Origin: Deltaproteobacteria bacterium
GTDB lineage: Bacteria; Myxococcota_A; UBA9042
Direction: 5' to 3'
Assembly (NCBI GenBank): GCA_016875335.1
Contig: VGRO01000005.1
Location: 11,295 to 75,294, forward strand
Length of the DNA: 64,000 nucleotides
The notes under the pieces are model-generated. The model saw nothing but the letters and a program-made list of their open reading frames with translations. It did not search any database and was not told the origin of the DNA. Positions 1-64,000 of the stretch are shown in pieces; positions within the stretch are counted from its first letter, which is position 1; each line of letters opens with the position of its first letter. The position numbers and the translations under genes were made by a program.

Positions 1-380
1 AGAAGCAACCGCCACACGCCTGGGCCTCGTGTGGGAGCGCAATACCTGAAATCAGGCCGATGGCGGCCACGCCAAGGGCAAGGCGCGCTGGGCGCTGCGT
101 GGGGAAGGGGTGCATGGGGTCCTCCGGGTTCAATGTTGTCCCGCCGCAGCGAGGCTACGGCATGACCTGGTCGTTTGCAAGACGTGTGCCAACCCGCCAG
201 GTTCGCACAACGCCTTGTTCATGCAAGCATCTTTCCCGCTGGTGCGGACCGGCTCTGTGTTGCATTTTTCATACATGATGCATTTTTCAACAGTGCGGAT
301 CGTGCCGAGCGGATAGGCTGGCCCGCAAAGGGCGGGGCAAGATTGCCTGCTGCGCCAAGCCGTGGCAGTCTACCCCCGAG

Positions 381-1181
381 GTGCCGCAGATGACGACCCG
401 ATCCTGCCTGGAACCACGTGTGCTGCGCCGGCTGCTGTGCATGCTCTTGCTCGCGCTGGTTGCCTGGCTGCCCGCCCTGGCGCGGGCCGACGGCGACGCC
501 CAGTTCAAGGCCGCCATCTTGGCGCTCAAGGAGGGCCGCGCCGCCGACGCGCTCAAGTCGGCCGAAGACGGCTACGTCGAGCGCAAGCAGGCCCGCTTCT
601 TGTTCGTCAAAGCGCTGGCGCTGGAGAAGCTCGGCCGCGTTGCCGACGCCTGGCAGATCATCCAGGTGGTAATGCCGCGCGACATCCCGGCCGCATTGCA
701 CACGGAATTTGCCAAGGCCTACGAGCGGATCGAGACGGCTGCCAAGCTCGCCGCCGTCAAGACTGCGCAACAGGCCGCCGAGCGCGCTGCCCATGACGAG
801 GCGGAGAAGCGCAAGACAGTCGCCGCCGAACACGACCGCAGGGCCCACGCGCGCACGGCCCGCACCTTGACGCTGGCGGCGGTGGGCTGCGCCGTATTGG
901 GCGGCGGCGCACTCGGCTACGGTTGGTTCACGGCCGACGCAGCAGCCACCGACCACAATCTGGTCAACCCGAGCGAGCACCAAGCCTACAAGGATCAGAT
1001 GGCACTGGGCCGCACGCTATACTGGTCCGGGACGGGCGTGGCGGGCCTCGGCGCGATCCTCGGCGCGCTCGCGGTGTGGCAGTCGGGCAAGGCCTCGGCG
1101 AGCCCCACGGCAACAGCGGGTTCGGACTGGCGACTCGTCCCGCTGGGCGCGACGGGCGTCGCCGTGCAGGGAGGCTTCTGA
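381..1181 (+). CDS. Secreted/membrane hypothetical protein with TPR-like N-terminal region and C-terminal hydrophobic helices
   Basis: ORF 381..1181 translates to a signal-peptide-like N-terminus (LLCMLLLALVAWLPALARA; alternative start at Met 441), a balanced non-Arg-rich composition, and two hydrophobic segments near the C-terminus. The antisense ORF 219..983 is Arg/Ala/Gly-rich noise. Confidence 0.55.
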   Translation: MPQMTTRSCLEPRVLRRLLCMLLLALVAWLPALARADGDAQFKAAILALKEGRAADALKSAEDGYVERKQARFLFVKALALEKLGRVADAWQIIQVVMPRDIPAALHTEFAKAYERIETAAKLAAVKTAQQAAERAAHDEAEKRKTVAAEHDRRAHARTARTLTLAAVGCAVLGGGALGYGWFTADAAATDHNLVNPSEHQAYKDQMALGRTLYWSGTGVAGLGAILGALAVWQSGKASASPTATAGSDWRLVPLGATGVAVQGGF

Positions 1182-1462
1182 TGCGCAGGACCCCGCTGGT
1201 TTGGGCGCTGCTTGCGTTGGCCGGTTGCCTTCCGGTCGAGCTCAGCGACAAGGAGTTGGCCGACTATTGCGCCAGCGCCGCCGATTGCGCCAAGAAAGCG
1301 CCGCACGCGTGCTGGGACAACGACTGCGTCGCCAACCAGTGCGTGCACAAGGGCACGGCGCCCAAGGTCGGTGTGGATTGCAGTACGACAACGTGTGCGG
1401 TGGGCTGCAAGTGTTCGGGGCCCAAGAGCCCCCACGGCGCCGGGATCTGCGCCAAGTTGTAA
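1181..1462 (+). CDS. Small cysteine-rich lipoprotein (93 aa)
   Basis: ATG at 1181 overlaps the TGA of the upstream gene (ATGA). The N-terminus MRRTPLVWALLALAGC carries a lipobox, followed by 8 Cys in 70 aa. It was read from the in-frame tail of ORF 923..1462. Confidence 0.5.
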   Translation: MRRTPLVWALLALAGCLPVELSDKELADYCASAADCAKKAPHACWDNDCVANQCVHKGTAPKVGVDCSTTTCAVGCKCSGPKSPHGAGICAKL

Positions 1463-1955
1463 GCCGCGTTCGACTCCCGCGCCGCCGACGGTGCCGAAAC
1501 GCTTGACGGTGTGCGTGCTCTGCACGGCCGTTGTGCCCCACCCGACGCCCGTCGGCTCGCAACACCTTGCACTTCTTGCAGTAGGCGACAATGTCGCTGA
1601 ACCTGGGCCCGCTCCTGCCCGGCGCAACCGGCTGATTCAAAAAACGCGGCACCGTCGCGATGTCCGTGGCACCGGGGGTCACCCTCGGCGACACCTCTCA
1701 TGCGTACGACCAGGGACGCCTGCGCGAACTGGCCTATGGCGACATGAACAGGCGGCAGCGCGAACCATCGGCCGGATGCCAGAGCGCCCTGGCTCGTTGG
1801 GATTGCGGCCACTTGCCGCATTGGCGTTGCACGCGGCGAACACGCGGGCCCGACCGACACGTGCAATTGCCCTGCGCGGCACGCCACGCTACCCTGACCG
1901 CTCGCGGACCTCCTCTCGGGGGCGGCCGGTCGCGCCGCCCCCACTGGAGGATCCG

Positions 1956-4900
1956 ATGACGCACACGCGAGCGCGCTGCGCGGCCACTTTGGCGTGCCTG
2001 GTGCTGTGGCCGGCGTGCAAGGAGGACGGTGCCCGTGTGACCGGAACCGCCGACGTCGCCGCCGACCAAACCTCCGTGGACACCGCGTTCGCCGCGCCCG
2101 ACAACCCGGTCGCGCAAGCCGACGCATCGGCCGGGGAGGCCACGGCCGACACAAGCCCCTTGGACAGCGCACAAGTCCTTTCGCCCACCTGCGCGGAACT
2201 GTCCACTGGCGCCGCGTGTGACGACGGCAACCCCTGCACCGCCGACACGGCGTGCGCAGGCGCACAGTGCACGGGGGGCGTCAACTATTGCCAGTGTGCG
2301 AGCGACGCCGACTGCGCCGCGGTCGACGATGGCAACCTGTGCAACGGCAAACTGGTGTGCAACAAGGCGGTGTTCCCGTTCCGCTGTGACGTGGCCGCCG
2401 CGACCGCAGTGGTGTGCGCCAAGGCGGCTGCGTTCGGCTGTGCCCAGGAGGCGTGCGACCCGGCCACCGGCCAGTGCACCGTAGTGGCCGACGGCACACC
2501 CTGCGACGATGGTCTGCCGTGCAGCGCCGAGTCGTTCTGCGCGTCCGGGACCTGCAAGCCGGGCAAGGCCACCTGGTGCCAATGTAGCGCAGACGCCGAC
2601 TGCGCGGCGTTCGAGGACGGCAACCCATGCAACGGCTCGCTGTATTGCGACAAGGCGACCTTCCCGTACCAATGCAAGGTCAACCCGGCGACGGTGGTCG
2701 CTTGCGATGCGGCGGCCGACACCGCGTGCAGCAAGAACGTGTGCGCCCCCAAGACCGGATCGTGCGCAGCCGTACCAGTGGAACAAGCGCAGTGGCAATG
2801 CACCGACAAGGGTTGCGCCTGGCAACTGGCGTCCGTCGTCGATCCCCTGGCGAGCCCAGCGCCGTGCAGCGATGGCGTGGCGTGTACGACCGGCGACCAT
2901 TGCGAGGCCGGGCAGTGCAAGCCGGGCACCGACACCTGCAGTTGCGCCAGCAATGCCGACTGCGCGGCACAAGAGGACGGCAACTTCTGCAACGGCACGC
3001 TGTTTTGCAACAAGGGCAAGAAGCCGGCGGTGTGCGAACTCAACCCGGCGACCGTGGTCGCGTGCGCCAACGCCAACGACACACTGTGCGCCAAGAATGC
3101 GTGCAACACCCTGACCGGCAAATGCGACTGCGGACCGACCGCGGGCGCCGGCTGCGGCCTGTCGGCGGTCGAGACCCTTGTCAAAGTCTGCACGGGCGAC
3201 AAGTGCCGTTGGGAAACCCTGCCCTACGGAGCCACACCCACCAGCCCGCCCGCTTGCGACGACGGCAACGGCTGCACCGCCGGCGAGATTTGCGGCAACG
3301 GCAGTTGCGGCGGTGGCGTAGATACCTGCATCTGCAGCACGGACGCGGACTGCAAGGCCCAGGACGACGGCAACCTGTGCAACGGCCTGCTTTTCTGCAA
3401 CAAGGCCAAGAAGAAGTGCGAGGTCAACCCGGCGACCGTGGTGGTCTGCCCAAGCGTGCTCGACACGGCGTGCACCAAGAACACCTGCCAGCCGTTGACC
3501 GGCGCGTGCGCGATGGCCCCAGCGCCAAGTACCACCCTCTGCGAAGACGGCGACCCGTGCACGGTCGGCGAACTGTGCGACGGCGGCGCGTGCAAGGGCG
3601 GCACCAACACCTGCAGTTGCTTGAACGACGCCCAATGCGCGGCGTGGGACGACGGCGACCTGTGCAACGGCACCATGTTTTGCAACAAGGCCAAGACCCC
3701 AGCCATTTGCGAGGTCAACCCGGCCACCAAGGTCAACTGCGCCACGGTGGACGACACCGCATGCCTCAAGTACCTGTGCCAGCCCAAGACCGGCAAATGC
3801 CAGTTCACGCCGGAAGCCGATTTCAGCGCTTGCGACGACAACAACGCTTGCACCAAGAACGACAACTGCCTGTTCGGAAAGTGCCAGCCCGGCCTGTACA
3901 CGTGCGAGTGCGCCACCAACGCCGACTGCGCGGGCAAGGACGACGGCAATCTGTGCAACGGCACCTGGTACTGCGACAAGACCGCGGCGCCGAAATGCCT
4001 TTTCAACCCTGCATCGGTGGTCTATTGCAGCAAGGCCGACGACGGGCCGTGCCAGGCAGCCAAATGTGACCCCAAGACCGGCGCTTGCGGGCTTGCGCCA
4101 TTGCCGGACGGCCACACCTGCACCGACGGATCGCCGTGCACCGACAACGATGCCTGCAAGGGCGGCCTGTGCGCGGGCAGCGCAGTCAACTGCGACGACG
4201 CCAACCCCTGCACGGTCGACGGTTGCGACGCTGGCGGTTGCAGCCACAAGCCCGCGAACTGCCAAGATGGCAACCCCTGCACCGCCGACGACTGCAACCC
4301 CAAGAACGGCCAGTGCTCGTTTCCAGTCCTACCCGACGGCAAGGCCTGCGACGCCGATGGCAATGGCTGCACGGTCAACGATGCGTGCAAGGCGGGCCAG
4401 TGCGCGGTAGGACTGTCCGTGGTGTGCAAACTGGCCCTGGACGCATGCCAGGTCGCGGTGTGCCAGAACGCCGGCGTCAACGCCTTTGCGTGCGTGGCCC
4501 TTCCCGCGCCGGATGGCAGCGCGTGCCTGGGTTCGTCCCCGTGCGCGCTCGGCCACACGTGTGTTGCCGGCGGGTGCAAGCCGTTGCCGACCGACAAGCT
4601 CTACGTCAAGGAGCTTGGCAGCTTCGGCGACGGCCTGGCGCTGACGGCCCTCGCTGCGCACGACGGCGGCGCTGCCGTGGGCGGCGTGCGCTCCAAAGGC
4701 CCGGAGGGCCAGCCGTCAGCCGCAACCATCGTCATCGCAGCCTTGGGGGGCGACGCCAGTCCGACCTGGGTCGTCGAAACGGCATCGGCCGGTGCCGCGG
4801 ATCCGGCAATCGGCGTCGCCGCGGTGCGCCCGCTACCCGGCGGCGACTGGGCGGCGATTGCCACGCGCCGCTGGACCGCAAGCGGCGACCTTGACCTGTG

Positions 4901-7766
4901 GGTGGTGCGCCTGACCGCCAACGGTCAATCGTTCGTTGCCGACACGCAGGTGGCGACGGCGGGCGACGACATCGCGTGGGGCGCCGCGCACGGCGCGCAG
5001 GTCGGCTGGTGGGTGGCCGGCCAGACCGGCAGCGGCAGCGGGGCGCGGGCGGCGCTGTGGCGGGTGACCGAAGGTGGCAGCGTGTTGGCGCAATGGAAAT
5101 CGCCGTCTGCGGTGGCCGACGCCTTGCGCGGCGTGGTGGTGCAGTCCGACGGCGGCGCGCTGGCGGTCGGGGTGCGCAGTGAAGCCGCTGGCGAACGCGC
5201 CTTGCTGGTGCGCGTCGGCCCCCAGGGCGGGCTGTTGTGGCAAAAGACCCTGCAGGCATCGGCGCCTGAGTCGCTGGCCGCGGCCGTGGCCACCCCGTCG
5301 GGCCTGTTGGCCGCAGGCACCCGCACCGCCGCTGGCACCGGCTTGCCGATGGTCTTGCGCCTCGATGGCGCTGGCGCTGTGCTGTCGAGTTGGGTCGGCA
5401 CCGCTGCCGCCGATCCGCGCTCCGTGGCGGCCCTGCCCGGCAGCCGCGCGGTGCTGGCGGGGTCGGCGGCCGGCCCGGCATGGGCGCAAGGCCTGACCGC
5501 GCTTTTGGAACCGCTTTGGGCCGTCGCCCACCAACCTACAGCCCCGGCCACGTGGCGCGCCGTGGCGGTCGGCCCGGACGGCGGACTGTGGCTCGCGGGC
5601 GCGCGCGCTGGCCCCGTCAAAGCGCTGGTCGGTCGCAGCGATCCGTGGGGCCATTTGTCGTGCCCAGCCGCCGGAACCTGTGCGGCGCTGACGGCAGACG
5701 CCTGCGACGACAAGGAACCCTGCACTTTTGACCTGTGTGAGCCGGGCAACGGCTGCGTCCACGCGCCCACCAGTTCGCCGTGCAACGATGGCAACGCATG
5801 CACGACCGACGACCAGTGCAAGGCGGGCACGTGTGCGCCGGGCGGGCCGACCAACTGCGACGACGGCAACGTCTGCACGGCCGACGCGTGCGACGCCAAG
5901 GCCGGCTGCGGCCACGTCGGCACAGTGGGCGGCTGCGACGACGGCAACCCGTGCACGGAACTGGACGGCTGCATCGGCGCGCTTTGCAAGGGCGCGGCCG
6001 CAGCGTGCGACGACGGCAGCGTTTGCACCAAGGACAGCTGCGATCTCAAGGTTGGCTGTGTGCACACCGCGGACGCCAAGCTGTGCGACGACGGCAACGT
6101 GTGCACCGACGACAGCTGCGACAAGGCCAAGGGCTGCACCAAGGTCAACAACAGCAAGGCCTGCGATGTCGGCGACCGGTGCTTGGAGGGCGACGTCTGC
6201 GCTGTCGGCGTGTGCAAGGCCGGAACGCTCGCAACGCTTTACGCATCCAAGACACCGTACAACGATGCCACGGTTCAGGAGTTCGTGCTGCACGACGACG
6301 GAAGCGCGACGTTCGTCGGCAGCAACATGAACGGTGTCGCTGCGACTGCGGGCAAACTCGCGCCGGGCGGCGAGTTCACGCTCGTCAAAAGTTGGGCCGG
6401 CGGCCCGCCTTCGACGCTGTATGCCGTCGTGCGGTTGGACAACGACGCCGTGTCGGCCGGTTACACAATGGCCAACACGGCCGGCGCAGAAGACGGCTGG
6501 CTGCGGCGCACCTCGGCCGCTGGCGTTGAGCAATGGTCCTACACCTACGGCGGCACGGCGTACGACGCGCTTTTTGGCGTCGTGGGCCTCGGGGCCGACA
6601 TTGTCGCGGTCGGCCAGACCGCAAGCGAGGGCGCGGGCGGCGGCGACGGGTGGATCTTGCGGGTCAACGGCAGCGGCGTCGTCATCAGCAGCAAGACGCT
6701 GGGCGGAGCCAAGGCGGATAGCCTCGGCAGCGCCGTCCTGCTCTCTGACGGAGGGTTGCTGGTCGCCGGCTCCACGCAGTCTTCCGGTGTCGGCAAGGCC
6801 GACGCATGGCTGCTGCGCCTCGACGCCCAACTGAACGCCGTCTGGCAGCACACCTACGGCACTGCTGGAGACGATGGGGTGCGGGCCATGACGTTGCTGG
6901 CCAACGGCAACATCGCCATCGCCGGCGCGCGGGGCGGCAGCGCGAACAGTTGGGCCATCCTGGACCCGCAAGGCCGGGCCTTGCGCTACGGCTCGGCTGC
7001 CCACGAAATCTTCGACATCCAGGGCCTTGGCGACGGGTCTGAACAAAGCCCCCCATCGTTCTCAAGGGCACGCCGGCAACGCAGCGTGCAGGCAAACCCC
7101 TGTCCTTGGCTGGCACGCATCGGCCGTGCACTTGTCGACGTCGTCGCAGTCCTTTGCGATGCCCGCACAGCTGCCGGCCTTGCACACGCCGCTGACCACG
7201 CACGCCGAGCCGGGGTCACAGGCCGCGCCGTCGCCGACGGCCGCGTGTTTGCACGCCCCGTTGTCGCACCCCGCCGCCGTGCATGGGTTGCCATCGTCGG
7301 CGCAGTCGGCGGCCACCTTGCAGGTATCACCGCCAAAGGGCGCAGGATCGCTGCCCAACACCCACGCCGGCCTGGTGGCCTGGGACTGCAGTCCGGTCCC
7401 GAGGCGGCCGTGCAGCCCCATGCCCCAGCAGAAGATCGCGCCGTCGCCCCGTACTGCACACGAGTGGCTGTGGCCGGCGCTGATGGCGATGGCCCGGCCG
7501 AGCCCCTTGACCGCGACCGGCACCGTGGCGCTGCTGGTACTCTCGTCGCCCAATGCGCCTGTAGCGTTGTAGCCCCAACACCGCGCGGTCCCTGCGGCGT
7601 CGAGCGTACAGGCGTGGACGGCGCCGACCGACAACTGCGCCGCTGGCGTCAACTGCACCACGTTCACGGGGGCAACGCTGAGCGCGGTCTTGCCGTTGCC
7701 CAACTGGCCCTTGCCGCCGTCGCCCCAACATTGGACCGCGCCGTCGCTTCGCAGCGCGCACGATGA
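1956..7766 (+). CDS. Giant lipoprotein with tandem myxococcal-type Cys-rich repeats and a C-terminal β-propeller-like (SBBP-like) repeat region
   Basis: This is the frame of ORF 1212..7766. ATG at 1956 gives MTHTRARCAATLACLVLWPAC (lipobox). There are at least 7 tandem ~65-aa modules (C-x-C-x2-[DN]ADCAA-x-DDGNLCNG...VNPATVV.C) and many CDDGNPCT(A/V)D motifs. The distal half carries Gly/Ala-rich repeats (e.g. GTAGDDGVRAMTLLANGNIAIAG). The ORF has no in-frame stop before 7766, and the last ~700 nt overlap the convergent gene and translate to Arg/Ala-rich junk. The true 3' end is therefore unresolved, probably near 7050. Confidence 0.6.
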   Translation: MTHTRARCAATLACLVLWPACKEDGARVTGTADVAADQTSVDTAFAAPDNPVAQADASAGEATADTSPLDSAQVLSPTCAELSTGAACDDGNPCTADTACAGAQCTGGVNYCQCASDADCAAVDDGNLCNGKLVCNKAVFPFRCDVAAATAVVCAKAAAFGCAQEACDPATGQCTVVADGTPCDDGLPCSAESFCASGTCKPGKATWCQCSADADCAAFEDGNPCNGSLYCDKATFPYQCKVNPATVVACDAAADTACSKNVCAPKTGSCAAVPVEQAQWQCTDKGCAWQLASVVDPLASPAPCSDGVACTTGDHCEAGQCKPGTDTCSCASNADCAAQEDGNFCNGTLFCNKGKKPAVCELNPATVVACANANDTLCAKNACNTLTGKCDCGPTAGAGCGLSAVETLVKVCTGDKCRWETLPYGATPTSPPACDDGNGCTAGEICGNGSCGGGVDTCICSTDADCKAQDDGNLCNGLLFCNKAKKKCEVNPATVVVCPSVLDTACTKNTCQPLTGACAMAPAPSTTLCEDGDPCTVGELCDGGACKGGTNTCSCLNDAQCAAWDDGDLCNGTMFCNKAKTPAICEVNPATKVNCATVDDTACLKYLCQPKTGKCQFTPEADFSACDDNNACTKNDNCLFGKCQPGLYTCECATNADCAGKDDGNLCNGTWYCDKTAAPKCLFNPASVVYCSKADDGPCQAAKCDPKTGACGLAPLPDGHTCTDGSPCTDNDACKGGLCAGSAVNCDDANPCTVDGCDAGGCSHKPANCQDGNPCTADDCNPKNGQCSFPVLPDGKACDADGNGCTVNDACKAGQCAVGLSVVCKLALDACQVAVCQNAGVNAFACVALPAPDGSACLGSSPCALGHTCVAGGCKPLPTDKLYVKELGSFGDGLALTALAAHDGGAAVGGVRSKGPEGQPSAATIVIAALGGDASPTWVVETASAGAADPAIGVAAVRPLPGGDWAAIATRRWTASGDLDLWVVRLTANGQSFVADTQVATAGDDIAWGAAHGAQVGWWVAGQTGSGSGARAALWRVTEGGSVLAQWKSPSAVADALRGVVVQSDGGALAVGVRSEAAGERALLVRVGPQGGLLWQKTLQASAPESLAAAVATPSGLLAAGTRTAAGTGLPMVLRLDGAGAVLSSWVGTAAADPRSVAALPGSRAVLAGSAAGPAWAQGLTALLEPLWAVAHQPTAPATWRAVAVGPDGGLWLAGARAGPVKALVGRSDPWGHLSCPAAGTCAALTADACDDKEPCTFDLCEPGNGCVHAPTSSPCNDGNACTTDDQCKAGTCAPGGPTNCDDGNVCTADACDAKAGCGHVGTVGGCDDGNPCTELDGCIGALCKGAAAACDDGSVCTKDSCDLKVGCVHTADAKLCDDGNVCTDDSCDKAKGCTKVNNSKACDVGDRCLEGDVCAVGVCKAGTLATLYASKTPYNDATVQEFVLHDDGSATFVGSNMNGVAATAGKLAPGGEFTLVKSWAGGPPSTLYAVVRLDNDAVSAGYTMANTAGAEDGWLRRTSAAGVEQWSYTYGGTAYDALFGVVGLGADIVAVGQTASEGAGGGDGWILRVNGSGVVISSKTLGGAKADSLGSAVLLSDGGLLVAGSTQSSGVGKADAWLLRLDAQLNAVWQHTYGTAGDDGVRAMTLLANGNIAIAGARGGSANSWAILDPQGRALRYGSAAHEIFDIQGLGDGSEQSPPSFSRARRQRSVQANPCPWLARIGRALVDVVAVLCDARTAAGLAHAADHARRAGVTGRAVADGRVFARPVVAPRRRAWVAIVGAVGGHLAGITAKGRRIAAQHPRRPGGLGLQSGPEAAVQPHAPAEDRAVAPYCTRVAVAGADGDGPAEPLDRDRHRGAAGTLVAQCACSVVAPTPRGPCGVERTGVDGADRQLRRWRQLHHVHGGNAERGLAVAQLALAAVAPTLDRAVASQRAR

Positions 7767-10700
7767 GTCGGCACCCGCCCCGACTGCGACCGCCTTGTTG
7801 ACGCCGCTGACCGACTGCGGTGTCTTGAAGCTGCCACCGGTCGGCTTGCCCACCTGACCGAGGTTGTTCTGGCCCCAGCACTGCACGGTGCCGTCGAATA
7901 GAGCGGCGCAAGTGTGGTTCACGCCGGCGGAGATGTCGTGCACGGGCCCGGCCAGGCCCACCACGGCCGTCGGCTTGTTGCGTTGACTGGTGCTGCCGTC
8001 TCCGAGTTGCCCACTGCTGTTGGTGCCCCAGCACCACGCCTTGCCCGCGCTGTCGAGCGCACAGACGTGGCGGCCCAAGGCGGACAACACCGCAGGGCTG
8101 GGCGGGCCGTCGGTGGGGGTCAAAGCCAAGGCGTCGGCGTTCTTGCCGTTGCCGATCGCGCCGTCCGCCCCGCGCCCCCACATACCCAGGCTCGCCGGCT
8201 TGCCAAGGACCAGGGCACCGCTGAGGTGATCGCCCGCGGCCACCCGCCAGACGTCTGTGGCGCTTCCAACGGTCTGCATGGTGAAAAACTCGGTCTTGTT
8301 GCCATTGCCGAGTTCGCCTTCACTGTTGCCACCCCAGGCGCGGGCTTGGCCGTTGCGCAAGGCGGCGACGCTGTGGCCCTCTCCCGCGGCGACCGTGCCG
8401 GCAAAGCCAAAAGCGCTGGCCGTGCACAGGCCGTCGAGGCACACCTTTGCGCCGGCGCACGCGCCACCACCGGGCAAGGGCGCGGGGATGCAAAGGCCAG
8501 TGCCGCTGGCGCACACGTCGGCGGTGCAGGCGTTGCCGTCATCGCAATTCGCCGGCTTGGCCGCGCACACACCGTTGGCACAGGCGTCGGACACAGTACA
8601 CGGGTCGCCGTCGTCGCAACCCACGCTGTCGTTGGCGGCACCGTGGGTGCATTGGCCATTGACGCAGGTGGCGACCGTGCAAGGGTTGCCGTCGTCGCTG
8701 CAATCGGCCGCAGTCGCGCACGCGGACCCGCCACCCAAGGGCTGTACCGGCAGCGAAAGCGGCACGACGACCGGCGTCTGACTCGCGGTGCTCAGGCCAT
8801 TGCCAAGTTGGCCGTTGTTGCCGCTGCCCCAGCACCACACTGAGCCGTCTTGGCGGACAGCGCAGGTGTGGTTGCCACTGGTCGAAAGATCGCGGACGCC
8901 TGCGAGCTTGGGCACGGCCACCGGTTCACCTTGGCTCGCGGTGCCGCCGTTGCCGAGCGCTCCCGTCGCGCCATAGCCCCAACACGCGACGGTGCCGTCC
9001 GTCAAGCGCGCGCACGCCGACAAGGTGCCGGCCGCGACTTCGACCACGCCGGTCAACTTGGCGACGGCGACCGGGCTCGGGCTGGACACCTTCTTGTTGT
9101 CGCCGAGTTGGCCGTGGCCGCCCTGTCCGAAGCAAGTGGCCGTGCCGTCCGCCTTGCGGGCGCAGGTCAACTGCGAACCGAGCCCCAGCGACCCGAGGCG
9201 CAGCAGGCCGCCGACGATGCGCGGTGTCAGCAACTGTGGCAGTCCCTCAAAGCCGAGCGCGCCGTTGCTGTTCAGGCCCGTGCAGCGCAAGTAGCCGTCC
9301 GTGCCGATGGCGCAGCCGTGGTCGGGTCCTAGCGCGATTTCGGCGGTCGACCCGTAGCCGGGGATAGCGACCGGCTTGGTGCGGTTTTGGGTTGTGCCAT
9401 CGCCCAATTGCCCGTTGTCGCCGACGCCCCAGCACCAGGCGGTCTTGTCCTCGGCAATGGCGCACGTCGAGTTGCCTCCCGCAGCGATGGCGATCGCCTT
9501 GCCAGAGAACGCGACCTGCACAGGCAACGCGCTCTGCTGGTTGGTGCCGTTGCCCAGTTGGCCAAAGCCATTGGCGCCCCAGCAGCGCACGGCGCCCTTG
9601 TCGTCCAATGCGCAACTGTGCGAGTGCCCCAAGGCAATCTGCACTGCGCCCGTCACATTGGCCACGAGCACTGGTTCGGGCCGGCCGCTGTTGTCGCCGG
9701 TGCCCAACTGGCCGCTGCCGTTGGCGCCCCAACAGACGACCTGCCCGCCGGTCAAGAGTGCGCAGGTATGGGTGTCCCCAGTCTTGACGGTCGCGGCCCA
9801 GCCGGCCACCTTGGCCACGCATTGGCCCGACTCGCAGGCCTTGCCCGCGCCACACGAACCACCGCCCGGCAGAACACCGGCGAGACACTGGCCCTTGGGC
9901 GCCGCGCAGAAATCCGCCGTGCACGGCGATCCGTCGTCGCAAGCCTTGGCTTTGCCGATGCAGGTTCCGGCGTTGCACGCATCGCCGCCGGTGCAGGCAT
10001 CGCCGTCGCTGCACGGTGCGCCCGCAGCCGCATTTGGATGACTGCAGATGCCCTTGTCGCATTGGGGCACGGTGCAGTCGTTGCCGTCATCGCCGCAGTC
10101 GCCGGCCGTAGTGCATGGTCCAGTCAACGCGGGCAACGGGTCGCTGCCCATCACCGCCACGGTCGGGGTGTCGAGCGCACCGCCCTGGTTGCCCAAACCG
10201 AGTTGGCCGACGTTGTTCTCGCCCCAACACAGCACGCGGCCGGTGGTGTCCAGGCCGCACGTGAACAACTTGCTCGCCGCCAAGTGTACGAAGCGAGCGG
10301 CCGTCTTGACGGCCTGCGGGGTGGTGGCGTTGGCCTTGGCGCCGTTGCCGAGTTGCCCCTGGTTGCCCAGGCCCCAGCACCACGCCTTGCCTGCGGCGTC
10401 GATGGCGCACTGGTGCAATTCGCCGCTGTCGACCGATCGCCAGGTGTTGGTGCCGCTGACCGCCAAAGCACCCGGACGCTCCAGGGTCTTGCCATCGCCG
10501 AGTTGGCCGTAGCCGCCGCCGCCCCAGCAGTAGACCTTGCCCAGGCGCAGGACGCAGGCGTGCTGGTCGCCGGCCGACAGTTGGCCTACTTGGTCGAGGT
10601 TGGGCACGACCACCGGCACGGTGGCCTGCGCCGGCGACACGCGGCCGAGCCGAAAGCTGTTGTTGTTGCCCCAGCAGCGCACCGTGCCATCGGCGCGGTT

Positions 10701-13700
10701 GGCGCAGGTGTGCAGGCTGCCGCCGACCAGGCCGACCACGCCATCGAGACCGACGACCTGCACCGGCTTGTTGCGATTTTGGGTGGCGCCGTCACCGAGC
10801 TGCCCGGTGTCGCCGCGGCCCCAGCAGTACACCTTGCCCGATTGACCGACGGCGCACGCGTGCATCTGGCCGCCGCCGAGCGCAGTCGCCGCCTCTGACA
10901 GCGCGGCCTTGACCGGCAACAGCGACCCCTGGTTGGCGCCCTGCCCCAACTGACCTTGGCCACCTTGGCCGAAACAAAACACCTCGCCCTTGTCGGTCAG
11001 CGCACAGGTGAATTCGTCTCCGGCCCACAGCGCGGTGGCGCCTGTCACGTTGGCCACCTGCACCGGCATGGTGCGCAAGGTGTTGGTGCCGTCGCCCAGT
11101 TGTCCGGCGTTGTTGTAGCCCCAGCAGCGCACCGTGCCCTTGACGAGGGCGCACGCATGGTTGCCACCGGCGACCAGAGCCGTGGCCCAGCCACCCGCGC
11201 CGCAGCCGTTGGCGCCGCACACCTGGCCGTTGCCGCACGCCGTGCCGACGGGTACGGGCGCCGCCAAGCATGCCCCTACGCCGTCGGCGCACAGGCCCGT
11301 CGTACAACCGCCGTCCTTGCACGGCAGAGCTGTGCCTTGGCACTTGCCCGCCTTGCAGGTGTCGCCCGTCGTGCACTGCGACCCGTCGTGGCACCCGGCC
11401 CCGTCGCTGGTGCCAGCGCCGTCGGTTGAGACGTGTTTGCACTGCGTATCGCCCGGCAGCAGCCCGGGGACGCAGGTCGCAACCGTGCAGGCGAGCCCGT
11501 CGTCGGCACAGTCGGCAGCAGTCGCGCAGTCGGCTTGCAGCCCGTCTGGGGCGGCGTTGCTGTCTTCCACTTCCACCGGAACCGCCACGATGTTGTCGAC
11601 GAGGCCATTGCCCAGTTCCAGCGAGTTGTTGCGCCCTGCGCAGCGCACGGTGCCGTCGCCCAAGAGCGCGCAGGTGTGGCGCATGCCAGCGGCGAGGTCC
11701 ACGATCTCACTGCCCAGCAGGGCGGGTGCGGGCTTGCTCTGGTCGGTGGTCCCGCCGTTGGCGAGTTGGCCGTGTGCGTTGTAGCCGGCGCACCAGGCGC
11801 TGCCCGCGCCTCGCCAGCAGACGTGCTCGCGGCCGACGGCGATGCGGTCGGCGGTGGCGAGGCCAGCGGGAACGACGGGAACCTTGCTGTCCAGCTTGTC
11901 GCCTTTGCCGAGCTGGCCAAAGCCGTTCCAGCCAAAGCACACCGGCGGCGCGTCCTTGCGGGTGGCGCAGGTGGTGTAGTAGCCGACGGCGAGGCTGGTC
12001 GCCCCCTGCAGGCCCGGCACCTCGACCGGCACGTTGGTCTGGTTCATCGCCGGCACGCCGATTTCGCCAAACGACGCCGTGCCCCAGCAGCTGAGCCGCC
12101 CGTTGCCGCGCAGGGCGCAGGTGTGGTTCTCGCCAGCGGCAATGGCGACCGCATCGGTCAAGCCGACCACCGGCGCGGGCACGTTGTGGCCGTTGGTGGT
12201 GCCGTCGCCCAGTTGCCCCGTGTTGTTGGATCCCCAGCACTGCGCGGTGCCGTCCTTGACCACCGCGCAGGCGTGGCGCTGGCCGACCGCGATGGCGGTG
12301 GCGTTGGTCAGGCCCTTGACGGCCGCCGGCTTGGTCTGGTCGGTGTCCGCGCCGTTGCCGATGGCCCCGTAGCCGCCGCGGCCCCAGCACACGACCTCGC
12401 CGGCGTTCTTGCGCAGGGCGCAATTGGTGTTCTGGCCGGCGGCGATCGCCGTGGCGTCGTTCAAGCCTGCGACAGGCACGGCAAACATGCGTTGCAGCTT
12501 GTCGCCCACGCCCAGCTCGCCGAATTGGTTGCTGCCCCAACACGCGACCTGCCCACCGGCCAGCAGGGCGCAGCTGTGACTCTCGCCCGCCGTCAGGCGC
12601 TCGGCCCAGCGCAACCGCTTGTCGGCGCAGGTGCCGTACGAGCACACCTTGCCCTGGCCACAGGCCGCGGATCCAGCCACTGGCGCCAATCCGCACCGCC
12701 CCGACTGCGCAGCGCACAAGTCGGTGGTGCAGACATTGCCGTCGCCGCACAGCTTGGCGGTACCGGCGCACACGCCCTTGGCACAGGTGTCGAAAAGGGT
12801 GCACAGGCTGCCGTCGTCGCACGCGCTGCCGTCGCTGGCCGCTTGGACCCCGCACTTGCCGCCGACGCACGCCGCCTGCTGGCATGGGTCGCCGCTGGCG
12901 CATTGGGCATCGCTGGTGCAGTTGCCGCCGACATTGCCGAGCAGGCTGCCCTTGACCGCCACCGGTTTGTTGTGGTCGGTGTTGGCGCCGTTGCCGAGCT
13001 GACCCTGGTTGCCGCTTCCCCAACAGGCGACCTGGCCGTTGGCGAGCATGGCGCAGGAGTGGTTGTCGCCCCCGGCCACAGCGACCGCCTTGGAACCCAG
13101 GGCAACGACCAAGGTCGGCAGGTTGCGGCTGGTGACCGTGCCGTCGCCGAGCTGACCTTGCCCGTTGAAGCCGAAGCACGCGACACCGCCGCTGGTCAAC
13201 ACGGCGCAGGTGTGAAATTGGCCGCCCGACGCGACCAACACCGGCAAGGCGCCCGGCATGGCCAACAGCGGCGTCGGCGTCTTGGCGTTGGCGTTGGCGC
13301 CGTGGCCCAGTTGGCCAAGGTTGCCGTGGCCAAAGCAGCGCATTCGGCCAAAGCGGTCGATGGCGCACGCGTGCTGCCGGCCGGCGCCCAATCCGGCGGT
13401 CGCGGGTGCGTTGACGACCCGCAGGGGCGGCGCCGTGTTGGGCGACCAGGGCGAGCCGAGGCCCTGGACGTTGGTGCCCCAACAGCGGGCGTAGCCATCG
13501 GTGCGCAGCGAACAGGCGAACGTGCCACCGGCAACGACGGCGAGGGCCGGCCCGGCTTCAGCGATGACCACCGGCTTGCCGTTGAATGGCACGGCCGGAA
13601 CGCCCAGCTCGCCGCTGCTGCCCTGGCCCCAACACCACACCGACCCGTCGTTGCGCAGCGCACACGAAAAGTGGTTGCCGCACGCGACGGTGACCGCGCC

Positions 13701-15299
13701 GTCCACACCGCCGACGAGGACTGGCTTGCCGCTGGCGTTGGTGCTGCCGTCGCCCAACTGGCCGACGTGGTTGGCGCCCCAGCACGCGACCTTGCCGCCG
13801 ACGAGCACTGCACAACTGTGGCGGTCGCCAGCGCCGACGTCCACGGGTTCGCCGGGCAGCGCAACATCGACCGGCACATTGCTGTTTTGGGTTCCGCCGT
13901 TGCCCAGTTGGCCGAACTGGCCACTGCCCCAGCACCGCAGCTTGCCATTGGCGACCGCGCAGGTATGGAACTGGCCCGCGGCGATGCGCAGGGGCTTGCT
14001 GACCATCGGTTTGCACTGGCCGACACTGCACGCTTGGCCGGGACCGCAAGGGGTCGCGTCGGCGACCGGTGTCAGTTGGCATTGGCCGTTGACGCAACTG
14101 TCGGCCGTGCACGGGTTCTGGTCGTCGCACGGCGCGGCGCAGACCGGCGGGTTGGTGTCGGGGGTCGCGTCGGGCGCTGCGTCTCCTGCGCTGTCTTGCC
14201 CGGCGTCTTGGGTGGTTTCCACGGCGGTGTCGGTCACGGTTTCGGCCTGCGTGTCCTGCACGGCATCGACGGTCGCGTCCTGCACCGTTTCGGCGGCGGT
14301 GTCCTGGGCGGTATCGGCTGCGGTGTCGAGGCCAGTGTCGATGGCCGCGTCGGCGGCGGTGTCGGGCGCTGTCTCCGCGGCCGTGTCGGGCACGGTTTCA
14401 GCACCGGTTTCTGCCACTGTCTCGGAGGCCATGTCCTGGACCGTGTCGGTGACAACGTCGGCCGCCATGTCCTGGACGGCGTCGCTGCTGTCGCCGGCCA
14501 TCGCGTCCGCGGTCGTATCGGCCACCGCGTCGGCGGTTGTGTCCATGGCGGTGTCGGCCAAGGGCACGTCGGTGCTCACCTCGGCGACGGTTTCGGCAAC
14601 TGTGTCGAGCCCGGCATCGGCCGTCGTGTCCGCGCCGCCGTCGGTATCTGGGCCGGGGGCGGCGGTGTCGTCCCCGTCGGCGCTGCCGGGGTCGGCAGCG
14701 ATGTCGGCCGCCGTTTGGTCTGGGTCGGCCACGTTGGCATCGCTGGCATCGTCGGCGTCGCCCGCGCCGCCGGGGTCGGCGGGGCTCGGGTCGGCCACTG
14801 CGACCTCGGTATCGGCCAGGTCAGGCAGTTCGGGCAAGGGACCGAGTTCGGTCACTGTGGGCGCGTCGCTGCCGTCGCCTGTGTCGCTGTCGTCGCCGGT
14901 ATCGCTGTCGTCGCCGGAATCGCTGAGGCCGCCGTCCTCAGGGGAGACGCCATCTCCTGTCGCGTCCGCGGCCTCGCCGTCCGCGCTGTCGTCGGCGTCG
15001 CCGTCCGCGGCTGCACTGTCGAGTTCTTCGGTGGCTGAGCCGTCGCCGACGTCGGCGTCTCCCGCTGCGAGGTCGAGATCCGCGACTTCTGGAACCGCGC
15101 CGTCAACGCCCAACTCGGCTGCGGCGACATCGGAACCACCAGCGTCTGCCAGCGACAGGCCATCGACCTTGCCGTCCTGCCCGGCCGCATCGCTGCCTGC
15201 TGCACCCGAAATCTGCAAGCGGTCGTCGTCGCAGGCCCAGAGCGCCGCGAGGATGCCGAGAACTGCCACCCGACGCCGCCAGTTGACCGATCCGCGCAT
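7062..15299 (-). CDS. Giant lipoprotein (2745 aa): acidic low-complexity N-terminal region, multiple RCC1-repeat β-propellers separated by Cys-rich modules
   Basis: ATG at 15299 gives MRGSVNWRRRVAVLGILAALWAC (lipobox). This is followed by ~300 aa of D/A/T/G-rich repeats. Behind that are many RCC1-type blades (H[ST]CA...G.V.CWG.N..GQLG.G) grouped into about 5-6 propellers. The propellers are separated by CDDGNPCT / C..G.C Cys-rich modules, and the C-terminal Cys-rich tail ends at the stop at 7062. Confidence 0.75.
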   Translation of the reverse strand: MRGSVNWRRRVAVLGILAALWACDDDRLQISGAAGSDAAGQDGKVDGLSLADAGGSDVAAAELGVDGAVPEVADLDLAAGDADVGDGSATEELDSAAADGDADDSADGEAADATGDGVSPEDGGLSDSGDDSDTGDDSDTGDGSDAPTVTELGPLPELPDLADTEVAVADPSPADPGGAGDADDASDANVADPDQTAADIAADPGSADGDDTAAPGPDTDGGADTTADAGLDTVAETVAEVSTDVPLADTAMDTTADAVADTTADAMAGDSSDAVQDMAADVVTDTVQDMASETVAETGAETVPDTAAETAPDTAADAAIDTGLDTAADTAQDTAAETVQDATVDAVQDTQAETVTDTAVETTQDAGQDSAGDAAPDATPDTNPPVCAAPCDDQNPCTADSCVNGQCQLTPVADATPCGPGQACSVGQCKPMVSKPLRIAAGQFHTCAVANGKLRCWGSGQFGQLGNGGTQNSNVPVDVALPGEPVDVGAGDRHSCAVLVGGKVACWGANHVGQLGDGSTNASGKPVLVGGVDGAVTVACGNHFSCALRNDGSVWCWGQGSSGELGVPAVPFNGKPVVIAEAGPALAVVAGGTFACSLRTDGYARCWGTNVQGLGSPWSPNTAPPLRVVNAPATAGLGAGRQHACAIDRFGRMRCFGHGNLGQLGHGANANAKTPTPLLAMPGALPVLVASGGQFHTCAVLTSGGVACFGFNGQGQLGDGTVTSRNLPTLVVALGSKAVAVAGGDNHSCAMLANGQVACWGSGNQGQLGNGANTDHNKPVAVKGSLLGNVGGNCTSDAQCASGDPCQQAACVGGKCGVQAASDGSACDDGSLCTLFDTCAKGVCAGTAKLCGDGNVCTTDLCAAQSGRCGLAPVAGSAACGQGKVCSYGTCADKRLRWAERLTAGESHSCALLAGGQVACWGSNQFGELGVGDKLQRMFAVPVAGLNDATAIAAGQNTNCALRKNAGEVVCWGRGGYGAIGNGADTDQTKPAAVKGLTNATAIAVGQRHACAVVKDGTAQCWGSNNTGQLGDGTTNGHNVPAPVVGLTDAVAIAAGENHTCALRGNGRLSCWGTASFGEIGVPAMNQTNVPVEVPGLQGATSLAVGYYTTCATRKDAPPVCFGWNGFGQLGKGDKLDSKVPVVPAGLATADRIAVGREHVCWRGAGSAWCAGYNAHGQLANGGTTDQSKPAPALLGSEIVDLAAGMRHTCALLGDGTVRCAGRNNSLELGNGLVDNIVAVPVEVEDSNAAPDGLQADCATAADCADDGLACTVATCVPGLLPGDTQCKHVSTDGAGTSDGAGCHDGSQCTTGDTCKAGKCQGTALPCKDGGCTTGLCADGVGACLAAPVPVGTACGNGQVCGANGCGAGGWATALVAGGNHACALVKGTVRCWGYNNAGQLGDGTNTLRTMPVQVANVTGATALWAGDEFTCALTDKGEVFCFGQGGQGQLGQGANQGSLLPVKAALSEAATALGGGQMHACAVGQSGKVYCWGRGDTGQLGDGATQNRNKPVQVVGLDGVVGLVGGSLHTCANRADGTVRCWGNNNSFRLGRVSPAQATVPVVVPNLDQVGQLSAGDQHACVLRLGKVYCWGGGGYGQLGDGKTLERPGALAVSGTNTWRSVDSGELHQCAIDAAGKAWCWGLGNQGQLGNGAKANATTPQAVKTAARFVHLAASKLFTCGLDTTGRVLCWGENNVGQLGLGNQGGALDTPTVAVMGSDPLPALTGPCTTAGDCGDDGNDCTVPQCDKGICSHPNAAAGAPCSDGDACTGGDACNAGTCIGKAKACDDGSPCTADFCAAPKGQCLAGVLPGGGSCGAGKACESGQCVAKVAGWAATVKTGDTHTCALLTGGQVVCWGANGSGQLGTGDNSGRPEPVLVANVTGAVQIALGHSHSCALDDKGAVRCWGANGFGQLGNGTNQQSALPVQVAFSGKAIAIAAGGNSTCAIAEDKTAWCWGVGDNGQLGDGTTQNRTKPVAIPGYGSTAEIALGPDHGCAIGTDGYLRCTGLNSNGALGFEGLPQLLTPRIVGGLLRLGSLGLGSQLTCARKADGTATCFGQGGHGQLGDNKKVSSPSPVAVAKLTGVVEVAAGTLSACARLTDGTVACWGYGATGALGNGGTASQGEPVAVPKLAGVRDLSTSGNHTCAVRQDGSVWCWGSGNNGQLGNGLSTASQTPVVVPLSLPVQPLGGGSACATAADCSDDGNPCTVATCVNGQCTHGAANDSVGCDDGDPCTVSDACANGVCAAKPANCDDGNACTADVCASGTGLCIPAPLPGGGACAGAKVCLDGLCTASAFGFAGTVAAGEGHSVAALRNGQARAWGGNSEGELGNGNKTEFFTMQTVGSATDVWRVAAGDHLSGALVLGKPASLGMWGRGADGAIGNGKNADALALTPTDGPPSPAVLSALGRHVCALDSAGKAWCWGTNSSGQLGDGSTSQRNKPTAVVGLAGPVHDISAGVNHTCAALFDGTVQCWGQNNLGQVGKPTGGSFKTPQSVSGVNKAVAVGAGADSSCALRSDGAVQCWGDGGKGQLGNGKTALSVAPVNVVQLTPAAQLSVGAVHACTLDAAGTARCWGYNATGALGDESTSSATVPVAVKGLGRAIAISAGHSHSCAVRGDGAIFCWGMGLHGRLGTGLQSQATRPAWVLGSDPAPFGGDTCKVAADCADDGNPCTAAGCDNGACKHAAVGDGAACDPGSACVVSGVCKAGSCAGIAKDCDDVDKCTADACQPRTGVCLHAALPACP

Positions 15300-15548
15300 G
15301 GCCAGGGCCCTCCAGAAGCGGGCAGTCTAGCCGCGGCGCCCGGGGAGGGCAACGGCAAAAAAGGCAGGGATTCACGGCGGGTTGTCAGGCCGGAGGTTCT
15401 CGCCGCGTTCCCCTTCGCGACGCATTCTCCTGCCAATGCAGCCTGCGCGTCTCGGCGCCAGATGCACAGTTCAATGCTCCGTACCCGTGCCTGTCCGCGC
15501 GCGCGACCCGTGCCCGACCAACAACCCCGTCGGGCCGCCCTGCGGGCG

Positions 15549-16595
15549 TCAACGCCGGCCCTCACCCGCCATGTAGTCGGTCGCGCGAAAGCGGCCGATG
15601 ACATCCAGCGCAGGCACGAACACCTCGTCGCGCTCTGGATACAGCACGATGTCGTGGGCAAAGTCGGTGCCGACGACCAAAAGCAGCGCATCGTCGGCGC
15701 TCTCGTTGACCAGGTGGTGGGCGCGCAGGTCGCCAGGCGCCCAGTGCAAGGCGTCGCCAGGCTGCAGGACAGTGCGCTCTGGCTCGCCGCCGAACACAGC
15801 CGCCCGATTCTTGCGCTCGCCCTGCCATTGCCGCAGCGTCGGCCGCCCGGCGACGACCAGAACGATCTCCTCGTCGGCCAAGTGCGCGTGGATGTCGGCG
15901 GTGCGGGCGCCTGGCGGCAGCCGGTCGAGGTTGACGAACACCGACGTCGCCCCGGCAAACCGCGACAGCGCGCGGCCGAAGCCTCCGTGGCGGCCGAGGG
16001 ATTTTTCGGCCGGCTGGTCCCTGCGCACGACATGGCCGGGTCGGTCCACGTCCGACAGCCGCAGCGCAGGATGGGGCATTTGCGCCAACGCCGCAGCATA
16101 GTGGGCGTCCAACGGCAACTCTGACTGGCCGCGCGCGGTCATCACACCGACGCCCGCGCCGCGCAACAACACCTTGCCACTTTCAGGATAGTGCGCGATT
16201 TCCTGGGCGTGGCGGCCCGACGCCACCACGTACCTGGCCGGACGGTCCCCCGTGTTGCTGGTCTGGTGCGCCGGCCCCGTACCGGGCAACCAGGTGACGA
16301 GCTCGCCAGCGTGCAGCGAAAACGTCCTGTGGACGCCGCCGTGCCATTCGCGGATGGTCAGCGTGCCGTCCAGCACGTACAGATGCTCTTCCTCGTACTG
16401 GTGGCGGTGCAGCGGGCAAATGGCGTAGCCCGGCGGCAGTTCCTCCAGCGTCCACCCCAAGTGGCGGAGCGACCACAGGTCGAAGGCGACGCGGCGGCAG
16501 CCGAACCCGTCGGCACCGAGCTCGTCGAGCCAACTGGCAGAGGCTGTGGACAGCAACTGGGCAGGGCCGGGCACGGTGGGCTCGCGGTGCGGCAT
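15549..16595 (-). CDS. Bicupin (two cupin_2 domains) protein
   Basis: ORF 15549..16595 contains two cupin motif pairs (HRHQYEEEHLYVLDGTLTI ... and HAHLADEEIVLVVAGRPTL ...). Coding-like composition. Confidence 0.65.
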   Translation of the reverse strand: MPHREPTVPGPAQLLSTASASWLDELGADGFGCRRVAFDLWSLRHLGWTLEELPPGYAICPLHRHQYEEEHLYVLDGTLTIREWHGGVHRTFSLHAGELVTWLPGTGPAHQTSNTGDRPARYVVASGRHAQEIAHYPESGKVLLRGAGVGVMTARGQSELPLDAHYAAALAQMPHPALRLSDVDRPGHVVRRDQPAEKSLGRHGGFGRALSRFAGATSVFVNLDRLPPGARTADIHAHLADEEIVLVVAGRPTLRQWQGERKNRAAVFGGEPERTVLQPGDALHWAPGDLRAHHLVNESADDALLLVVGTDFAHDIVLYPERDEVFVPALDVIGRFRATDYMAGEGRR

Positions 16596-16671
16596 GGCGC
16601 GCGGTCAGCATCGCGCCATTCGTCGGAGCTGGCAAGCCGCGCAGAGCCGGCAAGCGATGACGCCCCAGCGG

Positions 16672-17370
16672 TCAGGCCAGGATCGCCGCCGACTGCGCCG
16701 CGGCATCGTGCGAGACCGGCTTGCCATGCGCAGGCAAGACGACCGAAGGCGGCTGCGCGGCGAGCCTTGCGCGTACGTCGGCCTTCCACGCCACCTTGTC
16801 CTTGAGGTACACCAGCGCGGGCAGCGGGTTGAAGCGATAGCCCGGGCCCCCGCCGAAAAGCCGCATCACCAGGAGCGGCAAGAAGGCCACGTCGCTCGCC
16901 ACGGTGTTCGAGATCAGGTCACCGACGAACCACAGGTGGGCGTCGTCGGCAGTGCGCACGCGAACCACCAGGTCGGGCGCCTTCTGGCCGGCGGGCTCGA
17001 CCAGCGCGATGCGGTCGCCTGCCTTTGCCGCGAGGGCGCCGATGCCCTGGTACGCAATGCCCGGCGACTGCTTGGCCAAACGGGCCCAGGCCCCCTCGGG
17101 TGCGTAGCTGACCGCAGCAGGGAAGCGCTTGCGCCACGCCGCCTGGCCGAGGTGGTGGTAAGCGTTGGGGGCGACCAGCGCCGAGACGCCACCCTGCCCC
17201 GCCAGATGTTCGAGAACGCTGTCGGGGGCGCGGCAGGCCGGGCTGACGACCATCCATGATCCGTCGTCCAGGCGCGCGGCCATCGTGTTTGCGGTACCGA
17301 ATCCGAAGGAATACTTGAGGCCCAGCACGCTGCCGTCGGCGCACAAGGGTGTCCACTGGTGCAGTTCCAT
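16672..17370 (-). CDS. DUF4336-like (metallo-β-lactamase-fold) hypothetical protein
   Basis: Within ORF 16672..17586 the start was chosen at MELHQWTPL (17370). Motifs GLKYSFGFGTANTMAARLDDGSW...VAPNAYHHL resemble the DUF4336 family. The upstream part of the ORF is Pro/Arg-rich and probably non-coding. Confidence 0.45.
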   Translation of the reverse strand: MELHQWTPLCADGSVLGLKYSFGFGTANTMAARLDDGSWMVVSPACRAPDSVLEHLAGQGGVSALVAPNAYHHLGQAAWRKRFPAAVSYAPEGAWARLAKQSPGIAYQGIGALAAKAGDRIALVEPAGQKAPDLVVRVRTADDAHLWFVGDLISNTVASDVAFLPLLVMRLFGGGPGYRFNPLPALVYLKDKVAWKADVRARLAAQPPSVVLPAHGKPVSHDAAAQSAAILA

Positions 17371-17991
17371 GCGATCGCTCCCGCCCGGGGCGCTGGTCGT
17401 TGGGGGGACAAGCCAGCGCCTGGGGCGAGCATGAGGTCGCGCTCCGGGGGGTGTCAAGGGTGGGGCTTCACCAGGATCGGAACCATTGCCCGCCGACGTC
17501 CCAGGCCGTCCGGACTCCGTCATCGTGCGAAGCGGCTCGCCGCGAGCGCCTCTGGCCGGGCGTCCATGGAGGACTACCGGGCCCATCCAATTTACGGCCT
17601 ACCGTGGCGCCGACCGCCTGCTCAGACCGAAAAGCGGCGGCCATGCGCGGTTCTCCGGGTCCATGGACACCAAGGTGGCGTGCACCCTTCGGGAATGCAT
17701 CCAACTTGGCACTGGCAGTGATCGGGTCGCGGCAGCGCAGCGGTCACGGTCGTCAGCGGCGCTGGCGTGGTGGTCGCAGAATCGCAGTCGCAGCGACCGG
17801 GGCGGCGGGGGAACGAATTGCGGGTGGGGACGGTCATGGCCGGCCGGGCAAAGTCGCGTGCCCTGGGCTGCGTATCGAGGGCCGCTTGACCTGAGCGCAC
17901 ACAACCGTCGGGGTCCTTGTTGGTGTTGGCAAGGGACCCAGTCGACGCGCGCACCATGGCGCTGAATGCAATGTGGGTTCTAGGACATGTG

Positions 17992-20664
17992 CTACGCGAC
18001 AATGGCGCCGAGCAACCGCGTGACCGGCCGTCGAAACGGCAGCGACAGCAGCGGAATCGCTTCATCCGCAGCCCGCTGCGCGCGCTCAACGGCCAGCTTG
18101 GCATCGCCACCACCTTTTCTGCCCTCCTGGATGCCGAGTGCTGGCCTGTCCGGCCTTGCCAGCAGATCGTTCAACCACAGCACCGCGCGCCAGTCAGGTA
18201 GCACCTGGGTTGAGGACGGTCGCACGAGAACGCCGAGCACCGCCGACCGCACCGCGACGCCCTCGGTGTGGACGCCATCGGCCACGGTGAACAGGTAGAG
18301 CGATTCGTGTGCGGCATCCGTGGCAGCCACTGAAGTCACCTCGTCGCACGCCGCCGCCAGCGCACCCTCGATCACTGGCACGCCAGTGCCCAGCAGTCTG
18401 TGGGCGTCCTCTCCGGCACGGTGGCGCTGGAAGTGGACGCGCTCATACCGCTCGCGCACGAAGAACCTGGGGCCGCGCCACTGCGCCGGCGTCTCGAAGG
18501 TCAACAGCCCGTCTCCCGACTCGAAAAGCCGCTTGCCGTTGGCGCGTAACGCTGCCCGCAGGAACGGCACGAGGTCCGGCAGGTCCAGCTTGGGGATCGT
18601 CGGAGCATCCACGCCAAACTCGAAGCGAGCCGTGTGGCCAACAAGTGCTTCCACGGCGGTCACCACCTCCTTGCCGCCAAGGGTAGCCGATCGCGCATCG
18701 AACCATTGGTCGACGTCGGCGATGGCCACGTCGACCGCGCCCGCCATCAATTCGGCGAATGCCGCAGGTGGCGCCGCCCCCAAGACGAGGCCATGGATGT
18801 CCTCGGGCGTCGCTTGGACCCCGCGAAATGCCAGCGCAATGCGGTCCAGTTTCTCCAGCAGCTTGGCCCAAATCCGGCCCTCGACGGTGTCCGGGTTGCG
18901 CATCATGTGAATGTCGACCGGATGCTTCTGGCCAAAGCGGTTCAGGCGCCCGACCCGCTGATGCATCCGCATTGGATTCCACGGCAAGTCATAGTGGACC
19001 AGGGTGTGGCAGTTGTCCTGCAGGTCAATGCCTTCACCTGCGGCCTCCGTTGATACCAGAAAGCGAATGCGACCTTCGCGGAACGCAGCTGCGGTGTCCG
19101 CGCGGTTGCTGACGCGCCTGACCAACAGCTTGCTTTCCCGGTCGGGCAGTTCCAGGTAGCCATCGCCATTGATGAAACTAACCGCTCCTGAGCCAAACCG
19201 TGCAGCGAGGTCGGCAACGATGAGCGCCTGCGTGACCTTGTATTCGGTAAAGATCAGCAGCGACGTCTGCGCCGGCAGTTCCGCAACCAGGGCCAACAGC
19301 ACATCAAGCCGCGACTCGCGCTCCACCGCCGCTGCGGCCTCTACGAGTTCGCGCAGCGACGGCACCTCATCCTCGGCAATTTGTAGGCCGTCCATCCAGT
19401 CATCGATCTGGGCCTCTAGCCTTTCGCGCTCCGCCGCGGCGGCTTCCGATGGGTCGTCATCCAGCGCGTGCAATCTCGCCCAGGCCGCGTCAAGCTCCTT
19501 CTGCCGCGCCTGCCGCCCGCCTTCACCACTTAGACGCGCCAACCGCTTGCGCAACGCGCTGGCGACCGCCGCCACCGAACTCGCCGCCAGCTTCTGCAAC
19601 GTGATGAGGACCAACATGACCGTGCGCTGGCTGCCGAGTCGCATCCGCTTGGCGAACACCTTGCCGCTGGCAATGAACGCCGTCAGCTTGTCGTAGAATG
19701 CCTGCTCCGCCGGGCCGTAGCCGTAGGTGCGATCGTGGACCGCACTCGGCTTGAACAGGCGTTCGCCGCGCATGTCGGTCACGTTCGCCTTGTTGTTGCG
19801 GATGACCACAGACGGCAAGTCGGGGAGCGCGTCTTCCAGCGCCATCTGAGGCTCGAAATGGCCAGGATCCAGCAGCGCCAGCAGGCTGAGGAAGCCGAAG
19901 TCCTTGCCACGGTGTGGCGTCCCGGTGAACAGCAGCATGCCGCCAATTAGCCGCTGCTCGTCCATCTTGCGCAGCAGTTCGAGGCCAAGCGTTTGGCCGC
20001 CGCGCTCGTCGGCGTTCAGGTGGTGGGCTTCGTCGACGACAACGAGGTCCCACGGCTCTGCCGTCAGGATGCGCTCCCAGCGCTTCTTGTGATCGAGGCG
20101 CAACGTATGCAGCGACGCGACGACCACCCGATGGGCGTTCCAGTAATCGGCGGCCGGGTGGTCCACGTCGGGGTTATAGGCGCTGCTGCGGATGTCGAAC
20201 ATCTCGCGCAATCGGGTCTGCCACTGCTCGACCAGCGAAGCCGGCGCGAGAACCAACAGCCGGTGGACAACCTTGCGGCCGAGCAGCGGCGACAGGATGA
20301 GGCCCGCCTCAATGGTCTTGCCGAGGCCCACGTCGTCAGCAATCAGCCACCGCGACGGCCAGCGCTGCAAGACGCGGTGAGCGACCCAAAGTTGGTGCGG
20401 CAATAGCTTGACGCGAGACCTCGAGAAAACGCCCCAGCGGTCGCTGGTCGAGCGGATGGCGTGGGCGAGCAGCTTGGTGCCCACCACGAGCGGCGTGCCC
20501 CACATGGCGCCGGCCAGCGCTTCCTCGGGGGCGGCGATCGGCCGTGTCTCTGAGGAGAGAACCTTGAGGATGGCGCCGCTGTCGAACTCGACGACCAGGA
20601 TGTCGCCAGTGTCGGACAAAACAGTACCCTGGCCGTGGACCGTGTGGTGGAGGCGAGTGGGCAT
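17992..20664 (-). CDS. SNF2-family (SWI2/SNF2) helicase/ATPase
   Basis: ATG at 20664 (MPTRLHHTVHGQ) lies 8 nt downstream of the TAG of the upstream gene. Motifs: LIADDVGLGKTIEAG (motif I), VVVDEAHHL (DEAH, motif II), LFTGTPHRG, and a C-terminal helicase lobe with HYDLPWNPMRMHQRVGRLNRFGQ. The longer ORF to 21177 has a Pro/Arg-rich junk N-terminus. Confidence 0.85.
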   Translation of the reverse strand: MPTRLHHTVHGQGTVLSDTGDILVVEFDSGAILKVLSSETRPIAAPEEALAGAMWGTPLVVGTKLLAHAIRSTSDRWGVFSRSRVKLLPHQLWVAHRVLQRWPSRWLIADDVGLGKTIEAGLILSPLLGRKVVHRLLVLAPASLVEQWQTRLREMFDIRSSAYNPDVDHPAADYWNAHRVVVASLHTLRLDHKKRWERILTAEPWDLVVVDEAHHLNADERGGQTLGLELLRKMDEQRLIGGMLLFTGTPHRGKDFGFLSLLALLDPGHFEPQMALEDALPDLPSVVIRNNKANVTDMRGERLFKPSAVHDRTYGYGPAEQAFYDKLTAFIASGKVFAKRMRLGSQRTVMLVLITLQKLAASSVAAVASALRKRLARLSGEGGRQARQKELDAAWARLHALDDDPSEAAAAERERLEAQIDDWMDGLQIAEDEVPSLRELVEAAAAVERESRLDVLLALVAELPAQTSLLIFTEYKVTQALIVADLAARFGSGAVSFINGDGYLELPDRESKLLVRRVSNRADTAAAFREGRIRFLVSTEAAGEGIDLQDNCHTLVHYDLPWNPMRMHQRVGRLNRFGQKHPVDIHMMRNPDTVEGRIWAKLLEKLDRIALAFRGVQATPEDIHGLVLGAAPPAAFAELMAGAVDVAIADVDQWFDARSATLGGKEVVTAVEALVGHTARFEFGVDAPTIPKLDLPDLVPFLRAALRANGKRLFESGDGLLTFETPAQWRGPRFFVRERYERVHFQRHRAGEDAHRLLGTGVPVIEGALAAACDEVTSVAATDAAHESLYLFTVADGVHTEGVAVRSAVLGVLVRPSSTQVLPDWRAVLWLNDLLARPDRPALGIQEGRKGGGDAKLAVERAQRAADEAIPLLSLPFRRPVTRLLGAIVA

Positions 20665-20672
20665 TGGTGGGC

Positions 20673-23600
20673 CTAATCGCGCAGCAGGACGTAGGCGTCG
20701 AGCTCGAGGGGGAGCTTGCCCAGGCCGTGGAAGTCGGCGCGGTCGGCGCCGATGAGGCCAGCGAGCCAGTCGTGGACGCATTCGCTGGTGTACTGCTCGG
20801 AGCTTCGGTCGGCGAAGTAGCCGAGACGGCGGAGGACGTTGGTGAGAATATGGCCGGGTTCGTAACCTTGCCGCCGCGGGTCTGACTGGGACTGCGACAG
20901 AGGCAGCACGCCAAAGTACTTTAGTTCTCCCAAGATCCACGGCAGGCGGTTCACCGCCCCCGCCATCGCCGGGACATCGGCGGAGTCCGCATCGCCGGAA
21001 AGGCCGGGGTCGGTGGCCGGCGAGAGTGCCTCCGTTCTGCCTTGGCGCAAGGACTCTGCGTAGACTTTCCACCACTTTGTGGCGGCGTACATGTCCGGAA
21101 GAACTCGCATCCAGAAGCCGTAGGGGCGATAGCCTCCCATGCGATCGCGGCTCCATTCGTCGAGGAAGTCCGTCCACGTGCCATCGGGCGCGTCATCGCC
21201 AAATAGCCGGTCGAACCATGTGCTACCCAGACGCCGGGAACGTCGCTTCAGCAGTTGCTCGGCGAACCCACGGTGCTGTTCGCCCTTGAGTCCAAGGCCT
21301 TGCACGTGGGCGAGCAAGAACAGGACCATCCAAGCCCGCTTGGTTTCCGCCATGTTCCAGTCGCCCTTGAGCCAAGCCCCGATTTGCCGAGGTTGGTCCG
21401 GGTTCCAATCCCGGGGCCAGAGTTCCTTGCGCAGCGCTTGCAGGCGCGTTAGCCGGTGGTTCTCCTCGGCCCAGGTGTCCCACAATTCGCAGAGTCGCTT
21501 CTGCGCCTCGGTATGGGAGACTGGTTGACTCGGCGGCTGCGGGGGCGGCGGCTGCTGCCAAGTCTGCAGAGGGCCGAAGAGACCAATTTCGACGGTCTGC
21601 GACTGCCCGGGTACCAGCCCAGCTCGACCCGCTGCGGCCTGCCACTCCTCTCTTGTCCTCGCCCATGGCAAACAGCCACGGTCTTTGACGGCCTGGCAGA
21701 CTTTAGCGCCCAGCGTTCCTTCCGCCAAATACCTCGCGGCAGCACTCTGGCGAGCGACCGTCTCGGCAGCGCCCGCCCACGCCGCCAGCAGCGCCGCATC
21801 CGCCCTCAGCTCGCCCCGTAGGCGTAGGAACACATCCAATCGGCGCGCTTGCGCCGCAACCTCGGCAGAAGCAACCGCGCTATCTGGTGCGAAAGCACCG
21901 CGCAACAACTCGTCGTCGAAGCTCTCGGGCTTGACAGTCAACGCATCCTTGCGGGTCGCAGCCTCCGGCGGCAACAGCAACCCGGAAATGAGCGACTGGC
22001 CGCCTCCGCGCGCGGTCAGCGTCAGCCGCGACGCCCACGCCTCGAGGGCGCTCGGCTGCCCCTGCACTCGCGCACCCTCACTGTTCACGCTTTCCCAGCA
22101 GTCCTGCGCAGCCAGCGGCGCCAGCAAGTCCAGGTGATCCGCCGACAGTTGCTCGCTACGGGGGGCCGACCAGGCGCTCAACTGGCCGACCACCTTGAAA
22201 TCGCGCCTCTGCACCCGAAGCAGTCGCGACAACACTTCCGCCACTTCAGCGGTCACTACGGAACCCGCGCTCGCCCGCAATTCGGGAATCGCCGCAAGGA
22301 GCCCTTGCACGCCGTGGCTCGCCGCCGCCTGTGAAGCCACGAAGATAGTGCCCTGTGCTGCAATCGGCCCGACTAATGCTGGCCACGGCGCGTCGAGCCC
22401 AGACGGCACCACGGCTAGTGTGCTGCTGAGCTTGCCTAGGCCGCGGTCATTGGCGTGCAGCCGCTGCAGCAATTGCAGGCGGTCGGCCACCGGCTGGCCG
22501 TGTAGGCCGCCGGCCAGGATACTCCAGATCGCGCCCACGAAACGCGACGGACTTTCCTTGCAACCGAGGACTGTGCTCGCCTCACCATCACTCTGCACCG
22601 CCGTCACCAGTTCAGCCAAGGCCTGCCCGAGCTGTTCGCCGAGCCCGTCGAGAACCTTCGTCGACTCCTCCGCCTTGAAGTCCACGCGCACACGGCCGGT
22701 GTCCAGCTTGAAGTCTCCGTTGAGGCAATAGCCCAGTTCCCAGTCCTCTTCGGTCGGGGCGACTACCCAGAACGACGGTATTTCTTTCGGCATCGGCGTA
22801 GGAATGCCGTTGTCCAGCGCGAACAGCACCGTGCGCAGGGTGCGCGCGGGCTTAAGCGGGCGGTAGCGGAGCAGCCGAACTGGCCAGCCACTATCGCCAA
22901 CAACGACCGCTGAGGTCGACACAGACCAACCTTGGACGCCGGGCACGTCCACGGCGTCAAACCCAACGCGCCCGCCGTGCTCGACCGGCACTTCAATTGC
23001 CATGACTTGCCGGGCCATCGCCGTCAGGACGGCCGCGACTGGCCGAAGGCGGCTGAACACCTGTTCGAGCAAGTACGCGGGGTCAAACTCGACAGCCAAG
23101 GGCAGTGTGATCGTCGTCGGCAGCATGCCTTCGACTTCTTCAGCCGCAATCAGCGCTGGCGTCCGGACCTCGTTCGGGACTAGCGCTGCATCGAGGCGAA
23201 ACGCCAAGGTGCCCGAACGGACGACAGGGTCGTCGCTGATCATGTGTACAGACTTGAAACCCAGGCCAAACCGGCCCGTGCACTGCACGCCGCCGGTCTC
23301 CGCTTCACCCCCGCGCTTGGCGCTGACATGGAAGCGCGCCATGAAGTAGAGGTCATTATCCCATTGATTGGCCTTGCCCTCTGGGAAGGCGCTACCGCCG
23401 TGCTCGTTGATGACCCGGCCCCAGTGCGTGAACACAAGCGTAGGGCTGGCGGCGCCCTGGATGTGAACCACCTCGACCCGGACGGTGCGCGCGGCCTCCG
23501 GAAGCATGGCAAGGCGCGACATCACCATGCGCTGTTCCAGGGCATCATCGGCATTCTGCAGCAGTTCCAGTAGCACCGATGCCGGTGAGTACGCATAGGT

Positions 23601-25943
23601 CTTCAGCATCGCGCGCACACGGTTTCTCAGTGCCGACGCCACGAGTGGCTTCGCGACCAAGTCTGCCAGTTGTTCAGGAGCCCTGCGGATTTCACTGTCG
23701 AGGCGCTGGCGTTCGTTGTCGCTCGCCGAGTTCAGGCGATCGAGCTTTGCACGCCGGATGCGTGCAAGAAACTGAACCACTTCCGCGAGCTTCGGGTCAT
23801 CGTCCAAGCGAAATTCCGCGAGCTTCTCCGGCAGGCCGTCGAGAAGCAGTCCGCGCGCCGGGCCGATGTCCACCTGCGATCCTGTACCGACCCGCGTCCA
23901 CCAGGTTTCAAACGGCAACTGTGCAAAGCGCTGGGCGCCAAGAACCGCACGCGCAAGTGCAACCGCAGTGTCCTTGAGAACCTCAGCCCGCTGCGCGGCA
24001 TCCAGTGACGCAAAAGCGCACTCGCGCAGGACGATGTCGATATGCGGGCGGCGGATTCTTCCGAGTTCCTCAATCCAACGGCGAGGGTCGCCGTCAAGGA
24101 GGTGGCAGGCCGCTTTGCCGAGGCGAATGCAGATTTCGCCGCCGCAGAGGCCGGGTACAGTCGTTTCGTCGGCTTTGGACCGGGACAACTGGAAGTGCAC
24201 TTCGCCCGCATCGGCGAACGGGTCCGGCACCACGCCCAGCCCACGCCGAACGTCAGAAGCCCTCTGCTGGCCCAACCAGTCTTCGACGGCCCTCACAAGG
24301 CCTGCACTACCAGTCAGCGAGAACACAGCGCCGAGGACCGACCGCTGCACAGTACCGGCCACGCACTTTTCGATGTGGCTGACCACTTGGTCTGGGCTCA
24401 GTTCGCGGCGGGGTTGGCCTCGGGCATCGCTTGCTGCTGGTGGCGCCAACCCAAGCTCGTCGACACCAAGCCACTCGCGAACACGCGCGTGCGGCACGTA
24501 GCGGCTTGGCACCCCAGCCAGGGCCGTGGTCAGTTCGTTGGCCAGCCGCCAGCGCCCGTCGGCAGTCAACACCTTCAAGTTGGCCAGGAATGTGCGGGCC
24601 AGTGACGACTGGACGGTCGTCGCAAGTGCAAACCAAGCCTCAGTCAAGGCTTCCGCTTGATCAGCCCTGGCACTGGGCACTACGGCGTTGAGAGTGGCCG
24701 CCCAGTCGTCTGGCTGCATGCTGCCGGCCAGCCGCTCGGCAAGCGCTTTGATGTCGCCATGGTTGCAGCCATCGCCGGCGGCAAGTGCCTGGACCAGCGC
24801 CCAACCCAGGCGCTTCTGGCCCAGCGGCAGGTGATCACGCAGGACGGGCCACTGCGCCGGACCGAGCACGAGGCCGAGAGGGACTGTGACCCAAGCCGGC
24901 GGCACCCGGAGCGCGTTTCGCCCCACCACGTCCGTCAGCCCGATTGCCACACCGCGCTGATCGTTCAGGGCCGCGCACACCGCTCGAAGTTCCTCGGCGA
25001 TGTCGCTGACAATTGCTGACGCCAGTCCGACCTGTGGTGCATGCAAGTCTCGAACGAGCCATTGCACCAACGGCTGCACCTCGGGCTGGCAGGCAATGTT
25101 GTCCAAGACATCTCGCGGTGCGACACCGCATTGCGCACCAAGCGCATTGCCGATCGGGATCCACGAAATCGTAGCGAGGTCCTTCCGAATCCCATTGAAA
25201 CACGGGTGAAGCGGTAGAGAGGTACCGGTCACGGAGCGCAACCCACAAAGGATCGTTGCCGCAATCTCGTGCGGATAATCATGGCAAAGCGCGACCTCGA
25301 CGAGCTGCACGGCGGTGAACTCATGCAGCCAACGCGTGTAGTGCTCCTGCACGCGTTGGTCGTTGCTGGACTCGATGATGTTCACGCCAGTGGCGACTTC
25401 AAGGGGAACGTCGATGCCGGAGCGAAACGTACTCTTGGGATCAAGCGCGACGAGCGTCCCCTTGTTTCTGTGTGCCAGAACGCGGTGTAGCGGTAGCGCG
25501 AAAAACAGGTCACGGTCTGCGGTCGCAATGTGCAGGATTGCCAACCGCTCGGCTTCGGACAGTCTCGCAACGGCTTCGGCCGAAGGTTGCCCCCGCAGCA
25601 GGTCCAGAAGCACGCGATCGGATGCAGGCGCAATCCGTAGGTCTTGGAGTTCGGGGGGCCTGAGCGCGGCCGGGGTTTCCTTGGGGACCATACACCACGC
25701 TTCGCTGCGGTTGCGCAGTACGGCCCTGAGTGCCATTTCCAGCAACGGGTCCTGTGGCTCCACCCAGAGCATGGTTGCCATGTCGTCGATGCGCTGCGCG
25801 TCGCCGTGGGCCAACAACCGCAACGCACTCTTGCGCTCCTGGGCATCGAAGCTGTAGGCCGCAGCCAACTTCGCGAACAGTCCTGTGCGTTCAGACGGAG
25901 CTTTGGCCACCCGCTCCGCCTGCGCCAACACCGCCCGCGCCAC
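20673..25943 (-). CDS. Very large (1756 aa) sacsin/Hsp90-like GHKL ATPase (HATPase) domain protein
   Basis: ORF 20673..25943 (GTG start as called). Internal Bergerat N-box VLLELLQNADDALEQRM at about residue 770 and a G-box-like TGRFGLGFKSVHMISDDPVVRSG match the sacsin-repeat / Hsp90-like ATPase signature. The large flanking regions have no recognised domains. The stop is 8 nt before the SNF2 gene ATG. Confidence 0.7.
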   Translation of the reverse strand: MARAVLAQAERVAKAPSERTGLFAKLAAAYSFDAQERKSALRLLAHGDAQRIDDMATMLWVEPQDPLLEMALRAVLRNRSEAWCMVPKETPAALRPPELQDLRIAPASDRVLLDLLRGQPSAEAVARLSEAERLAILHIATADRDLFFALPLHRVLAHRNKGTLVALDPKSTFRSGIDVPLEVATGVNIIESSNDQRVQEHYTRWLHEFTAVQLVEVALCHDYPHEIAATILCGLRSVTGTSLPLHPCFNGIRKDLATISWIPIGNALGAQCGVAPRDVLDNIACQPEVQPLVQWLVRDLHAPQVGLASAIVSDIAEELRAVCAALNDQRGVAIGLTDVVGRNALRVPPAWVTVPLGLVLGPAQWPVLRDHLPLGQKRLGWALVQALAAGDGCNHGDIKALAERLAGSMQPDDWAATLNAVVPSARADQAEALTEAWFALATTVQSSLARTFLANLKVLTADGRWRLANELTTALAGVPSRYVPHARVREWLGVDELGLAPPAASDARGQPRRELSPDQVVSHIEKCVAGTVQRSVLGAVFSLTGSAGLVRAVEDWLGQQRASDVRRGLGVVPDPFADAGEVHFQLSRSKADETTVPGLCGGEICIRLGKAACHLLDGDPRRWIEELGRIRRPHIDIVLRECAFASLDAAQRAEVLKDTAVALARAVLGAQRFAQLPFETWWTRVGTGSQVDIGPARGLLLDGLPEKLAEFRLDDDPKLAEVVQFLARIRRAKLDRLNSASDNERQRLDSEIRRAPEQLADLVAKPLVASALRNRVRAMLKTYAYSPASVLLELLQNADDALEQRMVMSRLAMLPEAARTVRVEVVHIQGAASPTLVFTHWGRVINEHGGSAFPEGKANQWDNDLYFMARFHVSAKRGGEAETGGVQCTGRFGLGFKSVHMISDDPVVRSGTLAFRLDAALVPNEVRTPALIAAEEVEGMLPTTITLPLAVEFDPAYLLEQVFSRLRPVAAVLTAMARQVMAIEVPVEHGGRVGFDAVDVPGVQGWSVSTSAVVVGDSGWPVRLLRYRPLKPARTLRTVLFALDNGIPTPMPKEIPSFWVVAPTEEDWELGYCLNGDFKLDTGRVRVDFKAEESTKVLDGLGEQLGQALAELVTAVQSDGEASTVLGCKESPSRFVGAIWSILAGGLHGQPVADRLQLLQRLHANDRGLGKLSSTLAVVPSGLDAPWPALVGPIAAQGTIFVASQAAASHGVQGLLAAIPELRASAGSVVTAEVAEVLSRLLRVQRRDFKVVGQLSAWSAPRSEQLSADHLDLLAPLAAQDCWESVNSEGARVQGQPSALEAWASRLTLTARGGGQSLISGLLLPPEAATRKDALTVKPESFDDELLRGAFAPDSAVASAEVAAQARRLDVFLRLRGELRADAALLAAWAGAAETVARQSAAARYLAEGTLGAKVCQAVKDRGCLPWARTREEWQAAAGRAGLVPGQSQTVEIGLFGPLQTWQQPPPPQPPSQPVSHTEAQKRLCELWDTWAEENHRLTRLQALRKELWPRDWNPDQPRQIGAWLKGDWNMAETKRAWMVLFLLAHVQGLGLKGEQHRGFAEQLLKRRSRRLGSTWFDRLFGDDAPDGTWTDFLDEWSRDRMGGYRPYGFWMRVLPDMYAATKWWKVYAESLRQGRTEALSPATDPGLSGDADSADVPAMAGAVNRLPWILGELKYFGVLPLSQSQSDPRRQGYEPGHILTNVLRRLGYFADRSSEQYTSECVHDWLAGLIGADRADFHGLGKLPLELDAYVLLRD

Positions 25944-28498
25944 GCATCGAGCGTCACCTCCCCAATCCCGTCGATCGGCGAACCGGCAAACTGCACAACG
26001 CAGGGCAGCGGGTTGCTATCCGGCAGGGCGTCGGCTAGTGCGGTCACAAGGTCGCGGTCCTTGTCCTGCAGGGCCTTTCCGATTGTCGTTGTTGCCTCGT
26101 CATCCCTATCGCCGCGCGGCGACAACAAGAACACGTTGCAGGACGCAGCGCGCTTGTGGAGTTCTGCGACCGACAACAAGACCTCGCCGCCCTTTCCGGG
26201 CGTCCACGCCGGGATCAGCGGCAGATCACGGAGTTCGGGCGATCGCAAGATGCGATCCAGGCCAACGACGCCCACGAGGTCGCGTGTCAGCAAGCGCCAG
26301 CTTGCGGGCCCGATATCCTTTTGCACGTCCGCGCGCTCGGCGTCTTGCGTGCGGGTTACGAGCGTCGGGAGCAACTCGGCACACGCCCTGCGCACCGCTT
26401 CGCTGGCCCGCTGGCCCGACCACTCGCCGTCCGGCACCAGCAGCAGCCGCAATCCGCCGTTGCGCGCGAGCCGCGCCACGGCCGGAGCAGCACCACGCGA
26501 CACGGAAAGCCGGTCGACGGCGAACTGGTCCAGCCACGCCAGCAGCTCTAGCTGGTAGGTGTCGGCCTCGGGGTCAGACTTCAACTGCTCGCGCGAAGCC
26601 GGCCGCCAGCCTGCAGCCTGCAACCGCAGCGCCCACCGCAGTGCCGGTGCAGACGGTGCTTCGCCATTGTCCAAGTTGGCCAGAGCGTTCGCGCTCGGGA
26701 ACGTCGCGCGGAGGCAGCGCAACACAGCGAGCCGCTCATCGGCCGTCGCTTGCGCTCGATCGGGCAATTGCGCCAGCACGATGTCGAACTCCTGGGCCGT
26801 CCATCCGGGCAATTGACCTGCAAACTGCGGGACCAGGAAATCTGCGACCGCGAGGCGGACGCCAAGCGTCGCGGCGGCGTTCACCAACGCTTTGCGCAAC
26901 GCCTGCTGACGCTCAAACTCCGACCAGCCGCCGAGCCGCCGAAACTTCTCCCGCTCCGCAACGGGCACGGCAACGTGCTCGATCGCGGCCACGAGCTCAG
27001 GCAGCAGCACATCCCGCACCGTTACCTGCGTGGGCGAAATCGACAGGGATTTGAGCGAGTTCCAAACGGCGCGCAGTTGACTGACTGCGGCGGAGTTCGC
27101 GATCGGCAGCGCCTGCGCGAGGACCGCCGGTAGCAGCGGCAAGCACGTCTGCTCGATCACCTCGCGGTTCCACTCCGAGTCAACGCGGCTCTCCTCGCCG
27201 CCCGCGGTCCAGCCGTAGACGGACTTGCGATCGGGTGTGAGAAACACGTAGCCGTGCAGCACCAAATCGCAAGCCAAGTCGCTGTGCACTTCTTTGGCAA
27301 CGCCGGAGTCCGCTGCCGGCCGATAGCTCACGTCCAGCGGCAAGAAGGCTGCCCAGCGGGCCACGACCCGCGCCTGCAGGGCCGCCGGCCAGCGCACCAG
27401 GGTGACGGCGCCGTGACCCAGTGCCTTCCGAGGCCTGTTCTCGTACTTTCCTGGCACGTCCTCGCACTCCTCCATGTCCATCGGCCAACCCGGCTTGCCG
27501 CGAAGCTCGCGACCAACCGGCGCCGTGGATTCCCGCCCAGCGACTTCGACCTCCCACGGCTCGGCGCCAAGCTCCCCGACGGTGATCTTGAACCTGAACT
27601 CTCCTTCCCAGTTCGGCAAGTCCTTGCCGGCCACGGGCTGGTGCCGCCCCAGCCGGCCCGCGGCCTTCGGGTTCTTCGCCTTCGCCGTCTGCGAGCCTGC
27701 TTCAGCCTGTGTGTCCGTCGGCGCGAGCGCAATCCTGTAGCCGCCCTTTGGCCAACGCGCCTCAAGCACTTCCAGGTGCCTGCACTGCGCGATCACCAGC
27801 ACATGCTCGGGCAGCACTGGCGCATGTCCACCGCTGCCGTCCACCTGCCGCTTGACGGCCAGGACCTTTGGCAGGTCGGCTCTGTTCTGAGTCCACTGAA
27901 AGTCGGCAAGCCGCATCGCGCCGCGGTTCAGATGGGCCTCGATCCGCAATGGCGCCACAAACAACAGCCCATTCGCGTAGCCCGTTTTCTGGTCGAGGCA
28001 CTTGTGCAGCGTAGCCGCCATGGCCTTCTCGTCCACCTTGGCCAACGCCTGCCATGCAGGGTTCACGGGATCCTTGCCGTCGGGGCGCACGTACGGGTTC
28101 ACAACGCCGAAGTGCAGTTCGTCGCCTGAGGCGCTGCAATAGAGAAACGTCTCGCACCAGTGGAAGATGCTCTTGAGGCCGAGGCCGAATCTGCCGACCT
28201 TCTCCGCGGCGGCCTGTTTGTTGCCGCCCGAAACCCGGTGCAGTGCCTCGATGTCTCCGAGATGGACGGCGCCGTCGTTCGCGACCAGGAGCAGCGGGCC
28301 CTGCAAGAGCGGGTTCTTTGCGTCAGCGAGACCCCCAGGCACGTATTCGATGACCAACCGCCGCGCCTGTGCGTCGTCGGCGTTCTGCATCATCTCGCGG
28401 ACGAAGGAGTCGGCGGTGTAGCCGTGCTCGAGCAAGCTGCGGATCGTGCGGATCGTCTCGTCCGCCGCCGCAACCAACCCAGTTTTCCTCGTCGCCAT
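25382..28498 (-). CDS. Large sacsin/Hsp90-like GHKL ATPase domain protein (N-terminal HATPase); 3' end uncertain
   Basis: ATG at 28498. The N-terminus carries FVREMMQNADDAQARRLVIEYV plus VGRFGLGLKSIFHW (GHKL N-box and G-box). Translation is protein-like up to ...IDGIGEVTLDA (about 25943). The last 186 aa (WRGRCWRRRSGW...) are Trp/Arg/Cys-rich junk that overlaps the start of the next gene in another frame. The true end is therefore near 25943, or the two ORFs are one gene interrupted by a frameshift. Confidence 0.6.
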   Translation of the reverse strand: MATRKTGLVAAADETIRTIRSLLEHGYTADSFVREMMQNADDAQARRLVIEYVPGGLADAKNPLLQGPLLLVANDGAVHLGDIEALHRVSGGNKQAAAEKVGRFGLGLKSIFHWCETFLYCSASGDELHFGVVNPYVRPDGKDPVNPAWQALAKVDEKAMAATLHKCLDQKTGYANGLLFVAPLRIEAHLNRGAMRLADFQWTQNRADLPKVLAVKRQVDGSGGHAPVLPEHVLVIAQCRHLEVLEARWPKGGYRIALAPTDTQAEAGSQTAKAKNPKAAGRLGRHQPVAGKDLPNWEGEFRFKITVGELGAEPWEVEVAGRESTAPVGRELRGKPGWPMDMEECEDVPGKYENRPRKALGHGAVTLVRWPAALQARVVARWAAFLPLDVSYRPAADSGVAKEVHSDLACDLVLHGYVFLTPDRKSVYGWTAGGEESRVDSEWNREVIEQTCLPLLPAVLAQALPIANSAAVSQLRAVWNSLKSLSISPTQVTVRDVLLPELVAAIEHVAVPVAEREKFRRLGGWSEFERQQALRKALVNAAATLGVRLAVADFLVPQFAGQLPGWTAQEFDIVLAQLPDRAQATADERLAVLRCLRATFPSANALANLDNGEAPSAPALRWALRLQAAGWRPASREQLKSDPEADTYQLELLAWLDQFAVDRLSVSRGAAPAVARLARNGGLRLLLVPDGEWSGQRASEAVRRACAELLPTLVTRTQDAERADVQKDIGPASWRLLTRDLVGVVGLDRILRSPELRDLPLIPAWTPGKGGEVLLSVAELHKRAASCNVFLLSPRGDRDDEATTTIGKALQDKDRDLVTALADALPDSNPLPCVVQFAGSPIDGIGEVTLDAWRGRCWRRRSGWPKLRLNAQDCSRSWLRPTASMPRSARVRCGCWPTATRSASTTWQPCSGWSHRTRCWKWHSGPYCATAAKRGVWSPRKPRPRSGPPNSKTYGLRLHPIACFWTCCGGNLRPKPLRDCPKPSGWQSCTLRPQTVTCFSRYRYTAFWHTETRGRSSRLIPRVRFAPASTFPLKSPLA

Positions 28499-28622
28499 GG
28501 CGCCCTCACAATGAGTGTCGACGCCGGAGAGCGTGCAGCGGCATGAACGCAGCTGTCAACCATGGGTGCGCCGGGGAAAAGGGCGATCGCAAGGTCCGCA
28601 GCCCTGGATCCGGGGCGAAACT

Positions 28623-28654
28623 GCAAAACGGTTTTGCCGTCTATGCACTTGCAT
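28623..28654. promoter_or_regulatory. Two short AT-containing palindromes in the divergent region upstream of the GHKL-SNF2 operon
   Basis: GCAAAAC-g-GTTTTGC (28623-28637) and ATGCA-ct-TGCAT (28643-28654). They lie 125-155 bp upstream of the ATG at 28498 (minus strand) and ~120 bp upstream of the pseudogene start at 28771. Both stand out locally against the ~70% GC background. Confidence 0.3.
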
Positions 28655-28770
28655 CGAAGCGCACTGCCGGCGATCCGCACCCGCCAATTCCAACGCCCCG
28701 TGCCGAAACCCCGCGACCGTGCCACCCTCGCAGGTCCACGCCGCCCGAGCGGCAGAGGCCATGGCCCACG

Positions 28771-29460
28771 ATGCCAGGCCAGTTCAACACCGCCGGCCCC
28801 AACGACGTCGCCAAGCACGACACCTTGCCGCCTTTGGGCCGGATTCCTGCCGACCCGAAAGCGCTCGTCGAGAGCGAGAGCTACTTCGTCCTGCACGCGC
28901 CGCACCAGTCGCGCAAGACTACGTCACTGAAGGCGTTTGCCGACATCCTGACCGCGGACGGCCGATGGGCGGCGGTCTATGCCACGCTGGAGGAGGCCAG
29001 CGAAGTCGAGGACCCTGCCCAGGCGCTGCGCCAGGTTATCGACACCATTTCGCGGTCCAGTCGCGCCTACTTGCCGCCGCAAGAGCACGCGCCACCAGCA
29101 AACGCGTTCGCCAACGAACCAAGCCCGCTTGGCTCGATTCTGGTGCAAGGGTGCGCGCAATCGCGCCGTCCGCTGGTGCTGATTCTCGACGAAACCGACG
29201 CACTCGCGGCTGCGCCACTGACGGCGGTGCTGCGGCAAATGCGGGCGGGCTACCTGCAACGCGACAAGGTGGCGTTTCCGGCCAGCGTTTGCCTGTTCGG
29301 CGCGCGCAATATCAGCGACTACAAGGCCGCGTCTGGCGGTTCGCCGAACCCGGGCACGGCGTCACCGTTCAACATCAGCCGCGAGGCGGTGACCGTGGCG
29401 TACTTTACCCGCGATGAGATCGCCGAGCTGCACGGCAAGCACACGGCGACGGCGTGGGTC
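28771..29460 (+). pseudogene. Truncated/decayed paralog of an AAA-ATPase-like (PF09820-type) + PD-(D/E)XK protein
   Basis: ATG at 28771 (MPGQFNTAGPNDVAKHDTLPPLGRIPADP...YFVLHAPHQSRKTT...LILDETDAL...SPFNISREAVTVAYFTRDEIAELHGKHTA) aligns residue by residue with the N-terminal ~230 aa of the intact gene at 43237..44898. After ~29455 the reading frame degenerates into Arg/Gly-rich sequence. No continuation frame was found by eye. Confidence 0.5.
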
Positions 29461-29857
29461 GGCTCGCTGTCCGGCTGCGGCTGGGGTGCCTTTGCCCGGC
29501 GCGGACGAGACCGTGCGGCCGGTCGGTTGTGGCGGCGCGGCGTACCGGACTGCTCTCGACGCGCTGCTTGCGCGCCTGCCGACCTGCGACCTGGCGCTGG
29601 TCGTGGCCGGCGGCGATGTGGTGCGCGGCGATCCGCTGGGGCGCCTCGGACCGTCGCTTGCGGGCCGCCGGTCCTGCAAACCCGCGCGGCAGATCGAACC
29701 ACCAACCCAGGCGTCTGCCTGGCCCCGCGTCGCTGCCACGCGCGCGCCGCCCGACCATCTTGACACCCGCGCACCCGGCGTGGACCATGCTCGCGTTCCC
29801 TGACGCGGCCCCGCGCGGTTGAGCCGTGGGGCGGGGTTCACACCAAAGGAAGACCCG

Positions 29858-30846
29858 ATGACCTGCACCCTCTTCCCTCAATGCGCGGCGAAGGCGCTCG
29901 CGCTGCTGGCCTTGGGCGCGCTGGCGCCGATGGCCGCCCTGGGTCAAAGTCGCGACGGCCCGGCAGCGGACACCGGTTCCGACACCGGCGGCGGCGGACT
30001 CGGCGACTTGTTCTTCGAGGACGCGCGCAGTCTGCTGCACAGCTACTCGGCGATCGGCGGGGTCTTCACCGAGCGCGGCCAGACCGAGTTCAGCGGCTGG
30101 AAACACGGTCACCCGCTGACGCCGGTCGGCACGGGCTTTCGCTATTACGAGCGCAATGGCTTCGTCTCTGGCACCATCGCGGCGATCGCCATCTCGCTTG
30201 CGGGTTCGGCGGCGGCCAGCGGCCCCAAGAAGGTCGAAAGCTGGGAGTCTGGCGGCTACCGGTACACGCGCACCACCTACTACAGCCCGGCCGAGCGGCA
30301 GGCGATGCTGGCGGCGACCAGCGCGGCGGCCAGCGGCATTTTCGGCGCCAAGCACCAGAGCTTCGACCTGCAGGTGTACTCCCGCGCGCTGGGCGGCAAC
30401 GCGGAAGGCTACAAGGCGACGATGCTGTTTGGGGTTCCATTCGCGGACGGTCAGGGCATGTTCGACCTCGGGTTCGGCTGGGGCAACATCAAAACGGCGA
30501 CCGGCGAGAACGGCCAGTACCTCATCACCAAGTACACCTACGCCGGCATGCCGTTCCGGCTGAACTACACCTTCGGCCCGTTGGTCGCCTACGCGCACTG
30601 GGACTGGAACTGGCTCGGCCACAGCAACGACACCGATTACAACAAGAAGGAGAACCACGGCGGCACGACCAGCGGCACCACCAAGACTGCGGGCAACACC
30701 ACCGAGATTTCACCACTGGCTTTCCGTGGCGCTTCGGCGCCCAGGCGGCGCTCATCGGCCGCGTGTACCTCGAAGGCGTGGCGCTCACCCCGGGCCTGAC
30801 CTCAGGCAAGTTTGGCTACAACCTGAGCTTCGGCGCGCGCTTCTAG
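29858..30846 (+). CDS. Outer-membrane β-barrel protein, apparently frameshifted near 30700
   Basis: ATG at 29858 is preceded by AAGGA. The N-terminus MTCTLFPQCAAKALALLALGALAPMAALGQ is a signal peptide. The body is an alternating Gly/Tyr/Thr-rich β-strand pattern. The C-terminus YNLSFGARF (terminal Phe, an OMP signature) is encoded in a different frame (ORF 29881..30846). This implies a +/-1 shift around 30690-30720. Confidence 0.5.
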
Positions 30847-30857
30847 CGGAGGTTCCC

Positions 30858-31643
30858 ATGGGGCGGATTGCGGTCCGAGCGGTCGGCGGCGCTGTGGCTG
30901 TCGTGACCTTGCTGTGCATTGCGCCGGCCGAAGTCTGGGCCAAGAAGGGCATTGGCTGGGTGGGGTTGTCGCGCAACGCCAAGGTCGAGGGCGTGTGGGG
31001 CAGCAACACCTATGTCCAGGAAGACCCCAAGAAACCCAAGCTCGAAGGCACACAGTTGTGGGTCAACTTCGAGGGCGGCCACCTCGCCAAGGTGTCGCCG
31101 CTCGGCAACGTCGGCGGCATCGAGTTTGGCGCGATGCTCGGCTATGACGGCACCTGGTCCGATACGGAGCGCTTGGCCTTGGCCGGTGGCTTCGCCTACA
31201 ACTTCCAGGTGGGCTTTCCGTTCACCCTGTTCCACCAGTTCTCGGGGGGCACCGAGGTGCTGCAACTGGCCGTCGCTCCAGGTTTCGGCCTGGACAACTT
31301 GCACGCCTACCTGTATCTCAAGGCCAAGGCCGCCTACTTGTTGACCGACGGCATCACCGCCGAGGCAGCCTGGACCTGGTGGCCGGGGCCGACCAGCCTC
31401 GCCATGGAGCGCGACGTCGGCTTCAACATCGCCAGCACCAAAGGTTCGGTCTACATCGGCCGCAGCAACGACACCGCCATCGAGATTTTTGGCGAGTACC
31501 TGTGGGGCGAGGAAGAGACCGAAAAGCCCGGTGCGCCGGTCAGCGGCGACCCCAAGGCCTTCGCCGGCAAGAACCCGTTCACCCAGACCACGCGCCGCGC
31601 GTGCTGCACCAACCTGCGGCTCGGCGTCGGCCTGGCGTTTTGA
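30858..31643 (+). CDS. Outer-membrane β-barrel protein
   Basis: GGAGG lies 6 nt upstream of ATG 30858. Signal peptide MGRIAVRAVGGAVAVVTLLCIAPAEVWA; amphipathic β-strand pattern; C-terminal ...LRLGVGLAF (terminal Phe). Confidence 0.6.
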   Translation: MGRIAVRAVGGAVAVVTLLCIAPAEVWAKKGIGWVGLSRNAKVEGVWGSNTYVQEDPKKPKLEGTQLWVNFEGGHLAKVSPLGNVGGIEFGAMLGYDGTWSDTERLALAGGFAYNFQVGFPFTLFHQFSGGTEVLQLAVAPGFGLDNLHAYLYLKAKAAYLLTDGITAEAAWTWWPGPTSLAMERDVGFNIASTKGSVYIGRSNDTAIEIFGEYLWGEEETEKPGAPVSGDPKAFAGKNPFTQTTRRACCTNLRLGVGLAF

Positions 31644-31648
31644 CGAGG

Positions 31649-32710
31649 ATGCCCATGCGTCTGCAACGATTGGGGATGGCGGCGGCCCTCGTCGCCGGCT
31701 GCGCCGCCTGCCTGCCGCGCCTGGAGGACCCGCCGCTGACCGTCAGCGGTGAAGCGCCGGTCGGCTGGAGTCCCGGCAAGCCCAGCGCCGTCGGCGGCGG
31801 CGACGCGGGTGCCGGAGCGGACGCGTCGGCTGCGGTCGCGCCGACCAAGTGCTCGGGAACCATGGGCACCGTGCCCACGCCGCAGCAGCCGACCCTGCGG
31901 CCGTGCGCCGTGGTCAATGTGGTCACGGCCGGCCTGACCGCGCAGCAACTGACCACGCTGTCGCTGACGACATCGATCGCCAACTTGACGGTGTCAAAAT
32001 CCTCGGATTTTTCGGCCCTCAAGTCGTTGGTCCAGGTCGAAACACTGACCCTGGCCAACTGGAACGAGGCCACCGCCCACATTCCAGACACCGTCAATGT
32101 CACCGCCAGCGTCAGCGTGTCGGGCCAGATGACCAGCTTGACCGGTGGCGGTGGCATCAAGACCCTCAACGGGACGCTGTCGGTGTACCCGGCGCCCAAG
32201 CTCAAGACGCTGTTGGCGTTCCAGAACCTGTACGCCGCGGATCTCGTCACAATTCGCGGATGCCCGCTGCTGGCCGACATGAACACGTTCAAGCAGCTCC
32301 AGAACCTCAACGCATTCAAGCTCATGGACGTCAATGTGCCGAGCATCAAGCAGCCGACGCTCAACGTCGCCAAGCTGGCGTCGATCGAATTGGCCAACAA
32401 TCCGAACCTGCCCGGTTTCTTCCTGTTCAATACCCTCAACCAGGTCGGCACGCTGGTGATTCAAGGCAACGGCACGCTGTCGCAGTTCTGGTTCAAGCAA
32501 CTGCAGTCCATCGATACGCTCCACGTGGCGGGCAACCCAAACGTGGCGTCGCTCGACGACCTGGGCCAGTTCGTGCAGGTCAAGCAGCAACTGACGGTGT
32601 GCGATACGGCGCTGTCGGGGTCCAAGCTCGAGGCGTGGCGCCAGGCCCACGCGCCCAACTTGCAGTTCACCAAGTGCAAGAACGGTTGCACCGGCGCCGA
32701 GTGCCCGTAG
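31649..32710 (+). CDS. Lipoprotein with leucine-rich-repeat / receptor-L-domain-like repeats
   Basis: MPMRLQRLGMAAALVAGCAAC carries a lipobox. The body has repeated L..L..L.N and N-rich segments (LTLANWNEATAHIPDTVNVTASV..., LASIELANNPNLPGFFLFNTLNQVGTLVIQGNGTLS...). Confidence 0.55.
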   Translation: MPMRLQRLGMAAALVAGCAACLPRLEDPPLTVSGEAPVGWSPGKPSAVGGGDAGAGADASAAVAPTKCSGTMGTVPTPQQPTLRPCAVVNVVTAGLTAQQLTTLSLTTSIANLTVSKSSDFSALKSLVQVETLTLANWNEATAHIPDTVNVTASVSVSGQMTSLTGGGGIKTLNGTLSVYPAPKLKTLLAFQNLYAADLVTIRGCPLLADMNTFKQLQNLNAFKLMDVNVPSIKQPTLNVAKLASIELANNPNLPGFFLFNTLNQVGTLVIQGNGTLSQFWFKQLQSIDTLHVAGNPNVASLDDLGQFVQVKQQLTVCDTALSGSKLEAWRQAHAPNLQFTKCKNGCTGAECP

Positions 32711-32713
32711 GCG

Positions 32714-33760
32714 ATGGCCAGCGACCGAAAGACCACCGTCGTCTTTGACACCTACGGCGGCACGGGTGGGCCAGGCGAGATTGTGCGGGCCGCGGCCCGC
32801 TTGTCGCGGCAAGGCGTCGCCCAGGTGGTGTTGGTTGGCGAAGTCGTCTACCTGCAGGACCAACTGGGCCTCCTGCCCTACGATCCAATGACGCTGCGCT
32901 TGGTTCCAGCGCCAGTCGCCTATCCGCGGCGCCCCGGCGACACGCTGGCGCAGGCGGAGGCGGCCGAGCTCGCCCTGCCGATCGCGATGGAGATGCTGGC
33001 CGAAGGCGAGGCCGACGCGCTGGTGACCGCGAGCCCACCCGAATTGGTGCGCGACCTGGCCGACCGCCACCTGGGGCGCTTGCCCGGCTGCGCGGCGGTG
33101 GCGGCGGCTGCCGTGGTGCCGACCATGCCCAGACAGGGCAAGGACGAGCCGCTGGGCCTTTTGCTCGACGTGTCTGGCCGCCGCACCACCGATGCGGAGT
33201 CGCTGGTGCAGTTCGCGGTGTTGGGCGCGACCTACGCCCGGGTCGTCACCAAGACGCCGCAGCCTTCTGTGGCGCTGCTGTCCACGGGGCAGGGCGCGCA
33301 CGACGGTCCGCCGGAGGTGGTCGCGGCACACGAGCGCCTGACATCGCTGGCCAGCGTGCGCTTCGTCGGCAACCTGCGAGCCACCGACCTGTCGCGCGGG
33401 TTTGCCGACGTGGTGGTCACCGATGGCCTGGTCGGCCACAACGTGCTCGGGCTGCTCGAAGGCCTGACCGAGATGACAGTCGAGGCAGCGCGCTATGCGT
33501 GGAAGACCAAGGTGACATGGCGTCTGGGCCTGCGCTTGTTGGCGCAAGGCGTGGGCATGTTGCGCAAGGTCAGCGAATTCACGACCTACGGTGGCGCGCC
33601 GCTGCTCGGCCTGGATCGACTGGTGCTGGTGGCCAACCCGGACTCCAAGGAGGCGGCCTTCGCCAACGCCATCAAGCTGGCAGCCCGCTGCCGGGCGGCG
33701 GACTTGCACGGCCAACTGACCACCGCCATGGCGCCCTTCGCGACCGGGGGCCAGCCTTGA
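32714..33760 (+). CDS. PlsX-like phosphate acyltransferase family protein (divergent)
   Basis: 348 aa. N-terminal TTVVFDTYGGTGGPGEIVRAA resembles the PlsX/PTA-PTB superfamily motif (D-x-x-GGD), and the overall length matches PlsX. The start lies 4 nt after the upstream stop. Confidence 0.5.
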   Translation: MASDRKTTVVFDTYGGTGGPGEIVRAAARLSRQGVAQVVLVGEVVYLQDQLGLLPYDPMTLRLVPAPVAYPRRPGDTLAQAEAAELALPIAMEMLAEGEADALVTASPPELVRDLADRHLGRLPGCAAVAAAAVVPTMPRQGKDEPLGLLLDVSGRRTTDAESLVQFAVLGATYARVVTKTPQPSVALLSTGQGAHDGPPEVVAAHERLTSLASVRFVGNLRATDLSRGFADVVVTDGLVGHNVLGLLEGLTEMTVEAARYAWKTKVTWRLGLRLLAQGVGMLRKVSEFTTYGGAPLLGLDRLVLVANPDSKEAAFANAIKLAARCRAADLHGQLTTAMAPFATGGQP

Positions 33761-34848
33761 GCGACGCCGCGCCCGTCCCGCCCGAGGTCGTGTACCGCTG
33801 GGATCTCGACAAGACGTATCTCGCGACCGATTTTTCGACGGCGCGCGGGTTGTTGCAGGCGGCGGTCGAGAGCGCCCAGCGGCGGCGCACCATCCCGGGG
33901 ATGCGTGCGCTGTTGAGCGCGCTGTGGCACGGCCGCGACGCCCGCCTGGTGGTGGTGTCGGGCAGCCCGACCTGGCTGCGTCGGCGCATCCTGACGATGT
34001 TCTCGCTGCACGGCATCCGCTGCGATCGGTTGGTGCTCAAGGACTTCGGCGGGGCGGTGCGCAAGGGCCGGTTCCGCTCGATTTCGTCGCAGGTGCCGTA
34101 CAAGCTGCGCGCGCATCTCGACACCCGGCTGTGGCTGGCGGCACGCCATGAAGACGTGGCCGAGATCTGCTTTGGCGACGACGCCGAGGTCGATGCGCTC
34201 ATCTACTGCCTCTACGCCGACGTGTGTGCCCGGCGGGTCGATGCCGCGCGGCTGGCGCGGATCCTCGATCTGTCCGGCGCCTACCCAGATGAAATCGCGA
34301 CGATTTTGGAGCGTGTCGGGCAGGTCCAGGTCCACGATCCGGTGCGCCGCGTGTTCATCCATTTGGAGGGCGGTTCGCCGCCTGCCCGGTTTGGGGCCTA
34401 CCGCGGCCGCGTGACTCCGACCTTCAACGCCTTGCAGATCGCGCTGCACCTTGCGACCGAGGGCCTGGCGGACGACCGGGTGCTGTCCGCTGTGGCCGAG
34501 GAATTGGTGAGAGAACACGGTGTGGGCGCCGAGGGTCTGGCCGGCACCATCGAAGATGCGCTGCGCCGCGGCCTGTGCGCGATCGCGCTGGCGCAGTCGG
34601 TGGTCGTCGACCTGTTGCCGCGCACCGCGGCCTTTGATGCCGGGTTCTCGCCGGCGTTCGCGGCGAGGGTGTCCCATCGTCTGCCGGACGCGGCCGTGCC
34701 GCCGTTGTCCCAGGGCGAACCGCTGACGCTGCCGTACGAGACCTTGTTCGAGGCCGAGAAGGCCTTTGCGAAAGCGCGCAAGCTTGCGCTGCAAACTGCT
34801 GGTAAGATACCCGGCCTCGCCGAGTTCCTGGGCGAGACGGAACGCTAG
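33757..34848 (+). CDS. App1-like / DUF2183-like putative phosphatidate phosphatase
   Basis: The frame of ORF 33499..34848 is used. An in-frame TTG at 33757 overlaps the plsX-like TGA (TTGA); an alternative GTG lies at about 33790. The LVVVSGSPTWLRRRILTMF...LVLKDFGG segment resembles the conserved ISGSP core of DUF2183/App1. The assignment is tentative. Confidence 0.4.
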   Translation: MSDAAPVPPEVVYRWDLDKTYLATDFSTARGLLQAAVESAQRRRTIPGMRALLSALWHGRDARLVVVSGSPTWLRRRILTMFSLHGIRCDRLVLKDFGGAVRKGRFRSISSQVPYKLRAHLDTRLWLAARHEDVAEICFGDDAEVDALIYCLYADVCARRVDAARLARILDLSGAYPDEIATILERVGQVQVHDPVRRVFIHLEGGSPPARFGAYRGRVTPTFNALQIALHLATEGLADDRVLSAVAEELVREHGVGAEGLAGTIEDALRRGLCAIALAQSVVVDLLPRTAAFDAGFSPAFAARVSHRLPDAAVPPLSQGEPLTLPYETLFEAEKAFAKARKLALQTAGKIPGLAEFLGETER

Positions 34849-34855
34849 CAGCGCC

Positions 34856-37800
34856 ATGAAAATCAAGACGAACCTTCGCAACGCGCGGATCGCGACCTCG
34901 GCCGTCGCGGCCTGCATCGCCTGCAGCGAACCGGTCGCCCCAGCCGGTGGCGGCGGCGCGGTCCAGGTCGATGCGGCTGCGCCGTCGTTTGGCGACGGCT
35001 TTGTGCCCGACGGCAAGAAGGACAGCGCGGCGCCCAAGGATGCGGCCGACGCGGTCATCGGCGACGCACCGCCCGACCTCGACGGTGGCAACGCAGCCGA
35101 AACAGATCCGGACGTCGGTGGTGTTCCCGACGGCGATCCCGCGGCAGACCTCGGCACCGACGCGGCCAGCCCGCCGGTCGAGGACGCGGACAGCGTCGGC
35201 CAGGGTCCAGAAGCCAACGAGGAAAAGGACGCCGCAGGTCCCGACGCCAGCAAGCCGTGCACGGCCGACCCCGAGTGCGACGACGGCAGCGCCTGCACCA
35301 CCGACACCTGCACCGCAGAGGGCTGCGCCTACCAGCCCAAGAACTGCGACGACGGCCTGCCGTGCACCGCCGACGGCTGCGACAAGACGACCGGCAACTG
35401 CAAGCACAAGACGCTGGCCGAAACCTGCGCCATCGAGGGCGCCTGCTACGCCGCAGCCGAGGCCCAGCCGGTCAACCCGTGCAAAGTGTGCGACCCCACC
35501 GCGAGCCAGAGCGCGTGGAGCGACCAATCCGGCGCCGCGTGCGACGACGGCAACCTGTGCACGGGCAAGGACCAGTGCAATGCCGGCACCTGCGTGGGTG
35601 AGGCAAAGCCCGGGTGCTGCAAGGCTGATGCCGACTGCGCGGTCGCCGATGTCTGCAGCACGGCAAATTGCGACGTCGCCACGGGCACCTGCCAGGTCAC
35701 GCCCAAGGCGGGCTGCTGCGTGGACGGGCCGTGCTGCGACCCCGCAACCCACCAGCCCAAGACCGCGGGTGCCGCGTGCGGCGCGGCCGTGGTCGGCACG
35801 CAGTGGCAGTGCGCGGGACAGGAAGTGCAAAACCGCAGCGCATCGGCGGGTTGCACGGGCGCGGGTCCTGCTGCATGTTCCGATGCGGCCGCCGACCAGG
35901 TGTGGTCGCCCTGGGCTACCGTCAAGTCGTGCGGCTCCAACGAGAAATGCCAGGCGACCGGCACGACGTCCGCGACTTGCGTGGTGCTCGCTCCGCTCGA
36001 GTGCGCGACCAACGCCGACTGCGACGACAAGAATCCGTGCACCGACGGGGTGTGCACCAACGGCAAATGCAGCCACCTGGCCAAGAAGTGCACGGCCACC
36101 ACCAGCTGCCAGGTTCCGTACTGCGACAGCAAGACCGGTCAATGCGCGGTCAAGTGGCTGGCCGGCACCTGCGAAATCGGCGGGAACTGCATGGTCAGCG
36201 GCGTCAAGAATCCGGCTGACGCGTGCATGAGTTGCCAGCCCACCGTCGCACAAGACAAGTGGACGCCGCTGCCCAACTGCACGTGCGCAGGCGGCGTCTG
36301 CTGCAACAACGGCATCGTCAAACCGGCAGGCACCGCTTGCGCCAGCGCGACCCTGGCCACCGAGTACGGCTGCGGCGCGGACGGCAAGACCCAGCGCAAG
36401 CGCATCGCCTACGCGGGGTGCACTGGCGGCACGGCGATTTGCAGCAGCGCCAGCACCTACTACGCATGGCAGCCGTGGACCGACCTCGGCGCGTGCAAGG
36501 ACACCGAGGCCTGCGACGCCACCGACAAGACCAAGCCGCCGCTGTGCAAAGCGATCGACCCGGTGTGCGCCCAACAGGATCCCTACGAGGCGGACGGGAC
36601 GTCGCTGGCCAAGGCCCATGACGTCGGCACGTTCGGCGACGCGACCGCCAGCAAGGCGCTGACGCCGGTCGTATTGATGGGCAGCGCCAGCGACGTCGAC
36701 GTGGTCCAGTGGACGGTGACCGACGACGCCAACAACTATGCGCCGCAACTCGGTGTGACGTGGTCGAGCGCCCAGAACGTCAAGGTCTGCGTGTACGCGC
36801 GCTGCACGGCGGGCGCTGGCGGCAAGGACTGCCAGTCGCTGGTGTGTCCGACGGGCAGTCAGAACGCAACCAGTGCCACGGTCAGCGCCGCGGCGGTCAA
36901 CGGCTGCTGCATGTCGGGCACCAAGGGGGCCATCGCGCTGGCGCCCAAACCGTCAAGCGGAACCAACGCTACGCACGTGGCCTACCTCGAAGTGACCAAC
37001 GGCACGCCCGCGTGCACGCAGGTCGCCGCTACGTTGAGCTTCGGCACGCCGACCGCGACCGTGTGCAAGGCCGGCGTCGACACCTGTTGCGAGGCCAACG
37101 GCACCTGGTCGCCCAAGGGCAAGGCCTGCGGCACCTTGACTGTGGCCAGCGAATACAAGTGCGAAACCGACCTGCCCGGCGGCAAGGTGCTCGTGCGCAA
37201 GGCCACCAGCGGCTGCACCGGCTCGTCCACGTTGTGCTCGGCCGCATCGGCCAACTACGCGTGGGGCGCCTGGACGACCTACAAGGCGTGCCTCGCCAGT
37301 GAGATGTGCTCGGTCACCTCGACCTCGAGCCCCGGTACCTGCAAACCGGCAACCCAATGTGTGGCAGGTTCGCAGTGCTGCACCGCGACCGGCACCTTTG
37401 CGCCGACCGGCACGCTGTGTGGCAAGGGGGCCTCGGTCGAGTACCAGTGCTCGGGAAGCGACATCCAGGTGCGCAAGAATTTCTCGACCTGCGCGGGCAC
37501 CAGCACCGGCTGCTTCGGCACCTCGGCATACAGTCCGTGGACGACGGTTTCGGCGTGCCCGGTGGGCCAGACCTGCACCGCCGGGGCCAGCAAATCGACG
37601 TTGCCGACCTGTAAGGCGGCCGGACCCGACCTGTGCAAGCAGACCGACAAGTGGGAGGGCACCGAAACCACCTCGGCCAGCTTCGACCTCGGCGTGTATT
37701 CCGACAGCGCAAATGCAGTATTCGTCGACCCCGCCGTCCTGCTGCAAAGTCCGACCGACAAGGACTATCTCAAGTACAGCATCACCGACGACGTCAACTT

Positions 37801-38632
37801 CTACGACCCCGAGGTGTACGTGACGTGGACAGCGCTCAAGCCCGTCAAGGTGTGCGCCTACTATCGGTGCAACAATGGCACCAGTGGCACCGACTGCTAC
37901 GACGTGACCTGCCCGATTGGCGCGGACACCTACCAAAACACCGCGGTCAGCGGCGCCAAAGCCAACGGATGCTGCAAGACGGCGGCCAGCGGCACGCTGA
38001 GCTACTTTCCCGACGCGCCGAACAGCATGGATGAGACGGGTACGGTGTTCGTCAACGTCACCAACGCCGACACCCCCTGCCAATCGGTCAGCCTCAAGCT
38101 CGCGTTCGGCGCCTCGACCCAGACCAAGTGCAGTCCCGGCAACACCTGCTGCACCAACAAGGGCACCTACGCGGCGAACGGCACGGCCTGCGGGTCGGCC
38201 ACCAAGGCCCAGTACCGCTGCACCACGGTCGGAGGGGTCAACCAAGCGCAGAAGCAGACTTCGGTAGGTTCGTGCAGCGGCACCAGTGCGACGTGCAACA
38301 CCACGACGACCAACTGGGGACCGTGGGCGCTGGAAACGCCTTGCATCGGCCCGGAGTTCTGCGCCGTCGGCTTGCCCACCAGCATCGCGCAGTGCGTCGC
38401 CGGCAAGCCGGGTTCGTGTGCGGGGTCGTGCGGCAAGCAGAGCAAGGACGGCTGCTTTTGCGACGGCAGTTGCATCACGCTCGGCGATTGCTGCAAGGAT
38501 TTTGCGGCGCTGTGCAGCGGCACCTGCGACGGCGCCTGTGGCGGCATGGGCAAGATCGGCGGGTGCATGTGCGATGCACAGTGCTCCGCGGCGGGCGACT
38601 GCTGCCTGGACAAGAACGTCAAGTGCCCGTAA
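34856..38632 (+). CDS. Large Cys-rich lipoprotein (1258 aa) ending in two tandem somatomedin-B-like domains
   Basis: ATG at 34856 lies 8 nt after the upstream stop. MKIKTNLRNARIATSAVAACIAC carries a lipobox, followed by an acidic D/A/G linker. The body has CDDGN/DDGLPCTADGC Cys-rich repeats and Cys/Thr/Gly-rich modules. The last 73 aa (38411..38629) contain two copies of C-x3-C-x7/8-C-x-C-D-x2-C-x5-CC-x-D-x3/4-C. Confidence 0.7.
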   Translation: MKIKTNLRNARIATSAVAACIACSEPVAPAGGGGAVQVDAAAPSFGDGFVPDGKKDSAAPKDAADAVIGDAPPDLDGGNAAETDPDVGGVPDGDPAADLGTDAASPPVEDADSVGQGPEANEEKDAAGPDASKPCTADPECDDGSACTTDTCTAEGCAYQPKNCDDGLPCTADGCDKTTGNCKHKTLAETCAIEGACYAAAEAQPVNPCKVCDPTASQSAWSDQSGAACDDGNLCTGKDQCNAGTCVGEAKPGCCKADADCAVADVCSTANCDVATGTCQVTPKAGCCVDGPCCDPATHQPKTAGAACGAAVVGTQWQCAGQEVQNRSASAGCTGAGPAACSDAAADQVWSPWATVKSCGSNEKCQATGTTSATCVVLAPLECATNADCDDKNPCTDGVCTNGKCSHLAKKCTATTSCQVPYCDSKTGQCAVKWLAGTCEIGGNCMVSGVKNPADACMSCQPTVAQDKWTPLPNCTCAGGVCCNNGIVKPAGTACASATLATEYGCGADGKTQRKRIAYAGCTGGTAICSSASTYYAWQPWTDLGACKDTEACDATDKTKPPLCKAIDPVCAQQDPYEADGTSLAKAHDVGTFGDATASKALTPVVLMGSASDVDVVQWTVTDDANNYAPQLGVTWSSAQNVKVCVYARCTAGAGGKDCQSLVCPTGSQNATSATVSAAAVNGCCMSGTKGAIALAPKPSSGTNATHVAYLEVTNGTPACTQVAATLSFGTPTATVCKAGVDTCCEANGTWSPKGKACGTLTVASEYKCETDLPGGKVLVRKATSGCTGSSTLCSAASANYAWGAWTTYKACLASEMCSVTSTSSPGTCKPATQCVAGSQCCTATGTFAPTGTLCGKGASVEYQCSGSDIQVRKNFSTCAGTSTGCFGTSAYSPWTTVSACPVGQTCTAGASKSTLPTCKAAGPDLCKQTDKWEGTETTSASFDLGVYSDSANAVFVDPAVLLQSPTDKDYLKYSITDDVNFYDPEVYVTWTALKPVKVCAYYRCNNGTSGTDCYDVTCPIGADTYQNTAVSGAKANGCCKTAASGTLSYFPDAPNSMDETGTVFVNVTNADTPCQSVSLKLAFGASTQTKCSPGNTCCTNKGTYAANGTACGSATKAQYRCTTVGGVNQAQKQTSVGSCSGTSATCNTTTTNWGPWALETPCIGPEFCAVGLPTSIAQCVAGKPGSCAGSCGKQSKDGCFCDGSCITLGDCCKDFAALCSGTCDGACGGMGKIGGCMCDAQCSAAGDCCLDKNVKCP

Positions 38633-38669
38633 GGTCGCGCCCCTCGGCCGCGTTGGCCCGGGGGATTCG

Positions 38670-39596
38670 ATGCGCCGTGCCTGCCTGCTCGCTGTCGTGA
38701 TTGCCGCCGGTTGCGCGGACGCCCCGCCGCTCGGCGACCCCAACGCCGTCGCCTGTGACGCCTTGGGCGCCGCCTGGTGCAAGGCCGTGGCGGCCTGCGC
38801 GCCCTACCTCGTCAGCAGCCAATACGGAGACATCGCCAACTGTGGCAAGCGCCAGGCCGCAGTGTGCATGGCCCGCGTCACCGCGCCGGACACGGGCTAC
38901 AACGCCGCCGCCATCCAAGGCTGCGCCACCGCGCTGCCCGGGGCGCTCGAATGCGAGTACTACACTGCCATCGACGCCGTCTCGGCGTGCCAGCCCAAGG
39001 CCGGCAAACGCAAGAATGCCGAGCCGTGCGGCGACCACAGCCAGTGCCAGAGCGGCCTGTGCAGCGGCCTGGACGCCGGCATGTGCGGCCAGTGTCTGAG
39101 CCGCGTCGCCTCCGGCAAGGCGTGCTCGGCCACCGCGGACTGCGAGTTTGGGCTGTCGTGCGTCGCGACACAGAGCGTCAAGGTGTGCACGCCGCGTTCG
39201 CCCGTCGGCGGCACCTGCGACAAGTCCAAGGTCTGCCTCGCCCCTGCGGTGTGCATCGGCGGCGGTTGCGTCGCGCCGGCCGGCCTCGGCAAGCCCTGCG
39301 ACACCGCGGCCAAGAACTGCGACGCCGGCGCCGGCCACTACTGCCACGACCACAAGGCGGTGTGCACCGCATACCAAGTGGCCAAAGAGGGCGAACCGTG
39401 CGGTTATTTCGACGGCGATCGCGTCGCATGCGCCCACGGCGCCACCTGCAAGCTCGCGGGCGGCGGCAAGGGCACCTGCGAGAAACAAGCCGACAACGGC
39501 GGCAGTTGCAGCGTGGGTCAGGCCGCGCCGTGCCGCGCCGGCTTGGTGTGCAACGCGGGCGTGTGCGGTGTCACCAAGCCAGCGGCGTGCCAATGA
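38670..39596 (+). CDS. Cys-rich lipoprotein (308 aa)
   Basis: ATG at 38670 lies 37 nt after the upstream stop. MRRACLLAVVIAAGC carries a lipobox. About 40 Cys are arranged in repeated C..G.C / CxxxxC motifs. Confidence 0.6.
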   Translation: MRRACLLAVVIAAGCADAPPLGDPNAVACDALGAAWCKAVAACAPYLVSSQYGDIANCGKRQAAVCMARVTAPDTGYNAAAIQGCATALPGALECEYYTAIDAVSACQPKAGKRKNAEPCGDHSQCQSGLCSGLDAGMCGQCLSRVASGKACSATADCEFGLSCVATQSVKVCTPRSPVGGTCDKSKVCLAPAVCIGGGCVAPAGLGKPCDTAAKNCDAGAGHYCHDHKAVCTAYQVAKEGEPCGYFDGDRVACAHGATCKLAGGGKGTCEKQADNGGSCSVGQAAPCRAGLVCNAGVCGVTKPAACQ

Positions 39597-39650
39597 CCGA
39601 TCCGCGTCACGCTCCCAGTCCCCTCTAGTCGGATCGATACGGCCGGTCAC

Positions 39651-40562
39651 ATGTCGCTCGCAGTGCGCTCGCCACCCTTTTCTTTCGACCTGACCACGGC
39701 CGCACAACTGCGCGCCGCGCTGCGCACATCGCTCGATGGCGCGGAGTTCTTCGGCGGCCCGCTGGTGCTCGTCGGGCGCGAAGTGGACATCCCGGCGTGG
39801 TCGTGGCTGGGCCAGGTGTGCCTGCTGCGCAGCGACTGGCTGCCGGCGGTGGCCGCGGCCATGCACGACGCGCTGCACCACGGCACCGAGCTGGAACGAC
39901 AGGCGTTGGTCGACGCGCTGGCCAACGAACCCGCGACCGTGCGCCTGCTGCCGTGGACCGCGGGCTGGGCGCGCATGTTCGGCGACGTGACCGGCACGCG
40001 GTCGGGCACCGGCTGGGGCGGGTCGAGCACCGCGCCGCGCCTGGACCACGTGCTCGCCAACCACGAACGCTACGCTGAGGCGTGGGTGCGGCAGCCCCAC
40101 GATGTCCTGTGGAGATTGCGCCCGGTGGCCCTGGCGACGCGCGACCACCTGCGGAACCTGCTGGAGCGTACGGCGCGGACCGGCCGCGGGCCCGAAACGC
40201 CGCTCGGCGACCACGGCTGGGATTGGCTGGCGCAGCAGGTGGCATACGTGCCGTGGATCGCCGACGCGCTAGGCGAACTGCTGCCATGGGCCCTGCACGG
40301 CGAACCAGCCCACGGCTACGCCGCGCTGGACTATTTGCTGATGGGCCAGGATGCGTGGCGCTGGCGCGACCTGGTGCGGCAGTGGCGGTCGCATCCGCCG
40401 AATTGGGCTGCCACCCCCACCAAGGTCAAACCCAAGGGCTGGGGCCGCAAGGCGCGTCAGACCCAGGACAATTCGCTCAAGACCTGGGCCGACCTGGCGC
40501 TGCGCTTCGAGACCCTGCATGGCCGGCAGGCGCCGCCAGTGATGGATTTGCCGTTGCCATAG
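39651..40562 (+). CDS. Hypothetical Trp-rich protein
   Basis: ORF 39651..40562 has balanced composition with many Trp/His/Asp. The overlapping antisense ORFs are Arg/Ala-rich. No recognisable domain. Confidence 0.4.
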   Translation: MSLAVRSPPFSFDLTTAAQLRAALRTSLDGAEFFGGPLVLVGREVDIPAWSWLGQVCLLRSDWLPAVAAAMHDALHHGTELERQALVDALANEPATVRLLPWTAGWARMFGDVTGTRSGTGWGGSSTAPRLDHVLANHERYAEAWVRQPHDVLWRLRPVALATRDHLRNLLERTARTGRGPETPLGDHGWDWLAQQVAYVPWIADALGELLPWALHGEPAHGYAALDYLLMGQDAWRWRDLVRQWRSHPPNWAATPTKVKPKGWGRKARQTQDNSLKTWADLALRFETLHGRQAPPVMDLPLP

Positions 40563-40766
40563 GGTCAATCGGTGATTTTCGCGGTCACTTGTTGGCCCAG
40601 TGCCTCGCCTTGCGCCAGTTGCACCTTCAGCAGCAGACAGGCCGCCTTGCTGCCCCGGCACGTGCCGAACCGACCGGCTGGTTTCGGACGCGTCCCATAG
40701 CCGCCGGTCGGTTCCTGCGCTATCGTCGCGCGACCTCGCGGCCAGGCGCCGCTGTGGAGTCCTTCG

Positions 40767-42890
40767 ATGGCCGATGCACCCCTGCCAGCGCTCGGTCCGC
40801 GGCAACGTGCCGCCGCGCACGTGCTCTTGCGCCTCGCCCACGACCGCTGGGTACCGCCGCTTCCAACCGGCGAGGACCGCCCTGAACTCGCGCGCGTCGC
40901 CGCCACTCGCGCGCTCCTCGACGCTCCCGATCCCGACGACTCGCCGCTGGAGGCTGCGCGGCAGGCACTGGAAGCGGCAGCCGCTGTGCCCGGCGAACCC
41001 GCCGACCGCCTCGACCTGGCGGCTGATTTGCTGGGTCTGGCGCCACCGGCCCGGCTCGCCCTGGGACTGTGTGCTTGCATCCAACTCGACCCGCGCATCG
41101 GGCAGATGGCGCGGGCCGTGGCGGCGCGCTTGGGCTACGCCGACGGCAGCGACCCTGCCCTGCTCGACGCCGCACTGGAACCCGCAGGGCTCGGACCGGC
41201 GTGGACGCGGACGCTTTTGCACGAAGGGGGACAACTGCGGCGCATGGGCGTACTGACCCTGCACGACGGCAAGGTCGGGCTCGGCATCGCCTTGCAAGCC
41301 TTCGTGCAGACTGCGCTTCCTGCCCACAGCCCGCTGCGGCCGTTCGAGGTGGCGCCCACCGTGCCCGCGGGCCTGGTCGGGGCGCTCGTGGCGGCGCGCA
41401 GGGGCTGGATCGAGGTGCTCGGCCGCGCGCTGCACGCCGATCGGCCTTTGCTGTTGTCGGGCATGGCCGGGTTTGCCGGCGCGACGCTGGTGCAGGCGGC
41501 CGTCGGCGTTGGCGGGCCACAGGTGCGCAGCATCGACCTTGGCGCCATCTTTGACTTCGAGCGCGGCTTGCCGACGCCGCTGCTGGGCGAATTGCACGCC
41601 GAGGTGCGCTTGAGCGCGGCGCCCTGGGCCCTGCACGGCGCCGAACGCCTGGAAAAGACCGTCCGCGACCATCCGGCGGCCTTGCGGCGGCTGGTGGCGG
41701 CCCTGGTCGCCATGGGCCGGCCGATGGTCCTGTTGCACGCGGGTCCGCTTTCGCCCGACGTGGCGGCCCGGCTCGCCCAAGAGGCCGGTCTGCCCAACTT
41801 TGAACTGCCGCCTTTGCCGGTCGACGCGCGCAAGGCGCTGCTGCATGCGTCGCTGGTGGCGCAGGGCGTTGCCGAAACCACGGCCGAGTCTCTGGCCGAG
41901 GCGTGCCGGAACGCCAACCTCGAAGTCGAGTCGGTGGCCGCGGCGGTGGCCTTCGCGAGCCAGAAGGCCGTGCAGCGTGCCGCGAAACTGGCTGCCGGTG
42001 GCAAGGCGCCTGCCGAGGCCGTGCCGACGGTCGCTGAACTGCGCAGCGCGTGCAGCGCCACCATGACCAGCCGCTTGCGCCAATACGGGTCGCGCGTCGA
42101 GACGGCCTCGGACTGGGGTGACCTGGTGCTCGCCGCCGAGCCCCTGGGCCAAGTCAAAGACCTCGCACGGTTTGCCCGAGTGCGCGACCGCCTGTTCGAC
42201 GACTACGGTTTCGGCGACAAAATCGGTTACGGCAGGGCGCTGTCGGCGATGTTCTCGGGCCCGAGCGGCACCGGCAAGACCATGGTGGCCGGCCTCATCG
42301 CCAAGGACCTCGGCGTCGAGCTGTACCGGGTGGACCTGTCGCGGGTCGTCAGCAAGTACATCGGCGAAACCGAAGAACGACTTGGCGCGCTCTTTAGCGA
42401 GGCGAGCCTGGTCGGCGCGGCGCTGCTTTTCGACGAGGCCGATTCGCTTTTCGGCCAGCGCACCGAAATCAAGAGCAGCAACGACCGCTACGCCAACCTC
42501 GAGGTCAACTACCTCTTGCAGCGCCTGGAGGAGTTCGACGGCGTGGTCATCCTGACCACCAACTTCGCGACCTCCATCGACGCGGCCTTCCTGCGTCGCC
42601 TGCGCTTTCGCGTGCAGTTCCCCATGCCGTCGCCCAAGGAACGCGAGCGCATGTGGGAGGTCATGTTGCCGCCGCGCCTGCCGCAAGACGACGACGGCAT
42701 CGACTTTGAGTGGATGGGCGAGAGCTTTGACCTGACAGGTGGGCACATCCGCAATGCGGTATTGCGCGCGGGCATGTTCGCCGCTGACCTCGACCGGCCG
42801 CTGAGCATGCGGATGCTCTACGACGCGGCGGCGGCGGAGTATCGGGAGCTCGGCAAGCTGGCGCCGGGGTATCCGTTTGACGACGACTGA
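40767..42890 (+). CDS. AAA+ family ATPase with ~440-aa N-terminal extension
   Basis: C-terminal classical AAA module: GPSGTGKTMVAGLIAKDLGVELYRVDLSRVVSKYIGETEERLGALF (Walker A plus the second region of homology), LLFDEADSLFGQR (Walker B), and VVILTTNFATSIDAAFLRR (sensor / Arg-finger region). Confidence 0.75.
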   Translation: MADAPLPALGPRQRAAAHVLLRLAHDRWVPPLPTGEDRPELARVAATRALLDAPDPDDSPLEAARQALEAAAAVPGEPADRLDLAADLLGLAPPARLALGLCACIQLDPRIGQMARAVAARLGYADGSDPALLDAALEPAGLGPAWTRTLLHEGGQLRRMGVLTLHDGKVGLGIALQAFVQTALPAHSPLRPFEVAPTVPAGLVGALVAARRGWIEVLGRALHADRPLLLSGMAGFAGATLVQAAVGVGGPQVRSIDLGAIFDFERGLPTPLLGELHAEVRLSAAPWALHGAERLEKTVRDHPAALRRLVAALVAMGRPMVLLHAGPLSPDVAARLAQEAGLPNFELPPLPVDARKALLHASLVAQGVAETTAESLAEACRNANLEVESVAAAVAFASQKAVQRAAKLAAGGKAPAEAVPTVAELRSACSATMTSRLRQYGSRVETASDWGDLVLAAEPLGQVKDLARFARVRDRLFDDYGFGDKIGYGRALSAMFSGPSGTGKTMVAGLIAKDLGVELYRVDLSRVVSKYIGETEERLGALFSEASLVGAALLFDEADSLFGQRTEIKSSNDRYANLEVNYLLQRLEEFDGVVILTTNFATSIDAAFLRRLRFRVQFPMPSPKERERMWEVMLPPRLPQDDDGIDFEWMGESFDLTGGHIRNAVLRAGMFAADLDRPLSMRMLYDAAAAEYRELGKLAPGYPFDDD

Positions 42891-42981
42891 ACGCGCGCTG
42901 GGCTTGCGCCTTGCCGGGCAGGATGGGTCGGCCCAGCAGGGCGCCGAACCGCCATGCGTCGATGGGTGTCAACCGGGGCGT

Positions 42982-43202
42982 CTAGTAGGCGGCACCCCAA
43001 ATTCGCGTCGGGATACGGGCCGTGATTCCTCAACAAATCCTCAATCGGTTTCGCCTACTAGCTGCTTGTTGCGTGAAGGGGGCGCGCCGCCCCCTCGCGC
43101 GCAAATGCGCGCTCACCCCTGCGTCCGGCCGCAGCCGCGGCCGGAAGTACCTCAGCCCTGTTGCGCGCCGGAACCCGGCGCGAATTTCGGGCCTGAGGTA
43201 CT
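42982..43202. repeat. Series of GC-rich hairpins in a convergent intergenic region
   Basis: CTAGTAGGCG (42982) / CGCCTACTAG (43052) are inverted 10-mers. Hairpins: GGGGGCG-cgc-CGCCCCC (43078-43094), GCGCGC-aaat-GCGCGC (43097-43112), CCGGCCGC-agc-cGCGGCCGG (43126-43144), and AGTACCTCAG (43146) / CTGAGGTACT (43193) flanking GCGCGCCGG-aaccc-GGCGCG. Confidence 0.55.
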
Positions 43203-43236
43203 ATGGCGCAAAACCCGCCACAGCGTTCTTGCCAAA

Positions 43237-44898
43237 CTACCCCCGAAACACCCAAACCTCGCGCCCCTCGACCACCGGCCGCGTGTCCTCGACCACCATC
43301 CGCTCGCCCCACTCGCGTGCCTCGGCCTCCGGTCGCCGGTCAAAGATCAGCAGCGACGCCGACTCGCAAGGCACCCGCCGCAGGTAGGCCCCGACCTGAG
43401 CAAGACCCTCGTCGCGCGGATCGCCTTTCTTGGGGTGCCAGACTTTGAGCTCGAAAAGGTGGCGCTCAAAGCGCACCGGGTAGCGCGGCACCTTGCCTTC
43501 GTCGTCGGGCAGCGGCCAGCGAATCAAGACGTCCATGCGCCGGCTGCCAGCGGCGTATTCGCGGTCCACCCAGCCACCGCCGTTGACGATGCGCTGCAAG
43601 AAGCCCATGCACACCAACTGGACCGCCACCTCGCGGTAGCCCTCGGCCTGCACGAAGCCCTCGGCGTGCTCGCGCCAGAACGCCAGGAATGCTTCGCGCA
43701 GGCCGTCGATGTCCAGGCGGCCGTCGTCGCGGTGCCAGCGGCCGCTAACGACCTGCAATTGGTGTTGGTAGCGACCAGCAAGGCAGCGCGGGATGACCTC
43801 CTTGTAGATCGCGTTGGCGACGCGGGCCGGCTGGTCGGTCACGAGGCCAATGTCCCGGCAATAGCGGTCGTCTTCCCAATCGGCGTTGGTGAGGTCGCTG
43901 CCCGCCAGAATCGGCTCCAACACCTGCCGCACGCGGTCCTCTCGCAGCCGCGCCATCAGCGAGTCGAAGTGCGTGCCCCACTGCACGATGAGGTTGTCTT
44001 TGGCGATGTCGATGTGGGCGACGTCGACGGTTCCGGTCCACCCTTGCTTGGCGACGACGTCGTGGGCCAGTGCGTTGACCAGGTGCGGTTGGCCGCCGGT
44101 CAGCTCCGCCACGCGGTCGAGGGCGGCATCGGTGAAGGCCTGGCCCGTTTCAGCGGTGTGCTGGCCGTACAGCGCGGCGATTTCAGCGCGGCTGAAGGAG
44201 GCGAGGGTAATCGACTCGCGCTTGACGTTGAACGGGCTCGAAGAGGCCGCCCGATCCTGGCCACCCGAGGCGATCTTGTAGTCGCGGACGTCGCGCATGC
44301 CGAAGATGCAGACGGAGTGGGGAAAGCCCTTGGGGCGTTCGGCGTAGCCCTTGCGCATTTGGCTGAGCACGGACACCAGGCCGTCGTTTTCCAAGCAATC
44401 GATCTCGTCGAGGAACAGGACGAGGGGGCGCGCGCACGCCTGCGACCACGCGCGCAGAAAGCGATACAGGCGGCTGCGCGGTGTGGCAGGGGCGTCTGGC
44501 GCTTCGGCGGGAGGTTGCTCCGCCAGCGGCAGTTGGTCGCTCGCCAGTTGCAGCGAGCCGACGACCAGTTCGATGACCTCGCCAACGCTTTGGACTGCGC
44601 GGGCCTCCTCGACCGTGCAATAGACCACGGCATACCGCCCGTCCGCGCGCAGCTTGTCCGCCAGCGCCAGCACCGTCGTGGTCTTGCCCGACTGCCGCGG
44701 GGCGTGCAGCACAAAGTAGTAGCCGTCGTGGACCAAACCCTCGACGGTCGGCGGCAGGCGGTCGAGCGGCGGCAGCGTGTAGTGCTGCGCGACGCGGTTG
44801 ACGTGAGCGGTGTTGAACTGGCGGGCCAAGGCGCACGCAGGGCCGCGGTCAGGCGGCGCAGGCGGGCAGCGTACCACGAACGCGGCGCGGGGCGGCAA
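43237..44898 (-). CDS. AAA-ATPase-like (PF09820-type) protein with C-terminal PD-(D/E)XK-like region
   Basis: Walker A HAPRQSGKTT and Walker B LVLFLDEIDCLEN. The C-terminal ...VLIRWPLPDDEGKVPRYPVRFERHLFELKVWHPKKGD is consistent with a PD-(D/E)XK (E..D..ELK) motif. The start is uncertain: the ORF begins at 44898, but homology to the 28771 fragment starts near LARQFNTAH (about 44830). Confidence 0.7.
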   Translation of the reverse strand: MPPRAAFVVRCPPAPPDRGPACALARQFNTAHVNRVAQHYTLPPLDRLPPTVEGLVHDGYYFVLHAPRQSGKTTTVLALADKLRADGRYAVVYCTVEEARAVQSVGEVIELVVGSLQLASDQLPLAEQPPAEAPDAPATPRSRLYRFLRAWSQACARPLVLFLDEIDCLENDGLVSVLSQMRKGYAERPKGFPHSVCIFGMRDVRDYKIASGGQDRAASSSPFNVKRESITLASFSRAEIAALYGQHTAETGQAFTDAALDRVAELTGGQPHLVNALAHDVVAKQGWTGTVDVAHIDIAKDNLIVQWGTHFDSLMARLREDRVRQVLEPILAGSDLTNADWEDDRYCRDIGLVTDQPARVANAIYKEVIPRCLAGRYQHQLQVVSGRWHRDDGRLDIDGLREAFLAFWREHAEGFVQAEGYREVAVQLVCMGFLQRIVNGGGWVDREYAAGSRRMDVLIRWPLPDDEGKVPRYPVRFERHLFELKVWHPKKGDPRDEGLAQVGAYLRRVPCESASLLIFDRRPEAEAREWGERMVVEDTRPVVEGREVWVFRG

Positions 44899-45191
44899 TC
44901 AAGACGGGGCCGCCGCCCACGCGCGCGCCTGAATCGGTCACCGTGGCATCGGTCGTCGCCGCGTCCGTGCCGGCCGGCAGTGGCGAGGTGCATGCGCCAA
45001 GGATCGCGCAGCTTGCGCCGGTAGCGCGGGCGAACACTCGGGCACGGATTCGCATGGAGGACCCCAGCGTGCAGGTTTGGACGCGTTGGCGGAGCGAGGG
45101 CGAAGCCGCGCGGGATGTCAAACCCCTTGCGCCCGCCTCGATGTCACCGCACCATCACGTTGCCGGGCGTCCACGCGCCCAAAGAGTGTCC

Positions 45192-45638
45192 ATGCGTCCC
45201 GTCCTGCCGTTGTCCGTCCTCGCGCTTGCTGCCGCCCTGCCCGTCACCGCCGCCGACGCGCCCGCTGCCCGCGTGGTTGTCGCGCGCGAATCGGCGCAGA
45301 CCTACCCTATCCTCGGCGGCAAAGGCGAGGCGACCCTGCTGCTCAACGCCGAAACGGGCAGCAAGGAGGCCGCGCTGTCGGTCCTGACGCTGGCCCCTGG
45401 CGCCGAGGTGCCGCAACACGTGCACGAAGGCAGCGCGGAGTTGCTGTACATCGAGAGCGGCACCTGTGAACTGGTGGTCGGCGGCGTCAAGGTCCAGGCC
45501 GGGCCGGGCAGCGCCGTGCGCATTCCGGCGGGTGTGCCGCACAGCGCACGGGTGACCTCGGCGGTGCAGTCGCTGCGGGCGGTGCAGGTGTACGTGGGGC
45601 CGGGGCCGGAGCAGAGGTTTCGCGCGCCCGCCAAGTAG
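45192..45638 (+). CDS. Secreted single-domain cupin protein
   Basis: ATG at 45192. MRPVLPLSVLALAAALPVTAADA is a signal peptide. Cupin motifs: PGAEVPQHVHEGSAELLYIESG ... GSAVRIPAGVPHSARV. Confidence 0.6.
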   Translation: MRPVLPLSVLALAAALPVTAADAPAARVVVARESAQTYPILGGKGEATLLLNAETGSKEAALSVLTLAPGAEVPQHVHEGSAELLYIESGTCELVVGGVKVQAGPGSAVRIPAGVPHSARVTSAVQSLRAVQVYVGPGPEQRFRAPAK

Positions 45639-45700
45639 CGCCAGTCGGGTTGCTGGTGGATTGCGGGCAATGTTGACAATCCCGGCCGCCCGGCCCAAGT

Positions 45701-48169
45701 TTGGCCGTCGGGTGGTCCTGTCGACCATCGCTGGCGGGCGTCGAGGGCAGCGTGGGCAAAGCGGTCGATGTCGGTGAACTGAAAGCCAGGGCGGCCGCCG
45801 TGCGACGGTCGCTGGTTGACCCGGTCATTGCGCCGTGGCAGACCGCCGGAACGACAGCGCTCTTCCAGGTTCGCCTGGACCGCGCGGCCAATCGCCTGGC
45901 GGAGGCGGCGGCGTACCAGCACCTCGCGACGGGCTCGCTGCCAGCAGAACCGTTGATCCGAGAACTGGTTGGACAGTGGCACGCGGTAGGCTTCGATGAC
46001 GCCTTCGAGCAGGCGCGGGTCTTCGAGGAGCGGGCGTTTGCCGGGTCGGTCGAAGACGAGTGGCGCGCGCGGGTCGAGGCCGAGTTTGGTTTCGTGGACA
46101 TCCGCGGGATGCAGACCGGGGCGGCGCTGCGGGTGCCGCTCGACCGACTGTGGGTGGGCTTGCGGGCCGAGAGGGAGCCCGAGGACGAAAGCCGCGAACC
46201 GCACTTGGCCTGGGTGCGGTCCAGGAGCCGCGGGGACGAGCAGTTCATTCCAGTGACGGCCATCGCGCGGGAGAACCCGGTCGTCGCGTTCGTCGCTGGC
46301 CCAGGATCCGGCAAGAGCACGCTGGTCGCGCGGTTGGCCGTGGACGCCGCGCGCAACGCCAATGGGCCGGTGCCGTTCGTCGTGCCCGGACACCGCTGGC
46401 AGGGCGATGCCGTGACCGCGGTGACGCTGGCCAACGCGGCTGGCTACAATGCGGCACAGACGGCGCTGCTGGTGGACTGCTGGAACAGCGGCCGCGCTCT
46501 GGTCATCGTCGATGCGGTCGACGAGTGTTCTTCGCCATCCACGCTTGTGGCCGCCTTGGACGCGGCGGCGGCTGCGCTTGGCGGGACCGGCAACCGCTTG
46601 GTTGTCACCTCCCGGCCGCTTCCCGCGTGGGCGACGACGAAGAGACTGCGCAAGCACACGTGGACTCTTGCGGCCTTCGAGCGGTCCGAGCAAGAGGCGT
46701 ACGTGGACCAGTGGACGCAGGCGGTGGAAATTGCGCTGCACAACGTACCGGATCCGAAGGCGCAGCAGGCCGAGCGACCGTTGAAGTTGGCGGCCAACGC
46801 GGCCACCAAACTCAAACGGGCGCTCCGTGCCAACCGGGCCCTGGGCGAGTTGGCCGGCACGCCGCTGCTTATTTTGTGCATGTGCGCGCTGCATCGCTTC
46901 ATGGGCGAGCGTCTGCCCGAACGGCGGGTGGCGTTGTACGAGGCCGTCGTCAACTTGCTGCTTTTTGAGTGGGACAAGTCCAAGCTGGCATCGGACGCAT
47001 TGCTGGGCCAGCTCGACCGCGAGCAGCGCTGTGGGCTGATGGCACACCTGGCGCTCGCGATGCTCGATGGCGGCGCGCGCGAGTGGCAGGACGCCGAGAT
47101 CCTGGCCGCGTTGGAGCACGCTCAGGTCGCGAAAGACCAAAGGTGGGGCCAGGCCGAGTTGCTGACCGCGCTCGGCGAGGTGCGCAACCGCGGCGGCCTG
47201 TTGGTAGAGGCAGCGCCGGGTCGGTGGCGGTTCGTGCACCTGGCCCTACAGGAGTACCTGGCGGCGCGGGCGCTTGCCGAACTGTGGGACCTGGGGGCCA
47301 TCCTGGCACGCTGGCGCAAGGCGCCGGAGCGCTGGCGCGAGGTGGTCGTTTTGTATGCGGGGTTGCCGGGCGTCGACGCTGGCACGTTGGTGGATGCGGT
47401 GTCGGAAGAAGCGCACAACCAGCCGCGATTGGAAAGTTCGCAATTCTCCCGGTACAAGTTAGCGGCAGAGTGCATCGGATCCGCGGCGCTGCCACCGCCG
47501 GGCCGTATCGGCAGCCTATACGATGCCAGCGTCGCCCGTCTGACGATACTAGGGGCGGCCCATGTCATGCGCGTCGGCGGCATCGCTGAGTTCGCCCAGC
47601 TCCGCTTTGCATCGGCACTCGATGCGGCGATCGAAAGAGGGCAGGCGGCCGAGATCGAGGACGCGCTGTTTGCGCTTTCCGAGTTGGGCGCATCGGGAGG
47701 CGTGGGCGCGATTGCCGCGCGGCTTCCCAAATTGGCCCAGCCCGAATTTCGGCCCGCCCATACCCCAATAACTGCGGCCGATCCCAAGGGCGGAAGCGAA
47801 CTTGGCCTTTTCGCTTCGGCGCTGTTGGTGGCCTCCTATGCCAGCGGCCGGTGGCCTGGCGACGCCGAAACGCGCAACGTGGCGACGGTTGCGGCCGCAG
47901 TCGCGCAGCACCCAGACCTGCGACGTCCACTGGAAGATCACTGGCAGCGCATTCGCGGCGGCGTCGCAAGGCTCGACCCCCACAGCGCAGCGGAATACGG
48001 CGGCTTCCTCGAATCCGTGCTCCGCCAATCCGGCGACGACGGCGACCGCGAACGCCTTGACCGCCTCGTCGCCGGCCTGCCCACCACGGCCGCGGTTGGC
48101 AACGCGCGTCCCGAAAAGCCGCCGGCAGCGGCCTCTACGCCTGCAACACCCGGTCGATCGCGGCGTTGA
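45701..48169 (+). CDS. NACHT-domain STAND NTPase
   Basis: Walker A VAFVAGPGSGKSTLVARLA; Walker B ALVIVDAVDE; GTPLLILCMCAL (GxP-like); and downstream an α-helical Leu/Ala-rich region. N-terminal ~180 aa and C-terminal ~300 aa regions are unassigned. Confidence 0.7.
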   Translation: MAVGWSCRPSLAGVEGSVGKAVDVGELKARAAAVRRSLVDPVIAPWQTAGTTALFQVRLDRAANRLAEAAAYQHLATGSLPAEPLIRELVGQWHAVGFDDAFEQARVFEERAFAGSVEDEWRARVEAEFGFVDIRGMQTGAALRVPLDRLWVGLRAEREPEDESREPHLAWVRSRSRGDEQFIPVTAIARENPVVAFVAGPGSGKSTLVARLAVDAARNANGPVPFVVPGHRWQGDAVTAVTLANAAGYNAAQTALLVDCWNSGRALVIVDAVDECSSPSTLVAALDAAAAALGGTGNRLVVTSRPLPAWATTKRLRKHTWTLAAFERSEQEAYVDQWTQAVEIALHNVPDPKAQQAERPLKLAANAATKLKRALRANRALGELAGTPLLILCMCALHRFMGERLPERRVALYEAVVNLLLFEWDKSKLASDALLGQLDREQRCGLMAHLALAMLDGGAREWQDAEILAALEHAQVAKDQRWGQAELLTALGEVRNRGGLLVEAAPGRWRFVHLALQEYLAARALAELWDLGAILARWRKAPERWREVVVLYAGLPGVDAGTLVDAVSEEAHNQPRLESSQFSRYKLAAECIGSAALPPPGRIGSLYDASVARLTILGAAHVMRVGGIAEFAQLRFASALDAAIERGQAAEIEDALFALSELGASGGVGAIAARLPKLAQPEFRPAHTPITAADPKGGSELGLFASALLVASYASGRWPGDAETRNVATVAAAVAQHPDLRRPLEDHWQRIRGGVARLDPHSAAEYGGFLESVLRQSGDDGDRERLDRLVAGLPTTAAVGNARPEKPPAAASTPATPGRSRR

Positions 48170-48911
48170 CGGCGGCGCTGTAGGGCTCGGCCTCCGTCGC
48201 CCGAAAAGCCGTCGCCACCACGGCGCGCACGGCCGCCCGCAACGCCGGGTCTGCCCCTTCCAGCGCCTCAAGCAACGCTTTCACGCGCGCCGTGGTCGCC
48301 GCGATTGCCGCCTCTCGGGCACGGGTCAATCCCTCGCGGCTCAGGTCCATGTCGCGCACGGTAGCCTCGGCCTTTGCGTCGCCCTGCAGTGCCGCGATGC
48401 CGCCGCCGTCGTCGAACTGAAAGTGGGCGGCGGGGTTGGCGTCCTCATGCGGCGCTACGTACCCGCCTTGCGGCCACTTGTTGCTCTTGCTGTGGTTGCA
48501 CAGGCTGCAACTGGGCAGGTAGTTGCCCCAAGCGTAGGCCAAGGTGGGGAACAGCGACTTGGGCCGGAAGTGCTCGACCTGCCAGAACTGGTCTGCGAAC
48601 GCGGGCGACTCGCAGTACACGCATTTGCCCTTGGCGTTGTCCATCATTTTGGCCTTGCGGGCGAGGATCGCGTTGTCTTTTGCGCCCCACAACGGCGGGA
48701 ACTCCTTGGTCGCCGAGTTGCCCTTGGTCGGCAGCGTGCCTTGGTCGTGGTCGGCAAAGGTCTCCCCGGCAGCGACAGCGCCACTGCGGACGCCCGCTTC
48801 GTAGGCCTTTGCGGCTGTCTCGTACGCGGCATAGCCGCCCTTGAACTTTTTGCAGGCCTTCAACTTGTCTTTCCAGCCAACGGGGTCCGATACCACGCGA
48901 AACGCCATCAT
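48135..48911 (-). CDS. ptuB: HNH endonuclease, Septu PtuB-like (TIGR02646-like)
   Basis: 258 aa. Motifs CVYCESP...QVEHFRPKS...GNYLPSCSLCNHSKSNKWP form an HNH His-Me finger. The ATGATG start overlaps the TGA of the upstream ATPase gene (ATGA). Confidence 0.65.
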   Translation of the reverse strand: MMAFRVVSDPVGWKDKLKACKKFKGGYAAYETAAKAYEAGVRSGAVAAGETFADHDQGTLPTKGNSATKEFPPLWGAKDNAILARKAKMMDNAKGKCVYCESPAFADQFWQVEHFRPKSLFPTLAYAWGNYLPSCSLCNHSKSNKWPQGGYVAPHEDANPAAHFQFDDGGGIAALQGDAKAEATVRDMDLSREGLTRAREAAIAATTARVKALLEALEGADPALRAAVRAVVATAFRATEAEPYSAAVNAAIDRVLQA

Positions 48912-50242
48912 TGCGCACCCACCTTCGCGAGCGCCGCCAGCAATTCGCGGATGACGGCCTGCGTCGCCCCTTCGACGCGATCTCGACCGTCGGCTTGACC
49001 CTGGCGCATGGCCTCGCGGGCGCGGATGCCCTGGAGCTTGTCGAGCAATTCGCGAAGCCGGGCCCGCTGCTTCTCTGACCTGGCTGCTTTGGCGACGAGC
49101 GCGTCGAGTTCCCTTTCGAGCTCCGCCACCGCGTGGGAATAGGCGCTGTCGAGGCCGAACAATTCCGTTTCGACCAACGCCGATCCGACCGCCGCGTGGT
49201 GCAGCTTGGCCAGGGTAGCTGGCGCCAACCGCTCGACGCGCGCGGCTTTTTCGGCTTGGGGCGGCACCATGCGGTACACCGCGCACCCGGGCCCCTCGCC
49301 CACCGCGATATCCACGGCCGCCAGCGCCACCTGCGCCGAATGCGTCGTCACGACCAGTTGGGCACCGGGGAACGCGGTGAGCAACTGATCCAAAACCGCG
49401 TGCTGCCACCGCGGGTGCAGGTGCAAGTCCACTTCGTCGATGAGCAGCGTCAATTGGTCACCCGACCACCCATAGCTGATGACGCCCGTCGCCAGCCGAC
49501 CCAACGCATCCGCGACCAGGGCCAGCACCGCCTTGTAGCCATCCGAAAGTTCGCCAAACCGCCGTGTACTGCCGTCGTCGAAGTGCACGTCCAAGCCGCG
49601 TTGGTCGGCCGCGACCGTCGTCTGGTCAAAGCCCTGGACGACCTTGCGGAGCGATTGGTGCAGGGCGTCAAGGCGCTGCTGCGCCGCCGGATCGCCTTCG
49701 CGGCCCCTGGCATGCAGGCTCAGCAGCATGCTGGTCATGTTGCGCGTCGGGCCGTCAGAGGGCGCGAAAACACTGGCTGCGCGCCCGCCAAATGCAACCG
49801 AGTTGCTAGCGTACGACGATGGCGACACCAGTTCGCCGGCTTCCGACTTCGCAGGCGGCAAGGCGATCCCACGATACCTCCCATAGGCCAACAGCCATGG
49901 CTGCTCTGGCAGGCGATCCCGACCGGCACCTTGCGCTTGCAGCCACCCGGCCGCCCTGGCCCCCGCGCGATGCAGCACAATCTCGCCGCCGCCGCCCCCC
50001 GCGCGTCCGGGGAACTGCTGCAGGTCCCCTTCCTCTGGATCCTCGTCCTCGGACCGCCAGGCCAGCGCCGCGATGGCCTCGACCACGGTGGACTTGCCCG
50101 ACCCGTTTTCACCCACGAACACGGTCAGGCGGCGATGCAATTCGATCGCGGCATGGTCGAAGCAACGGACGTTGTGCAGTTCCAGTCGCGACAACTGCCA
50201 AGCCGCGGCCTTGTCGTGCGGGGTCGCATTCGGTTTTGGCAT
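48908..50242 (-). CDS. ptuA: ABC/OLD-like AAA_15/21 ATPase, Septu PtuA-like
   Basis: ATG at 50242 (MPKPNATPHD). The N-terminus LSRLELHNVRCFDHAAIELHRRLTVFVGENGSGKSTVVEAIAAL is a RecF/SbcC-like Walker A. LTLLIDEVDLHLHP is Walker B, and LVVTTHS is the H-loop. The stop overlaps the ptuB-like start. Confidence 0.7.
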   Translation of the reverse strand: MPKPNATPHDKAAAWQLSRLELHNVRCFDHAAIELHRRLTVFVGENGSGKSTVVEAIAALAWRSEDEDPEEGDLQQFPGRAGGGGGEIVLHRAGARAAGWLQAQGAGRDRLPEQPWLLAYGRYRGIALPPAKSEAGELVSPSSYASNSVAFGGRAASVFAPSDGPTRNMTSMLLSLHARGREGDPAAQQRLDALHQSLRKVVQGFDQTTVAADQRGLDVHFDDGSTRRFGELSDGYKAVLALVADALGRLATGVISYGWSGDQLTLLIDEVDLHLHPRWQHAVLDQLLTAFPGAQLVVTTHSAQVALAAVDIAVGEGPGCAVYRMVPPQAEKAARVERLAPATLAKLHHAAVGSALVETELFGLDSAYSHAVAELERELDALVAKAARSEKQRARLRELLDKLQGIRAREAMRQGQADGRDRVEGATQAVIRELLAALAKVGAQ

Positions 50243-50340
50243 GGTCAGGTCCGTTGCGGGCCGTCGGGCCCGGCCCGATGGTGGCATGCCAGCCCAAGCC
50301 GGTCACCTTTGGCTGGCACGACCCTTGCGGAAGCGCCCTA

Positions 50341-50497
50341 GCTGGGCACGCATGCCAGTCTGAAGCCTTGCCGAAGCGACCTCGGGGGGCACCGCGGCAA
50401 GTCTCGACCCTTGCCCAGCGGCCGGTATTGGCGCGCACGCCAGTCTCGACCGTTGCCCCGGCGCCCAACTTGGGCGCGCACGCCAGTCTCGACCCTT
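50341..50497. repeat. Imperfect ~40-bp direct repeats upstream of the ptuA-like gene
   Basis: TTGGCGCGCACGCCAGTCTCGACCGTTGC (50427-50455) and TTGGGCGCGCACGCCAGTCTCGACCCTTGC (50469-50497) are near-identical. Degenerate copies: CTGGGCACGCATGCCAGTCTGAAGCCTTGC (50341-50370) and CAAGTCTCGACCCTTGCC (50397-50414). Confidence 0.55.
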
Positions 50498-50498
50498 G

Positions 50499-52841
50499 CT
50501 ACGCGGGCGGCACCGGCACCGCTGGCCCGTCTGCAGCCGGCGCGCGCTCCACCCGCCGCGAGCCGAGCGCCGGGGCGTGGTCGCCAAAGTCGTCGCCCCA
50601 CTGGTAATACGCGGCCTTGCGCACGCTCTTGTAGCCCTGGACCAGCAGCGTCCACAGCCGGTCGCGGATGTCGGCGGCGCGGTCGGCGTCGGTCTCGGGC
50701 TTGCCGCCCGGCTTGTAGCCCGCCGGTCGCAACACCGCCAACAGTTGGGTGCCGACCGCGGCGGCCTCGTCGACTTCGGCCACCTCGACCGGGTGCTTGC
50801 CGGCGACGACGGCCGCGTGGGCGCGGAAGAGGCCGGCCAGCCGCACACAGTCGGTCGCGGAGTCGATAGCCCCGGTGCCGCGCTCGATGTCCCGCACTTC
50901 GGCCGCGGGCAAGAGGCCCTTGTCGGCCAGCGAGCGGGCGGCATTGAGCAGCATGGCGCGCAACTCTGCAGAACGCTTGCGCCAGCGGGCAATCTCGCCG
51001 GGCGACGCAGCATCGCGGTCCACGCGCGCCGATGCGTAGACGACGGCCTGGGCCAGCGCGGGCAGGTTGGGCATGGCGACCCAGTCCAGCGCGGGCAGCA
51101 CGGGTTGCAGTTCCGGCTGGAGCGCCAGCGCGGCCGCGACCCCGCGTTGGACATTGCCGTGGGCGATTTCTGGGTCGGCGCGCATGGGCTGGATGTCGCG
51201 CAGGGCCATGGCCTGGGGAAGGAACTGCTGGTAGGCGGCTTCGGCGTCGGGCTGGGCGGGGGTGTCGTGCATGGTGGGCTCCGTTGGGTTGTGGCCTTGG
51301 GCCGGCCGTTTGTCGATGGCGCTGGCGGGATTCTGGCGGTCGGCGCTGGGCATGGTCACGGCGTGCGGGTGTTCTGTCAAGTGCCTTGGAGCTGGGACAA
51401 CGGGTTCTGCGGGCGGCACGGGGGCGTCGATGTCGGTGTCGAGAATGCGCTGGAAAGCGTCGCGGATTGTTGCAGCCTCGGGCATTTGCAGGTGCTTGGC
51501 GTCGGCGTAGGCGCGTCGGAGGAGCGATTCGATTTCCGGGCGATCGTCGGGCTGGCCGCGCTTGTTTAGAACAAGGGCAGTATTGATGCAGGCGTCAACG
51601 AGTGCGGGCTTGTTGCCCAGACGCTCGTAGCGCGGCAGGACGTGCTCGCGTTGGATTCGCAAGGCCTCGTCCAATTGGCCGCGGGTTTGGTGCACGTCGG
51701 CGATCCTTCCGAGTGTGAGCGCCGCCGAGTGGTCGTCACCGAGCCGCTCGAATACCGGCAGCGCGTGCTCGCGCAAGATGAGCAGTGCCTCGTCGAGTTG
51801 GCCGAGGGTGTGAAGCACGCCAGCGATCCACGCGCGCGTCAGGGCCGTCAAGGGCACATCACCAAGCCGCTCAAAGGTTGGCAGCACCTGCTCGCGCGCG
51901 ATGCGCAGAGCTTCGTCGGGTTGGCCGAGGTCCAAGACGACGCGGGCAATATTGAGTTGCGTAGCCGCTGCTGATCGCTCGTCGCCCAGTCGCTCAAGTA
52001 CCGGCAGCGCCCGCTCGCGCAAGAGGCGCAGCGCCTCGTCGAATTGGCCGCGTTGCCGGAGCACGGAGGCGATATTTCGCCATGCCAATGATTCGGATCG
52101 CACGTCGCCCAGTCGCTCATACGCCGGCAGTTCCTCTTGACGCCGAATACGCAAAGCCTCGTCGAGATCGCCCTGGACGGCCAGCGCGGCAGCCACTTCT
52201 CCAAGGGTGACGGCCTTGTCGTAGTCCGCGCCGATCCGCTCGTAGATCGGAACGGCCTCCTTGAGCCGCAGGCGGATCGCGCCGGCCAAGTCTCCGGCAT
52301 CCGCAAGCGTATCCGCCTCGCGCCGCAGCGCCGTGGCAACGTCGTCGGCGTCTTCCGTTGCCAGTGCAACGTAGCTGCGCACCGACCACAGGTCTGGCGC
52401 TTCCCGTGCGAGCAGGGGGAACATCCACGCGGGCAGCACCAGCACCAGCGGCAGGCCGAGGTCGCTGGCGATGAGGTTGCGCGCTTCATTCATCCGCCGC
52501 AGCCAGTTGCGCCAGGCGTCGATGTCGCGCGGGTCGGCCGCCGAGGCGTCGATGCCGGCAACAGCGGGCGATGGCGACTGCTGGCGGACAACCAGCAGCG
52601 GCTTCAACAGCCCGTCGATGAGTTGTCCAACCGTCGGCGCGGCCCACAGTTTTCGTTCTTCGGGCTCGTGCCAGAGGATGGTCAAACCTGCGGGCAGCAC
52701 GGACTCGAGTTCTCCGCGAAACGCATGGCCGGCGTGCGGCCCGGCAACCTCAATGACGTGGCATTGAAACCTGTCGCCGCCCAATTCCAGCGCGGAGACC
52801 AGGCGAGCGGCCGCTTGGGCAGGTGGGACGCCAGCGTTCAC
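50499..52841 (-). CDS. TPR-repeat protein (about 8 tandem repeats) with unassigned N- and C-terminal domains
   Basis: GTG at 52841 overlaps the TGA of the upstream NTPase gene (GTGA). The central region has about 8 repeats of ...DEALRI.RE..LP.YERLGD.... The ORF-track Met at 52904 would give a 66-nt overlap instead. Confidence 0.6.
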   Translation of the reverse strand: MNAGVPPAQAAARLVSALELGGDRFQCHVIEVAGPHAGHAFRGELESVLPAGLTILWHEPEERKLWAAPTVGQLIDGLLKPLLVVRQQSPSPAVAGIDASAADPRDIDAWRNWLRRMNEARNLIASDLGLPLVLVLPAWMFPLLAREAPDLWSVRSYVALATEDADDVATALRREADTLADAGDLAGAIRLRLKEAVPIYERIGADYDKAVTLGEVAAALAVQGDLDEALRIRRQEELPAYERLGDVRSESLAWRNIASVLRQRGQFDEALRLLRERALPVLERLGDERSAAATQLNIARVVLDLGQPDEALRIAREQVLPTFERLGDVPLTALTRAWIAGVLHTLGQLDEALLILREHALPVFERLGDDHSAALTLGRIADVHQTRGQLDEALRIQREHVLPRYERLGNKPALVDACINTALVLNKRGQPDDRPEIESLLRRAYADAKHLQMPEAATIRDAFQRILDTDIDAPVPPAEPVVPAPRHLTEHPHAVTMPSADRQNPASAIDKRPAQGHNPTEPTMHDTPAQPDAEAAYQQFLPQAMALRDIQPMRADPEIAHGNVQRGVAAALALQPELQPVLPALDWVAMPNLPALAQAVVYASARVDRDAASPGEIARWRKRSAELRAMLLNAARSLADKGLLPAAEVRDIERGTGAIDSATDCVRLAGLFRAHAAVVAGKHPVEVAEVDEAAAVGTQLLAVLRPAGYKPGGKPETDADRAADIRDRLWTLLVQGYKSVRKAAYYQWGDDFGDHAPALGSRRVERAPAADGPAVPVPPA

Positions 52842-54151
52842 GGTCCGACTGCCGGCGCGGGTTCGTGCAACAGCCCGCGCACGGCCGGGTGCACATCGAA
52901 CCACGGTTGGGCGTTGTGGTAGGCGAGGATGACCTGGGCGCGCACGAGATGGTCGAGGGCGGACAACTGGGCGCGGTCCACACGCACCTGCCGTTCGCGC
53001 GCAACTTCGCGCAACATCGGCAGGTCGTCGCGCGCGACCATGCGCTGCAGCTGGTCGCGGAATTCCGCGGCAAGTCGCTCGCGGGCCTGGGCGTCGAGCG
53101 GTACGTCTCCCACAGCGTGGACCGCATTTTGGAGCAGGCGCACCAGCTCCCGGGGATAGCCGCCCGACAGTCGAATCAGGTCGTCGACGGCCGCGGACCA
53201 GTCATCGCCGAAAAGTGCCTGCAGACCCGCCTCGTCGATGCGCTGGCGGACGATCGTTCGCGCAGCCTCGCGGCCAGCCGGCAGCAGCCGCGGCGGGTCC
53301 GCGAGGTCCAAGCGGTCGTGCAGCTTGATCATCGGCACCACGTCGATCGGGCGCCGCATGCGCCACATCAGCGCCATGGGCACCGTATAGACGGCGTGCA
53401 CGCCCAGGGCGAGGTCGTCGGCCTGCTGCACGAACACGCGCTCGGCGCTGTCGAGCACCTGCAGCCAAGTCGTCGAAATCCCGCGGAGCTTCTCCAACGA
53501 ATCGACGATGACCAATAGCCCCGCCCAGCCCGCGGCTTGCGCCTGGGCCTGCAGCGCGCCCATGTCCTTGCGCACATGGTCGACGAGCGCCCGCACCTGG
53601 GAGGCGGCATTGTTGCGAAACCGCTCGCGCAAATCGGGCCGCTGCTTCAGTTCCAGTACAGCCTCGGCCACGCCGGCCTTCGCAGACAGCTTGGTCAGTT
53701 CGACGTCCGTCTGGGTCAGCCAGGTCCACAAGCGCTGGGCGACGCCGGGCGTTCCCGGGTTGCCGCCGCACTCCTTGGCGACGGCGGCCTCTGTTGCGAT
53801 GACGATGCCGCAGAGCAGGTCGGGCACGTCAATCGGTGCGTCGAGGTCGAAGTAATCGTCGGCCTCCACCACGACGGGCAGCAGCTTGGCGGTACGGTCC
53901 TCGCGCAAGTGTTGGGCAAGGCGGCGCAGGTCGGTCGACTTGCCGCACCCCGGCAGGCCGGTCACGAAACGGCAGACGGGTTGATCCGCAAGCAGGAAGT
54001 GGTCGGCGAGCCGTTGCGACCACACGACGCCGCGCGGCTTCTCGCCGGCGACTTCAATGGCGTCGATGTCCACGTTGCGCGGGTCGTCCGGTGCCAGCAC
54101 CTCGTTGGGGATACACCGGTTGTAGTATTTGCGGCGGTCGGCGAAAAGCAT
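52838..54151 (-). CDS. P-loop NTPase (STAND/AAA-like)
   Basis: Start chosen at MLFADRRKYYNRCIP (54151; the ORF track extends to 54211). Walker A RFVTGLPGCGKSTDL; Walker B LLVIVDSLEKL. α-helical C-terminal half. Confidence 0.6.
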   Translation of the reverse strand: MLFADRRKYYNRCIPNEVLAPDDPRNVDIDAIEVAGEKPRGVVWSQRLADHFLLADQPVCRFVTGLPGCGKSTDLRRLAQHLREDRTAKLLPVVVEADDYFDLDAPIDVPDLLCGIVIATEAAVAKECGGNPGTPGVAQRLWTWLTQTDVELTKLSAKAGVAEAVLELKQRPDLRERFRNNAASQVRALVDHVRKDMGALQAQAQAAGWAGLLVIVDSLEKLRGISTTWLQVLDSAERVFVQQADDLALGVHAVYTVPMALMWRMRRPIDVVPMIKLHDRLDLADPPRLLPAGREAARTIVRQRIDEAGLQALFGDDWSAAVDDLIRLSGGYPRELVRLLQNAVHAVGDVPLDAQARERLAAEFRDQLQRMVARDDLPMLREVARERQVRVDRAQLSALDHLVRAQVILAYHNAQPWFDVHPAVRGLLHEPAPAVGP

Positions 54152-54303
54152 GCGGTACCTGCGCGGTTGCGGTCGCGTGGCGCAGTGTAGGCGAGGTTGC
54201 GATGGCCGCAAACATCCGCACGCGACCTGCCTTTGGGCTGGGCGGCTCGGGCGGCGGCTTGGCTCGGGGGCCCCGGGTTCTCAGATCAAGACGACGGCGG
54301 CTT

Positions 54304-56475
54304 TCAAAACACCGCCACCCCCTGCACCACCACGCCGCTCAGCTTGCCGTCGGCCCCGGCGTGCGGCGCCGCCATCACCGCGTCGAACGGCCATCGGACC
54401 CAGCCGGGCAATTTCCAAGCGCCGCCGCCGCTTCCCTGGCGCGCCGCTTTGACCGGCTTGTCGTCGGAAATCGCCACGCGCGCCAAGAGGCCTCCCAGCG
54501 CCAGCCCGACCGCCGACCCGCCGAGGTTGGCCTTGATGATGGCATCGCTGTCGGTGGTGAACATGGCGGTGAACAACGCCGCCAGGCCCGCGCCACACAG
54601 GCCGCCAAAGTTGGCGCCGGCCAGCACCCGCGGGTCGGCATCGACCACGGGCGACATCAACAGCGCCGTGGTGGCCAAGCCAAGGTCGGTGAGCAGCAGC
54701 ATGCGCCCGGCGGATGCCGTGTCGGAGGTGTCGTTTTCGAGCGCCAGGGTCCAACCCGCGAACCAGGCGCCCCACACCGCGCCGCTGCTGCCCATGGTCG
54801 TCTGCCAATTGTTCCACTGGGTCTGCTGGGACAGGGCCACACCGCCCAGGCCGAACAGCGAACCGCCGACCAGCGTCATGCCGAGCATCAGGTTGCTGCG
54901 GTCGCTGCTCCACTGGTGGTCGTTGGCCAGCACGCCAAGCCACGCGCCGTGCCACAAGCCGAGCAACGTCGAGATGGGCACGATAGCGCGGTCGCCGCCG
55001 CGGTACTCGGTGACGTCGCTCAGCCACACGCCGGCGAGCATCCCCGCCGCGCCGGTCGCAAGGTGCACCAGCTTGCCGTTGTCGTTGTCCTGGTTGGCCA
55101 AGAGCGCAATGCCGCCGCCGAGCGCCTTGCCGTAGCTCGCCATCAGCGCCACCTCGAAGACGTTGCCGACGGTCATCGCCGAATGCTGCGCAATGGCCAT
55201 GCCGCCGAGCAAGCCGAGTCCGCCGCCCAGGCCCATGCCACCGTACTCGGGCCGGTCGGGGCGAAAGACCGAGGCCAGAAAGCCGCCGTAGTACGCGCCT
55301 TCAGCCGCACCGTAGGCCGTCAGCGCGACGTCGCCGCTGGAGAAGCGCATGGCTGGCGCGGTCAAGACGCCGATGCCCAAACCGGCGAGGCTGCCGGCCA
55401 GGAGCGTCGCGTAGCCGGGCCGCTGGTCCTCTTGAGGGGTGGCCAACGCCAACGCGCCCGCCGTGGCCACCGCAGCCGAAACGCCGACGACGTCGACCGT
55501 CACCACGTCCTGGCTGGACAGGTTCAGGGCATCGGCCCCGAGCACCGCCAAACCCAACCCCGCGAGCTCGCCCGCCAGGGACAAGCCGGCGCGGATGCGC
55601 TCGACGCCCGACTCGTGTTCGCTGATGCGCTCGCCGGTGTTGGGGTTGACAGGTCTGTGGATGATGGCGTCGGCCGACAGCCACCCGGCCCACGAGCCCC
55701 AGCTCAGCGCGCTCAGGTAATAGTGCTGCCGCGCAGTGCTGATTTGGCGGCCAAAGATGTAGCCGGACCCGGCGCCGACCACCGAGCCGGCGACCCAGCC
55801 GATGGCTCCGGCCGATCGTGTCCCGGCGAAATCGCCGACCGATGACAACGCCCAGCCACCAAAAAAGCCGCCACCCAAGGTCGACAACACCGCCGAGCCG
55901 CCCAACTGCGGCAGCCCGCGGTCGGTCAGCACTTGCGGGTGGTCGCGGCCCAGCGTTTCGACCGCCGCCTTGCGCGTTTCCATGTCGCCGTCCAGGTTCG
56001 CGGCGATGCGGTAGAGGGCGTCTACCCCTTCTTTGCGGACGTGGCGGCTCAAGGCGTCCAGCGCCCCGCGCTGCGGCCGCAAGTTCTCGACGCCGGTGGC
56101 GATGTCGACCAGCGCCTGCACGGCCGACGGCTCGGCGACCTGCTGCAGCAGCAGGATGGCGGCTTCGCGCACGGCCGGGTTGTTGTCGTGCAGGGCGGCA
56201 TAGCGCAGGGCGGCCACGGCGCGCGGGTCCGCCGACGCGGCGACCTGTTTCCAGCGTTCCGGTCGGTGTTCGGCCGGAGCGGCCAAGGCGTCGAGCAGCG
56301 GCACGAGCAGCGCGCTGTCGGGCCGGGCGACCGCGGGCGGTGCCTCGACCGGCGTGGCGGCAACCGCTGGGGCGACGGGAACCGCAGGCGCTGCCGGAAT
56401 TTCGTCGGCCCGGGCCGGGACGCAGAGGCAAGCGCACGCGGCGACCACCGTCAGCAGTGCAAAGTGGGTGCGCAT
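54304..56475 (-). CDS. Secreted HEAT-repeat domain fused to a Gly-rich polytopic membrane domain
   Basis: Signal peptide MRTHFALLTVVAACACLCVPARA. The N-terminal ~150 aa are HEAT/PBS-lyase-like (AVAALRYAALHDNNPAVREAAILLL). They are followed by ~550 aa with many Gly/Ala/Leu-rich predicted TM helices (GWLSADAI..., GLGLAVLGADAL...). Confidence 0.55.
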   Translation of the reverse strand: MRTHFALLTVVAACACLCVPARADEIPAAPAVPVAPAVAATPVEAPPAVARPDSALLVPLLDALAAPAEHRPERWKQVAASADPRAVAALRYAALHDNNPAVREAAILLLQQVAEPSAVQALVDIATGVENLRPQRGALDALSRHVRKEGVDALYRIAANLDGDMETRKAAVETLGRDHPQVLTDRGLPQLGGSAVLSTLGGGFFGGWALSSVGDFAGTRSAGAIGWVAGSVVGAGSGYIFGRQISTARQHYYLSALSWGSWAGWLSADAIIHRPVNPNTGERISEHESGVERIRAGLSLAGELAGLGLAVLGADALNLSSQDVVTVDVVGVSAAVATAGALALATPQEDQRPGYATLLAGSLAGLGIGVLTAPAMRFSSGDVALTAYGAAEGAYYGGFLASVFRPDRPEYGGMGLGGGLGLLGGMAIAQHSAMTVGNVFEVALMASYGKALGGGIALLANQDNDNGKLVHLATGAAGMLAGVWLSDVTEYRGGDRAIVPISTLLGLWHGAWLGVLANDHQWSSDRSNLMLGMTLVGGSLFGLGGVALSQQTQWNNWQTTMGSSGAVWGAWFAGWTLALENDTSDTASAGRMLLLTDLGLATTALLMSPVVDADPRVLAGANFGGLCGAGLAALFTAMFTTDSDAIIKANLGGSAVGLALGGLLARVAISDDKPVKAARQGSGGGAWKLPGWVRWPFDAVMAAPHAGADGKLSGVVVQGVAVF

Positions 56476-56580
56476 CGGCTCCTCGTCGCCGGAACAGCCG
56501 GCGGCGGCATTGTGGACCTTGCGGCGAGTGGGGGCAATGGCGCCCGGGCGCGGCCCCCGCGGCTGACCGGATCCCGCTGA

Positions 56581-56761
56581 CTAGGAGCCTGTCGGACTAT
56601 CGTCCGACTGGCTCCGTGCTGGTTGCGATCGGGGCAGCGACCAAGAACTGCCTGAAGTAAATTCAGGCAGTTTCGGTCGCTGGCAGGCCGCAGCCGCGGC
56701 CTGCCTAGGAGCCTGTCGGCCAGAATCTGCCGATTCTGGCGTTTCGCCGACAGGCTCCTAG
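56581..56761. repeat. Cluster of three hairpin/palindromic elements sharing a 15-mer CTAGGAGCCTGTCGG
   Basis: 56581-56615: CTAGGAGCCTGTCGGAC-tatc-GTCCGACtGGCTCC (13/14 inverted repeat). 56646-56672: AACTGCCTGAA-gtaaa-TTCAGGCAGTT (11-bp perfect stem, AT-rich loop). 56705-56761: CTAGGAGCCTGTCGG [CCAGAATC-tgcc-GATTCTGG] cgtttcg CCGACAGGCTCCTAG (15-bp perfect outer inverted repeat nested around an 8-bp inner one). Confidence 0.6.
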
Positions 56762-56906
56762 CGTGTCGAAAACCGTTGTGCCATCATGGTTCTGAACAAA
56801 GGGGGGGCTTGTCCAGGTCACCGGCGTGCAGCGGCGCGGCGCAGAGGACGGCGGCGGTGGCGGCGGGGCCCAGGGTCGTGTCCGCCCGGTCGACAACGAA
56901 CGGCCG

Positions 56907-57614
56907 CTACTTGGGATCCGCGGCGGGCGCACCCGGCAACGGCGCGGGCGGCGGCGGCTGCAACACGTCGCCCTGGACCGGCGTAACGGCTGCGGCCGGT
57001 GGGACGGGCAGCGATGCCGGCGGAGGCGGTGGCGGTGCAGGCGCGGCGATCGGCGGGGCGCGAAACCGCACGGCGGGCGGATCGAACACCTGGCGCACCT
57101 TGACGCGGCCGGCCAACATCGAGCCGATGCCGATGCCTGCAAACGTGCCGATGACGGCGCCGTAGGCCATGCTGGTCAGCAGGCGTTGGATCTGTGCCTC
57201 ATTGTTGCCTCGGCCGAACTCCTCGCTGGCCAGGACGTACACTTCGCCGATGACGAATCCCACCTGCCCGGCGGCGATGCCGCCGACGATGCTCGGCCAA
57301 CTGCGCGTGTCGTCGCTGGTCAGGACGGCCTCGGCCTGCGGGGCGCGCGCGACCAGGGCCTGAACGCGGGCGTGGGCCTCTGGATCGCCACTTTGCACCA
57401 GGACCGCGCCGTCGTCGGACTCGACCTCCACGATCTTGACCGGCTCGGCGTCGGCAGGCGTCTCACCCAGATGCACGGTCTTGCCGATGACCTCGCGGCC
57501 GACCAGTTGCCGCGCAGGCACGGCGTACCGGATCGGCACGGCGCAGCCGGCAAAGGCAGCCAGGGTGGCGAGGGCCGCGAGGCGCACGGGACGGTCGAAG
57601 GCGGCGGTGGACAT
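56907..57614 (-). CDS. Lipoprotein with C-terminal TM segment and Pro-rich tail
   Basis: ATG at 57614. MSTAAFDRPVRLAALATLAAFAGC carries a lipobox. There is a hydrophobic stretch VIGTFAGIGIGSMLAG and a C-terminal PPPPPP tail. The longer ORF to 57746 has a junk N-terminus. Confidence 0.5.
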   Translation of the reverse strand: MSTAAFDRPVRLAALATLAAFAGCAVPIRYAVPARQLVGREVIGKTVHLGETPADAEPVKIVEVESDDGAVLVQSGDPEAHARVQALVARAPQAEAVLTSDDTRSWPSIVGGIAAGQVGFVIGEVYVLASEEFGRGNNEAQIQRLLTSMAYGAVIGTFAGIGIGSMLAGRVKVRQVFDPPAVRFRAPPIAAPAPPPPPPASLPVPPAAAVTPVQGDVLQPPPPAPLPGAPAADPK

Positions 57615-57702
57615 CGGTGGCTCCGGCGCTGCAAGCGCGGTCGAGCATTTTCGCAGGCGGCGCGGCGGTTTCATAGGGGCGGCCGCTCCCCGTCCGGGCG
57701 AC

Positions 57703-58245
57703 CTACCAGAAGGCCCACCCGACCGCGATCCCGACGGCGTTGGCACCGTGGTTGGGGTGCGCCGTCTCGGCGTTGGACAGGTGTTCCAGTTGCACCGCGG
57801 CGTGCCAGGCGTTGGCGGGCGCCTGCCAGCCGATGGCCAAGTTCGACAGCAAGTTCAGGCGCGAGGCGTTGCCGACGAACGGCCGGGCGCTCCACACCGT
57901 CGCGCTCGACCAACCGATGAAGGGGCCGGCGTGGTCGGCGGCGTCCCAGTACCAGCGCGTGGTGACGCCAAAGGCCAGGCACGGCACCCAACGGCCATCG
58001 GGGTTGCGCCAAAGGAACAACGGCATGGCCTTGGCGCCCATGGTGAAACCGCGCCACAGGGCGAACTCGCGCTCCAGATCCACGCGCACCAGCCACTCGG
58101 CCGAGCGGTCGAGGTCCACCGAGGCGAAAGCGTTGGCGCCGACGGCCGAAGCGCGCGCCCGCGGGGTCGCCGCCCTCGCCCACTGCGCGGGCAGCCCGGC
58201 GAGGCCGCAGGTAGCGAAAAACGCGAGGCGAAGGGCCAATGTCAC
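57703..58245 (-). CDS. PagL-like outer-membrane lipid A deacylase family β-barrel (tentative)
   Basis: A GTG at 58245 overlaps the upstream TGA (GTGA). The N-terminus VTLALRLAFFATCGLAGLPAQWA is a signal peptide. Alternating aromatic β-strands, the C-terminal motif ...QLEHLSNAETAHPNHG (the H.SN catalytic dyad pattern of PagL) and a terminal ...GWAFW. Confidence 0.45.
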   Translation of the reverse strand: MTLALRLAFFATCGLAGLPAQWARAATPRARASAVGANAFASVDLDRSAEWLVRVDLEREFALWRGFTMGAKAMPLFLWRNPDGRWVPCLAFGVTTRWYWDAADHAGPFIGWSSATVWSARPFVGNASRLNLLSNLAIGWQAPANAWHAAVQLEHLSNAETAHPNHGANAVGIAVGWAFW

Positions 58246-58862
58246 GGCTGGGTCGGCAGCGGCAGCGGCGATTGCGCCAAGCCGAGCGCCGCCCGAAAGC
58301 GCGGGTCGGCCAACAGGTGCTTGGCGATCTCGACCACGGCATTGCTGTACGTCTCTGCGTAGTTCTCGGCCGAGGCGGATCGGCCCCAGCGCTTGGACCG
58401 GCCGACCACCACGCTGTCGTACAGCACCGTGCCACTGCCGTCTTGCAGTTGGGCGTGCACCGCGACCTCGCCGTTGTAGGTGTTGTCTTCGCGCACGAAG
58501 AAATTCTGCACTGCGCCGCGCAGCACCCGGTTGCTGGCGCCTTCGACGACCGGGACGCCGCTCTGCGGCAGCACCTGGGCCAGACCGTGGCTGACGAACG
58601 CCGGCACCAGATCCGGGGTCGAGAGCGGGCGGGCGGGGCGGCCGCGGGCGTCTTCGCCGATCGTGGCCTGGTTGGCCCTGCGGTCGATGAACAAGTCCAC
58701 ACGCACCGGCGCCGCCGCACCGTATGCGCCTGGGCCCACCACGTTGAGGTCGTCGGTCGGCCGCCAAGTCAACCGAAGCTCGCGGGGTTGGTCGGCGCGG
58801 TCAGCGCCACCACACGCGGACACCGCCAGTACGGCAGCACACAGCAGGATCGAACGAGGCAT
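58242..58862 (-). CDS. Lipoprotein (206 aa)
   Basis: ATG at 58862. MPRSILLCAAVLAVSACGG carries a lipobox. Balanced composition. The upstream extension of ORF 58242..59309 is Arg/Pro-rich junk. Confidence 0.5.
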   Translation of the reverse strand: MPRSILLCAAVLAVSACGGADRADQPRELRLTWRPTDDLNVVGPGAYGAAAPVRVDLFIDRRANQATIGEDARGRPARPLSTPDLVPAFVSHGLAQVLPQSGVPVVEGASNRVLRGAVQNFFVREDNTYNGEVAVHAQLQDGSGTVLYDSVVVGRSKRWGRSASAENYAETYSNAVVEIAKHLLADPRFRAALGLAQSPLPLPTQP

Positions 58863-58996
58863 GGATCGGACCCGGCAGCGCATGGGCGCAGTCGGGCGAT
58901 TGTCGGGCAGCGGACCGTTGGGTTCAAGGTGGGTGCCGGCCTTGGCGGCTCGCCGCGCCGTGCTACGCTGCCGGACCCTGCCCAAACGGAGCAGCC

Positions 58997-60004
58997 ATGG
59001 CCAAATCGAGATCCGAACGCGAATTCGAGGCGATTGTCGGCGATTTCCTGACAGGGCCGGTGCGACCGATCCACAAGGGCGGTCCGCCCGCGGCGAAACC
59101 ACCCGCCGCGCCGCCAGCCCCCGCCCAGGTCCAGGTGGCCGTCCCGCCACCAGCCGCTGCGACCGCGGAACTGGCCGCCCGGGACGCACAGATTGGGGCC
59201 CTGCGCGCACAGTTGTCCGCCGCTGAGGCAGGAGTGGCCGCAGCCCGGGAAGCAGTCGCCACAGCCACGCAGCGCGCGCAGGTGGCCGAGGCGGCCCTCG
59301 CGAGCGCACAGCGGCAGGCGCGCGAGGCCGACAGCGAGCGCCGGGCGCAGTCGCGCCGGACCACCGAACTGCTGCAGCAGTTGACCGCGGTCCAAAGGCA
59401 GTGGGCGGGCGCCGATCGCCGCGGTCTCGTCGCAGCGCGCGGCTTGGTCGGGGACGAAGCGGTCGAGGCCCTGCGGCTTTTCCTCGCGGCGCGCGGGACC
59501 AAGGCCGTCGATGCCATGCTCGATCGCGACCCGGCCGAGCTGTGCCTGCTCTTGGAGCGATTGGTCGTCAGTTGCGGCTCCGGTGACTGCACGCCGCGCC
59601 ACGCCGACGTCCTGGTGCTGCTGGTGCCTCGCGATCGCTGCGAAGTCTGCGCCGGCTCGGACAGCCGCCAAGCGTTTTCTGCCTTTTGCACCGCGTTGCG
59701 GGCCGCCGGTTTCAGCCGCTGCACGGTCGTCGGGGGATCGCCGGCCTACCGCGAGATGCTGCGCGACCTCGGCCGAACGCAGGGCGTGGGTCTGGACCTC
59801 AGATTCGTCGCCGACGTGGCCCCCAACGCGGACCAACGCGCCAAGCAAGTGCGCGGGCTGGTGATCATCTGGGGCGCGACTGCCGTGGACCACGCCGCCA
59901 CCAGCCACTACCGCGATGCGGGCGATAAGGTGTTGGAGATCCCTCACCGCGGCATCGGCGGCATGTTGCGCAAGGCCGCGGCCGAGTTGCAGAAGAACCG
60001 CTGA
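58997..60004 (+). CDS. Hypothetical protein with N-terminal coiled coil and conserved-looking C-terminal domain
   Basis: GGAG lies 7 nt upstream of ATG 58997. There is an Ala/Gln/Glu-rich heptad-like region (aa 60-130) followed by a globular region with several Cys (VVSCGSGDC...CEVCAGSD...). Confidence 0.5.
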   Translation: MAKSRSEREFEAIVGDFLTGPVRPIHKGGPPAAKPPAAPPAPAQVQVAVPPPAAATAELAARDAQIGALRAQLSAAEAGVAAAREAVATATQRAQVAEAALASAQRQAREADSERRAQSRRTTELLQQLTAVQRQWAGADRRGLVAARGLVGDEAVEALRLFLAARGTKAVDAMLDRDPAELCLLLERLVVSCGSGDCTPRHADVLVLLVPRDRCEVCAGSDSRQAFSAFCTALRAAGFSRCTVVGGSPAYREMLRDLGRTQGVGLDLRFVADVAPNADQRAKQVRGLVIIWGATAVDHAATSHYRDAGDKVLEIPHRGIGGMLRKAAAELQKNR

Positions 60005-60186
60005 ACTACAGCCTTGCCGGCCTGCCAGGCCGTGCTATACAGGATCGCCGAATTCCGGCACCAAGTGCCGGACCGGTGATCATGTGCTTGCTGGGTGGGT
60101 CGCCAAGCTCGCGGCTCCGTCCAAAGTTTGATCTCGAACTTCGGTGACTTTGTATACCCTGCGGCGCGCCGCACGGTGCCCGACCC

Positions 60187-61503
60187 ATGGCCAAGTTCCG
60201 CATCGCCGACGTCAACGATTTCTTGAGCCTGACCGGCGGCGGGGTGCGGCGCTACCACCTGGAAAAGCTGCGTTTCCTCAGCAAGCGCGACGACATCGAG
60301 TACCACCTGCTGCTGCCGAGCGACCGGCCCGGGGTCGAGGTCTTCGGCCACGCGCGCGTCCACCACGTCCCGGCGCTGCCGCTGCTGAAATCCGGATACC
60401 GCCTGATGGCCAACCCGCTGCGGGTACGGCAGGTGCTGCGGGCGATTCGCCCCGATCTGGTCGAAGTCGGCAGTCCCTATCACACCCCAGATTTCGTCCG
60501 GTTTGCGCTGTGGGGGCTCGACGTGCCGGTGGTCGGCTTCTGGCACGCGAACTTTCCGGTGACCGATGTCGGGCGGGTGTTGCGCAAGACTGCTGCGTGG
60601 CTCGGCGATCTGGGCGAGCGCGCGGCGTGGGCGTGGGCGCGGCGCACCTACGGCAAGATGGCGGCTACCCTGGCCGCTACGCACTGCATGGTGGACCAGT
60701 TGCACGATCACGGCATCGGCCGGGTCATCCATTCGCCGCTCGGCGTCGATACGCAGATGTTCCACCCGCGGCACCGCGATCGTGCGCTGCGCGGCAGTTG
60801 GGGGGCGGGCGACGGCGACATGGTCATGGCCTATGCCGGCCGGCTGAGCGAGGAGAAGAACTACCGGCCGCTGCTCGATGCCTACGAGCGCCTGCGGGCC
60901 ACGACCGAGTTCAAGCCGATTCTGGTGGTCGCCGGCAACGGGCCGGGCGCCGAGCAAGTGCAGCAGATGGCGGCGCGCTACACAGAGGTGACGTTTCTGG
61001 GCTTCGTCGAGCAACCGCGCGAGGTGGCGCGCATCCTGGCGTCGGTGGACGCCGTGGCCTCGCTGTCGCCGTATGAGACCTTTGGGCTGGCGGCCGTCGA
61101 GGCGCTGGCCTCGGGCGCGGCGCTGGTCGGTTCGACGCGCATGAGCATCGGCGAACTGCTGGCGGCCACTCGCTCGGGCATCGCGCTCGACGTCGTGGAC
61201 GCCGAGACGGTGGCGTCGGCGTGGATCGAGCTGCTCAAGCCCGGGCGGGCGGCGCTGCTTGGCGCTCGCGGCCACCAGGAGGCCCAGGCCCGCTACAGTT
61301 GGAAAGCGACCTTCTCGCGGCAGCTACAGGTGTATCAGGAGGTCATCGCCGACGCCCTGGAGGCGCGATCGGCCCCGCGCCTGGTCGGGTCGCGCATCGC
61401 CGGCCTGCTGGCGACCGACGACGAGGCCGCCGTGGCCGCGCGCGCCGCCCGCACGGAACGCGAACGCAGGCCCAGGTCCGGCGCAAATCGGCAACCTCCT
61501 TGA
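60187..61503 (+). CDS. GT4-family (GT-B fold) glycosyltransferase
   Basis: The C-terminal half has YAGRLSEEKNYRPLLDAY...VVAGNGP...SPYETFGLAAVEALASGAALVGS, the E-x7-E-like GT4 signature region. Confidence 0.7.
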   Translation: MAKFRIADVNDFLSLTGGGVRRYHLEKLRFLSKRDDIEYHLLLPSDRPGVEVFGHARVHHVPALPLLKSGYRLMANPLRVRQVLRAIRPDLVEVGSPYHTPDFVRFALWGLDVPVVGFWHANFPVTDVGRVLRKTAAWLGDLGERAAWAWARRTYGKMAATLAATHCMVDQLHDHGIGRVIHSPLGVDTQMFHPRHRDRALRGSWGAGDGDMVMAYAGRLSEEKNYRPLLDAYERLRATTEFKPILVVAGNGPGAEQVQQMAARYTEVTFLGFVEQPREVARILASVDAVASLSPYETFGLAAVEALASGAALVGSTRMSIGELLAATRSGIALDVVDAETVASAWIELLKPGRAALLGARGHQEAQARYSWKATFSRQLQVYQEVIADALEARSAPRLVGSRIAGLLATDDEAAVAARAARTERERRPRSGANRQPP

Positions 61504-61662
61504 CAGCATTCGGCACCGCTTTACAATACCGCCGCTTGCGCCCCGGTCGGGCGCGCGTTGGCATGGGGTCAGCGCGTCCCCGGCACAGCGCAACCTGATA
61601 CGCCCGTTCGCATTTTTCTCGCCGGCCATTGGGATCGGCGCTGCAGGGCGCGAGGAATTTCC

Positions 61663-62334
61663 ATGAAGCTGAGCATCAAGATTTGCACCCTGCTCGCGCT
61701 CGCCGCCATCGGTTCCACGGCGATCGCGTGCGGCACCAGCGGCGGGTCCACCGGCGGCGGCGGCAACACCGCCACCGACACCGCGACTGGCACGGGCGAC
61801 GGTAGCGCAGGCGACGCAAAGGACACCGCGGGCGACGCTACGGCGACCGCGGGCGACGCAAAGGGCACCGCGGGCGACGCCACGGCCACCGCGGACGGCG
61901 CGGCTACCGGAGACGGAGCGGCCACCGGTGACGGCGCGGCTACTGGAGACGCCACAAAGCCGGCGGGCAAGGGCTGCACCTCGACCGCCGACCAAGCCTG
62001 GACCAAGAAGCTGAGCGAAGACGCCGAGTACCAGAAGAAGTTCTACGGCGACATCACGCCGTGCGCGCTGGCGGAACTGGGCAACAACGACGAAGCTTCG
62101 GCCGTCGGCAAGATCGCCAAGTGCCTGGTCGAGGGCAAGGGCCACGCCGCCTCGCTCGACTGCGCCGGGTGCTTCGGCCTGCGCGCGTACTGCACGCTGC
62201 AGAACTGCGTCAAGAACCAGGAAGAGGCCAAGACCGCGCAGTGCACGACCAACGCGGCGGGCGAGCCCTGCCAGGCCTGCCAGAAGAAGTACAAGTGCGA
62301 CGTCAAGCAGGCGGATTGCGCCGCCGGCAAGTAG
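61663..62334 (+). CDS. Lipoprotein with G/T/A/D low-complexity linker and Cys-rich C-terminal domain
   Basis: GAGGAA lies upstream of ATG 61663. MKLSIKICTLLALAAIGSTAIACG carries a lipobox. It is followed by a repetitive TAGDA(K/T) linker and a C-terminal 120-aa domain with 10 Cys. Confidence 0.55.
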   Translation: MKLSIKICTLLALAAIGSTAIACGTSGGSTGGGGNTATDTATGTGDGSAGDAKDTAGDATATAGDAKGTAGDATATADGAATGDGAATGDGAATGDATKPAGKGCTSTADQAWTKKLSEDAEYQKKFYGDITPCALAELGNNDEASAVGKIAKCLVEGKGHAASLDCAGCFGLRAYCTLQNCVKNQEEAKTAQCTTNAAGEPCQACQKKYKCDVKQADCAAGK

Positions 62335-62482
62335 TCCGCAGCCAAGTGGAATCCGGCGCGGCCGGCGGTCCTCCTTCAGGGGCCGCCGGTCGCGGCGTTT
62401 TTGGGTCATTGGCCGCGGCGCGGGGCTGTGGCATCATCGCCGCCCGCCGGGGTCCACCTGCCGCACTACGGAGTACGCATCC

Positions 62483-63886
62483 ATGAAAGCCGCGAAAAAA
62501 GTCCTGTCGTCGTGCCTACTGGCCACGCTCTTCCCTGGGGCAGCGCAGGCTGCGGGGTACGACACGCCTGTGCTGTATTCCGCGCGCCACATGGGCATGG
62601 GCGGTACGGCCATCGGCTACGTCAACGACCCGAGCGCGATCTTTCACAACCCTGCGGGTCTCGGTGCAATCCGCGGCGGCGCGGTGCTCGGCAACTTCTC
62701 GCCGATCCTCGCGTCCATCAAGGGCAGCCCGTCGGACCACCAGGTCACCGACACCGCCGGCAACAAGTCCAAGCCAGGCACCAGCGTGTGGTCGGAGCGG
62801 GCGTTCTCTCCAGCGTTCCTGGTGGGCGCCGCCTACAACGTCCTCGATCGGATCACGTTTGGCGCGGCGGTCTACCCAGTCGCCAGCGCTGGCGGCCGCT
62901 ACGTCTATACCGCGAACAAGGGCAAGGAGGTCGTCGAAGTCACTGATTTTACGCGGCTGGTCTTCATGGAATACGCGCCATCGCTTGCCGTCGAAGTCGT
63001 CAAGGGGCTCCGGGTGGGCGCGGCGTTTCGCTATCTTTCCGCGCAGTTTCAGCGCAAGCGCAGCAATCCGGACGACAAGGGCGTGCCGTCGAACGTGGAC
63101 CTGGACATGAAGGGCACCAACACCGAAGGGTTCCGGCTGGGCCTGCAGTACGAGTTCGGCGACCTGAGCGTGGGCGCCGTGTACCGCAACCGCACGGATA
63201 CGCCGGTGACCGCAGCGACCGGCATGCTGGAAAACACCAAGGGCAAGGACATCACCTATGCTTTCGTCATCCCGGCGAAATTCGGATTCGGGGCGCAATA
63301 CAAGGGTATCGACAAGTTGCGGCTCGCGCTCGACGTCGAATACACGCAGCAGAGCGACAATGTGGAGACGACGCTAAAGGGTACCGGCCTTTTCGACACC
63401 GGCGATCCGGCCAAGCCGCTTGAAGTGCCGGTGGAGGTCAAGAACATCTCCAAGTGGCAGGACAACTTCACGGTGCGCGTGGGCGGGGGCTACACGCTCG
63501 GGTCACTGGAGGCGCGCCTGGGGTACCTATTCGACGGCCAAGCCTCGCAGGCCAGGTTTGTGTCGGCCTTTGGCACGCCGCCCACCTCGACCCACGCGAT
63601 CACAGCCGGCGCGGGCTACAAGGTCTCGGACACCCTCGACGTCAGCCTGGCCGCCGCCTACCGCACTGGCAGCACTTCGGTCACCGAGGCCGACGTCAAG
63701 GGCAACGGCTGCGCCTTTTGCGGCAAGGCCGGCGACTACGAACTGCAGGTGTTTGGCGGCTACCTCGACGTGTGCTGGCGATTCGGCCAGACCGCCAAGC
63801 CGGCGCCCGAGCCCGCCCCGGCGGCCGCCCCTGAACCGGCGCCGGCGGTCGAACCCGCGGCTGCCGCCAGCCCATCCACACCTTGA
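62483..63886 (+). CDS. fadL: FadL/OmpP1/TodX-family outer-membrane hydrophobic-compound transporter
   Basis: Signal peptide MKAAKKVLSSCLLATLFPGAAQA. N-terminal hatch motif AGYDTPVLYSARHMGMGGTAIGYVNDPSAIFHNPAGL (with the NPA motif), followed by a long β-barrel-like body. Confidence 0.75.
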   Translation: MKAAKKVLSSCLLATLFPGAAQAAGYDTPVLYSARHMGMGGTAIGYVNDPSAIFHNPAGLGAIRGGAVLGNFSPILASIKGSPSDHQVTDTAGNKSKPGTSVWSERAFSPAFLVGAAYNVLDRITFGAAVYPVASAGGRYVYTANKGKEVVEVTDFTRLVFMEYAPSLAVEVVKGLRVGAAFRYLSAQFQRKRSNPDDKGVPSNVDLDMKGTNTEGFRLGLQYEFGDLSVGAVYRNRTDTPVTAATGMLENTKGKDITYAFVIPAKFGFGAQYKGIDKLRLALDVEYTQQSDNVETTLKGTGLFDTGDPAKPLEVPVEVKNISKWQDNFTVRVGGGYTLGSLEARLGYLFDGQASQARFVSAFGTPPTSTHAITAGAGYKVSDTLDVSLAAAYRTGSTSVTEADVKGNGCAFCGKAGDYELQVFGGYLDVCWRFGQTAKPAPEPAPAAAPEPAPAVEPAAAASPSTP

Positions 63887-64000
63887 CAGCCACTGCGCGC
63901 TAGCAGATACTTCCGCCCCCGCCGCGAACGGCGACCCTGCGCGGGTCGGTGGTGTTCGCGGCGCGCGTCAGCGGCGTATCCTCCGTCGCCATCGCTTGCC

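Follow-up and report, generated by a model that had tools for sequence, protein, structure and literature searches.

A Cysteine-Rich Lipoprotein of an Uncultured Freshwater Myxococcota Bacterium Ends in Tandem Somatomedin B Domains

Introduction

Somatomedin B (SMB) is taught as a module of animal extracellular matrix and plasma proteins, in which eight cysteine residues lie within about 35-40 residues. In crystals of vitronectin and of the ENPPs, the SMB knot has the disulfide connectivity C1-C4, C2-C8, C3-C7, and C5-C6, and the module is described by the PROSITE-type signature C-x-C-x3-C-x(5,6)-C-C-x-[DN]-[FY]-x3-C. SMB domains of vitronectin and the ENPPs bind ligands, and those of ENPP1 contribute to dimer formation. 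In vitronectin, L24, Y27, and Y28 are the reported contacts to PAI-1 and uPAR, and the protein additionally contains an RGD motif and hemopexin repeats. ENPP1, ENPP2 (autotaxin), and ENPP3 possess two consecutive eight-cysteine SMB units, joined by a linker of about 9-12 residues, at the N-terminus, followed by phosphodiesterase and nuclease-like domains. EndoU (placental protein 11) combines two SMB units, about 27 residues apart, with a XendoU endoribonuclease domain. In the literature that was searched, no paper mentions bacterial SMB domains, although Pfam annotation flags them in databases.

Here we describe an SMB-bearing protein encoded within a stretch of 64,000 nucleotides (64 kb; hereafter, the window) from an uncultured freshwater Myxococcota bacterium. 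A first-pass annotation of this DNA had claimed that a myxobacterial cysteine-rich lipoprotein ends in tandem SMB domains, and the claim is now supported by Pfam, by profile matches to proteins of known structure, and by a structural model. The last 73 residues of the protein are two real SMB domains, each an eight-cysteine knot of approximately 35 residues, separated by a three-residue linker.

Gene, Genomic Setting, and Module Layout

The gene for the 1,258-residue lipoprotein, as given by its open reading frame and translation, occupies positions 34856-38632 of the window on the + strand including the stop codon, with an ATG start at 34856 and a TAA stop at 38630-38632. Its sequence agrees fully with that of NCBI MAG protein FJ100_01975 and with the gene called on Logan contig L001, the same contig having been assembled independently by NCBI and Logan. 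It contains 122 cysteines (9.7%); the GC3 of the gene is 0.87, and the GC content of the window is 69%. Genes for plsX and an APP1-type phosphatase lie directly upstream on the same strand, and the lipoprotein gene starts seven bases past the phosphatase gene. At a distance of 37 nt downstream, a gene call for a 308-residue cysteine-rich lipoprotein (38670-39596, + strand) was found, whose only match in the domain search was a weak one to the EB module; this protein is kept directly downstream in loci L002 and L003, with 78% identity. No terminator-like site was found on the + strand between the two genes, and the promoter/terminator scan gave no signal on that strand; the 308-residue lipoprotein gene is probably co-transcribed with the SMB lipoprotein gene. 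Proteins with RCC1 repeats, slime-mold repeats, and a sacsin domain are encoded in the same window.

All features of the protein described below are given as window positions on the + strand. The N-terminus, read directly from the sequence, is a putative signal peptide with a lipobox (34856-34924; MKIKTNLRNARIATSAVAACIAC, followed by SEP). It reads ...SAVAACIAC before SEP, a lipobox predicted by eye, and orthologues carry canonical lipoboxes at the equivalent position (LSAC-SDP, ALGC-SDP, and AAGC-SDP), followed by S/A-D/E-P; by this sequence evidence, Cys23 is the probable lipidation site. A low-complexity acidic spacer of about 110 residues, rich in Ala/Pro/Gly/Asp and free of cysteine, follows at 34925-35257, as read from the sequence, and is found in all orthologues. 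Next is a cysteine-rich region with Dicty_CTDC (slime-mold) repeats at 35258-35725 (PF00526, three stretches, 27.4 bits; cut-off 27), and a second cysteine-rich, Dicty_CTDC-like region at 36002-36280 gave a weak PF00526 score of 13.1 bits, under the cut-off. A five-copy alignment delineated a module of about 90 residues and 10 cysteines at 35714-35995, 36281-36553, 37064-37351, 37352-37621, and 38123-38407 (copies 1 to 5), with 15 invariant columns over the five copies and 34-42% identity to copy 1. Alignment of the two copies of a domain of about 170 residues, which begin with ..DPYE.. (36554-37066) and ..DKWE.. (37622-38131), showed 35% identity over 171 columns. Pfam gave no match for either the 90-residue module or the 170-residue domain. 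SMB unit 1, recognized by PF01033 and cysteine spacing, comprises residues 1188-1220 from C1 to C8 (38417-38515; CAGSCGKQSKDGCFCDGSCITLGDCCKDFAALC) and is of the canonical CC-x-D-F type, while SMB unit 2, recognized by a second PF01033 stretch, comprises residues 1224-1257 (38525-38626; CDGACGGMGKIGGCMCDAQCSAAGDCCLDKNVKC) and is of a terminal CC-x-D-K subtype. The protein ends one residue past the last cysteine of unit 2.

Identity of the C-Terminal Domains

The tail formed by the last 73 residues (1186-1258; 38411-38629) holds 16 cysteines, which span 38417-38626: residues 1188, 1192, 1200, 1202, 1206, 1212, 1213, and 1220 in unit 1, and residues 1224, 1228, 1237, 1239, 1243, 1249, 1250, and 1257 in unit 2. 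Successive cysteines are separated by 3, 7, 1, 3, 5, 0, and 6 residues in unit 1, by 3 in the linker, and by 3, 8, 1, 3, 5, 0, and 6 in unit 2, so that both units fit the SMB spacing C-x3-C-x(7-10)-C-x-C-x3-C-x5-CC-x6-C. The eight-cysteine spacing that the first-pass annotation had read twice, including CxCD and CC.D(F), matches these residue positions exactly. Compared with the PROSITE-type signature, unit 1 (CFCDGSCITLGDCCKDFAALC) fits, and unit 2 (CMCDAQCSAAGDCCLDKNVKC) misses only [FY], where it has K instead of the aromatic residue that usually follows CC-x-D in SMB. Shuffled sequences were scanned with loose and strict SMB cysteine patterns as a test of chance: whole-protein shuffles produced the loose pattern in 14 of 20,000 cases and the strict pattern in 0, and shuffles of the cysteine-dense tail produced the pattern in 480 of 200,000. 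Across all six frames of the window the pattern is unique to the tail, and the window also holds other large cysteine-rich proteins that are without it.

PF01033 was the sole Pfam family to match the tail (44.9 bits, E 1.5e-11). Searching with this profile, a check proposed in the first-pass annotation, gave scores above the gathering cut-off of 23.1 bits for the tail, for the whole protein (28.1 bits), and for unit 1 taken by itself (37.4 bits), with two matched stretches that take in profile positions 2-39 of 40. An NCBIfam search yielded no match, and database records of FJ100_01975 already carry PF01033. Shuffles that kept only the cysteine framework scored at most 13.6 bits versus the 37.4 bits of real unit 1, and full shuffles gave no PF01033 match; some 24 bits of the score of unit 1 are due to non-cysteine residues. 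Neither PF01033 nor the SMB pattern was found in the protein or the window beyond the tail. All 64 bacterial units tested matched PF01033 and no other family, and a profile built from these 64 units matched 43 PDB sequences, all of them SMB-bearing (EndoU, ENPP1-3, vitronectin, and SUSD2), with EndoU at the top (E 3.9e-15) and vitronectin at E about 1e-7.

Structure prediction, likewise proposed in that annotation, produced a confident model whose best structural matches were the tandem SMB regions of ENPPs. The AlphaFold2 model of the tail has a pLDDT of 94.0 and a pTM of 0.79, with unit 1 at pLDDT 90 or more; in both units, C5 is followed by a short helix. A first model made from an 11-row alignment of orthologous tails was poor (pLDDT 51.5) and was discarded, which indicates that the good model depends on a deeper alignment. 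With Foldseek against the PDB, the top 50 matches were all ENPP1/2/3 with both units aligned, at probabilities up to 0.99 and 31-35% identity; the E-values were modest, the best being 2.2e-3 and all lying above 1e-3. The query-normalized TM-score of the pair (TMq) was only 0.42-0.49, with an rmsd of 5.4-9.6 Å over both units, and hence the two units are oriented differently to one another than in ENPP. The disulfide connectivity of the SMB knot is only implied for the tail, through cysteine-for-cysteine sequence alignment to ENPP, EndoU, and vitronectin.

Comparison with Known SMB Proteins and Myxococcota Relatives

The tail resembles the ENPPs in having two consecutive eight-cysteine units with CxCD and GDCC-x-D in common, and the ENPP tandem SMB1-SMB2 aligned across both units with 31-35% identity by phmmer as well as Foldseek. 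In contrast to the N-terminal pair of the ENPPs, unit 2 of the lipoprotein ends the protein, K replaces its aromatic residue, and the linker is only 3 residues long. Neither phosphodiesterase nor nuclease-like Pfam domains were found in the lipoprotein or its segments, so that the SMB module alone is common to both. EndoU (PDB 9ftw) was the best sequence match among solved structures (tail E 2.5e-8), and both of its SMB units align end to end with the tail; no catalytic domain such as that of EndoU was detectable by Pfam in the whole lipoprotein or its segments. The vitronectin SMB domain (PDB 1oc0 and 3bt1) has the same eight-cysteine framework with identical C3 to C8 spacing. However, the reported contacts L24, Y27, and Y28 are replaced in unit 1 by S, T, and L, and the RGD motif and hemopexin repeats are absent from the lipoprotein, which is therefore not expected to bind the animal ligands.

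Large cysteine-rich extracellular proteins of Myxococcota share Dicty_CTDC repeats with the N-terminal two thirds of the lipoprotein. About 100 such relatives occur in Myxococcota MAGs, in addition to two other giant proteins in the window, and only 24 of the 120 relatives listed have SMB units.

Conservation of the Tail and Distribution of SMB in Bacteria

Orthologues were found at 33 loci in 23 MAGs, mostly Myxococcota, and 12 loci were near-full-length. The query of this genome scan was the pattern GDCC[LPA]DKxx[KC], i.e., the terminal subtype only, and the scan thus understates the bacterial distribution. In 11 orthologous tails, all 16 cysteines plus G/D positions are invariant, as is GDCCLDK, and non-cysteine positions such as L-D-K of unit 2 are invariant across orthologues that are 40-83% identical. 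The dN/dS of the tail was 0.13 and 0.21, versus 0.12 and 0.18 in the remainder of the gene; a value of about 1 against L003 was left out, being attributed to a reading-frame offset in locus trimming. The tail is under purifying selection. In relatives, SMB units are confined to two places, directly behind the spacer and at the C-terminal end, with 0 to 3 N-terminal copies among orthologues. Within the lipoprotein family, all 20 DK units sit at the C-terminus, no more than six residues from the end, compared with 0 of 36 D-aromatic units, and this constant location at the extreme C-terminus suggests a more specialized role for the CC-x-D-K unit. The terminal DK unit is kept in relatives of different architecture (about 730, 1,300, and 1,900 residues), whereas DK-type units in the wider SMB protein set are mostly internal (43 versus 5 terminal).

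The first-pass annotation had considered SMB to be rare in bacteria. That claim was overstated: the bacterial-unit profile matched 2,714 protein clusters, many of them in bacterial contexts or with bacterial partner domains, all four sampled lipoprotein-like matches sit in bacterial gene neighborhoods, and PF01033 was already annotated. A word-indexed search of 5.8 billion proteins with a 77-residue tail sequence gave no match, none of its words being in the index. An alignment-based protein search with the SMB units retrieved only 13 short proteins, which included oyster and springtail EndoU-like fragments and one Polyangiaceae MAG fragment, and says little about taxonomic spread. A lipobox regular expression was also tried as a sign of bacterial origin and flagged 52 of the 149 top matches; one of these was a sea-star protein, and the count was consequently not used as evidence. 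Mean non-cysteine identity was 31% between bacterial units and 21% between bacterial and eukaryotic units. The lipoprotein units are thus nearer to bacterial than to animal units, which argues against a recent animal origin, and the bacterial SMB units seem to form an old, separate radiation instead of a recent animal import.

Discussion

We consider the best explanation of the data as a whole, with a probability of roughly 60%, to be that the lipoprotein forms a disulfide-rich stalk on the cell surface with the tandem SMB pair as its ligand-binding tip, and that these SMB domains are part of a large, mostly undescribed bacterial SMB population and not a one-off animal import. The lipobox, the acidic spacer, the 122 cysteines, and the position of SMB units in relatives point to an extracellular stalk, and the protein is probably extracellular, disulfide-rich, and, by analogy, adhesive. 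It would be exported and lipid-anchored through the N-terminal lipobox cysteine, and the spacer of about 110 residues may keep it off the membrane. The chain of disulfide-rich modules between spacer and SMB pair, about 1,050 residues, would make up a long stalk that resists proteases and belongs to the cell envelope or the matrix; at the distal end of this stalk, the disulfide-locked SMB pair may bind a protein or surface ligand. This putative binding role is drawn from analogy and domain position, and since the PAI-1 contact residues of vitronectin are not kept, the ligand of the tip would differ from the animal ones.

A possible but clearly less probable reading is that the SMB units are real and have no external ligand, acting instead as a structural cap or self-association module that stabilizes or oligomerizes the stalk. 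The great compactness of the units with their three-residue linker, the lack of conservation at the reported vitronectin contacts, the strictly positional terminal subtype, and the variation from 0 to 3 N-terminal copies, as for an accessory module, would suit such a role; on the other hand, dN/dS is as low in the tail as in the rest of the protein, and the invariance of the non-cysteine L-D-K of unit 2 at 40-83% identity is stronger than a simple cap should require. In some secretion or surface-attachment systems, cargo is directed by C-terminal domains. The terminal DK unit, which in all 20 cases lies no more than six residues from the end of the protein and is kept across relatives of about 730, 1,300, and 1,900 residues, might likewise serve in sorting or export recognition instead of adhesion. 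This is improbable, given that DK units in the wider set are 43 internal versus 5 terminal, that Pfam and NCBIfam gave SMB or nothing and no sorting-signal family, that a putative N-terminal lipoprotein signal is already there, and that no secretion-system genes adjoin the gene.

Two further readings concern the resemblance itself, and both are very improbable. In a protein with 9.7% cysteine and many other cysteine-rich repeats, in which a cysteine framework alone gives a weak PF01033 signal (11-13.6 bits), the tail might be one more such repeat that shares the SMB spacing by chance. Convergence of this kind is made very improbable, and was rejected, by the 24 bits or so that non-cysteine residues add to the score of unit 1, by the lack of any other pattern or HMM match in the protein or window, by the retrieval of SMB-bearing structures only with the bacterial profile, and by a Foldseek top 50 made up entirely of ENPP SMB regions. 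Slightly less credible still is the reading that the tail was acquired recently from an animal by horizontal transfer, or that the contig represents eukaryotic contamination or a MAG chimera, even though SMB is best known from Metazoa and unit 1 shares 41-47% identity with the SMB units of human and mouse, cysteines counted. Against it stand the nearest units, which are bacterial, with the 21% versus 31% non-cysteine identity noted above, the predicted bacterial lipobox, the bacterial neighbors (the gene starts seven bases past the APP1-type phosphatase gene, in 69%-GC DNA), the same tail in orthologues of 23 MAGs, and the two independent assemblies; contamination or chimerism was rejected.

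The lipoprotein tail is a real but fairly ordinary addition to the known SMB family and no new kind of system. A module associated with animals is used by uncultured Myxococcota, in tandem and under purifying selection, and thousands of metagenomic protein clusters carry it. The protein offers a documented bacterial SMB example with a confident model, together with a family-specific terminal subtype that can be tested for ligand binding, and it is a starting point for the question of the source of the animal SMB domain. Doubtful, yet conceivable, is the idea that the animal SMB of vitronectin, ENPPs, and EndoU derived from, or shares an ancient transfer with, an old bacterial SMB pool, above all in freshwater Myxococcota, with its own subtypes, among them the strictly C-terminal CC-x-D-K unit. 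If that pool is ancestral, SMB would not be essentially an animal invention, and this lineage, with the RCC1-repeat, slime-mold-repeat, and sacsin-domain proteins of the window, would hold a notable stock of "eukaryote-like" extracellular modules.

Tandem SMB Domains at the C-Terminus of a Probable Cysteine-Rich Lipoprotein

The somatomedin B (SMB) pair forms the 3' end of a long plus-strand ORF running from an ATG at 34856, 7 bases beyond where the upstream gene terminates and matching the start in public gene calls, to a TAA at 38630-38632. The encoded 1,258-aa protein is 100% identical to the NCBI entry [quoted passage not shown], and a second, independent assembly of it is present in a Logan contig. 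It contains 122 cysteines (9.7% of residues), the final 16 of which lie in unit 1 (residues 1188-1220) and unit 2 (residues 1224-1257), at 38417-38626. Successive cysteines are separated by 3, 7, 1, 3, 5, 0, and 6 residues in unit 1 and by 3, 8, 1, 3, 5, 0, and 6 in unit 2, with a three-residue linker between the units, and the tail carries the motifs CFCD/CMCD and CCKDF/CCLDK; the cysteine spacing and the CxCD and CC.D hallmarks reported in the first-pass annotation are thus confirmed exactly. Three results speak against chance. In 11 orthologous tails (51-83% identical), none of the 16 cysteines varies, nor do several Gly and Asp positions. A six-frame translation of all 64 kb contains this framework only once, although other very large Cys-rich proteins are encoded there. 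Shuffling rarely recreates it: a loose regular expression matched 14 of 20,000 whole-protein shuffles and no more than 480 of 200,000 shuffles of the Cys-dense tail, and a strict version matched none of the whole-protein shuffles.

PF01033 (Somatomedin_B) was the sole Pfam family above threshold, was already assigned to the protein in precomputed Pfam annotation, and exceeded its gathering score of 23.1 bits for the whole protein (28.1 bits), the 77-residue tail (44.9 bits, E 1.5e-11, two matched stretches), and unit 1 alone (37.4 bits); an NCBIfam scan gave no match. Because Cys-rich sequences can match profiles spuriously, controls were run: six shuffles with cysteines fixed and the other residues permuted reached at most 13.6 bits, and four complete shuffles gave no PF01033 match, so that roughly 24 bits of the unit 1 score derive from non-Cys residues. 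When the tail was compared with all PDB sequences by phmmer, the 37 sequences at E up to 1 were all SMB-bearing, with EndoU best (E 2.5e-8), ENPP2 and ENPP1 aligned across both units (E about 5e-3), and SUSD2 and vitronectin also among the matches. A bacterial profile was made from 64 SMB-like units, drawn from the window protein and from related bacterial proteins; its 43 PDB matches within E 0.01 were likewise all SMB-bearing, led by EndoU (3.9e-15), with vitronectin at about 1e-7. One hallmark position deviates: lysine replaces the aromatic residue after CC-x-D in unit 2.

An AlphaFold2 model made with the 11 orthologous tails only had a pLDDT of 51.5 and was discarded as unusable. A 53-row alignment, to which single bacterial SMB units had been added, gave a pLDDT of 94.0 and a pTM of 0.79, with a short helix after the fifth cysteine of each unit, like that of solved SMB domains. 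The best 50 Foldseek matches in the PDB were exclusively ENPP1, ENPP2, and ENPP3 chains, aligned over 78-86 columns spanning both units at 31-35% identity with probability up to 0.99. The agreement is limited, the best E being 2.2e-3, the query-normalised TM-score 0.42-0.49, and the rmsd 5.4-9.6 Å. In the model, the fold of the units agrees with that of ENPP SMB domains, whereas the mutual orientation of the two units does not, as expected from a linker of 3 residues compared with roughly 10 in ENPP. Profile scores, the non-Cys signature, and the predicted fold indicate that both units are SMB family members, and the proposed tandem pair at the C-terminus of the putative lipoprotein is therefore supported.

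Protein Architecture and Gene Neighborhood

The N-terminus, MKIKTNLRNARIATSAVAACIAC followed by SEP, resembles a lipoprotein signal as read from the sequence, and the orthologues have canonical lipoboxes at the equivalent place (LSAC, ALGC, and AAGC, each followed by SDP). The signal is followed by an acidic spacer of ~110 residues (rich in Ala, Pro, Gly, and Asp, without Cys), Cys-rich modules, and finally the SMB pair. Dicty_CTDC "slime-mold" repeats come after the spacer (27.4 bits, just over the cut-off). A ~90-residue module with 10 cysteines (C..G..CC...G..CG...EY.C...R...GCTG...C...W..W...C...E.C...C) occurs in five plus-strand copies (35714-35995, 36281-36553, 37064-37351, 37352-37621, and 38123-38407), is matched by no Pfam model, and reaches about 10 copies in ~1,900-aa relatives. 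Two plus-strand copies of a ~170-residue domain (36554-37066 and 37622-38131; 35% mutual identity) also had no Pfam match; their opening D-P-Y-E / D-K-W-E motif presumably recalls bacterial pre-peptidase C-terminal (PPC) domains. No catalytic domain was detectable in the protein.

The SMB gene is preceded on its own strand by plsX and a gene resembling APP1-type phosphatidate phosphatases. At 38670-39596 (+), 37 nt downstream of the SMB gene, a 308-aa Cys-rich lipoprotein (MRRACLLAVVIAAGC...) with a weak EB-module match is encoded; its placement is shared by the two nearest relatives (loci L002 and L003; 78% identity), and it may act jointly with the SMB protein. Beyond it lie genes for a 303-aa protein, for which no match was found, and an AAA ATPase, and no terminator-like site was seen between these genes on the plus strand. 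The window has 69% GC, and nothing suggests a eukaryotic or chimeric origin.

Two further giant Cys-rich proteins are encoded at 7062-15299 (-) and 1212-7766 (+), one of 2,745 aa with Dicty_CTDC repeats in addition to about 25 RCC1 repeats, the second a Dicty_CTDC protein of 2,184 aa; as listed, these convergent ORFs overlap by ~700 nt at their 3' ends. At 17992-28498 (-), a SNF2-type helicase ORF (17992-21177) adjoins two large proteins with sacsin-domain (PF25794) matches (20673-25943 and 25382-28498), another "eukaryote-like" domain family in the window, whose ORFs overlap as listed and have uncertain boundaries.

Relatives and the Terminal Subtype

A full-length search returned 187 relatives, nearly all from metagenome-assembled genomes (MAGs) labelled Myxococcales, Myxococcota, or Deltaproteobacteria, and SMB-pattern units were present in 24 of 120 among the matches listed. 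All 64 distinct units match PF01033 and no other family. The C-terminal tandem pair is retained in orthologues of ~1,250-1,360 aa, and many (in a comparison that took in P0009-P0013, P0015, and P0016) have an extra unit directly after the N-terminal acidic spacer that is absent from the window protein and its closest relatives, a difference that shows recent SMB gain or loss inside one orthologous family. In relatives of ~1,900 aa, three units are N-terminal and a single one is C-terminal, and those of ~730 aa have three in the C-terminal third. SMB copy number thus changes by module gain and loss, but the units keep to the two ends of the Cys-rich stalk. We also found that the tail is as constrained as the body of the protein, with dN/dS against two orthologues of 0.13 and 0.21 for the tail and 0.12 and 0.18 for the rest of the gene.

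Within this family, the CC-x-D-K form lies within six residues of the C-terminus in 20 of 20 units, versus 0 of 36 CC-x-D-aromatic units, which makes the last unit a distinct, position-specific subtype that was not part of the first-pass annotation. In the wider SMB protein collection the CC-x-D-K form is mostly internal (43 versus 5 terminal), so the terminal rule is specific to the family of the window protein. When one genome per GTDB species was scanned with GDCC[LPA]DKxx[KC], a pattern that captures the terminal subtype only, 33 loci were detected; the 23 MAGs that contain them originate from lake and groundwater sites (among them Baikal, Erken, Umea, Zurich, and Mendota), and 12 of the 33 loci encode near-full-length orthologues (40-85% identity). 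The titles are Myxococcales, Myxococcota, Polyangiaceae, Deltaproteobacteria, or Proteobacteria for 19 MAGs, and Enterobacteriaceae or Klebsiella for four, whose loci have 58-72% GC and Myxococcota-type content.

Loci L006, L016, L018, L022, L023, and L029 come from GTDB species-representative MAGs recorded as "Klebsiella pneumoniae" or "uncultured Enterobacteriaceae" that carry Myxococcota-type Cys-rich SMB genes; these titles look wrong.

SMB Domains in Other Bacteria

An exhaustive search of the bacterial profile against 1.84 billion cluster representatives matched 2,714 proteins with E no higher than 1e-3, of which 738 were at or below 1e-10 and 50 at or below 1e-30, with up to 18 regex-defined units per protein. 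Among the 117 shortest of the best 149 matches, 116 had PF01033 and most had no partner domain; partners were animal-looking (Trypsin 7, XendoU 4, Astacin 3, Antistasin 3, CUB 1) or bacterial-looking (Dockerin_1 2; Endonuclease_1, Amidase_2, Ntox16, Peptidase_S8, Lactamase_B, CarboxypepD_reg, and Spond_N one each). Cluster names, where present, were one Myxococcales MAG and one sea star. A lipobox regular expression was dropped as a sign of bacterial origin, since it flagged the sea-star protein.

All four profile matches picked by lipoprotein-like N-termini lay in dense bacterial neighborhoods. The best profile match (P0121, L037 5001-8636; 414 bits) is a 1,211-aa lipoprotein of 18 units in 67%-GC DNA, adjoining a lipoxygenase gene and a gene for a Ser/Thr-kinase, GAF, and guanylate-cyclase protein; a 7-unit protein adjoins histidine kinase and glycosyltransferase genes, and an SMB and P-domain protein adjoins pyruvate-formate-lyase and RND-efflux genes. 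P0210 (L035 4001-5101), a 366-aa lipoprotein-like protein with SMB units and Spondin_N, is encoded on a bacterial contig (GCA_020630875.1; 902 kb, 49% GC), flanked by genes for Lhr helicase, UDP-glucose dehydrogenase, YkuD, and transglycosylase, which suggests that SMB, here alongside another ECM domain of animal type, occurs in a bacterium with GC unlike that of the Myxococcota loci. The assertion that SMB domains are rare in bacteria was therefore overstated. No paper discussing SMB domains in bacteria was found in the literature searched.

Origin and Possible Function

Mean non-Cys identity was 31% among bacterial units and 21% between bacterial and animal units (a small animal set), and the nearest neighbors of units 1 and 2 are both bacterial, which speaks against recent import from animals; such an origin, or contamination, is the least probable explanation considered. 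With a domain of 35 residues and a sample that is small and unevenly labelled, identities are not enough to fix which way, or when, any transfer took place. Convergence on the SMB pattern is also very improbable; the score owed to non-Cys residues counts against it.

Beyond the module identity, conservation, terminal position, and bacterial genomic setting demonstrated here, the protein would be exported and lipid-anchored, with all cysteines oxidised outside the cytoplasm, forming a long, rigid, protease-resistant stalk with the SMB pair at its far end. In vitronectin and the ENPPs, SMB domains act as small knobs that bind proteins or surfaces, and by analogy the pair is probably a binding tip, of which the invariant terminal GDCCLDK unit would be the specialised part. 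Vitronectin L24, Y27, and Y28, which are reported to contact PAI-1 and uPAR, are replaced by S, T, and L, so the animal ligand is not the expected one. The pair may instead be a purely structural or self-association cap, which we consider unlikely though worth entertaining, and a role of the strictly terminal unit as a sorting domain appears improbable. In Myxococcus, lipoproteins with Lys at +2 are kept in the inner membrane; if this rule applies, the protein, which has Ser at +2, could reside in the outer membrane or at the cell surface. With the SMB tail, a known domain family gains a new and well-supported bacterial member, carried by a protein that belongs to an uncharacterised family of Myxococcota surface proteins; the main value of this member lies in the evolutionary question and the terminal subtype.

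Follow-up and report, generated by a model that had tools for sequence, protein, structure and literature searches.

In the Septu system, an ATP-bound oligomer of PtuA restrains the HNH nuclease PtuB until infection, whereupon nucleic acid is cleaved; reported activities include tRNA-Tyr cleavage and DNA nicking (PMC12819146, PMC13096335). STAND ATPases are not defence proteins by default, since only 198 of 589 STAND clades are classed as defence-associated (PMC13581612). A further point of comparison is offered by the NTPase-centred EAD conflict systems (Kaur, Burroughs, Iyer, Aravind, eLife 2020, 2021). Here, we compare these systems with a gene cluster from a myxobacteria-like metagenome-assembled genome (MAG), situated in a window of 64,000 nucleotides of contig VGRO01000005.1 (the whole stretch of DNA that was analysed). 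An earlier note, made from the letters of the window, had read the cluster as defence-island-like. The genes that it listed exist where it placed them, as shown by GC3-based calling and an independent database gene call on the same DNA, which are concordant (Table 1), and both the ATGA overlap of ptuA and ptuB and the GTGA overlap of gG and gF are read directly in the sequence. Family assignments for the window genes are all far above chance. The cluster probably consists of four independent ATPase-centred modules and not of one system: a Septu pair, an orphan NACHT ATPase (gC), a split STAND-type pair (gG-gF), and a putative ATP-gated nuclease (gA). The fairly ordinary call of a defence island is partly supported: Septu and the polymorphism of the locus speak for it, but an established defence family is present in only one of the four modules.

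Table 1. Features of the cluster (window positions)
Feature	Positions	Strand	Description
gA	43237-44829	-	ORC/Cdc6-like AAA+ ATPase with C-terminal PDDEXK_9-like nuclease fold; beyond the insertion
gB	45192-45638	+	Cupin_2 protein; conserved flank gene, belongs to no defence module
gC	45752-48169	+	Orphan NACHT STAND NTPase
ptuB	48135-48911	-	Septu HNH nuclease
ptuA	48908-50242	-	Septu ABC/SMC-type ATPase (AAA_15/AAA_21)
Tandem repeat	50321-50499		43-nt unit in ~4.2 tandem copies; lies in the spacer that separates the stop of gF from the start of ptuA
gF	50499-52841	-	gG partner: N-domain, TPR_12-type repeats, fused C-domain
gG	52838-54151	-	ORC/Cdc6-STAND-like ATPase, coupled to gF
Accessory segment	45639-54303		8.7 kb; gC, ptuBA, gF, gG; absent in sister MAG SXRM01000201.1

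In the sister MAG, gH (8152-10383) is followed after 15 nt by the gB homologue (10399-10848), and the block from gC to gG, whose presence or absence the earlier note had proposed to compare among relatives, is missing between them. Because gB directly adjoins gH there, we consider the accessory segment a presence/absence polymorphism, as judged against one informative sister genome of a different species (~80% nucleotide identity), so that a deletion there and an insertion here are indistinguishable. Two conserved genes point towards each other across the segment, which fills the space between their stop codons: the cupin gene gB (Pfam Cupin_2, E = 5e-17; 83% identical to the sister copy) and gH, which encodes a HEAT/membrane protein. 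The flanks of the segment show 78 to 83% nucleotide identity between the two genomes. No tRNA, flanking direct or inverted repeats, integrase, or transposase was found, in keeping with the note's remark that neither of the latter two was visible, and there is no strong compositional anomaly (GC3 of 0.80 to 0.85 in the block versus 0.82 to 0.89 in flanking genes). The single block that it envisaged holds for gC to gG but not for gA, which lies beyond the insertion and is separated from it by the conserved cupin gene. A DrmD-like SNF2 helicase locus is located 25 kb away.

The pair ptuA-ptuB can, by its sequence, be confidently assigned to stand-alone Septu, firming up what had been called Septu-like, and is the only established defence system in the cluster. 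As in described Septu systems, genes matching the PtuA and PtuB models are adjacent and co-directional, with a 4-nt overlap (48908-48911), and their Walker A/B and HNH/CxxC motifs are preserved. PtuA matches PADLOC PDLC00278 (E = 1.3e-45) and Pfam AAA_21 (E = 2.5e-23), as well as AAA_15; PtuB matches PADLOC PDLC00337 (E = 1.3e-28) and Pfam HNH, its match to TIGR02646 (E = 4e-8) being under the model cutoff, and its motifs CVYC...EHFRP...CSLCNH are read in the translation with the catalytic motif intact. We found no gene for a reverse transcriptase in the block, nor any Rfam RNA, and the Septu is therefore of the stand-alone type. Retron type I-A (Ec78/Eco7) PtuAB was rejected as a candidate on these grounds and on those of the NCBIfam equivalog scores (131.6 versus a cutoff of 500, and 54.8 versus 150); as these cutoffs are built on retron Ec78 PtuAB, scores so far below them indicate a divergent, non-retron member.

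The pair differs from described Septu systems in the unusual 43-nt tandem repeat upstream, whose core 22-mer is confined to this spacer within the window (0.01 matches expected by chance). This spacer of ~250 nt (50243-50498) is the sole gap in an otherwise contiguous, same-strand run of gG, gF, ptuA, and ptuB, and it holds no terminator-like site beyond chance between gF and ptuA, an arrangement that would suit a single four-gene system, namely, a Septu variant with its nuclease under a STAND-like sensor. We regard such a system as very improbable: Septu is self-sufficient with two genes (PMC12819146), ptuA and ptuB occur at none of ~90 other gG-family loci, and the closest gG homologue (64% identity) differs in its neighbourhood, with AbiEii and helicase genes adjoining it.

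Turning from Septu to the other modules of the four-module reading, gC is, on sequence evidence, a true NACHT ATPase, as the earlier note had rightly called it, but an orphan whose effector domain is not recognisable. It matches Pfam NACHT (PF05729) at 30.8 bits against a gathering cutoff of 26.7, the same family is found in nearly all of its homologues, and its Walker A (GPGSGKST) and Walker B (IVDAVDE) motifs lie in a layout of a ~190-aa N-terminus, the NACHT module, and a helical C-terminus. Its nearest homologues, from Sorangium, are just 34% identical, and among more distant relatives, which are of the NACHT-FGE-sulfatase/HEAT/LRR kind, some carry TIR or caspase domains. The NACHT NTPase module is shared with bNACHT defence proteins, from which gC differs in having neither a recognisable effector domain (no Pfam match in the 190-aa N-terminus at E values up to 10) nor a match to the bNACHT model in PADLOC, where the only hit is a weak generic one to mad8.

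The gene gA is solitary, just outside the segment, and placed differently across related genomes: orthologues of 68 to 71% identity occur there in non-syntenic contexts, among metabolic and secreted-protein genes. Like proteins that combine PF09820 with PF08011, gA joins an ORC-like AAA+ ATPase to what appears to be a C-terminal nuclease fold of the PDDEXK_9 type, but its ATPase belongs with AAA_35 (33 bits versus a cutoff of 27), AAA_16, and AAA_22, and PF08011 (PDDEXK_9) is matched solely via homologues (7 of 16 C-domains, best E = 6e-5, gA's own C-domain being below Pfam detection). The ATPase plus PD-(D/E)XK architecture first proposed for gA is supported, whereas its assignment to PF09820 does not (no match at E ≤ 0.01). 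In the AF2 model (pLDDT 87), the AAA+ part matches Cdc6/ORC/RFC, and the C-terminal part has the topology alpha-alpha-beta-beta-beta-alpha-beta; residues D433, E460, and K462 (D...ExK) are invariant among homologues. The protein, which has no PADLOC or NCBIfam match, may act as an ATP-gated nuclease, and its family (>2000 clusters, ~525 aa) is a candidate single-gene ATPase-nuclease.

The remaining module is built around gG, for which no Pfam, PADLOC, or NCBIfam family scores above threshold. Its Walker A motif reads GLPGCGKST and its Walker B motif VIVDSLEKL; a GGYPR motif is invariant, and a winged helix forms the C-terminal part. Its AF2 model (pLDDT 89) and Foldseek matches reveal an ATPase module of nucleotide-binding domain (NBD), helical lid, and winged helix; top matches are Cdc6, ORC, CED-4, Apaf-1, NLRP3, NOD2, TnsC, and RdrA, with CED-4/Apaf-1/NLRP3/NOD2 and Cdc6/ORC matched equally (E = 5e-5 to 5e-4) at low TM scores of 0.3 to 0.4. 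Homologues form at least 170 clusters at 38 to 45% identity, all named "hypothetical." Together, gG and its partners represent a large family, conserved over its full length, without a name in Pfam, NCBIfam, or PADLOC.

The partner gF begins with a conserved, P-loop-less N-domain of ~150 aa (52841-52332), after which come six to seven 41-aa TPR_12-type repeats (52331-51432; TPR_12 E = 1e-21); the coupled NTPase and TPR pair of the earlier note is upheld, although not its count of eight repeats. The N-domain recurs in downstream ORFs at 56 of the 66 gG-homologue loci in which gG reaches a stop codon (six further loci were also examined), and overlaps of 4 or 8 nt between homologue and partner are common. 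Behind this constant domain, the C-terminal part varies (TPR, WD40, EAD1, or NACHT): among 51 partners, 29 carry TPR, two EAD1, and two TPR-S; on cyanobacterial plasmids, remote gG homologues are followed by giant WD40 proteins that contain this N-domain motif; and the partner at one locus (L041) is an N-domain-NACHT fusion. Diversification of this kind is typical of conflict systems. No effector domain (such as nuclease, protease, TIR, or Sir2) appears among the 25 most often matched of 60 Pfam families in these 51 partners, nor did gG or gF show an enzymatic effector domain. The NACHT fusion, a NACHT gene 3.5 kb from a gG homologue on an Acaryochloris plasmid, and the presence of gC within the same insertion as gG-gF could be taken to mean that gC and gG-gF cooperate as a multi-NTPase system; we find this unlikely, as its basis amounts to 3 of ~90 loci, these phyla often carry NACHT genes, and gC lies on the opposite strand with Septu in between.

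On plasmids, gG homologues have CHAT protease, toxin-antitoxin, integrase, and NACHT genes close by, and homologues of any other window gene were not found near gG homologues. Most gG-homologue neighbourhoods appear metabolic, and defence enrichment around them was not demonstrated among 215 neighbours at 33 other gG-family loci, for which PADLOC returned sporadic and partly generic matches (Ser/Thr kinases, MkoA-like helicases, and two ABC ATPases). In the window itself, the PADLOC search proposed in the earlier note matched Septu but left gA and gG unmatched and gC with its generic hit. The metabolic neighbourhoods, the surroundings of gA orthologues, the lack of effector domains found, and the 391 of 589 STAND clades not classed as defence-associated (PMC13581612), accord with an account in which Septu alone is defence, with gC, gG-gF, and gA being ordinary signalling or regulatory ATPases of a kind expanded in large myxobacterial genomes that merely happen to lie beside Septu in a variable region; the modelled winged helix of gG could, moreover, bind DNA, as in ORC/Cdc6. 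We view this account as possible but do not favour it: gC, gG-gF, and gA are all positionally variable and not syntenic, a single accessory insertion unites gC, gG, and gF with Septu, the variable region of the partners diversifies in a sensor-like manner and includes the conflict-system adaptor EAD1, and remote gG homologues accompany the plasmid-borne CHAT, NACHT, and toxin-antitoxin genes. Putative defence roles for gC, gG-gF, and gA are plausible.

As one of four separate modules, gG-gF would form a STAND-type switch divided between two polypeptides, with gG supplying the nucleotide-binding, lid, and winged-helix modules and gF docking on it through an N-domain that resembles a P-loop-less ATPase core with invariant N, R, and D residues (homology to the ATPase core is without statistical support; hhalign probability, 3%). 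The variable repeat array of gF would serve as the ligand sensor, and ligand binding would lead to ATP-dependent oligomerisation. The pair shares with STAND/Avs and NLR-like proteins the NBD-lid-winged-helix fold and, in its relatives, highly variable sensor-like TPR and WD40 arrays; it differs from them in that the repeats reside in a separate, coupled downstream protein (in the window and at the 56 loci), joined via the extra N-domain, and in that neither an effector domain nor a match to an Avs or bNACHT model was found. EAD conflict systems, as described in the parts of the two papers available to us, resemble the gG module in being NTPase-centred with a constant-plus-variable partner, in the EAD1 or TPR-S domains that some partners carry, in a distribution favouring Myxococcota and filamentous cyanobacteria, and in the CHAT proteases close to remote gG relatives; among the types set out in those parts (MoxR-vWA ternary systems, GAP1 GTPases, NucA-peptidase, and nSTAND pairs), gG-gF is not recognisable, nor does it match nSTAND Pfam models.

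A Septu-bearing defence island in a myxobacteria-like MAG is unremarkable by itself; the value of the locus lies in the gG-partner family, in which an ATPase of apoptosome/NLR-type fold has its sensor repeats encoded by a second, coupled gene. We tentatively raise the idea that the gG-partner pair is a widespread, undescribed two-gene immune sensor of Myxococcota, Latescibacterota, Acidobacteriota, and Cyanobacteria, with ATPase and recognition repeats kept separate and joined by a P-loop-less adaptor domain able to carry EAD1 or NACHT, amounting to a modular, NLR-like immunity with exchangeable sensors. Were the pair immune, STAND sensors could act as two-component machines with swappable sensors, and the known repertoire would gain a family from socially living bacteria that have been sampled poorly. 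This module is a worthwhile lead.

Past the repeats and a Pro-rich linker, gF ends in 257 codons (51272-50499) that elsewhere constitute a free-standing gene. This C-domain matches no known family and is absent at every other gG locus; its own family has 1612 representatives of ~260 aa, all free-standing. Met1 of the free-standing homologues corresponds in the alignment to an internal ATG of gF that is preceded by GGAG, and GC3 reaches 0.89 in the C-domain versus 0.75 to 0.78 in the rest of gF.

Because the G+C content of the window (~69%) leaves raw ORF lists mostly noise, genes were called by third-position G+C (GC3), which produced a single clear gene set, in line with the genes called independently in a database record of this DNA (L001; 1 mismatch in 11,853 bases). 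These two calls confirm the cluster of genes described in the earlier note. The proposed start/stop overlaps, ATGA between ptuA and ptuB and GTGA between gG and gF, are both present as well. A scan for promoters and terminators returned nothing above chance.

Genes of the cluster and its flanks, in window coordinates (source: MAG "Deltaproteobacteria bacterium," locus tags FJ100_, contig of 75,860 bp)
Feature	Position	Strand	Protein accession	Basis of call
Flanking AAA+ ATPase gene	40767-42890	+		
gA (putative ATPase-nuclease)	43237-44829	-	MBM4342131	GC3 and database calls
gB (cupin)	45192-45638	+		GC3 and database calls
gC (NACHT NTPase)	45752-48169	+	MBM4342133	GC3 and database calls
ptuB (Septu)	48135-48911	-		GC3 and database calls
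ptuA (Septu)	48908-50242	-		GC3 and database calls
gF (downstream partner of gG)	50499-52841	-		GC3 and database calls
gG (ORC/Cdc6-STAND-like ATPase)	52838-54151	-	MBM4342137	GC3 and database calls
gH (HEAT-repeat, multi-membrane-span protein; flanking gene)	54304-56475	-		

Scanning a genome collection with gH recovered a sister MAG (SXRM01000201.1) whose right flank is 74 to 83% identical in nucleotide sequence to that of the window. There, gH is followed after only 15 nt by the convergent cupin gene. The sister MAG thus lacks the segment 45639-54303 (gC, ptuB, ptuA, gF, and gG), which in the window fills precisely the space between the two stop codons; the presence/absence difference anticipated for an island is borne out. 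Beyond the cupin gene, on its left, synteny stops: DabA/DabB carbon-transport genes in the sister MAG stand opposite gA and other genes in the window, which places gA outside the same insertion. This left-hand region is wholly different in the two genomes; the sister MAG has a DUF3644 protein past DabA/DabB (18030-19352 of locus L009).

The 45639 and 54303 junctions have neither a target-site duplication nor an inverted repeat, borders at a tRNA or attachment site were rejected (there is no tRNA in the 64-kb window), and we, like the earlier note, found no integrase or transposase. Nor does composition mark an island: GC, GC3, codon usage, and tetranucleotide profiles do not stand out, and the suggested comparison of the block with its surroundings gave only a marginal difference (GC3 of 0.80 to 0.85, versus 0.82 to 0.89 in flanking genes). 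The reading of the cluster as a defense island stands in part: the accessory insertion is genuine and holds one bona fide defense system, Septu. The architecture, variability, and mobility of the two STAND-type modules and of the adjacent putative ATPase-nuclease are like those of conflict systems, but these modules lack effectors, family assignments, and neighborhood statistics. The most useful outcome is the recognition of gG and its partner as a widespread, unnamed, split STAND-like module.

The Septu two-gene call is upheld by matches to PADLOC models for PtuA (E = 1.3e-45; also Pfam AAA_21/AAA_15) and PtuB (E = 1.3e-28; also Pfam HNH), in addition to the ATGA overlap, and PtuB retains its Cys pairs as well as its His-Asn-His motif. 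Both proteins score far under the NCBIfam equivalog cutoffs, which derive from the PtuAB of retron Ec78, and a retron-linked Septu is ruled out by a block with neither a reverse transcriptase gene nor an Rfam RNA; taken together, these results mark ptuAB, as judged from its sequence, as a divergent stand-alone Septu. In stand-alone systems, PtuAB assembles into a hexameric, ATP-bound complex, kept inactive until infection (PMC12819146), and Septu restricts phage T6 via cleavage of tRNA-Tyr (PMC13096335). A 43-nt unit with the core GGTCGAGACTGGCGTGCGCGCC, tandemly repeated ~4.2 times (50321-50499), fills the spacer that separates the stop codon of gF from the start of ptuA; the core does not recur elsewhere in the window.

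The NACHT assignment of gC was correct: its Pfam NACHT score is slightly over the gathering score, and PF05729 occurs in nearly every match of the homologue search. Its nearest relatives, in Sorangium and Byssovorax, are only ~34% identical; remoter ones combine NACHT with FGE-sulfatase, HEAT, or LRR sensors and, in some cases, TIR or caspase domains. No family match was found for the 190-residue N terminus or the helical C terminus of gC, and PADLOC returned one weak generic match. Since only 198 of 589 prokaryotic STAND clades were classed as defense associated in a 2026 survey (PMC13581612), a NACHT domain alone is insufficient to establish a role in defense.

gG has no above-threshold family in Pfam, NCBIfam, or PADLOC, and its full-length homologues (at least 170 clusters at 38 to 45% identity, mainly from Myxococcota, including Sorangium, Enhygromyxa, Minicystis, and Kofleriaceae, and also from Latescibacterota) are without exception annotated as hypothetical; none was found in the phage genomes searched. 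In a structure model built with 41 homologues (pLDDT of 89), the P-loop core is accompanied by a helical lid and, at the C terminus, a winged helix. The solved structures that match this model best are Cdc6, ORC subunits, CED-4, Apaf-1, NLRP3, NOD2, TnsC, and RdrA (E = 5e-5 to 1e-3), with TM scores that are low because domain arrangements differ, and the invariant GGYPR of gG occupies the same place as the lid motif of STAND/ORC proteins. In Sorangium sp. So ce1182 (L003, 8702-11404), one partner gene of 780 aa lies downstream of two tandem gG paralogues, which share 38 to 43% identity with members of the family.

We surveyed such partners at 6 loci from assemblies and 77 from metagenomes. The downstream gene begins within a few bases of the gG stop, commonly with a 4- or 8-nt overlap, and among the metagenome loci in which gG reaches its stop codon, 56 of 66 encode a conserved N-terminal domain of ~150 residues in the downstream ORF (several of the remaining 10 reach the contig end). 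This N-domain alternates strand and helix segments, includes an "hhhhDAS" stretch, and bears the motif W..LF.RLNE.RN...PL.L.LP...APDFWSIRS, with N118, R121, and D150 invariant. It looks like an ATPase core minus the P-loop, a resemblance without statistical support (probability of 3% in an hhalign comparison with the gG profile), and a sequence search of the PDB with the gF N-domain found no match. What follows the N-domain varies: of 51 partners, 29 have TPR arrays that differ widely in length, two have TPR-S, and two have the conflict-system adaptor EAD1. An 1,830-residue WD40 protein sharing the N-domain motif follows remote gG homologues (25% identity) on Acaryochloris and Nostoc plasmids. 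No enzymatic effector appears among the 25 Pfam families, of 60, that partners matched most frequently.

None of the remaining window genes tested has a homologue at other gG loci, and these loci show no synteny with the window, so that the gG-gF pair occupies unrelated contexts. A link between Septu and gG-gF was likewise rejected: neither ptuAB nor other window genes accompany gG homologues elsewhere, and the modules are thus independent. The closest gG homologue (64% identity) adjoins AbiEii, an AAA_11/12 helicase, and an AAA_14/DUF4143 gene; plasmid copies lie near CHAT proteases, a NACHT gene, HicAB and RelE toxin-antitoxin genes, integrases, and an IS6 element; and many further contexts appear metabolic. 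PADLOC matches among 215 neighbor proteins from 33 gG loci, counted as a pool rather than scored per locus, were sporadic and several were generic (Ser/Thr kinases, MkoA-like helicases, and two ABC ATPases). At one metagenome locus (L041, 1531-3759), the partner is an N-domain-NACHT fusion, and Acaryochloris plasmid pREB2 (L094, 397-2358) has a NACHT gene at a distance of 3.5 kb from its gG homologue. These two cases hint that the gG-gF module may be functionally tied to NACHT ATPases such as gC, a weak recurrent association that is the one exception to module independence.

The tail of gF (residues 524 to 780; 257 codons, 50499-51272) belongs to a separate family of 1,612 representatives, all of which, gF itself excepted, are free-standing proteins of ~260 aa; the family matches nothing in Pfam or the PDB. 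The start Met of the free-standing homologues aligns with Met524, which has GGAG upstream, and the GC3 of this part is 0.89, versus 0.75 to 0.78 in the remainder of gF. With the stop codon in between missing, the tail looks like a downstream gene that has been fused in frame, giving the predicted 780-residue protein. It was rejected as a regular third gene of the module, being near no other gG locus, and the genes around one free-standing homologue were uninformative. An apparent second fusion (P0337) is the same sequence as the window, not another copy.

For gA, the proposed architecture of an ATPase joined to a PD-(D/E)XK-like module appears right and the ATPase family name, PF09820, was wrong. 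Its family (>2,000 clusters of ~525 aa, 45 to 50% identical across Myxococcota and Actinomycetota) matches AAA_22/AAA_35/AAA_16 and never PF09820, and the C-domains of homologues match PF08011 (PDDEXK_9) in 7 of 16 cases (best E = 6e-5) and NucS_C in 3 of 16; the C-domain of gA itself has no Pfam match. An AlphaFold model (42 homologues; pLDDT of 87) resembles Cdc6/ORC, the archaeal Walker-type ATPase PAB2304, and clamp-loader subunits, and its final 160 residues adopt an alpha-alpha-beta-beta-beta-alpha-beta fold; D433, E460, and K462 vary little or not at all. No PADLOC or NCBIfam model matches gA, whose orthologues in related MAGs (68 to 71% identity) are solitary genes in unrelated neighborhoods.

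Elsewhere in the window, an SNF2 helicase (17992-21177, minus strand) matches PADLOC DrmD over its full length (E = 1.6e-220), and two giant sacsin/GHKL-like proteins with weak TmtA matches lie upstream on the same strand. This block (17992-28498), with a G+C content (0.62 to 0.67) under that of the remaining window, may be a second, unusual defense locus; canonical DISARM was rejected, as no DrmA, DrmB, DrmC, or methylase was seen there. At 39651-42890, a 303-aa protein without a family match precedes the flanking AAA+ ATPase, which is CDC48-like and has a 480-aa N terminus that matches no family; Ietas was rejected for this pair, since the IetA match spans the AAA core only and no IetS protease gene adjoins it. 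Finally, a very large Cys- and repeat-rich ORF (34766-38632; 1,288 aa in its longest reading) has related Cys-rich giants (Dicty_CTDC, MopE-like) that adjoin gA orthologues in other MAGs.

What the first reader, a model, noticed from the sequence alone, without database searches (positions are those of the whole stretch)
48135..50242. Septu-like PtuA/PtuB pair with an ATGA start/stop overlap
The ATPase (444 aa, RecF-like Walker A, Walker B LLIDEVDLHLHP, H-loop TTHS) is immediately followed by a 258-aa HNH protein (CVYCESP / VEHFRPKS / CSLCNHSKSNKWP). The HNH ATGATG start overlaps the ATPase TGA. This is the canonical Septu organisation. The ATPase is shorter than typical Bacillus PtuA, so this may be a divergent subtype.
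Basis: partly seen in the sequence, partly recalled or inferred. Interest (0 to 1): 0.55.

Follow-up and report, generated by a model that had tools for sequence, protein, structure and literature searches.

The report
Septu nuclease pair with NLR-like partner
The ATPase and HNH-nuclease pair is a real but divergent Septu (PtuA/PtuB) anti-phage module, and in every related genome examined it comes with a dedicated NLR-like NACHT gene facing it tail-to-tail, which points to an undescribed three-gene Septu variant with its own sensor or regulator.

Summary
ptuA (48908..50242, minus strand, 444 aa) and ptuB (48135..48911, minus strand, 258 aa) overlap by ATGA, and all the quoted motifs are present. 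PADLOC profiles, solved-structure matches and a fold search place both proteins in the PtuA and PtuB families. No reverse transcriptase or retron RNA is nearby.

The reading as "canonical Septu" is incomplete. A convergent 805-822 aa NACHT (NLR-like STAND NTPase) gene at 45701/45752..48169 (plus strand) overlaps the 3' end of ptuB by 35 nt. This third gene is strictly linked to this PtuAB clade.
- After de-replication there are 43 lineages from at least four phyla. Forty have ptuA-ptuB facing the NACHT gene, one has the NACHT gene upstream and divergent, two are cut by contig ends, and none lacks PtuAB.
- 0 of 54 more distant PtuA loci carry this NACHT gene, and NACHT out-groups lack PtuAB.
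- The tail-to-tail overlap occurs in 37 of the 40 convergent lineages (median 56 nt).
- The three proteins co-diverge, and their catalytic residues are invariant.
- The NACHT protein has no effector domain.

Best reading: a three-gene, NACHT-associated Septu variant in which the NACHT protein senses or regulates and PtuAB is the nuclease effector acting in trans. The function is inferred, not shown. I found no description of it in the searchable literature. I rate it a new variant of a known kind, of moderate to high interest.

The parts
48908..50242 (-). ptuA: ABC/SMC-type ATPase, 444 aa. Walker A 50090..50113, signature LSDGY 49535..49549, Walker B 49433..49447, H-loop 49337..49348.
   Evidence: PADLOC PtuA E=1.1e-45. 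Pfam AAA_21, AAA_15, AAA_23 and SMC_N. PDB sequence hits to retron I-A PtuA and Septu PtuA. AF2 model pLDDT 75; all top 50 Foldseek hits are PtuA chains. Catalytic residues are invariant in 26 clade members. Coordinates verified.
48135..48911 (-). ptuB: HNH nuclease, 258 aa. Four-Cys HNH core 48492..48623 (C97, C100, H114, N130, C135, C138, N139). The N-terminal region of about 85 aa and the C-terminal helical region are conserved in the clade.
   Evidence: PADLOC PtuB E=1.3e-28. Pfam HNH. The clade profile matches solved PtuB chains at E=1.7e-19. The HNH and Cys residues are invariant in 24 sequences. Coordinates verified.
48908..48911 (-). ATGA start/stop overlap between ptuA and ptuB (likely translational coupling).
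   Evidence: Sequence read directly. A 4-nt ATGA/GTGA overlap is available as a candidate ptuB start in about 12 related loci.
45752..48169 (+). NACHT (NLR-like STAND NTPase) gene, 805 aa from GTG 45752, or 822 aa from TTG 45701. Walker A GPGSGKST 46298..46321, Walker B LVIVDAVDE 46499..46525. Layout: N-terminal four-helix domain, NBD/HD/WHD, C-terminal helical repeats, disordered tail. No enzymatic effector domain.
   Evidence: Pfam NACHT. AF2 model pLDDT 76. Foldseek top hits NOD2, NLRP3 and NLRC4, E=1e-11 to 1e-10. Strict two-way linkage to this PtuAB clade. Walker residues are invariant in 34 sequences.
48135..48169 (.). Convergent 35-nt overlap of the 3' ends of ptuB (minus strand) and the NACHT gene (plus strand). 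The last 11 codons and stop of each gene are encoded on opposite strands of the same DNA.
   Evidence: Stop codons read directly. The tail-to-tail overlap is present in 37 of 40 convergent lineages, median 56 nt and exactly 56 nt in 13. The NACHT stop lies inside conserved PtuB codons.

Best explanation
This is a three-gene defence module, a NACHT-associated variant of Septu.

PtuA (an ABC-type ATPase) and PtuB (an HNH nuclease) are co-translated from one transcript. By homology with solved Septu and retron I-A complexes they form a PtuA-scaffolded nuclease complex, which is the effector. In experimentally studied relatives that effector nicks DNA and/or causes tRNA-Tyr cleavage and arrests the infected cell.

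The convergently transcribed NACHT protein is an NLR-like molecular switch without an effector domain of its own. I propose that it is the dedicated infection sensor or regulator. Its variable C-terminal helical repeats would recognise a phage cue. Nucleotide-dependent oligomerisation of the NACHT module would then license the PtuAB nuclease in trans, through the N-terminal helical domain that is specific to this subfamily. This parallels the way the RT-msDNA unit controls PtuAB in retron I-A.

Shown here: gene identities, intact catalytic motifs, strict two-way gene linkage, co-divergence, the conserved 3' overlap, and the absence of an effector domain in the NACHT protein.

Inferred: physical interaction, anti-phage function, nuclease target, and the direction of control. 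My estimates are:
- the three genes are one functional unit: about 0.85
- the unit acts in defence: about 0.75
- the NACHT protein activates rather than represses PtuAB: about 0.5-0.6, given that the genes are a unit
For: 1. Family identity of PtuA and PtuB.
2. From the PtuA side, an unbiased scan with PtuA peptide patterns returned 80 loci. All close-clade loci with DNA beyond ptuB carry a homologue of the window's NACHT protein (27-36% identity, E mostly 1e-41 to 1e-63, with one partial hit at 8e-22) on the opposite strand directly after ptuB. 0 of 54 more distant PtuA loci do.
3. From the NACHT side, 37 proteins score E<=3e-44, then there is a gap to generic NACHT proteins at about 1e-21. 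All 4 further in-group members examined have a convergent PtuB and PtuA. Out-groups P0165 and P0226 do not. A metagenome scan with NACHT patterns gave the same result, and out-group loci L126 and L127 lack PtuAB.
4. De-replicated count: 43 lineages, of which 40 are convergent, 1 divergent, 2 uninformative and 0 without PtuAB. Hosts span Myxococcota, Acidobacteriota, Gammaproteobacteria (Thiodictyon), Ca. Entotheonella and a 'Rickettsiales' MAG. Flanking genes differ in every lineage, and none of the window's other neighbours recurs.
5. Co-divergence: pairwise identity matrices of the three proteins correlate at r=0.93-0.97. Spearman is 0.55-0.72 among pairs below 60% identity, and a Mantel test gave 0 of 2000.
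6. All three enzymes look active. Walker A/B, signature and H-loop are invariant in PtuA, H-N-H and four Cys in PtuB, and Walker A, D..DE and the winged-helix His in NACHT.
7. The NACHT protein has no fused effector. Its N-terminus is a four-helix region, only P-loop families hit any of 34 members, and the fold is NLR-like. The C-terminal repeats are the least conserved part (34%, against 64% for HD/WHD). The N-terminal domain is confined to the PtuAB-linked subfamily.
8. Precedent: PtuAB is an effector that another sensor module, the retron RT-msDNA, has co-opted (PMC12819146 and PMC8565338). Stand-alone Septu defends against phage and needs the Walker and HNH residues (PMC13096335).
Against: - There is no experimental evidence for any member of this clade. 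Interaction, defence activity and target are all inferred.
- Convergent orientation means the NACHT gene is a separate transcription unit, not part of an operon with ptuAB.
- Profile comparison finds no shared adaptor domain between PtuB and the NACHT protein (hhalign probability 0.2%), so no interaction mode is indicated by sequence.
- The mirror-tree correlation could partly reflect shared host phylogeny, especially among the eight Sorangium loci.
- No hit was found in viral contigs, and no mobile-element marker is next to the module, so classical signs of a mobile defence cassette are missing in this window.
- Three lineages lack the 3' overlap and one is rearranged to a divergent layout, so the overlap itself is not essential.
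- The literature search covers only open-access papers and bioRxiv. A description elsewhere cannot be excluded.
Confidence: 0.62

Rival explanations
1. This is a canonical two-gene Septu type I system. The NACHT gene is an independent single-gene bNACHT/Avs-like defence gene that merely sits next to it, for example by hitch-hiking within a defence island.
For: Stand-alone PtuAB pairs are self-sufficient in E. coli (PMC13096335). [quoted passage not shown] The two units are convergently transcribed. The window does carry other NTPase genes nearby, such as AAA_35, an IetA-like AAA+ protein and a TPR protein.
Against: All 41 informative lineages keep the linkage at only about 30-35% protein identity, across at least four phyla and in unrelated flanking contexts. 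0 of 54 other PtuA loci have this NACHT gene, and NACHT out-groups have no PtuAB. The NACHT protein lacks any effector domain, so it would have no output on its own. The proteins co-diverge. The linkage is kept even in the one rearranged (divergent) lineage.
Confidence: 0.1
2. The three genes are one unit, but control runs the other way. The NACHT protein is a negative regulator or antitoxin that sequesters an intrinsically toxic PtuAB complex until a phage cue releases it, as RT-msDNA does in retron I-A. The convergent, overlapping transcription units may add antisense or transcriptional-interference control.
For: In retron Ec78, PtuAB alone is toxic and is neutralised by the added module (PMC12819146). 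The 3' overlap is conserved in 37 of 40 lineages, leaving no room for an intergenic terminator. No terminator-like site lies in the window's overlap. The linkage and co-divergence evidence is the same as for the best explanation.
Against: Known STAND/NLR proteins act as ligand-triggered activators that oligomerise, not as stoichiometric inhibitors (established knowledge; Kibby preprint). This PtuA lacks the N-terminal extension that retron-type PtuA uses to dock onto its regulator: it is 444 aa against 550, and the alignment starts at chain residue 52-63. One lineage keeps the linkage in a divergent layout without any overlap, so antisense control cannot be essential.
Confidence: 0.2
3. The module is not an anti-phage system. 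It could be a regulated cell-death or kin-conflict system, or a nucleic-acid repair or surveillance system, of social and multicellular bacteria such as Myxococcota and Entotheonella.
For: Many hosts are Sorangium, Byssovorax and other Polyangia, or Entotheonella. STAND-based conflict systems are enriched in multicellular prokaryotes (PMC7159879). The module was not found on viral contigs.
Against: Both halves belong to families with demonstrated anti-phage roles. The module also occurs in Acidobacteriota, Thermoanaerobaculia and Thiodictyon MAGs. Its patchy distribution across phyla is typical of defence genes.
Confidence: 0.08

Closest known systems
Septu type I (stand-alone PtuA/PtuB; E. 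coli structures 8EEA/8SUX and the PtuA structure 8EE4, Bacillus systems)
   Same: The gene order is the same, ptuA then ptuB, with close coupling. PtuA is an ABC-type ATPase without TOPRIM and PtuB is an HNH nuclease. PtuA is of similar length (444 aa against 465). PADLOC PtuA1 and PtuB1 profiles are the best hits. The PtuA fold matches 8eea, 8ee4 and 8sux at E about 1e-13.
   Different: Sequences are very divergent: phmmer E=1e-16 to 8ee4, and the PtuB clade profile reaches only E=2e-4 to 8ee7_C. There is a strictly conserved third gene (NACHT) that canonical Septu lacks. PtuB has a complete four-Cys HNH core and a clade-specific conserved N-terminal region. The signature motif is LSDGY, invariant in the clade.
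Retron type I-A / Septu type II (Ec78/Eco7, Ec83: RT + ncRNA/msDNA + PtuA + PtuB)
   Same: A PtuAB effector is joined to an additional, separately encoded sensing or regulatory module. These are the best sequence matches among solved structures (PtuA 4e-20; PtuB clade profile 1.7e-19). The catalytic equivalents are conserved: Ec78 PtuA E396 corresponds to E270 here, and Ec78 PtuB H57 to H114.
   Different: There is no reverse transcriptase and no ncRNA. PtuA lacks the retron-specific N-terminal extension. The NCBIfam equivalog scores are far below cut-off (131.7 against 500, and 54.8 against 150). The added module is a NACHT NTPase encoded on the opposite strand downstream, not an RT upstream.
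Bacterial NACHT (bNACHT) / NLR-like and Avs STAND anti-phage proteins
   Same: The NACHT module has Walker A, the D[GAS]hDE-type Walker B (DAVDE) and a winged-helix His. The fold is NLR-like, with top hits NOD2, NLRP3 and NLRC4. The C-terminal helical repeat region is variable, as expected of a sensor.
   Different: There is no fused N-terminal effector domain. Instead there is an obligate, separately encoded two-protein ATPase-nuclease partner. Characterised bNACHT proteins are mostly single-gene systems. This NACHT protein hits no PADLOC Avs or NLR model at E<=1e-5, only a weak mad8 match.
Other ABC-ATPase + nuclease defence pairs: PARIS (AriA/AriB) and Gabija (GajA/GajB)
   Same: An OLD/ABC-type ATPase scaffold controls a nuclease. 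There are weaker PADLOC and PDB hits to AriA (3.5e-23 and 1.8e-9).
   Different: The nuclease here is an HNH protein, not TOPRIM/DUF4435. There is no TOPRIM domain in the ATPase. PtuA profiles score far better than AriA.

Membership tests
Septu (PtuA/PtuB) | PtuA: ABC/OLD-type ATPase with Walker A/B, signature and H-loop, and without a TOPRIM domain | tested here: met
   PADLOC PtuA E=1.1e-45, the best of 174 hits. Pfam AAA_21, AAA_15 and SMC_N only. Motifs verified. All top 50 fold matches are PtuA chains.
Septu (PtuA/PtuB) | PtuB: HNH nuclease of the PtuB/TIGR02646 kind | tested here: met
   PADLOC PtuB E=1.3e-28. The clade profile matches solved TIGR02646-family PtuB chains at E=1.7e-19 over positions 57-245. 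H114, N130 and four Cys are invariant. Caveat: the single sequence scores 33.5 bits against TIGR02646, below the curated cut-off of 52.15.
Septu (PtuA/PtuB) | ptuA immediately upstream of ptuB on the same strand, co-transcribed | tested here: met
   4-nt ATGA overlap at 48908..48911. The same order occurs in all related loci.
Septu (PtuA/PtuB) | Self-sufficient two-gene system (type I definition) | tested here: inconclusive
   A third gene (NACHT) is linked in all 41 informative lineages, which argues against a two-gene unit. Whether PtuAB works without it needs an experiment.
Septu (PtuA/PtuB) | Protects against phage; requires ATPase and HNH residues | not testable with these tools
   Shown only for E. 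coli and Bacillus relatives (PMC13096335; PMC12819146).
Retron type I-A (Septu type II) | Reverse transcriptase gene and msr/msd ncRNA adjacent to ptuAB | tested here: not met
   No RVT domain among the neighbours. No Rfam family at gathering score in the 64 kb window. The DNA upstream of ptuA is a 256-nt spacer followed by a TPR gene. The NCBIfam retron PtuA and PtuB equivalogs are far below cut-off.
Bacterial NACHT / NLR-like STAND NTPases | NACHT NTPase module: Walker A, D[GAS]hDE Walker B, helical and winged-helix domains | tested here: met
   Pfam NACHT in 34 of 34 subfamily members. GPGSGKST and DAVDE motifs present. Foldseek hits to NOD2, NLRP3 and NLRC4 at E=1e-11 to 1e-10.
Bacterial NACHT / NLR-like STAND NTPases | Tripartite single-protein architecture with a fused N-terminal effector domain | tested here: not met
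   The N-terminus is a four-helix region of about 110 aa with no enzymatic fold and no Pfam family in any member.
Bacterial NACHT / NLR-like STAND NTPases | C-terminal repeat or sensor domain | tested here: inconclusive
   The model shows alpha-helical repeats at 543-780 with moderate confidence (pLDDT about 50-80). This is the least conserved region (34% identity). No ligand is known.
Gabija / PARIS | TOPRIM nuclease domain (in GajA) or a DUF4435/TOPRIM partner (AriB) | tested here: not met
   No TOPRIM or DUF4435 hit in either protein. The partner is an HNH protein.

The most novel reading that the evidence does not exclude
An NLR-like NACHT protein that has lost or never had a fused effector works as the upstream sensor for a separately encoded, multi-subunit ATPase-nuclease machine (PtuAB). 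That would be a two-tier bacterial immune pathway in which one oligomerising NTPase switch licenses a second, 'inflammasome-like' ATPase-nuclease assembly in trans. It would be a second, independent co-option of the Septu effector after retrons. It would also give a defined sensor for a Septu-type system, where the trigger is otherwise poorly understood.
Probability: 0.45. Interest if true: 0.75.

Novelty: new variant of a known kind. Interest (0 to 1): 0.6.

Why it matters
Septu is among the most common bacterial defence systems, yet how stand-alone PtuAB senses infection is unclear. The only described elaboration is the retron I-A form, in which an RT-msDNA module controls the same effector. 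A clade in which PtuAB is invariably paired with an effector-less NLR-like NACHT protein would matter in three ways.
- It would show that the PtuAB effector has been co-opted independently by a second kind of sensor.
- It would give a rare bacterial case of a NACHT protein signalling to a separately encoded effector complex, closer in logic to animal NLR-adaptor-effector pathways than the usual fused bacterial NLRs.
- It would offer a compact three-gene cassette for testing how a STAND switch controls an ABC-ATPase/nuclease.

Practically, defence-annotation tools that call this locus 'Septu type I' plus an unrelated NACHT gene would be mis-describing it.

Tried and rejected
1. **Retron association.** There is no RT, no Rfam msr or other RNA family, and no tRNA in the window. 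Rejected.
2. **Shared adaptor domain between PtuB and the NACHT protein (EAD-type homotypic domain).** hhalign probability is 0.2%. Rejected at the sequence-profile level.
3. **Other window neighbours as module components.** The IetA-like AAA+ protein, AAA_35, cupin, TPR, the 457-aa P-loop protein and the HEAT protein have no homologue in any related locus. Rejected.
4. **The 43-nt tandem array upstream of ptuA as a conserved regulatory element.**
   - It is absent from all 27 other trio loci by autocorrelation, while the window is recovered as the positive control.
   - Its RNA fold is not unusual, z=-1.2.
   - My first two TRF-based scans are unusable, because TRF returned nothing for the reverse-complemented positive control.
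5. **Prophage or viral carriage.** No relative was found in IMG/VR viral contigs.
6. **Promoter and terminator consensus scan of 45300..50700.** One promoter-like and six terminator-like sites, which is no more than the shuffles give, and none in the convergent overlap. Uninformative for a 69% GC genome.
7. **'Shorter than typical PtuA' as evidence of a subtype.** Not supported; the length is typical.
8. **Known N- or C-terminal domain families in the NACHT protein.** None in any of the 34 members.
9. **Literature.** Searches for Septu/PtuA with NACHT, bNACHT, STAND or NLR, and for 'Septu type III' or 'Septu-like', found no description.

Full report
**1.

On the minus strand, a 444-aa ORF (48908..50242) is followed by a 258-aa ORF (48135..48911). 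The junction reads GCGCAATGATGGCG, so the first ATG of the second gene overlaps the TGA of the first by four bases.
- PtuA: Walker A GENGSGKS, signature LSDGY, Walker B LLIDE, H-loop TTHS.
- PtuB: CVYC, H114, N130, CSLCNH.

The public record for this contig is a 75.9-kb 'Deltaproteobacteria bacterium' MAG contig. It annotates the two genes only as 'AAA family ATPase' and 'HNH endonuclease'.

**2. Family identity**

PtuA:
- PADLOC profiles rank PtuA first (E=1.1e-45), ahead of retron I-A ATPase, AriA and NsnB.
- Pfam finds only ABC/SMC-type ATPase domains and no TOPRIM.
- Among solved structures the ATPase matches retron I-A PtuA (4e-20) and Septu PtuA 8ee4 (1e-16).
- An AlphaFold model built on 26 clade sequences (pLDDT 75, pTM 0.76) has PtuA chains as all of its top 50 Foldseek matches. 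These come from retron Ec78/Eco7/Ec83 and from E. coli Septu (8eea, 8ee4, 8sux).

PtuB:
- PADLOC ranks PtuB first for the second protein (E=1.3e-28).
- As a single sequence it is below the curated TIGR02646 cut-off (33.5 bits against 52.15).
- A profile of 24 clade members matches solved TIGR02646-family PtuB chains at E=1.7e-19 over nearly the full length.

Experimentally validated residues have equivalents here: Ec78 PtuA E396 corresponds to E270, and Ec78 PtuB H57 to H114.

No reverse transcriptase, no Rfam RNA family and no tRNA lies nearby, so this is not a retron I-A.

The best-matching PADLOC PtuA profiles are 421-455 positions long, and the solved Septu PtuA chain (8ee4) is 465 aa.

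**3.

The nearest relatives of both proteins are only 34-41% identical. When I looked at their genomic contexts, each PtuA-PtuB pair was followed by a convergent gene for a NACHT protein of about 725-810 aa, whose 3' end overlaps the 3' end of ptuB. In one lineage the NACHT gene was instead upstream and divergent.

The window has the same arrangement. A NACHT ORF at 45701/45752..48169 on the plus strand overlaps ptuB by 35 nt (48135..48169). The NACHT proteins of these loci are mutual homologues, 30-34% identical over about 530 aa with E=1e-53 to 1e-63. That is about as diverged as the PtuA and PtuB proteins themselves.

**4. Testing the linkage from both sides**

*From PtuA.* A scan of one genome per GTDB species with PtuA-only peptide patterns returned 80 loci.
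- All close-clade loci with enough DNA beyond ptuB carry the NACHT homologue on the opposite strand.
- The only close-clade loci without it are contigs that end too early (L015, L016, L017, L030, L031).
- None of the 54 more distant PtuA loci (L033-L086) has it.

*From NACHT.*
- The protein has 37 close relatives (E<=3e-44). Scores then drop sharply to generic, longer NACHT proteins at about 1e-21.
- All four further in-group members whose contigs I fetched have a convergent PtuB and PtuA.
- The two out-group proteins (P0165 in a DGR-like context, and P0226 with an NNH1 N-terminal domain) have none.
- A metagenome scan with NACHT-only patterns gave the same picture, and out-group loci L126 and L127 lack PtuAB.

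*De-replicated count.* After clustering at 80% identity there are 43 lineages:

| Arrangement | Lineages |
|---|---|
| Convergent | 40 |
| Divergent | 1 |
| Uninformative (contig ends) | 2 |
| NACHT without PtuAB | 0 |

Hosts include Sorangium, Byssovorax and other Polyangia, Thermoanaerobaculia, Bryobacterales and other Acidobacteriota, Ca. Entotheonella, Thiodictyon and a 'Rickettsiales' MAG. Flanking genes differ everywhere, and none of the window's other neighbours recurs in any related locus. The conserved unit is therefore exactly three genes.

**5. Further properties of the trio**

- **3' overlap.** The tail-to-tail overlap of ptuB and the NACHT gene is itself conserved. It is present in 37 of 40 convergent lineages, with a median of 56 nt and exactly 56 nt in 13. 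It also occurs in genomes of only 54-58% GC, so it is not just a high-GC artefact. In the 56-nt class the NACHT stop codon lies within conserved C-terminal codons of PtuB. The one divergent lineage shows that the overlap is not required for linkage.
- **Co-divergence.** Pairwise identity matrices of the three proteins correlate at r=0.93-0.97. Spearman is 0.55-0.72 when only pairs below 60% PtuA identity are used, and a Mantel test gave 0 of 2000. Shared host phylogeny may contribute to this.
- **Catalytic residues.** These are invariant in all three families across the clade.

**6. Anatomy of the NACHT protein**

The AlphaFold model (34 sequences, pLDDT 76) shows four parts:
- an N-terminal four-helix region (7-112)
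- the NBD, helical and winged-helix domains (113-540)
- C-terminal alpha-helical repeats (543-780)
- a disordered tail (782-805)

Foldseek's best PDB matches are NOD2, NLRP3 and NLRC4 (E=1e-11 to 1e-10). No Pfam family other than P-loop, NACHT and nSTAND models hits any of the 34 members, so there is no recognisable effector domain.

Conservation differs by region: 44% for the N-terminal domain, 49% for the NBD, 64% for HD/WHD and 34% for the C-terminal repeats. That pattern fits a variable sensor and a conserved switch.

In an exhaustive search of 1.84 billion representative proteins, only about 45 clusters match from the N-terminal domain onward. Other NACHT proteins match only from profile position about 90-140. 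The N-terminal domain is therefore specific to the PtuAB-linked subfamily, which makes it the obvious candidate for a coupling surface. That is an inference. A profile comparison found no domain shared between PtuB and the NACHT protein.

**7. Mechanism (inferred)**

Stand-alone Septu PtuAB forms a PtuA-scaffolded, 'inflammasome-like' complex whose nuclease is held in check until infection. In retron I-A the same effector is sequestered by RT-msDNA and released on infection. The outputs reported are DNA nicking and tRNA-Tyr cleavage with growth arrest (PMC12819146; PMC13096335).

By analogy, I propose that here an effector-less NLR-like switch supplies the sensing and control and PtuAB supplies the output. 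I favour activation by ligand-induced NACHT oligomerisation. A retron-like repressor role is the main mechanistic rival, and independent neighbouring systems is the main structural rival. None of this has been tested experimentally.

**8. Novelty**

- The PADLOC paper lists only Septu type I (AB) and type II (RT, equal to retron I-A).
- The bNACHT study notes that bacterial NACHT genes are only rarely in poorly conserved operons.
- The STAND conflict-system survey does not mention such a pairing.
- Searches combining Septu/PtuA/PtuAB with NACHT, bNACHT, STAND or NLR, or for further Septu types, found nothing relevant.
- PADLOC v2 has no model that recognises this NACHT protein beyond a weak mad8 hit.

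The search covers only open-access papers and bioRxiv. Within that limit, this is a new variant of a known kind: a NACHT-associated, three-gene Septu.

**9. Verdict**

| Item | Verdict |
|---|---|
| Observation | Confirmed |
| Three genes are one functional unit | About 0.85 |
| The unit acts in defence | About 0.75 |
| The NACHT protein is the activating sensor, given a unit | About 0.5-0.6 |
| Interest | 0.6 |

Noticed in passing
window 50321..50499: About 4.3 tandem copies of a 43-nt unit fill most of the 256-nt spacer between the end of the TPR gene and the ptuA start. The core GCGCGCACGCCAGTCTCGACC occurs exactly twice, and nowhere else in the window. No other trio locus has anything similar, and the RNA fold is not unusual (z=-1.2). 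It may be a local operator or promoter repeat, or a small repeat element.
   Followed up: partly
window 50499..54211 (minus strand): A gene pair lies directly upstream of ptuA on the same strand. One is a 457-aa protein with a P-loop-like motif (GLPGCGKST, read from the translation) and no Pfam or PADLOC hit (52838..54211). The other is an 801-aa TPR protein (50499..52904), and the two overlap by 67 nt. The pair resembles a split STAND-like NTPase plus TPR sensor. It is not conserved with the Septu-NACHT module.
   Followed up: partly
window 40767..44898: Two more NTPase genes are close by. One is a 707-aa AAA+ protein whose ATPase domain hits PADLOC IetA (1.5e-22), with no recognisable IetS protease partner. 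The other is a 553-aa AAA_35/AAA_16 ATPase on the opposite strand. Together with the NACHT and TPR genes this gives the region the look of a defence island, but no integrase or tRNA was seen.
   Followed up: no
window 7062..15299 (minus strand): A giant 2745-aa ORF is made largely of RCC1/RCC1-like beta-propeller repeats (WD40_RLD 1068 bits, 10 stretches).
   Followed up: no
window 17992..21177 and 25382..28498 (minus strand): A 1061-aa SNF2/ResIII-type helicase and a 1038-aa protein with an N-terminal sacsin (HATPase-like) domain. GC content dips to 0.64-0.66 across 18-26 kb, against about 0.69 elsewhere.
   Followed up: no
window 49535..49549 (PtuA residues 232-236): The ABC signature motif is LSDGY. 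The Tyr is invariant in the clade and sits where retron Ec78 PtuA has Q361. According to PMC12819146, stand-alone Septu PtuA has Leu there and lacks ATPase activity. This may mean low or regulated ATP turnover in this clade.
   Followed up: partly
L004 (also L005, L096, L097): One lineage has the NACHT gene upstream of ptuA on the opposite strand (divergent, about 300-nt spacer) instead of convergent and downstream. Linkage is kept without the 3' overlap.
   Followed up: yes
L027 and L029 (Thiodictyon MAGs), L013, L091: These are the exceptions to the 3' overlap, with gaps of 19 to 307 nt. In L029 the NACHT match is only partial (274 aa, E=8e-22), possibly a decaying copy.
   Followed up: no
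context of out-group NACHT P0165 (ENA ERZ1426840 contig, no DNA held): A more distant NACHT protein with an FGE-sulfatase C-terminal domain sits directly after an RVT_1 reverse transcriptase and a bAvd-like gene. That is a diversity-generating-retroelement-type context, unrelated to PtuAB.
   Followed up: no
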